Below are positions 1 to 22,227 of a stretch of DNA of 22,227 nucleotides, piece after piece. The DNA is taken from the NCBI GenBank assembly GCA_964510165.1, contig CAZEBC010000012.1:23395-45621 (forward strand). The letters are read 5' to 3'. Every line of letters begins with the position of its first letter. The first letter of the stretch is position 1. This stretch comes from an uncultured bacterium (GTDB taxonomy: Bacteria; Abyssobacteria; SURF-5). The notes under the pieces are model-generated. The model saw only the letters and a list, made by a program, of their open reading frames with translations, had not been told where the DNA came from and made no database searches. The position numbers were made by a program, and so were the translations under genes.

Positions 1-947
1 CTACCATTGCTCTGACTCAATGTCATTGCTTTCTTGGTATCCTTGGCGGCCTGGCGGTCACGGACGCCTTCGGTTGCCGTCATGCCGCGCAAGGCATCTC
101 CCTCCTCGCCGGATGACTCACCGGGAGTTCCCTGAGGAGCGAGGACCATGACCACCTCGAGTTTTTCGAAATCGGTTGCCGGGATAACCGTCGCCCAGTT
201 AAACAGGTCGCCGCTCTCTCTATTCAGTTCTCCAACTCTGCCCACGAGCAGCCCCTTGGGATACACGGCGCCGACGCCGGAGGTCATAATCACGTCTCCC
301 TCCACGATGTCCGCCGTCGGCTCGATGTACTTGAGCATGCAGCCGCCGTCATCTCCTTGGACAACGCTCTGAGCGCGGCTCCGTTGCGCCAGTACACCGA
401 CTTTTGAATCCATGTCCGTGAGCAGCAATACTCTGCTCTGACGGGAATAGGCTTTCACCACGTAACCGGCCAAACCCGAGGACGAAATCACCGGAGAGTC
501 CTCTTTCACGCCATGGGCCGTACCCTTGTCTATCGTCAAGGCTCTGGACCAGGGCCCCGGCTCGGTGCCGATCACGCGGGCAATCATCTTCGGGCCATTG
601 ATATATGCGGCGAACTCGGTCAATTCGGTGACCTGCCGTTGATGCAGGAGTTGTTCTTTAAGCTCAAGCACCTCTTGCTCGAGTTCGCCCACGCGCCTCT
701 TCAGGGCAACGTTCTGGGCTCTTGTCTTCAAGAGATCGGGCACGAGGAAGAGCAGATTGCGCGCGCCGTCTCGCGCGCCTTCGGAAGTCTTCTGGATGGG
801 GGATGCCAGGGTGAGGACCGTCTTGCCGGCGAACCGCTCTACCCATCGTCTGTGCACGCTATCGACGGTGAGCAGGATTGACAGAGTGAGCAGACCGACG
901 ACAACAATAGGTCGCCGATATTTCCACAAGAACTCGGAGAGGAACAA
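1..947 (-). CDS. mreC: Rod shape-determining protein MreC (partial; 3' end runs off the window)
   Basis: Translated by hand, absent from the ORF track. Probable TTG start at 947 after AAGAAGGTG. Reads LFLSEFLWKYRRPIVVVGLLTLSILLTV (TM), a coiled coil (ALKRRVGELEQEVLELKEQL), then ARVIG, LTIDKGTAHGV, GDVIMTSGVGAVYPKGLLVGRV, FEKLEVVMV. No stop before base 1. Directly downstream of mreB. Confidence 0.93.
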   Translation of the reverse strand, partial: MFLSEFLWKYRRPIVVVGLLTLSILLTVDSVHRRWVERFAGKTVLTLASPIQKTSEGARDGARNLLFLVPDLLKTRAQNVALKRRVGELEQEVLELKEQLLHQRQVTELTEFAAYINGPKMIARVIGTEPGPWSRALTIDKGTAHGVKEDSPVISSSGLAGYVVKAYSRQSRVLLLTDMDSKVGVLAQRSRAQSVVQGDDGGCMLKYIEPTADIVEGDVIMTSGVGAVYPKGLLVGRVGELNRESGDLFNWATVIPATDFEKLEVVMVLAPQGTPGESSGEEGDALRGMTATEGVRDRQAAKDTKKAMTLSQSNG

Positions 948-991
948 AAGCTGGACACCTTCTTCTCAGAGGCCTCGCACGCAAAATCCAT

Positions 992-1016
992 GTAGGGCAG
1001 GCCCTCGCGCCTGCCC
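992..1016. repeat. GTAG-headed perfect hairpin (REP-like) in the mreB-mreC spacer
   Basis: GTAG at 992-995 leads into GGGCAGGC (995-1002), a 6-nt loop and GCCTGCCC (1009-1016): an 8-bp perfect stem. Only one clean copy is in the window. Confidence 0.45.
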
Positions 1017-1122
1017 AATTGTGGGCGCAGACCCCCGCCCGCGCCTGCTCAACAGGCTCCCGCGTGTGCCCGACTTGCGGGCGCCCGCGGCGAGTTGTTC
1101 CTGCAAATCATTGCTTCGGGCT

Positions 1123-2172
<1,050 letters not shown>

Positions 2173-2225
2173 CTATTTGATATCTCGCCAAACTCAAAGC
2201 TCGTTATGGTGTGGGCAATTATGTG

Positions 2226-2254
2226 ATTCTACCATTTCGCGCCCGCAATGTCCA
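2226..2254 (-). promoter_or_regulatory. Putative sigma70 promoter of mreBC
   Basis: Minus strand: TGGACA-N17-TAGAAT with an extended -10 TG. Confidence 0.6.
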
Positions 2255-2291
2255 CAACACGCATTTCAAACTTCACCCGCGCGCTTCTGCG

Positions 2292-2321
2292 TTGTCACCC
2301 GCGGGCGCGTTCTGGTATAAT
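2292..2321 (+). promoter_or_regulatory. Putative sigma70 promoter of the pabB-like operon
   Basis: TTGTCA (2292-2297)-N18-TATAAT (2316-2321), with extended TGGTATAAT. Confidence 0.65.
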
Positions 2322-2394
2322 CATTACCGCTTGAACCCCTATGCACATGTAGGGCAAATTTCATGCCGTTTAACCTCTCCCATGAAAGCGGACT

Positions 2395-3882
2395 ATGCAC
2401 ACGAGAGTCTTGACCGGTATCCATAGTCTCGAGCCATCCCGTGTTCACCTGATCGAGCGCCCAGGCCTATCCCCCGTTGCCGTCTGTCGGCAGCCTCTGC
2501 CAAACCATCTTAAACCCAGGGATTTGCTGGGCGCGCTCGAGGGCAGAACTCACTTGTTCTTGCTCGAAAGCGCCGACGGCCCCCTGAAAATGGCCCGCTA
2601 TTCAATTGTCGGGTGCGACCCCGTTCTCAGCTTTCGCGCCAAGCGCTCGCAGTGCACGGTGACCGATTCAACCGGCGCGCGCACCTGGCGGGGAAGCCCC
2701 ATTGAAAGCCTTCGAGAGATATTGAAGCCTTACGCGGTTCCGAGACGGCAATTTTTGCCCGTGTTCTTCGGGGGCGCCGTCGGGTTATTCTCTTACGACA
2801 TGAAAAATTATTTCGAAGTATTGCCCGATGCCGCCACTGATGATCTGGACCTGCCCGACTGCTACAGCGTGCTGGTGGACACCGTCGTCGTGTTCGATAA
2901 GAAAGAAGGCACGGCCGAGATCATTGCCAGCGAGTTTCACTCCGATAACCCTTCGGTCTCACAAGTCAAAGCCGAGGCGAAGGCGATGGCGATGCTCCAG
3001 AAGATCAATGCCGGTCTGGCTCGCCCATTCGAGGCCAGGCAGATCAGGTTCGGAGAGGTAACTTCGACCCACACACCGGAAAAATATTCCGAGATGGTCG
3101 AGCGAGCAAGAGAATACATTGCGGCGGGCGACATCTTCCAGGCGAACCTCTCGCAGCGGCTGTGCTCGCGGTTCCAGGGAAGCCCAGTCGAACTCTACAT
3201 GAGGTTGTCCCAGATAAATCCGTCTCCGTTTGCGTTCTATTTCGACCTTGGCGATTTCCAGCTCGTGAGTTGTTCGCCCGAAAGGCTCATCTTGCTCAAC
3301 GACCGCAGCGTGGAAACCAGGCCTATTGCGGGCACCCGGCCGCGCGGGCGGACCGAGGCCGAAGACCTGAGGCTGCGCGACGAACTGATCCTCCATCCGA
3401 AAGAACGCGCCGAGCATATCATGATTGTCGACATGTCCCGAAACGATATCGGCCGCGTGTGCAAGTGCGGGTCTGTGAGACCGGACGAACTGATGGTCAT
3501 CGAGCAGTACTCCCACGTGTTCCACATCGTCTCGAACATCGTGGGCACCCTTGTTCCTGGCAAGGACTGCTTCGACCTGCTCGCGGCGGTGTTCCCCGGA
3601 GCCAGCATTACGGGTGTGCCGAAGATCAGGTGCATGGAGATAATAGACGAACTCGAGGCCGTCCGGCGCGGCCCCTACACCGGCTCGCTCGGATGGATTT
3701 CATTCTGCGGCGACATGGACCTCAACATCATCATTCGCACCTTCGTCATCAAGGACGGTCACGCTTACATCCAGGTGGGAGGCGGAATCGTGGCCGATTC
3801 CGAGCCGGAACGCGAATATCATGAGAGTCTGAGCAAAGCGCAGGCGCTGGTCGAAGCGCTGAAGACCGGGGAGCGAATGTGA
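2395..3882 (+). CDS. pabB: Chorismate-binding synthase component I (aminodeoxychorismate synthase PabB / anthranilate synthase TrpE family)
   Basis: FLLESA, RYSIVG, GGAVGLFSYD, AGDIFQANLSQR, NPSPF, SCSPER, PIAGTRPRG, KERAEHIMIVDMSRND, FPGASITGVPKIR, RGPYTG, GGGIVADS. The family is secure. PabB rather than TrpE is inferred from the coupled class IV PLP gene. Confidence 0.8.
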   Translation: MHTRVLTGIHSLEPSRVHLIERPGLSPVAVCRQPLPNHLKPRDLLGALEGRTHLFLLESADGPLKMARYSIVGCDPVLSFRAKRSQCTVTDSTGARTWRGSPIESLREILKPYAVPRRQFLPVFFGGAVGLFSYDMKNYFEVLPDAATDDLDLPDCYSVLVDTVVVFDKKEGTAEIIASEFHSDNPSVSQVKAEAKAMAMLQKINAGLARPFEARQIRFGEVTSTHTPEKYSEMVERAREYIAAGDIFQANLSQRLCSRFQGSPVELYMRLSQINPSPFAFYFDLGDFQLVSCSPERLILLNDRSVETRPIAGTRPRGRTEAEDLRLRDELILHPKERAEHIMIVDMSRNDIGRVCKCGSVRPDELMVIEQYSHVFHIVSNIVGTLVPGKDCFDLLAAVFPGASITGVPKIRCMEIIDELEAVRRGPYTGSLGWISFCGDMDLNIIIRTFVIKDGHAYIQVGGGIVADSEPEREYHESLSKAQALVEALKTGERM

Positions 3883-4736
3883 AGGACCTGGTCTATCTCA
3901 ACGGACGGTTTATCCCGAGCGCCGACGCTCGCATTTCCATCTTCGACAGGGGATTCCTGTACGGCGATGGCGTCTTCGAGACGATGCGCGCGTACGACGG
4001 CCGCATCTTCAGGCTCGATGAACATATGGAGCGCCTGGCGCGGTCAGCCGAAATAATCGGCTTGAACCTGCCGGGCGGGCCGGAACGCTGCGCCGACATC
4101 TGCCGCCAGCTTCTCCTGCGCAATGAGGCGCGCGACGCGCTGCTCAGGCTGAGCGTGACGCGCGGCGAGGCCATCGGCGGAATAGGAATCAAGCGCGCGG
4201 CTGAACCGACCGTGATTGCCCACGTGAGGCCGCCAATGCCGCTCCCCGACGATGCATACCGCAACGGAGTCAGAGCGAAGATCGTCTCGATCAGGCGCAT
4301 CCCCTCAACCTCGCTCAATCCGCACATGAAATCCATGAATTTCCTCAATCAAATCCTGGCGCGGGCGGAAGCCGAAGCGTGCTGCGCCTATGACTCGATC
4401 ATGCTGAACCAGGCCGGACTCATAGCCGAAACCAGCACGGCGAACGTCTTCTTCGCGCGGGATCGCATGCTCTCTACACCCTCCCCCGATTGCGACATCT
4501 TATTAGGGATCACGAGGGCCACAGTGCTCGAACTGGCCGCCAAAACGGGAATTCGGTGTGAAGAGCGAGCGATCAAACCTTCCGAAATCGGCGCCTTCCA
4601 GGAGTGCTTTCTCACCAGCACGGGAATCGAGCTGCTTCCGGTCACCAGGATCAATGATTCCGAAGTGGGCGGCGGCGTGCCGGGCCCCCTGTATGAACGA
4701 CTGCATTCCGCATACCGCGAGCTTGTAATGGCATGA
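3879..4736 (+). CDS. PLP-dependent aminotransferase class IV (aminodeoxychorismate lyase PabC-like / IlvE-Dat family)
   Basis: DRGFLYGDGVFETMR, H.ERL.RSA, PLP-lysine region HMKSMNFL, ETSTANVF, LLGITR, ECFLTSTG. GTGA overlap with the upstream stop. Confidence 0.85.
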   Translation: MKDLVYLNGRFIPSADARISIFDRGFLYGDGVFETMRAYDGRIFRLDEHMERLARSAEIIGLNLPGGPERCADICRQLLLRNEARDALLRLSVTRGEAIGGIGIKRAAEPTVIAHVRPPMPLPDDAYRNGVRAKIVSIRRIPSTSLNPHMKSMNFLNQILARAEAEACCAYDSIMLNQAGLIAETSTANVFFARDRMLSTPSPDCDILLGITRATVLELAAKTGIRCEERAIKPSEIGAFQECFLTSTGIELLPVTRINDSEVGGGVPGPLYERLHSAYRELVMA

Positions 4737-5233
4737 TTGAGATGGACCTCAGCCGCGATGTCACGTTCGAAGACCTCTCGGTGGACCACCTGTCGGACGT
4801 GCTCGAAATCGAACGCCTCAGCTTCAAGACGCCGTGGAGCAAGTTCGCGTTCATACACGAGATCGAGTTCGAGAAATCGGTGTTCAAGGTCCTGAAGCTC
4901 AAGGGCAGGCTCGTGGGATACGGCGGCTTCTGGCACATTCTTGACGAAATACACATCTCCAATATCGCGATCCATCCGGACTATCGGAGGCGCGGCCTCG
5001 GCAAGATGCTTCTCACCCATCTGCTCGAAGAAGCCGTCGCCAGGGGCGCCGCAAAGGCTTCTCTCGAGGTCCGCCGCTCGAACACCGCGGCCCGGCACAT
5101 GTACGAGAAGCTCGGTTTCAAGGTGGTGACCGTCAGGAAGAATTATTATGTGCCCGAGGGTGAGGATGCCCTCGTCATGTGGAACGATGACATCCGCTCC
5201 GCGTTGTCTACAATAAGCGAAAACATCGTGTAA
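4733..5233 (+). CDS. rimI: Ribosomal-protein-alanine N-acetyltransferase RimI (GNAT)
   Basis: IERLSFKTPWS, DEIHISNIAIHPDYRRRGLG, LEVRRSN..A..MYEKLGF, RKNYY...EDALVM. ATGA overlap. Confidence 0.92.
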   Translation: MIEMDLSRDVTFEDLSVDHLSDVLEIERLSFKTPWSKFAFIHEIEFEKSVFKVLKLKGRLVGYGGFWHILDEIHISNIAIHPDYRRRGLGKMLLTHLLEEAVARGAAKASLEVRRSNTAARHMYEKLGFKVVTVRKNYYVPEGEDALVMWNDDIRSALSTISENIV

Positions 5234-5919
5234 TGATGGACGCGACCCCATTTGCTGAGCGTAACTTCCGCGCGCTCGAAACCATTTATCGCTTCTATCA
5301 AGATATCGCTGAATCCCTCGGTCCGTGGGCCTGCAATTCCGGATGCTCCGAGTGCTGCACCGCGTTGGCCTCGTTGACCTCGCTGGAGGCGGCCCACATG
5401 TGGGGTATGTATGCGACGACCCTTAATCAGCGCATACAGGCATGGCCCGACCCTGGCTCCCTGGCGCCGCTCGCCGTGACTGCGAATGAACTTGCGGGAC
5501 AATGCCTCCTGAAAGAAGAAACAGAACAGCAAGCGGAACCATCTTCACCGTATCCCTGCCCCCTCTTGTCCGACGGGCGATGCCTGTGTTACGAGGCTCG
5601 GCCGCTTATGTGTCGAGTGCTGTACTCGTCGGTCCGATGCGCGGAGAGCGGCTACGCCCAGATGCCCCCGCAATTGCTCTCGTTAAGCACGGTCTGTCTG
5701 CAGCTTGTCGAGAACTTGGACCGCGCAGGCTGTTCGGGGTATCTTGTCCACGTGTTGCCGCTCTTTTCAGACCGACGGTTCTTCGACGCATACCGGGAAC
5801 ACCGGCCATTATCAGCGACCAGAGTTGTGCGACCGAACGCGCCAAATCCCGGCTTGCTTGTGCCGCCGGAGCACCAAGGACAGATACGGGCATGGCTGCG
5901 GCGTCTGCATGAACTGTAG
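5233..5919 (+). CDS. YkgJ/UPF0153-like cysteine-cluster (CxxxCxxCC) putative Zn/Fe-S protein
   Basis: ACNSGCSECC, CPLLSDGRCLCYEARPLMCR. TAATG overlap with rimI. Confidence 0.8.
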   Translation: MMDATPFAERNFRALETIYRFYQDIAESLGPWACNSGCSECCTALASLTSLEAAHMWGMYATTLNQRIQAWPDPGSLAPLAVTANELAGQCLLKEETEQQAEPSSPYPCPLLSDGRCLCYEARPLMCRVLYSSVRCAESGYAQMPPQLLSLSTVCLQLVENLDRAGCSGYLVHVLPLFSDRRFFDAYREHRPLSATRVVRPNAPNPGLLVPPEHQGQIRAWLRRLHEL

Positions 5920-5954
5920 GAATTTCGGGGAATACGCGTTCACCTCGGTCCTAG

Positions 5955-5983
5955 TTGACTTAATCGGTCGGATATGTTATCAT
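5955..5983 (+). promoter_or_regulatory. Putative sigma70 promoter upstream of the structured leader and cytochrome operon
   Basis: TTGACT (5955-5960)-N17-TATCAT (5978-5983) with an extended -10 TG. Confidence 0.7.
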
Positions 5984-6012
5984 TGCGCCACGGATAGATT
6001 TCAATATAGTGA

Positions 6013-6168
6013 GTTCCGGCGCATACCCATATGCTGGCTGGAACAAAGGAGGATACGACCGGCACGAATTCCACCTCTCCGTCCACCCGGCCGTGGTAAC
6101 TAAGTCCTCCTCCTCAGACATGAACGGGGGACAGCGCTCGCAAAAGGCTCTCTCCGTTCCCTGTTTGT
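6013..6168 (+). ncRNA. Candidate structured leader RNA or sRNA (three hairpins, the last terminator-like); no family recognised
   Basis: Hand-paired stems: 6013-6025/6030-6044, 6048-6062/6087-6110, and 6122-6130/6151-6159 followed by CCTGTTTG. Lies just downstream of a good promoter. Confidence 0.4.
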
Positions 6169-6262
6169 GCTCATCCACCCCGAGAGTGTCCCAAAAGATA
6201 AAATAATGACAAAATGAAACTGTTATCATACTGCGACAAGAAAAACACGCGAGGGCTCTGCC

Positions 6263-7411
6263 ATGCACAGGTTGGCGCTGTTGAGTGTTGCTGCGATTAT
6301 TGTGGGCCTCACCTCACCGCTCTCGGGGCAGATTCAGATAGCGAGCGAACCCGGTGACACGGTTGAATTCTCATCAAGCGCAACCTGCGCGAAATGTCAC
6401 AGGGACATCTACAAATATTGGAAGGATTCGCTGCACGCCAAGGCTCTGGAAGACTACATCTTTGATGCTGCCTTCATGATGGCGCTCAAGCAGAGAGGCG
6501 AGCAGGCCAGGGCACTTTGTCTGGGCTGTCATTCGCCCACGACCCGCGTAACCGGCGATGTCATGCTTCAACGGGCGATATCCGCCGAAGCCATCACGTG
6601 CGATTTCTGTCATCGGGTCAAGTCGGTCTCACTCGAGGGAGGCCAAAACAAGGTAGTTCTCACATCTGGCAGCGAAAAATATGGTCCGCTTGAGCCGGGT
6701 CTCAGCGCCGATTCGCACCCCTCTGTCCAATCCGACCTGTTCGCTAAATCGGAGATGTGCGCCGCGTGTCATCAATGGTCCAACTCTCACGGAATAGCGA
6801 TATTCAATACATATCGGGAGTGGCTCGACAGTCCGTTTCCGGCCAAACAGACGCATTGCCAGGACTGCCACATGCCGCTTGTAGAGGGGACTCTTGTCGC
6901 GGATAAACCGAAAGGGAAGGGCGAGCTGATTAACTCCCACAATCTTGCCGGAGGCCATTCGATAGAACAGGTCTCCGCCGCCGCGACCGTGCGAATCGCG
7001 TCCGTCACCGAAGTGCCGGCTGGACTGCGGGCCGTCGTCGAGGTGAGCAACGTCGGCTCCGGTCACATGATCCCGACCGGCATCCCATCACGCGAACTGG
7101 TGCTTCAGGTCCAGCTTGTAGACCAGAGGGGCATCGTTCTTGAGACTCGCGAGCATATCTTCAAGCGAGTCATCACGGATGATGAACATAATGAACTCAT
7201 GACCGACGCAGATATCATACTGAACGGCGCATCGGTGTCCAAGGACAATCGAATACCGCCCGGCGGTTCCGTTCAGGTCCCGTTCAGTCTGGCGGCGGCC
7301 CACGGCAGGAAATACACAGTTCGGGCGGCGCTCCGTTACCGGTACAGGCCGCTCGTCATCAAGGAAGAGGAGATTTCCATAGAGATGGGCTCTGAATCGA
7401 GGCGTCCGTGA
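6263..7411 (+). CDS. Exported pentaheme cytochrome c (c554-like heme region plus heme-free C-terminal domain)
   Basis: N-terminal signal peptide. Five CxxCH motifs: CAKCH, CLGCH, CDFCH, CAACH, CQDCH. C-terminal part contains NVGSGHMIPTG and DNRIPP. Confidence 0.9.
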   Translation: MHRLALLSVAAIIVGLTSPLSGQIQIASEPGDTVEFSSSATCAKCHRDIYKYWKDSLHAKALEDYIFDAAFMMALKQRGEQARALCLGCHSPTTRVTGDVMLQRAISAEAITCDFCHRVKSVSLEGGQNKVVLTSGSEKYGPLEPGLSADSHPSVQSDLFAKSEMCAACHQWSNSHGIAIFNTYREWLDSPFPAKQTHCQDCHMPLVEGTLVADKPKGKGELINSHNLAGGHSIEQVSAAATVRIASVTEVPAGLRAVVEVSNVGSGHMIPTGIPSRELVLQVQLVDQRGIVLETREHIFKRVITDDEHNELMTDADIILNGASVSKDNRIPPGGSVQVPFSLAAAHGRKYTVRAALRYRYRPLVIKEEEISIEMGSESRRP

Positions 7412-7431
7412 CTCTTAAAGGAGGAATTGAA

Positions 7432-7881
7432 TTGGCGGAGGAAACCAGCAACGGGAAATCCCGGCGTTCCTTTCTGAACTATTGCATCGGAGCGAGTTCG
7501 CTCACGTTTTTCGCATTTGTCGGCTATATGGTTGGCAAGTACATGTTCCCGCCCGGCGTGCTCAGCGCCGAGACCGAAACGGGGACGGCCCGGCTTGCGC
7601 TCTCGGAACTGCCGGTAGGCAGCGCGAAAGTAATGCGCTACAAGGGCGAGCCTGCCATAGTCGTCCGCACAGGCGACAGGACGATCCGCGCCCTCTCCGC
7701 CGTGTGCACGCATCTGGGCTGCATCGTGAAATGGGACAGCGCCAAGAACATGTTGGTATGCCCTTGCCATGCCGCCTTGTTCGATCTCAATGGCAACGTC
7801 GTCGGGGGACCGGCCCCCAGGCCTCTCGCCAGCTTTCCGGCCAAAATCGCGGGTGATGAAGTCGTAGTAGGAGAGGCGTAA
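7432..7881 (+). CDS. petC: Rieske 2Fe-2S subunit of a Rieske/cytochrome b complex
   Basis: Twin-arginine SRRSFL plus TM helix, CTHLGC, CPCH, GPAPRPL. Start moved from 7408 to the in-frame TTG at 7432, which follows AAAGGAGGA. Confidence 0.93.
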   Translation: MAEETSNGKSRRSFLNYCIGASSLTFFAFVGYMVGKYMFPPGVLSAETETGTARLALSELPVGSAKVMRYKGEPAIVVRTGDRTIRALSAVCTHLGCIVKWDSAKNMLVCPCHAALFDLNGNVVGGPAPRPLASFPAKIAGDEVVVGEA

Positions 7882-7884
7882 CAC

Positions 7885-8628
7885 ATGGAGACGCGAGATA
7901 AGCGAACCACAGAAGAACAAGAGAAGATGAGTTTCGAGCAGCGCTCCGGACTGCGGGAGCTGTTCGAGCTGTTTTCACTCACTGGCTTTGTCTATGGCCC
8001 CCTTGACCAGCGGCTCGGTATCCGTGACGCGCTCGAGAAGAATCTGAAGAAGCCCGTCCCGCACCACGTCAATTGGCTGTTCTGTTTCGGCGGCCTGTCG
8101 CTCTTTCTGTTCATCATCCAGGCCGTGACCGGCGTGCTGCTGCTCATGTATTACCGGCCGACCATAGCCGAAGCGTACAAGAGCGTGGTGTTCATCACCA
8201 ACAACGTGCCTTTCGGCTGGCTCGTCAGAGGGCTGCATCACTGGGCCGCCAATCTGATGATAGTCATGGTGTTTCTCCACATGGCCCGCGTGTTCTTCTA
8301 CGGCGCGTACAAACCGCCGCGCGATTTCAACTGGGTGACCGGCGTCATATTGCTGATGCTCACGCTCGGGTTCGGGTTTACCGGTTACCTGCTTCCCTGG
8401 AATCAGATATCTTATTGGGCGACCACGGTGGGAACAGAGGCCCCCGGCGCAGTGCCGGTCATCGGAGGATACCTGACGATGCTAATACGAGGCGGGCAGG
8501 AGGTGGGCCAGACCACGCTCACCCGCTTCTTTGCCGTGCATGTCGTCATTCTGCCGCTTTTCATCAGCTTCTTCCTGCTCGGACACTTTTTCATGATCCG
8601 AAAACAGGGTATAGCGGGGCCGCTGTAA
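7885..8628 (+). CDS. petB: Cytochrome b6-type subunit (N-terminal half of a split cytochrome b)
   Basis: VNWLFCFGG (heme ci Cys position), LHHWAANLM...LHMARVF, TGYLLPWNQISYWA, H-x14-H in helix D, b6-like C-terminus IRKQGIAGPL. Confidence 0.95.
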   Translation: METRDKRTTEEQEKMSFEQRSGLRELFELFSLTGFVYGPLDQRLGIRDALEKNLKKPVPHHVNWLFCFGGLSLFLFIIQAVTGVLLLMYYRPTIAEAYKSVVFITNNVPFGWLVRGLHHWAANLMIVMVFLHMARVFFYGAYKPPRDFNWVTGVILLMLTLGFGFTGYLLPWNQISYWATTVGTEAPGAVPVIGGYLTMLIRGGQEVGQTTLTRFFAVHVVILPLFISFFLLGHFFMIRKQGIAGPL

Positions 8629-8654
8629 TTACCGCTTCTTTGGAGGAGAGAGCC

Positions 8655-9083
8655 ATGTCGGACGAACTGGACAAGGAACACGCGGAGGAGGGTGAACCCT
8701 TCTTCCCGAACCATGTGGTCCATCAGCTAATGATGATCTTCGTTCTGCTCGCGGTGCTCGTCGTGCTGGTGATGTTCTTTCCGGCGCCCATGGAGCCGCC
8801 GGCCGACCCCTTCGAGACGCCCGAGCATATCAAACCCGAATGGTATTTCCTCTCGGCCTACCAGGCGCTTAAGATAGCCGAGTACTTCTCGTTTCTCGGC
8901 GCCTGGGCGCCAAAGGTGCTCGGAATACTCGCGCAGATCGGAGGGATCGGCATTCTCATCTTGTTGCCGTTCCTGGACAAAAACCCGAAGCGCCATCCTC
9001 GCGAGAGGCCCGTCGTCATCGGCCTGGGAATACTGGCGCTCATCATGCTCGCCGTCCTCACCATCTGGGGGAAAATATCATGA
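8655..9083 (+). CDS. petD: Cytochrome b6 subunit IV (C-terminal half of the split cytochrome b)
   Basis: ATG at 8655 after GGAGGAG (the track ORF starting at 8073 is over-extended). PFFPNH, PADPFETPEHIKPEWYFL, LLPFLD; three hydrophobic helices; no fused heme c. Confidence 0.93.
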   Translation: MSDELDKEHAEEGEPFFPNHVVHQLMMIFVLLAVLVVLVMFFPAPMEPPADPFETPEHIKPEWYFLSAYQALKIAEYFSFLGAWAPKVLGILAQIGGIGILILLPFLDKNPKRHPRERPVVIGLGILALIMLAVLTIWGKIS

Positions 9084-10339
9084 TATCGGCGTGGAAGCGG
9101 CATCTCGTGCTCTTCATGGTCGCAGCCGGCTCGCTGACACTCGCCCAAACCGGCCTGGCTCAACAGGAGAGTTCCTGCGTCAATTGTCATCGCGAACTTC
9201 AAGACGAGAAACTGTCACCGCCCGTGGAGGATTGGCTCCGGAGCGTTCATAAGGGCGCCGGAGTTGGCTGCCACTCTTGCCACGGAGGCGACCCCAATGT
9301 TCCCGACATCATGGCCATGGCGACCGACGATTACATCGGTGTGCCGTCTGTGAAACAGGTCCCCGAACTGTGCGGCTCATGCCACTCCGACGCGGACAAG
9401 ATGCGCAAGTACAACCTGCGCGTTGACGAATATCAACTGTTCCGACGAAGCGGCCACGGACGCGCGCTCTACGAACGAGGCGACACCAAGGTCGCTACCT
9501 GCGTGAGCTGTCACGGCGCGCACAAGATACTCAAGAAAGAAGACGTCGAATCGCCGGTGCATTACACCAATATCGCGCGGACCTGCGGCGCATGTCACGC
9601 CGACCCTGCCTACATGGAAGGGTACGGATTGCCCACCAATCAGGTGGCCGAATACAGCGAGAGTTACCACGCGAAGATACTCCGGGGCGAGATAGAGGGC
9701 AAGAATCCGGCGCTTGCGCCCACCTGCGCGAGCTGCCACACCCACAGCCCGCTTCTGCCCGAAGCGGTCGAAGTCCCCGAAATCTGCGGCAGATGCCATA
9801 CCGTGACCGCGAGCTATTATAAAGACGGGCCTCATTACGAGTCATTGACCGAAGTGGGCGTGCCCCGATGTGTAGACTGTCACGGAAACCACTTGATCAA
9901 GTATCCGACCGCAGAGATGTTCTCAGGCGTAGAGGAGGGGCGCTGCGGGTCGTGTCACGACTCGGGTTCGGAAGCGTATCAACTGGGCCAGAAGGTACGC
10001 AGCCAATTGGAGATCGCGGCCGAAAAAGTGCAGATCATGGAACGAGAGCTCGCCGACATAGAGCATTCCGGTCGCAACTTGAGCGACCTGCAGACTCTCA
10101 CCGAGGAGGCTCAGACAAGCCTGACCGAGGTGCTTCCCATAACCCATACGCTTTCGCAGGAGCGGATCACGGAACGAACCAGCCTCGTCATCGAGAAAGC
10201 GGACGCGCTGCTGGCGACGGTGAACCAGTTCAAAGCCGAGCTCAGGGCGCGCAAGAGAAACATGGCGATCATCCTGGCTGTCATTCTGGTTAACATCGGC
10301 CTTCTGTACATGAAGCGTCGCTCGATGGAGAAGGGATAG
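9080..10339 (+). CDS. Nonaheme cytochrome c with a helical stalk and C-terminal membrane anchor
   Basis: Signal peptide. Nine CxxCH motifs: CVNCH, CHSCH, CGSCH, CVSCH, CGACH, CASCH, CGRCH, CVDCH, CGSCH. Then ~95 aa of charged helix and MAIILAVILVNIGLLYMKRR. ATGA overlap with subunit IV. Confidence 0.92.
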   Translation: MISAWKRHLVLFMVAAGSLTLAQTGLAQQESSCVNCHRELQDEKLSPPVEDWLRSVHKGAGVGCHSCHGGDPNVPDIMAMATDDYIGVPSVKQVPELCGSCHSDADKMRKYNLRVDEYQLFRRSGHGRALYERGDTKVATCVSCHGAHKILKKEDVESPVHYTNIARTCGACHADPAYMEGYGLPTNQVAEYSESYHAKILRGEIEGKNPALAPTCASCHTHSPLLPEAVEVPEICGRCHTVTASYYKDGPHYESLTEVGVPRCVDCHGNHLIKYPTAEMFSGVEEGRCGSCHDSGSEAYQLGQKVRSQLEIAAEKVQIMERELADIEHSGRNLSDLQTLTEEAQTSLTEVLPITHTLSQERITERTSLVIEKADALLATVNQFKAELRARKRNMAIILAVILVNIGLLYMKRRSMEKG

Positions 10340-10350
10340 CGTAATCAGAT

Positions 10351-10379
10351 TGGGGACACCATCCGACATGGTGTCCCCA
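10351..10379. terminator. Perfect 12-bp hairpin between convergent genes (probable bidirectional terminator)
   Basis: TGGGGACACCAT-ccgac-ATGGTGTCCCCA, between the cytochrome operon and the end of carB. U-tails are weak. Confidence 0.7.
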
Positions 10380-10401
10380 GTTCAATCTTCCAACTGTCAG
10401 C

Positions 10402-13602
<3,201 letters not shown>

Positions 13603-13670
13603 GTATCTCCTTTCCTGCTGTCTTGCTGGTTCGGATGGGGCTAAAATGATGGAGGCATTTTCAAGCTGAC

Positions 13671-13699
13671 ATATTAAAAGAGTGGCGACGATAAGTCAA
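13671..13699 (-). promoter_or_regulatory. Putative sigma70 promoter of carB
   Basis: Minus strand: TTGACT-N17-TAATAT, ~70 nt upstream of the start codon. Confidence 0.6.
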
Positions 13700-13764
13700 C
13701 CCGACAGCGGCTGATCGGCTGATTCCGAGACCTCCGCCTGCACCCAGTCACAACCTGCTTGGCC

Positions 13765-13793
13765 TTGCATCGCTCGAGGATAGGTGTTATATT
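13765..13793 (+). promoter_or_regulatory. Putative distal sigma70 promoter of the secretion/pilus operon
   Basis: TTGCAT-N17-TATATT with an extended TG. Confidence 0.45.
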
Positions 13794-13868
13794 AATTTTG
13801 TTTCCATAATAAGGCGTCTCAGGAAACATGGTAAATCGGAAGGCTCGAAAAAAGGTTATCTCAGTGTA

Positions 13869-13897
13869 TTGACTATCAGTTTGCGGTATGATATACT
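13869..13897 (+). promoter_or_regulatory. Putative proximal sigma70 promoter of the secretion/pilus operon
   Basis: TTGACT (13869-13874)-N17-TATACT (13892-13897) with an extended TG. Confidence 0.75.
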
Positions 13898-14049
13898 TCC
13901 GCCGCTAATAGCAATTGGCCACACTTATATGCGATCGGTCATGACCGTGTCCTTGCGCGACCAAGTCGTTATTGCATCCATCCAGAGCAGATTCCCGGCA
14001 TCCGGGAACACGAGACAGCGGCCCCTCTCTACCATTGGAGGAAACTCTG

Positions 14050-15045
14050 ATGAGCGTCGACTCCACTGAAATCACCGTTCTCAAGGATACCCTGCTGAGC
14101 CGCGAGGAGGAACTGAAGGCCTGCAAGAACACATTGTCCGACAGGGACAGGCAGCTCGCCGCCCTGAAGGAGGAACTCAGACAGACCCGTTCCAAACTTG
14201 AGGAAAAGATCGAACGCCTCCACACCCTGATCAGCGTCGGAAACAGCATGAATTCCACGCTCGAGCTGGACCCATTGCTGACCTACCTGATGACATGCGC
14301 AACGAAAGTCATGAAAGCCAAGGACAGCAGCTTGATGCTCGTGGACGAGCGCACAAATGAACTTGTGTTCAAGATTACCATGGGTGAGAAGGGCAGCCTC
14401 GTCCAGGAATTCCGTCTGAGGATGGGGCAGGGCATTGCGGGCCAGGTCGCCTTGACGGGCGAGCCCATTGTGGTCACCGACACCTCAAAGGACGCCCGAT
14501 TTGAGAGTTCCATCGACAAGGCGGTCGGCTTCGAAACGAAATCCATCATGTGCGTTCCAATCAAGTTGCGCGACAAGGTCATCGGCGTGATCGAAGTGCT
14601 TAACGCAGGCTATAGTGGACCGCTCTCCGAGGAGGACCTCGACATCTTTTCCGCCTTTGCGGGCGCCGCCGGCGTCGCGCTGCAAAACGCGCGTCTGTTC
14701 TCTGCCATTCAGCACTCGGTCGAGCATATCTGCACCATGCTCAACTCCGGAGCGCTCATGACCGATGAGAACGGCGAACTCGTGATGATAAACAGGATTG
14801 CCAGAGGACTTTTGGGCTTCGACGACACCGAGCCGGTCACCGTCCAGGATATAAGCGAACTCAAGGCGGACAAGAACATCGTTTCCCTCATCCAGAAAGT
14901 TTTCGAGCAATCGAAGTCAATGAAGGAAAAGATCGCGCTCACTACGGCAGCCGGCAAGAAGAAAGCCATAGAGGTTGAAGTAACCCCGGTGATCGACCCG
15001 CACGGCATGAAGATAGGGACCGTCGCCGTGCTCAACGCCAAATAA
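14050..15045 (+). CDS. Coiled-coil-GAF-PAS sensory protein with no catalytic output domain
   Basis: ATG at 14050 after GGAGG. N-terminal heptad coiled coil. GAF domain (SSLMLVD, GQGIAGQVA.TGEP, D.RF, TKSIMCVPI, VIGVIEVLN, ALQNARL). PAS-like domain (GALMTDENGELVMINRIARGLLG, EVEVTPVID..G..IGTVAVL), then a stop. Confidence 0.85.
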   Translation: MSVDSTEITVLKDTLLSREEELKACKNTLSDRDRQLAALKEELRQTRSKLEEKIERLHTLISVGNSMNSTLELDPLLTYLMTCATKVMKAKDSSLMLVDERTNELVFKITMGEKGSLVQEFRLRMGQGIAGQVALTGEPIVVTDTSKDARFESSIDKAVGFETKSIMCVPIKLRDKVIGVIEVLNAGYSGPLSEEDLDIFSAFAGAAGVALQNARLFSAIQHSVEHICTMLNSGALMTDENGELVMINRIARGLLGFDDTEPVTVQDISELKADKNIVSLIQKVFEQSKSMKEKIALTTAAGKKKAIEVEVTPVIDPHGMKIGTVAVLNAK

Positions 15046-15074
15046 CTTTCTCGGCATACTGCGGAGAGCAAGCC

Positions 15075-15683
15075 ATGTGCACCAGGAATCCTTCCCGTCG
15101 CGACACTCCATTTGTCCATTGGCTCGCAATGATGCGCCGCACGGACGGGCTGTCCATGATCGAACTGATCGTCGCCTTTGTCGTCCTGCAGGTCGCCATT
15201 GTCACGTTCGCTCAACTGTTCACGGCAGGGCTTGACTTTTCGCGCAACGTCCGCCGCATCGAGCTGGCTCAGTTGCTGGCTCACACCAAGATGGAAGACC
15301 TTCTGCGAACCATCCCGGCCGATTCCACCCTTCAGCCCGCGCCCGACGAGCCCGATGCCGTCGTGCTTGTCACTCCCCGGCCCGCTTCCTTCGAGGCAGC
15401 CGCCCATGTCCATTCCGAGGACCTCGAACGGTTCCGGTGGCTGGCTGAAACCCGCAGAGTGCCGGATACCGAAAACCTGGTCGGCGTCACACTCTATGTC
15501 TACACCATAGACACGTGGGAGAAGGGCGACAAACTGACCGGGGCGGAGGAAGATTTCTACATCTCCGATGACCGCGAACGATTCACATATACCTACACCC
15601 CCTCGGGCAGTAACACGGTCCAATTCATGAGAGGAAGAGAAAAGCTGAGGATCAGCAGCGCCGTCACGCTCCCAGTACACTAG
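15075..15683 (+). CDS. Prepilin-type minor pseudopilin (GspI/PilV-like)
   Basis: Class III signal RRTDG|LSMIELIVAFVVL with Glu at +5, then A..LA..KME.L. The start could instead be at 15129 or 15132. Confidence 0.75.
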   Translation: MCTRNPSRRDTPFVHWLAMMRRTDGLSMIELIVAFVVLQVAIVTFAQLFTAGLDFSRNVRRIELAQLLAHTKMEDLLRTIPADSTLQPAPDEPDAVVLVTPRPASFEAAAHVHSEDLERFRWLAETRRVPDTENLVGVTLYVYTIDTWEKGDKLTGAEEDFYISDDRERFTYTYTPSGSNTVQFMRGREKLRISSAVTLPVH

Positions 15684-15702
15684 CGGACGAAGGGGAACCG
15701 AT

Positions 15703-16359
15703 ATGAAAATGCGCCGACATTCTAGTGCCGGAATGACCATAGTCGAGACGGTCGTCGTGATCGCAATCCTCGGCATTTTCATGGCAATCGCGGTGCCGAG
15801 CGTCATGAAGGCATACCGCGCCATGAAGCAGGCCGAGCGGATTACGCTGCGCTATCCCAATGCATGGCATGCCCTAGACACAATCTCGACCACTCTTCGG
15901 CGAGCCTATCCGCAGCGCGTCGCGAATGTCGCCTTCGAGGGCCGCAACGATTCGTATGAGGCGGGCGGGATTAAGATTCCTTCCGACGCGCTCAGTTTTC
16001 CGGTGTTTGATACCGCCTACGCCGCCTTCGGGTCGGTCCAGAAGCTCTCCTACCGACTTGAGCGCCCGCAAGACGGCGGCGTTGGCGCCTTGGTCCAGAT
16101 TCGGTCCTCCATCGCGGGAGACGATGTGGAAGGCGGCGTCAGGGAAACCCTGATCGAGGGCATAATAGGTTTCGATATAAGTTATCTGGACGGATCAGTC
16201 GAGCCGGAGCAATGGGTAACCCAATGGCCGCCGGTGTCGGAACCGGCGACCTCGCAACCGGACCGTCCGAAAGCCGTTAGAATGACCGTCTTGTTGCTGC
16301 AGGATTTGGCGCTCGCGCCAACCGCGTTTTCAACAGTCGTGAATGTGCCGACGAGCTAG
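15703..16359 (+). CDS. Prepilin-type minor pseudopilin (GspJ/PilW-like)
   Basis: AG|MTIVETVVVIAILGIF with Glu at +5. GspJ-like C-terminal pattern LIEGIIGFDISYLD...W...W...PKAVRMTV. Confidence 0.8.
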   Translation: MKMRRHSSAGMTIVETVVVIAILGIFMAIAVPSVMKAYRAMKQAERITLRYPNAWHALDTISTTLRRAYPQRVANVAFEGRNDSYEAGGIKIPSDALSFPVFDTAYAAFGSVQKLSYRLERPQDGGVGALVQIRSSIAGDDVEGGVRETLIEGIIGFDISYLDGSVEPEQWVTQWPPVSEPATSQPDRPKAVRMTVLLLQDLALAPTAFSTVVNVPTS

Positions 16360-16384
16360 TTCACGTTCGAAAGGAGGGACACCG

Positions 16385-17257
16385 GTGAGGGCCACAGGTC
16401 GAAGCGGAGTCGCCATCCTGGCGGCGTTGGGCGTTCTTGCGATCCTGGGAATCCTGGCAAGCGCCTTCCTGGCTTTCATGAAACTGGAGGCCGCCTTTGC
16501 CACGCGAGACGCTCAGCAACTCAAGGCCCATTACCTGGCCGTGGCCGGAGTTCAGAATGCGATCGCGCTTCTCGAAGCCGATGAGCCCAACATTGACGCA
16601 CATTCCGACCCTTGGTGGCTCGGCGAATCGCCCGAATTGCAACCTATGGGAGACGGCGGCTATACCCTCACCATCACTGACGAGTCGGCGCGACTGAACG
16701 TGCTGAATGCGCCTCCGCCGGCTCTCAGCGCCATTTTGGGCGGTGACAACGAGGCCGTCGCCTCGCTCGTGAATTTCCGGGCCTCCGCCACGCTGTTTTC
16801 CATCGAAGATTTCGTGGGGGCCAACCTGGGCGCCGAGGCCTATTCCAGGCTCATGGCGCTCGGCACTGTGCACGGAGACGGAAGGGTCAACATCAATACC
16901 GCTAACGCCGACGTGCTGGCAGCTCTTCCCGGAATGGATGCCGAGACCGCCCAACGCATAGTCGACTTCCGAAATGGGGCCGACGGGATTGAGGGAACCA
17001 CTGACGACTTTGTGTTCGCCGCGCCTTCTGACCTGGCAAAGACGCCGGGGCTCACTCCCATCCGGCTCGCTCCTGCGCTCGCAATGATGAAGGTGAGTTC
17101 AGACACCTTCCGCGTGCAGGCAGTCGGCTCCATCCATGCCGGAGCGGACCGACCGGGTCAGGGGGAACGAAGAGTAGTCAGCAACCAGAAGATCAGCGCT
17201 CTGCTTCGACGCGGCGATGATAACAAAGTAACGATACTGCTGTGGGAAGGCTCTTGA
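16385..17257 (+). CDS. gspK: GspK-like minor pseudopilin
   Basis: GTG at 16385 after AAGGAGG. SG|VAILAALGVLAIL (no Glu at +5, typical of GspK), AHYLAVAGV, ITDESARLNV, RVNINTA..VLAALPGM, SDTFRVQAVG. Confidence 0.85.
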   Translation: MRATGRSGVAILAALGVLAILGILASAFLAFMKLEAAFATRDAQQLKAHYLAVAGVQNAIALLEADEPNIDAHSDPWWLGESPELQPMGDGGYTLTITDESARLNVLNAPPPALSAILGGDNEAVASLVNFRASATLFSIEDFVGANLGAEAYSRLMALGTVHGDGRVNINTANADVLAALPGMDAETAQRIVDFRNGADGIEGTTDDFVFAAPSDLAKTPGLTPIRLAPALAMMKVSSDTFRVQAVGSIHAGADRPGQGERRVVSNQKISALLRRGDDNKVTILLWEGS

Positions 17258-17301
17258 TTGCAGTAAACCGCGGAAAACCATAGTGTCGGGAGCAAAAGAA
17301 T

Positions 17302-18612
17302 ATGAGCGATTCCGAAGAAAAGACCGTGGTCGTTGAAGAAAAAAGCGAGGATGTGCTCCAGAAAAAGCTCGAAAAAGAACTCCATCTCGAGCAAAAGGCG
17401 GCAGCCGCCGGAGAAGTCCTCAAGAAGAAACTGCTCGAGCGGATCGGAGGCTCTGTCGATAGTGTGCAGCCCGTGCTGCTCGTGTCGGCCGTTATCGAGC
17501 TTGCCGTAAACTCCAGAGGAACCGATATCCATTTTGACCCTGCCGAATCCGGCCTTGTCGCTCGCCTCCGCATCGACGGAATGCTGCATGACGTGCTCGC
17601 GATCCCAAAACGGCTGCAGCCAAACGTGGTCGCCCGCGTCAAGGTGCTCGCCGAAATGGACATCTCTGAAACACGCCGCCCGCAGGACGGTCATATTTCC
17701 ATGTCCATCGGAGAACGGCGCTTCGACCTCAGAGTCTCAGCACTCCCCACCTTCAGGGGCGAAAAGCTCACTCTCCGCGTGCTCGACTCTACCGGCGGAA
17801 TCCCAAAGCTGAGAGAGCTCGGAATGGAGTACAGCGACCGGATCGTGTACGAAGACATGATCACCAAGCCTCAGGGAATGACCCTTGTGACCGGGCCCAC
17901 GGGCTCGGGCAAGACCACCACGCTCTATGCCTCGCTCGAACGCATTAATCATCGTACCTACAACATCATCACGCTCGAAGACCCTGTCGAGTACCAGCTT
18001 AAGGGCATCAACCAGGTCCAGATAAACCCTGCGATCGAACTGACCTTCGCAAGCACATTGCGCGCGTCCCTCAGACAAGACCCTGACACGATTCTGGTCG
18101 GCGAGATACGAGACCTTGAAACCGCAGCTATCGCCATCAGGGCCGCCATGACCGGACACCGCGTCTTCAGCACCATCCACGCCAACACCGCGCCCGACGC
18201 AATCAATACCCTGATAAACATGAACGTGCGCCCATTCCTCATTTGCAGTTCCGTCCTTTGTATCCTCGCGCAACGATTGGTCAGAAGGCTGTGCTCCCAG
18301 TGCAAAGAAGCCTATGAACCCGAACCTGAACTGCTTGAGGAACTCGGCGTCAAGAATAAGGTCACCGTGTACCGAGCGACGGGATGCGACAGTTGCAACA
18401 ATACGGGATACCTCGGCCGGACCGCGGTGTATGAACTCCTTCGGAACACGCCGTCCCTCAAGCGCGCAATCCTCGCTGAGAAACCGCTCGACCACATCAT
18501 TAAGATCGCCCGTTCCGAGGGAATGAAAAGCCTCTTCGAGAGGGGTGTCAACAAGATCCTCGACGGAACAACGAGCGTGGAGGAGGTTATCAGGGTCCTC
18601 AAGATCGATTGA
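17302..18612 (+). CDS. gspE: GspE/PilB-family assembly ATPase 1 (lacks the usual N1 domain)
   Basis: TDIHFDP, RIDGML, RRPQDG, Walker A GPTGSGKTTT, TLEDPVE, LRQDPDTILVGEIRD, His box TGHRVFSTIH, AQRLVR, zinc motif CSQC...CDSC. Confidence 0.93.
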   Translation: MSDSEEKTVVVEEKSEDVLQKKLEKELHLEQKAAAAGEVLKKKLLERIGGSVDSVQPVLLVSAVIELAVNSRGTDIHFDPAESGLVARLRIDGMLHDVLAIPKRLQPNVVARVKVLAEMDISETRRPQDGHISMSIGERRFDLRVSALPTFRGEKLTLRVLDSTGGIPKLRELGMEYSDRIVYEDMITKPQGMTLVTGPTGSGKTTTLYASLERINHRTYNIITLEDPVEYQLKGINQVQINPAIELTFASTLRASLRQDPDTILVGEIRDLETAAIAIRAAMTGHRVFSTIHANTAPDAINTLINMNVRPFLICSSVLCILAQRLVRRLCSQCKEAYEPEPELLEELGVKNKVTVYRATGCDSCNNTGYLGRTAVYELLRNTPSLKRAILAEKPLDHIIKIARSEGMKSLFERGVNKILDGTTSVEEVIRVLKID

Positions 18613-18714
18613 GAGCCTGTGGGTGAGATGGGCGCGAGCTTACGGCGAAGACCTGTGAAATGAGGGCCCACTAGACGACCGGGGAAAAATTCGTCAAGAT
18701 ACAGAGAAGGTTGA

Positions 18715-20328
18715 TTGTCGTGCCGACTGTGTAGAACGACGGGTGTCCGCTCGCGCGCCGCTGAAGATAAGGGTGTTGAGTTGCTCAAGATACTGATACA
18801 AAAAGGGTTTTCGGGCTCCAAGGGAAAGGGCTTGGACCTGCCCGCAAACCACGAAATAGAATACGTGGATATCCGCACGGACACAATCGATACGACCGCG
18901 TTCGACCTCATCCCCGAACAGGTGGCGCGCGATTTTAACGTGTTCCCGTTGAGCCGCAATGGCGAAACGCTGCGTCTTGCCGTCGGCGAACCAGGCCAAA
19001 TCGCCCGCCTGGACAAGTTCCGGGTCATAAGCTCGATGAACATCGTGCCCGTCCTCATGCCGCCCGACTCCATCAAGGAACTCATCGAGCGGCACATGCC
19101 GCTGAAAGAGGAGAGCGCCGAGCAGAAGCCTGCCCAGACCATCGAGGACGAAATAAAGGAGATCGAGCGCCTTGTGGGGGGTCGAGTTCCGTCCGTTGAA
19201 ATGGTCAATGCAATCATCTCCGGCGCGGCCAACGCCCGGGCCACAGATGTTCATTTTGACCCGCAGGAAGACTCGTTTCGCGTTCGTTACCGCATCGACG
19301 GCGTCCTCTACGACATCATCAACCTGCCCCGCGCGCTCGAGCCGGGCATTATCAGCCGCATCAAGGTCCTATGCAACATGGATATCACGAATACCCGGAC
19401 GCCGCAGGACGGACATTTTACTATCAAACTCAAACGCGTACACGACCTTCGCGCCGCAACCGTCCCCACCTATTTCGGCGAGAAGGTGGTCCTCCGGTTC
19501 ATCGGTTCCGGAAACGTCATTAAGAGTCTGGAGGAATTGGGGATGGACCCCGCCGACCAGAAGGCTGTCGCCAGATTCACCTCGCGCAAGGGCGGCATGC
19601 TGCTGGTGACCGGCCCGATGGGGTCGGGCAAGACTACCACGCTCTACGCCGTATTGAATAACCTCAATGTGCTTACCGAGAACATCGTCACGATCGAAGA
19701 CCCAATTGAGTTTCAACTGGGAGGAGTCAACCAGATCCAAGTCAACGCTTCAGCCGACCTCACGTATACGCGCGTGCTCAGGGGCGCCCTGAGACTCGAC
19801 ATCGACACGTTGATGGTCGGAGAGATACGGGACGACGAATCCGCTCACATAGCAGTCCGCGCCGCTGTCACCGGCCATCGTGTGCTCAGCACCATGCACA
19901 CCAACAACGCACTCGAAACCATCACCGCCATGCGGCACATGGGCATAAAATCGTTTATGATCGCGAGCGCGCTCAATGTCGTCATCGCACAGCGCCTCGT
20001 ACGCATCAACTGCAGCCACTGCAAGAAGGAGTACGAGCCTCCGAGGGAGATGCTGGCCGAACTCGGGCTGAGCGAGGCCGCCGGCCCGTTCTATCATTCC
20101 GCTGGATGTCCCAGATGCAACTACACGGGCTTCTTCGGGCGGACGGGCATATTCGAGGTCCTCAAGGCCGACCCCCAGGTAAGAGCCGGCATCATGACGG
20201 GCGCACCCGTCGACGAAATCGCCAAGGAAGCGGAAAACAAAATGAAGTTCATCATAGAGAGGGGAGCGCAAAAGGTTGCCGCTGGAATCACCACGGCGGA
20301 AGAGGTTTTGCGAGCGATAGGAGCATGA
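18715..20328 (+). CDS. gspE: GspE/PilB-family assembly ATPase 2 (partial N1/T2SSE_N domain); start uncertain, possibly TTG at 18781
   Basis: N1-like LIPEQVARDFNVFPL..LRLAV, Walker A GPMGSGKTTT, TIEDPIE, LRLDIDTLMVGEIRD, TGHRVLSTMH, CSHC...CPRC. Confidence 0.92.
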   Translation: MSCRLCRTTGVRSRAAEDKGVELLKILIQKGFSGSKGKGLDLPANHEIEYVDIRTDTIDTTAFDLIPEQVARDFNVFPLSRNGETLRLAVGEPGQIARLDKFRVISSMNIVPVLMPPDSIKELIERHMPLKEESAEQKPAQTIEDEIKEIERLVGGRVPSVEMVNAIISGAANARATDVHFDPQEDSFRVRYRIDGVLYDIINLPRALEPGIISRIKVLCNMDITNTRTPQDGHFTIKLKRVHDLRAATVPTYFGEKVVLRFIGSGNVIKSLEELGMDPADQKAVARFTSRKGGMLLVTGPMGSGKTTTLYAVLNNLNVLTENIVTIEDPIEFQLGGVNQIQVNASADLTYTRVLRGALRLDIDTLMVGEIRDDESAHIAVRAAVTGHRVLSTMHTNNALETITAMRHMGIKSFMIASALNVVIAQRLVRINCSHCKKEYEPPREMLAELGLSEAAGPFYHSAGCPRCNYTGFFGRTGIFEVLKADPQVRAGIMTGAPVDEIAKEAENKMKFIIERGAQKVAAGITTAEEVLRAIGA

Positions 20329-20393
20329 GCGCGGGGGTTCCTGCCCGCGCAATGTCACGCGGCGGTCGCCAATGGTAGGGAGGAACGATACCA

Positions 20394-21566
20394 ATGCCAG
20401 ACAGAAGAGAGGACGTTTCCAGACCCGGTGAAGCGCAAGTCCGGTACGAGGGCGAAACCACACGACCCATCGAGGAAAAGACCTTGTTCGATAAGATCGT
20501 CGCCGGCGCGTTTGGCGGAGGACGAGTCAAAGAAGAAATCATCACTTCGTTCCTGCGCCAACTAGTAATGTTGCTCGAGGCCGGCGTCACCTTGCTGCGG
20601 GGGATGAACACCCTTGCCGAGAGAACGTCAAACAAGACGTTTAGATCTGTCCTCAAGGACGTGGCTGACCGCATTGAAAGCGGCAACACCCTGTGGCAAT
20701 CGCTCTCTTACCACCCCAAGTATTTCAGTCACTTGTTCGTCAGCATCGTGCGTGCCGGTGAAAGTTCAGGCACGCTCACCGAGATACTTAATCGCCTCGC
20801 GGAGTACCGCGAGAAGAAATCCCTCCTGCGCAGACAGGTCAGATCGGCGCTGGCGTATCCGTTCGTCGTGTTCCTTGCCAGCATCGCCATTCTGATCCTG
20901 TTCCTCATAGTGGTCGTGCCTGAATTCGAATCACTGTTCGAGTCCTTTGAAATCGAATTGCCGGCCATCACCAAAATCGCGCTCGGGTTCTCGCACGCGT
21001 TGGTCAGCCTGTGGTGGCTGTGGATACTCATAATCGCTGGAGTGGTCGCTGGCGTGTGGTCCCTCGCGCGCACCCCGGTCGGGCGATTCCGCATTGACTA
21101 CTTCAAGCTGCGCGCGCCCATATTCGGAGAGGTCATCACCAAGAAGGTCGTGGCCGATTTCGCCCATACGTTCGCCACGCTCCTCAACGCGGGCATCTCC
21201 ATTCTCGAGACGCTTGACCTGACCAAGGAGGCGGTCGGAAATAAAGCCTTTGCCCAGGACCTCCAACAAGTGCGTGAATCTATCGAACGCGGGGAGGGCC
21301 TCGAAAAGCCGCTGAGGCGCTCAAAGGTCGTGCCTCCTCTGGTAACTGACATGCTTGCGACGGGTGAGGAATCGGGCGCCCTCGAACGGGTCTCCCGGCA
21401 GATGGCCCAGATATTTGAGCAGGAGGTCGAGACGGCGGTTACCACACTCCGCTCGCTCATTGAGCCGATCATGATCCTGGCGCTCGGCCTGATAGTGCTC
21501 TTCCTTACGCTCTCGTTCTTCTGGCCCTACGTCTCGCTTATCGAACAGATCACCACCGCAGTCTGA
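20394..21566 (+). CDS. gspF: GspF/PilC inner-membrane platform protein
   Basis: FLRQLVMLLEAGV, IESG..L..SL..HP..F, AGESSGTL, ALAYP, LLNAGI, GEESGALE, LIEPIMI; three TM segments. Confidence 0.95.
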   Translation: MPDRREDVSRPGEAQVRYEGETTRPIEEKTLFDKIVAGAFGGGRVKEEIITSFLRQLVMLLEAGVTLLRGMNTLAERTSNKTFRSVLKDVADRIESGNTLWQSLSYHPKYFSHLFVSIVRAGESSGTLTEILNRLAEYREKKSLLRRQVRSALAYPFVVFLASIAILILFLIVVVPEFESLFESFEIELPAITKIALGFSHALVSLWWLWILIIAGVVAGVWSLARTPVGRFRIDYFKLRAPIFGEVITKKVVADFAHTFATLLNAGISILETLDLTKEAVGNKAFAQDLQQVRESIERGEGLEKPLRRSKVVPPLVTDMLATGEESGALERVSRQMAQIFEQEVETAVTTLRSLIEPIMILALGLIVLFLTLSFFWPYVSLIEQITTAV

Positions 21567-21579
21567 ACGGGACGATCCC

Positions 21580-21620
21580 CGGGGCAAAGCGCCCGCCGAT
21601 GCGCTTTGCCCCGCTTCTTT
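21580..21620 (+). terminator. Rho-independent terminator of the secretion/pilus operon
   Basis: 13-bp perfect stem CGGGGCAAAGCGC / GCGCTTTGCCCCG with an 8-nt loop, followed by CTTCTTT; 13 nt after the gspF stop. Confidence 0.8.
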
Positions 21621-21713
21621 CCGCCATCCGCTCCCAAGTAGCATGACAATCTCATCTTTCCACGTCCCCGTAAGGCGTCGCCGAGGATTGCGGCGTGTCT
21701 CTGCAAACAGTGA

Positions 21714-22227
21714 TTACCGGCGGAACGACCACTCTTCGACGCTATAGTGAAAGTCGGAAGGCACCGCGTCGTTCCAGCTCTTCACTCTCCAGTAAATCCA
21801 GGTTCTCTCGGGGAATCCGGTCCACAGCGAACTGTCGATAGTGTATGAGGGCGAGGTGAGCATGGCGCTCTGGAATTGTTTGCTGAACCGGCGATTGAGC
21901 GAAAACTCTACGATGAAGCTGGTTTCGCAGCCGGGCGACCATGACAGGGTCGGCGGCTGATGCGATCTGGAGTGGTCTGCGGGCGCGAGCAGGTGAACCT
22001 GCTCGCATGTGTCCAATAGGAAAATCTTCGCGCCGTTCCCGCACGCGCCGGAAACAGTCAAACTCACGGTATAGGTGCCCGGGTACCCGTAGATATGTGA
22101 TGGGTTCTGTTCCGCACTGGTAGCTCCATCGCCGAAGTCCCACTGCCAGCTTGATATCATTCCGATGGACTCGTCCCGGAATTGTACCGAAACGCCGCCG
22201 GTGACGAGCCTCTGGGAAAGCGAGAAA
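21714..22227 (-). CDS. PKD-domain protein, C-terminal part (5' end outside the window)
   Basis: The frame stays open to the right edge. VQFRDES.G.ISSWQWDFGDGATSAEQNPSHIY..PGTYTVSLTV is a PKD repeat. It is followed by a Fn3/Ig-like tail (LLAPAD, PTLSW, IYWRVKS, WSF). Confidence 0.85.
   Translation of the reverse strand, partial: FSLSQRLVTGGVSVQFRDESIGMISSWQWDFGDGATSAEQNPSHIYGYPGTYTVSLTVSGACGNGAKIFLLDTCEQVHLLAPADHSRSHQPPTLSWSPGCETSFIVEFSLNRRFSKQFQSAMLTSPSYTIDSSLWTGFPERTWIYWRVKSWNDAVPSDFHYSVEEWSFRR

Follow-up and report, generated by a model that had tools for sequence, protein, structure and literature searches.

The question raised by this locus is which protein serves as the c-type partner of a Rieske/cytochrome b complex whose genes are accompanied by neither cytochrome c1 nor cytochrome f. 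In the window, i.e., the whole stretch of 22,227 nucleotides that was analyzed, ORF prediction and Pfam searches identified five close-set genes on the forward strand (6263–10339), with the content that an earlier sequence-only reading had given them. The first gene encodes a pentaheme cytochrome, MHC5 (6263–7411; 382 aa, five CxxCH), and overlaps by GTGA (7408–7411) with the Rieske gene (7408–7881; 157 aa, CTHLGC and CPCH). A gap of 3 nt (7882–7884) leads to cytochrome b6 (7885–8628; 247 aa) and one of 26 nt (8629–8654) to subunit IV (8655–9083; 142 aa), whose true start is the ATG at 8655, preceded by the ribosome-binding site GGAGGAGAG, and whose stop codon lies in an ATGA overlap (9080–9083) with the start of the nonaheme cytochrome MHC9 (9080–10339; 419 aa, nine CxxCH). 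Pfam assigned the three inner genes to Rieske (E = 5e-16), Cytochrome_B (3e-61) and Cytochrom_B_C (2.3e-18), and both outer genes to multiheme c families.

When the whole window was translated in six frames (44,450 residues), 14 CxxCH motifs were counted, five in MHC5 and nine in MHC9, a concentration far above chance. Therefore, no mono- or diheme cytochrome c is encoded in the window, and none of the 20 large ORFs scanned with Pfam matched a cytochrome c1 or f family; the absence of cytochrome c1/f had been read correctly from the letters. A Pfam scan of the ORFs also found no terminal reductase gene in the window. The operon most likely encodes a membrane quinol-oxidizing b6-type complex with a nine-heme anchored cytochrome in place of the usual one-heme partner. 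On balance, we favor a four-subunit b6-type quinol:cytochrome c oxidoreductase, most likely menaquinol-using, together with one soluble partner.

Judged by its motifs, the core is a b6-type Rieske/cytochrome b complex. Pfam, NCBIfam and an alignment with 2zt9 agreed on a split b6-type cytochrome b with a PEWY-bearing subunit IV, as first proposed, and the Pfam and NCBIfam matches of the core genes are to b6f-type subunits (47.9 bits to cytb6_f_IV for subunit IV; 86 bits to PetC, under the cut-off, for the Rieske protein). Cytochrome b6 is of the four-helix type and aligned without gaps with the solved b6 (2zt9; E = 1.9e-71). Its heme-b ligands H118/H132 and H219/H234 are spaced as in cyanobacterial b6, and C67-F-G-G70 is the CxGG motif at which heme cn is bound. 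Across 67 cytochrome b sequences (alignment A5), C67, G69, G70, H118, H132 and H234 were invariant, and H219, the fourth heme-b histidine, was at least 90% conserved. Subunit IV carries the Qo-site motif P61-E-W-Y64, in which W63 was invariant and P61 and Y64 were conserved at 90% or more (alignment A4). In the Rieske protein, a twin-arginine motif (RRSFL) accompanies a membrane helix at the N terminus; box I reads C100-T-H-L-G-C105, and box II reads C118-P-C-H121-A-A123-L-F125 (alignment A3). Ala123 and Phe125 occupy the positions of the Ser/Tyr pair, described in PMC12954380 as raising the Rieske potential, and the pair is absent. According to the account in PMC4122944, a Rieske protein without this pair fits a low-potential, menaquinol-type complex. 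Menaquinone is the quinone most likely used.

MHC9 consists of a signal peptide, a heme domain (residues ~30–297), a helical hairpin (298–357) and one long C-terminal helix that ends in a membrane anchor (~392–414) followed by KRR; its AF2 model reached a pLDDT of 93.3. The family comprises 397 representative clusters at E ≤ 1e-30, some of them automatically named "quinol-cytochrome-c reductase, cytochrome c subunit," and a hydrophobic C-terminal anchor was found in 97 of 105 homologues. Cytochrome_B and/or Cytochrom_B_C was fused N-terminally to the MHC9 part in five of the 12 long homologues scanned, and one 790-aa fusion protein joins b, IV and MHC9; these sequences are predictions from metagenomes, and some of the fusions may be artefacts of assembly or frameshifts. 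When the Rieske protein, cytochrome b6, subunit IV and MHC9 were predicted as one complex, the score was 0.68 compared with 0.48 for the best control, and three runs shared at least 96% of contacts, with a partner pLDDT of at least 81. The predicted contacts place MHC9 residues 391–416 against residues 18–46 of subunit IV and 19–37 of the Rieske protein, and few of them touch cytochrome b. The pass is marginal, with a difference of exactly +0.20 from the best control. Among solved complexes, 116 of 157 attained the mark, as did two of 215 mismatched pairs; these counts are rough because custom alignments and four chains were used. The pass may also partly reflect the known structures of b6f and bc1, in which cytochromes are anchored by their C termini.

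Of 80 related loci retrieved with cytochrome b, 20 have an MHC9 homologue directly after subunit IV or after a b+IV fusion. These loci carry several phylum labels, and 19 of the 20 homologues have nine CxxCH; the MHC9 version at a Schekmanbacteria locus (L008) has five. The cluster begins with an MHC5 homologue in nine of the 80 loci, and the complete five-gene order is kept in seven. The multiheme genes are thus conserved near the core, in line with the earlier reading. On the cytochrome b tree (44 rows), the MHC9 label changes three times compared with 14.9 times in shuffles (0 of 500 as low), and the MHC9 tree gives the same starred clades as the cytochrome b tree. MHC9 is missing from nine Nitrospirota/Leptospirillia loci within the same part of the cytochrome b tree, and at two Nitrospinota loci (L026, L027), which have MHC5, Rieske, b and IV, it was not found in ~5.5 kb downstream; the lineage to which this cytochrome b belongs can do without MHC9. 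Neither MHC9 nor MHC5 homologues were found at any of 47 Bacillota-type loci (L032, L033, L036–L080). Because MHC9 is co-inherited with cytochrome b, occurs in fusions to cytochrome b and subunit IV, and has its anchor predicted on subunit IV and the Rieske protein, it is most likely an integral c-subunit replacing cytochrome f/c1. The two multihemes do lie on either side of the core as originally described, but mere bracketing does not do justice to MHC9. The design, i.e., a b6-type core with a nonaheme and a soluble pentaheme cytochrome, is common among uncultured anaerobes and has had no bench study so far.

In three relatives (L007, L015, L022), the cluster lies beside b561 proteins and large multiheme cytochromes resembling NapC/NirT, types of protein that serve in extracellular electron exchange.

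In the complex that we favor, the Rieske protein, cytochrome b6 and subunit IV would form a quinol-oxidizing, proton-translocating core running the Q cycle, with two b hemes and a covalently bound heme cn held by cytochrome b6. MHC9, presumably exported via its signal peptide, would sit where cytochrome f/c1 otherwise does and be kept in the complex by its C-terminal transmembrane helix beside subunit IV and the Rieske anchor, its nine hemes forming a chain into the periplasm from the mobile Rieske cluster, whose acceptor it would be. The next carrier would be MHC5, a putative soluble periplasmic protein with all-bis-His hemes and an Ig-like docking domain, which may pass electrons to partners with genes at other sites in the genome, either terminal reductases or further multiheme proteins. 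The general proposal that such a complex connects the quinone pool with a multiheme module in the periplasm is upheld, and a precedent exists in anammox complexes, in which, as described in PMC12954380, hexa- or octaheme cytochromes c with a transmembrane helix replace cytochrome f.

Electrons would flow from quinol outward in this complex. Bis-His multiheme chains usually have a low potential, and eight of the nine MHC9 hemes appear to be bis-His, so that transfer from the Rieske protein (cluster near +120 mV) to MHC9/MHC5 could be uphill. The title of a solved relative of MHC5, as given in a reference list, calls it "low-potential." Such chains would suit low-potential donors in a reverse run, in which Fe(II), reduced sulfur or a partner cell in the periplasm or outside the cell would deliver electrons via MHC5 and MHC9 to the Rieske protein and, with consumption of proton-motive force, on to the quinone pool. 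The NapC/NirT-like and b561 neighbors of the three relatives would fit this direction, and the sequence fixes neither. We nevertheless consider a reverse run unlikely: the core retains all forward Q-cycle features (PEWY, CxGG, four heme-b His), a donor below the menaquinone potential would need no Rieske/b complex to reduce quinone, and no outer-membrane porin or conduit gene was found in the window by the Pfam scan of the ORFs.

The favored outward path treats MHC9 as a wire. In 105 sequences (alignment A1), eight of its nine CxxCH motifs were invariant and the first was present in 104, while eight non-motif histidines were invariant, for nine hemes. The sixth position of one heme might thus be vacant or atypical, and a small substrate (nitrite, NO, hydroxylamine or a sulfur oxyanion) could be reduced there, which would make MHC9 an enzyme as well as a wire and the complex a quinol:substrate reductase, by analogy with a proposed anammox complex containing an HAO-like subunit. 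The best Foldseek matches of the MHC9 model, hydroxylamine oxidoreductases and nitrite reductases, point weakly in this direction (6t5e: E = 2.5e-3, TM = 0.40), as does a 60-residue stretch that matches octaheme nitrite reductase (E = 7e-7). However, Foldseek returned no match at E ≤ 0.001, all nine motifs are CxxCH with no CxxCK among them, and the ninth ligand could be the conserved Met108 (103 of 105) or Met179 (102 of 105), in which case the heme would be of the ordinary His/Met kind. An enzymatic MHC9 is therefore doubtful at best.

In MHC5, a signal peptide at the N terminus is followed by a helical cap that holds the five hemes, and an Ig-like beta-sandwich (~241–380) forms the C-terminal part; the protein matches Cytochrome_C554 in Pfam. 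Its fold (AF2 model, pLDDT 92.1) is that of Thermochromatium tepidum cytochrome c552 (5ZE8) and of MccSep (Geobacter ExtKL). Cytochrome c552, grouped with PtdA among the closest known systems, was the best match both by structure (full-length Foldseek E = 1.5e-19, TM = 0.71) and by sequence (E = 2.3e-16), with an identity of only 21%; like MHC5, it has five hemes, a C-terminal beta-sandwich and a non-Cys residue at the MccSep Sec position. The text of 10.1101/2023.11.21.568154 describes its function as unknown. The conserved non-motif histidines H58, H152, H226, H232 and H268 of MHC5 are sixth-ligand candidates for all five hemes. Since MHC5 lacks the catalytic Sec/Cys of MccSep and its Cys ligand, it is most likely an electron carrier.

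A polysulfide/selenite reductase role like that of MccSep, with the operon as a quinol:polysulfide reductase system, is highly improbable and was rejected: the two proteins share a domain plan and the Ig-domain motif G-H-x-[IV]-P-x-G-x-P, ExtKL is the best NCBIfam family of MHC5, and the relevant passages of PMC5877670 and 10.1101/2025.11.18.688581 place extKL at the head of a cluster with Rieske, cytochrome b and SUIV-like genes and leave the electron donor of MccSep unidentified, but MHC5 scored 64.9 bits with the ExtKL family (cut-off, 250), Ile274 aligns with Sec325 (Cys in 0 of 115 homologues), MHC5 has no Cys outside its five CxxCH and hence no counterpart of the heme-ligating Cys239, and activity is described as lost in the MccSep variants U325A, U325C and C239H.

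No biochemically characterized ortholog was found, which agrees with the initial impression that the exact arrangement matches no characterized complex. It is nonetheless less singular than had been implied, given the 397 MHC9 clusters, their automatic names and the Geobacter extKL...OPQ genes, which follow the same logic. The closest known systems are the Geobacter ext/Cbc6 cluster, compared through published descriptions and NCBIfam profiles, and the anammox Rieske/cytochrome b complexes. As described in PMC5877670 and PMC2825233, the extKLMNOPQS "bc complex" of Geobacter sulfurreducens (GSU2937–GSU2930, later named Cbc6) resembles the window in a leading pentaheme protein with a beta-sandwich domain, a Rieske protein (ExtO), a short cytochrome b (ExtP), a subunit-IV-like ExtQ, surrounding multiheme cytochromes and the lack of cytochrome c1/f. 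The cytochrome b of the window scored 272.8 bits against NCBIfam ExtP, slightly below the cut-off of 290. Unlike the window, the published cluster has 12-heme and 10-heme cytochromes before the Rieske gene, places a small lipoprotein cytochrome behind ExtQ and also includes genes for a porin and a rhodanese-like protein, and its ExtKL is a Sec enzyme, whereas MHC5 has no Sec and subunit IV is followed by the C-terminally anchored nonaheme MHC9, for which no NCBIfam Ext family was matched at E ≤ 0.01.

The anammox complexes compared (Kuenenia Kuste4569–4574 and Kustd1480–1485) resemble the window in their four-helix, b6-like cytochrome b, which carries heme cN, and in having the SUIV-like subunit as a protein of its own. 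In the account of PMC12954380, they differ in an NAD(P) oxidoreductase subunit, for which the window holds no gene, in a five-helix SUIV, compared with 142 aa here, and in Rieske proteins of high potential (+303 and +335 mV) in which the serine is retained, whereas the window protein lacks both Ser and Tyr. Cyanobacterial and chloroplast b6f share with the window the division into b6 and subunit IV, PEWY, a CxGG site for heme cn and the spacing of the heme ligands. The window differs in lacking cytochrome f, in the probably low potential of its Rieske protein and in its fourteen additional c hemes. In the cytochrome b tree, the Firmicute b6c (QcrABC) and heliobacterial complexes (L032–L080) form the next group, at 45–52% identity. 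These have a split cytochrome b and use menaquinol as substrate, and their c-type heme sits either on a fusion with subunit IV or on a diheme protein.

The operon had also been placed between a promoter and a hairpin, of which the latter holds. Five promoter-like sites were found in 5850–10480 compared with 1.9 expected, and the sigma-70-like candidate on the forward strand at 5955–5983 (TTGACT-17-TATCAT; the −10 is preceded by TG), which lies 280 nt ahead of the first start codon, is weakly indicated by a consensus match at 10 of 12 positions. At the other end, a GC-rich hairpin with no strand assigned (10348–10382; exact palindrome 10352–10378) lies between the convergent genes MHC9 and carB; the terminator scan gave no call there because a T-run is absent. 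This hairpin folds at −28 kcal/mol (z-score −5.07; none of 200 shuffles folded as well), occurs as a single copy in the window and probably marks the end of the operon.

The feature at positions 6263–10339 of the window comprises five genes on the forward strand, encoding a pentaheme cytochrome (MHC5; 6263–7411, 382 aa, five CxxCH), a Rieske protein (7408–7881, 157 aa; Pfam Rieske, E 5e-16), cytochrome b6 (7885–8628, 247 aa; Pfam Cytochrome_B), subunit IV (8655–9083, 142 aa; Pfam Cytochrom_B_C) and a nonaheme cytochrome (MHC9; 9080–10339, 419 aa, nine CxxCH), with both cytochromes matching multiheme-c families in Pfam. The junctions are, in gene order, a GTGA overlap, gaps of 3 and 26 nt and an ATGA overlap, which bears out the tight packing of five genes described in the sequence-only reading. 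Subunit IV has an ORF of its own, separate from that of b6; its true start is the ATG at 8655, preceded by GGAGGAGAG, and a longer frame from 8073 was discarded as an artefact. A six-frame translation of the 22-kb window (44,450 residues) contained 14 CxxCH motifs, all of them in MHC5 and MHC9, so that the heme count is not due to chance and no further cytochrome with one or two hemes is concealed in the vicinity. A match to the cytochrome f or cytochrome c1 families (Pfam) was obtained for none of the 20 window ORFs. With all 14 motifs placed, the window differs from b6f complexes sensu stricto and from bc1 complexes in having no cytochrome f or c1 subunit, just as had been claimed from the sequence. 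The cluster had also been placed between a promoter and a hairpin. The hairpin (10348–10382, −28 kcal/mol, z −5.07) is strong and occurs as a single copy in the window; it has no T-run and was not called by the terminator scan. This part of the claim stood, whereas the promoter-like site (5955–5983) is only weakly indicated. No Rfam family matched in the window. The feature is thus real, and it had been correctly described and read in the right direction.

Judged by its sequence, the core formed by the Rieske protein, cytochrome b6 and subunit IV is that of a b6-type Rieske/cytochrome b complex. The four-helix cytochrome b could be aligned with solved b6 of cyanobacteria and plants without any gap (E 1.9e-71), compared with about 1e-38 for the long bc1 cytochromes b, and its histidine pairs for hemes bp and bn, H118/H132 and H219/H234, have b6 spacing. 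The Qo-site motif P[ED]W[YF] is present in subunit IV as P61-E-W-Y64, in agreement with the earlier description of a split, b6-type cytochrome b with PEWY. Residues C67-F-G-G70 of cytochrome b correspond to CxGG, the motif that holds the covalent heme cn in b6f and firmicute complexes (Dibrova et al. 2017, PMC5600118). C67, G69 and G70 were invariant in 67 sequences, and C67 is a putative attachment site of heme cn. As far as a comparison by description allows, the traits of the window fit those of 'subfamily G' in the same study, for which a short cytochrome b, CxGG and an occurrence in mixed phyla are described, including Planctomycetes and Nitrospinae (PMC5600118).

The Rieske protein has a leader of the twin-arginine type and both cluster boxes, C100-T-H-L-G-C105 (CxHxGC) and C118-P-C-H121 (CxCH), in which C100, H102, C105, C118, C120 and H121 were invariant among 33 aligned sequences. 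Ala123 and Phe125 are found at the positions of the Ser/Tyr pair that lifts the potential of the Rieske cluster via hydrogen bonding (PMC12954380). Since the Rieske potential correlates with the type of quinone used (PMC4122944), these residues point to an enzyme that is probably of low potential and oxidises menaquinol.

MHC9 is most likely a subunit of this complex. To examine its linkage to the core, 80 genomic loci retrieved with the window's cytochrome b as query (L001–L080) were annotated by BLAST against the window proteins. An MHC9 homologue directly followed subunit IV, or a fused b + IV gene, in 20 of the 80 loci (L001–L010, L015, L016, L022, L025, L028–L031, L034 and L035), with exactly nine CxxCH in 19 of them and five in L008. 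The titles of these records name Abyssobacteria, 'Poribacteria', Thermodesulfobacteriota, Schekmanbacteria, Nitrospirota, Deferrimicrobiaceae, 'Limnocylindria', Planctomycetota and a deltaproteobacterium. An MHC5 homologue came first in the cluster in 9/80 loci (L001–L006, L009, L026 and L027), and the full five-gene order was found in 7/80; the multiheme genes therefore also stand beside the core in relatives. In a 44-row cytochrome b tree (covering the window, L001–L035 and 8 of the 45 loci L036–L080, with 37 near-duplicates omitted), the MHC9 label required 3 changes, compared with a mean of 14.9 for shuffled labels, and not one of 500 shuffles was as low. A tree of 21 MHC9 proteins displayed the same well-supported groups as the cytochrome b tree, which shows that the two genes were passed on jointly.

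The MHC9 family proved to be large. Among 1.84 billion representatives, 3340, 1633 and 397 proteins were matched at E ≤ 1e-3, 1e-10 and 1e-30, respectively, most of them 400–450 aa long and aligned end to end. Eight of the nine CxxCH motifs were invariant in 105 aligned homologues and the first one was present in 104; nine CxxCH were counted in 93 of these proteins, 11 in 11 and eight in one, and a C-terminal hydrophobic stretch was found in 97. In five of 12 unusually long homologues the MHC9 part was preceded, on its N-terminal side, by domains of cytochrome b, subunit IV or both; one of these five, a 790-aa protein, consists of b, IV and MHC9. The remaining seven homologues had extra heme domains only. 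As subunit IV ends on the periplasmic side in b6f structures, fusions between subunit IV and MHC9 are topologically sensible; some of them could be artefacts, because the source consists of predicted metagenome proteins. The atlas clusters nearest to MHC9 have been automatically named 'putative quinol-cytochrome-c reductase, cytochrome c subunit' and 'part of pet operon', so that the same assignment as a subunit is already present in annotation. Acidobacteriota are among the carriers to which atlas clusters point.

In the AF2 model of MHC9 (pLDDT 93.3) the heme domain is followed by a helical hairpin and then by a long helix that ends in a membrane anchor. When the complex of Rieske protein, b6, subunit IV and MHC9 was predicted, it scored 0.68 compared with 0.48 for the best control (margin +0.20), with contact agreement between runs of at least 96% and partner pLDDT of at least 81. 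The predicted contacts place the MHC9 anchor (391–416) against helix 1 of subunit IV (18–46) and the Rieske helix (19–37). Among 157 solved complexes, 116 reach the mark for this score, as do 2 of 215 mismatched pairs; these figures apply only roughly here because our own alignments and four chains were used. The prediction marginally supports binding of MHC9 and is not proof of it, and the pass may partly be owed to solved complexes with a C-terminally anchored cytochrome f or c1. No PDB fold matched MHC9 at E ≤ 0.001 (best E 2.5e-3, TM 0.40), and by sequence only 60 residues of MHC9 could be matched to an octaheme nitrite reductase, which is too little to assign MHC9 to a known fold family.

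MHC9 is not obligatory in its cytochrome b lineage. Nine Nitrospirota/Leptospirillia loci that belong to this region of the cytochrome b tree lack MHC9, and six of these nine had an ORF with one CxxCH upstream of the Rieske gene. Two Nitrospinota loci (L026 and L027) have the order MHC5-Rieske-b-IV, with no heme-bearing gene within 5–6 kb downstream; in these bacteria MHC5 itself may be the acceptor, or the c-subunit may be encoded elsewhere. The loci without MHC9 show that the c-type partner was swapped during evolution. In six other loci (L028–L031, L034 and L035) cytochrome b and subunit IV are fused (367–395 aa) and the nonaheme gene is still next; this fusion is an independent event within the nonaheme-type clade.

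MHC5 combines five CxxCH motifs with a C-terminal Ig-like domain, as does MccSep (ExtKL), the Sec-containing pentaheme polysulfide reductase of Geobacter. Its AF2 model (pLDDT 92.1) consists of a helical heme cap and a beta-sandwich and could be matched along its entire length to c552, the pentaheme cytochrome of Thermochromatium tepidum (Foldseek E 1.5e-19, TM 0.71; sequence E 2.3e-16). MccSep is periplasmic, and both Sec325 on its Ig-like domain and Cys239, which ligates heme 2, are reported to be essential (10.1101/2025.11.18.688581). Catalysis of the MccSep type was rejected for MHC5. The MHC5 segment G-S-G-H-M-I-P-T-G-I-P aligns to the motif of the MccSep Ig-domain (HMMER) with Ile274 at the position of Sec325, a column that is occupied by I, L, M, T or S and by Cys in 0 of 115 homologues. 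Likewise, MHC5 has no Cys outside its five CxxCH and hence no C239-type distal ligand of heme 2, and its best NCBIfam match, ExtKL NF040886, reached 64.9 bits, below the equivalog cut-off of 250. Conserved non-motif histidines are H58, H152, H226, H232 and H268. MHC5 thus belongs to the c552/MccSep fold family as a member that has either no catalytic function or a different one, and it is most simply regarded as a probable electron carrier.

We propose that menaquinol would be oxidised at a Qo site built by b6 and subunit IV. One electron would pass from the Rieske cluster to the nearest MHC9 heme, along the nine hemes and through MHC5 to reductases encoded elsewhere; the second would cross the membrane over hemes bp, bn and cn and reduce a quinone at the n-side, giving a proton-moving Q cycle. 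Energetics is the weak point of this mechanism. Eight of the nine hemes of MHC9 and all five of MHC5 look bis-His from their sequences, and bis-His multihemes are usually low in potential. Against this, the Rieske cluster is expected near +120 mV (PMC4122944).

Only eight non-motif histidines were invariant for the nine hemes in 105 homologues, in which Met108 and Met179 were conserved in 103 and 102 proteins, respectively. The heme without a conserved His may therefore be His/Met-ligated via Met108 or Met179, in which case it would be a natural entry point for electrons from the Rieske cluster. It may instead be an open, catalytic site. This possibility gains from the fact that MHC9 weakly resembles HAO and NrfA enzymes; on the other side, Met108 and Met179 are nearly invariant and MHC9 contains no CxxCK. 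Alternatively, the complex as a whole may run in reverse.

Rieske/cytochrome b complexes are central energy-coupling enzymes of respiration and photosynthesis, and to our knowledge all of the well-studied ones pass electrons to a high-potential one- or two-heme cytochrome. A multiheme cytochrome as partner of the Rieske protein is an idea already in print. It has been suggested that such cytochromes accepted electrons from the Rieske protein in early anaerobic bc complexes (Dibrova 2013 via PMC5317091), hexa- and octaheme cytochromes stand in for cytochrome f in anammox bacteria (PMC12954380), and the conserved Rieske/b cluster of Geobacter includes 5-, 12-, 10- and 2- or 4-heme cytochromes (PMC5877670, PMC2825233). 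The variant with an anchored nonaheme subunit differs from these. In contrast to the anammox complexes of Kuenenia, the window has a low-potential-type Rieske protein, a short subunit IV and no NAD(P) module, as no NAD(P) oxidoreductase domain was detected in 6263–10339 or in the flanking genes (Pfam). In contrast to the Geobacter cluster, it has no porin, rhodanese, 12- or 10-heme protein, its pentaheme protein is not a Sec enzyme and the anchored nonaheme subunit is present. The window's cytochrome b scored 272.8 bits on ExtP NF040969, under the equivalog cut-off of 290, and 282.8 on the generic cytochrome b6 model. A 'conserved nonaheme cytochrome' of Ferrigenium was rejected as an MHC9, since it has no signal peptide and its gene neighbours encode a membrane protein of five helices and a 4Fe-4S protein. 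No description of the nonaheme subunit was found in the literature searched; as this coverage was incomplete, the subunit is only tentatively and provisionally considered to be undescribed.

The complex bears on the question of how a Q cycle runs with a mostly bis-His heme chain as acceptor, the same question that is posed for the anammox complexes, and with its four subunits and without an NAD(P) module it offers a good and simpler test case. In addition, the pentaheme c552/MccSep fold family gains a candidate for its physiological partner; the sections consulted of the report on MccSep identify no electron donor for this enzyme in Geobacter (10.1101/2025.11.18.688581). The closest named relatives of the window's proteins are labelled Candidatus Abyssubacteria/Abyssobacteria (86% identity for cytochrome b, 81% for MHC9 and 76% for MHC5). 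According to the genome description of Candidatus Abyssubacteria, cytochrome c oxidase was not found and respiration is proposed to be anaerobic; the part of it consulted does not mention this complex, and the word 'Rieske' occurs 0 times in the whole paper (PMC6121073). The complex would accordingly be a missing piece of the anaerobic electron transport chain of this lineage, to which the window probably belongs.

The nonaheme family is widespread, with 397 representative clusters at E ≤ 1e-30 and with loci that carry several phylum labels; its inheritance is tightly linked to that of the core, and in some proteins the two are fused. A much broader reading can be considered, which we regard as rather unlikely. 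It holds that the family is a large, unstudied 'b6-c9' class that serves as the main quinol-oxidising coupling site of many uncultured anaerobic phyla and delivers menaquinol electrons straight into periplasmic multiheme networks, that the heme without a conserved His is a tuned, high-potential entry point for Rieske electrons or a catalytic site, and that the class preserves, in living organisms, the kind of low-potential bc complex coupled to multihemes that Dibrova and colleagues put forward as ancestral. If this were true, respiration on sulfur, nitrogen oxides or minerals would have its missing inner-membrane step in the b6-c9 complexes. The significance would grow if the odd heme were catalytic or if the family were a general quinol-oxidising coupling site of anaerobic multiheme respiration.

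The cluster is flanked by unrelated housekeeping genes. On the reverse strand lie mreC (3–947) and MreB (1123–2136, E 1.5e-155); a forward ORF of 433 aa at 1019–2320, the longest there, has no family match, overlaps MreB and was rejected as a shadow frame. The region 2395–5919 encodes a pabB-like chorismate-binding enzyme, a class IV aminotransferase (PabC-like), a GNAT protein and a protein of 228 aa whose CxxCxxCC match is weak. These genes overlap or abut and look like a small folate-precursor operon, which ends 344 nt before the cytochrome cluster; they are not found beside the cluster in relatives. Downstream of MHC9 follow a convergent carB, a GAF-PAS protein and then a pilus/secretion cluster (13972–21566; type IV pilus / type II secretion-like) with a PilV-like gene, T2SSJ- and T2SSK-like minor pilins, two T2SSE ATPases (one with MshEN) and a T2SSF platform protein. 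A PKD-domain protein on the reverse strand (21714–22226) continues past the window end. A T2SSE pair also occurs upstream of the cluster in L029 and L030, probably by coincidence.

A flank scan covered 88 flanking ORFs from 15 loci. The flanks of L001–L004 consist of housekeeping genes, with a PurN-like formyltransferase upstream, and have none in common with those of the window; none of the window's neighbour genes recurs beside the cluster in L001–L035. The differing flanks indicate that the five genes behave as a self-contained unit, and because they are non-recurring and of housekeeping type, synteny does not point to a terminal reductase for the window's clade. More distantly related loci of the MHC9 type carry varied modules. 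NapC/NirT-like cytochromes (11–16 CxxCH) and b561 proteins were found in L007, L008, L015 and L022, a c7-type triheme cytochrome in L009 and a c554-type tetraheme cytochrome in L010 and L022. NrfD and a molybdopterin oxidoreductase (Psr/Ttr/Arr-like) are encoded directly downstream of the nonaheme gene in L008 (6386–9589) and L009 (9719–12726), joined by a 4Fe-4S dicluster protein in L008 only; this set is absent from the window and is a possible terminal enzyme for the L008 and L009 versions. The varied modules suggest one quinol-oxidising engine serving different periplasmic or extracellular acceptors.

The NapC/NirT-like cytochrome with 11 CxxCH upstream of the Rieske gene in L007 (3615–5405) and L008 (1125–3011) starts with a Response_reg domain (Pfam; E 1.2e-14 and 7.6e-18, respectively). 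This could be an unusual redox-signalling design, in which a receiver in the cytoplasm is joined to a periplasmic heme chain anchored in the membrane, or a merger of two genes by ORF calling. The clusters of L015 (Deferrimicrobiaceae) and L016 (Limnocylindria, Chloroflexota) are near-identical, with branches of 0 and 0.025, suggesting a mis-binned contig or a very recent transfer. Finally, L002, a record titled Poribacteria, grouped with the Abyssobacteria-like loci.
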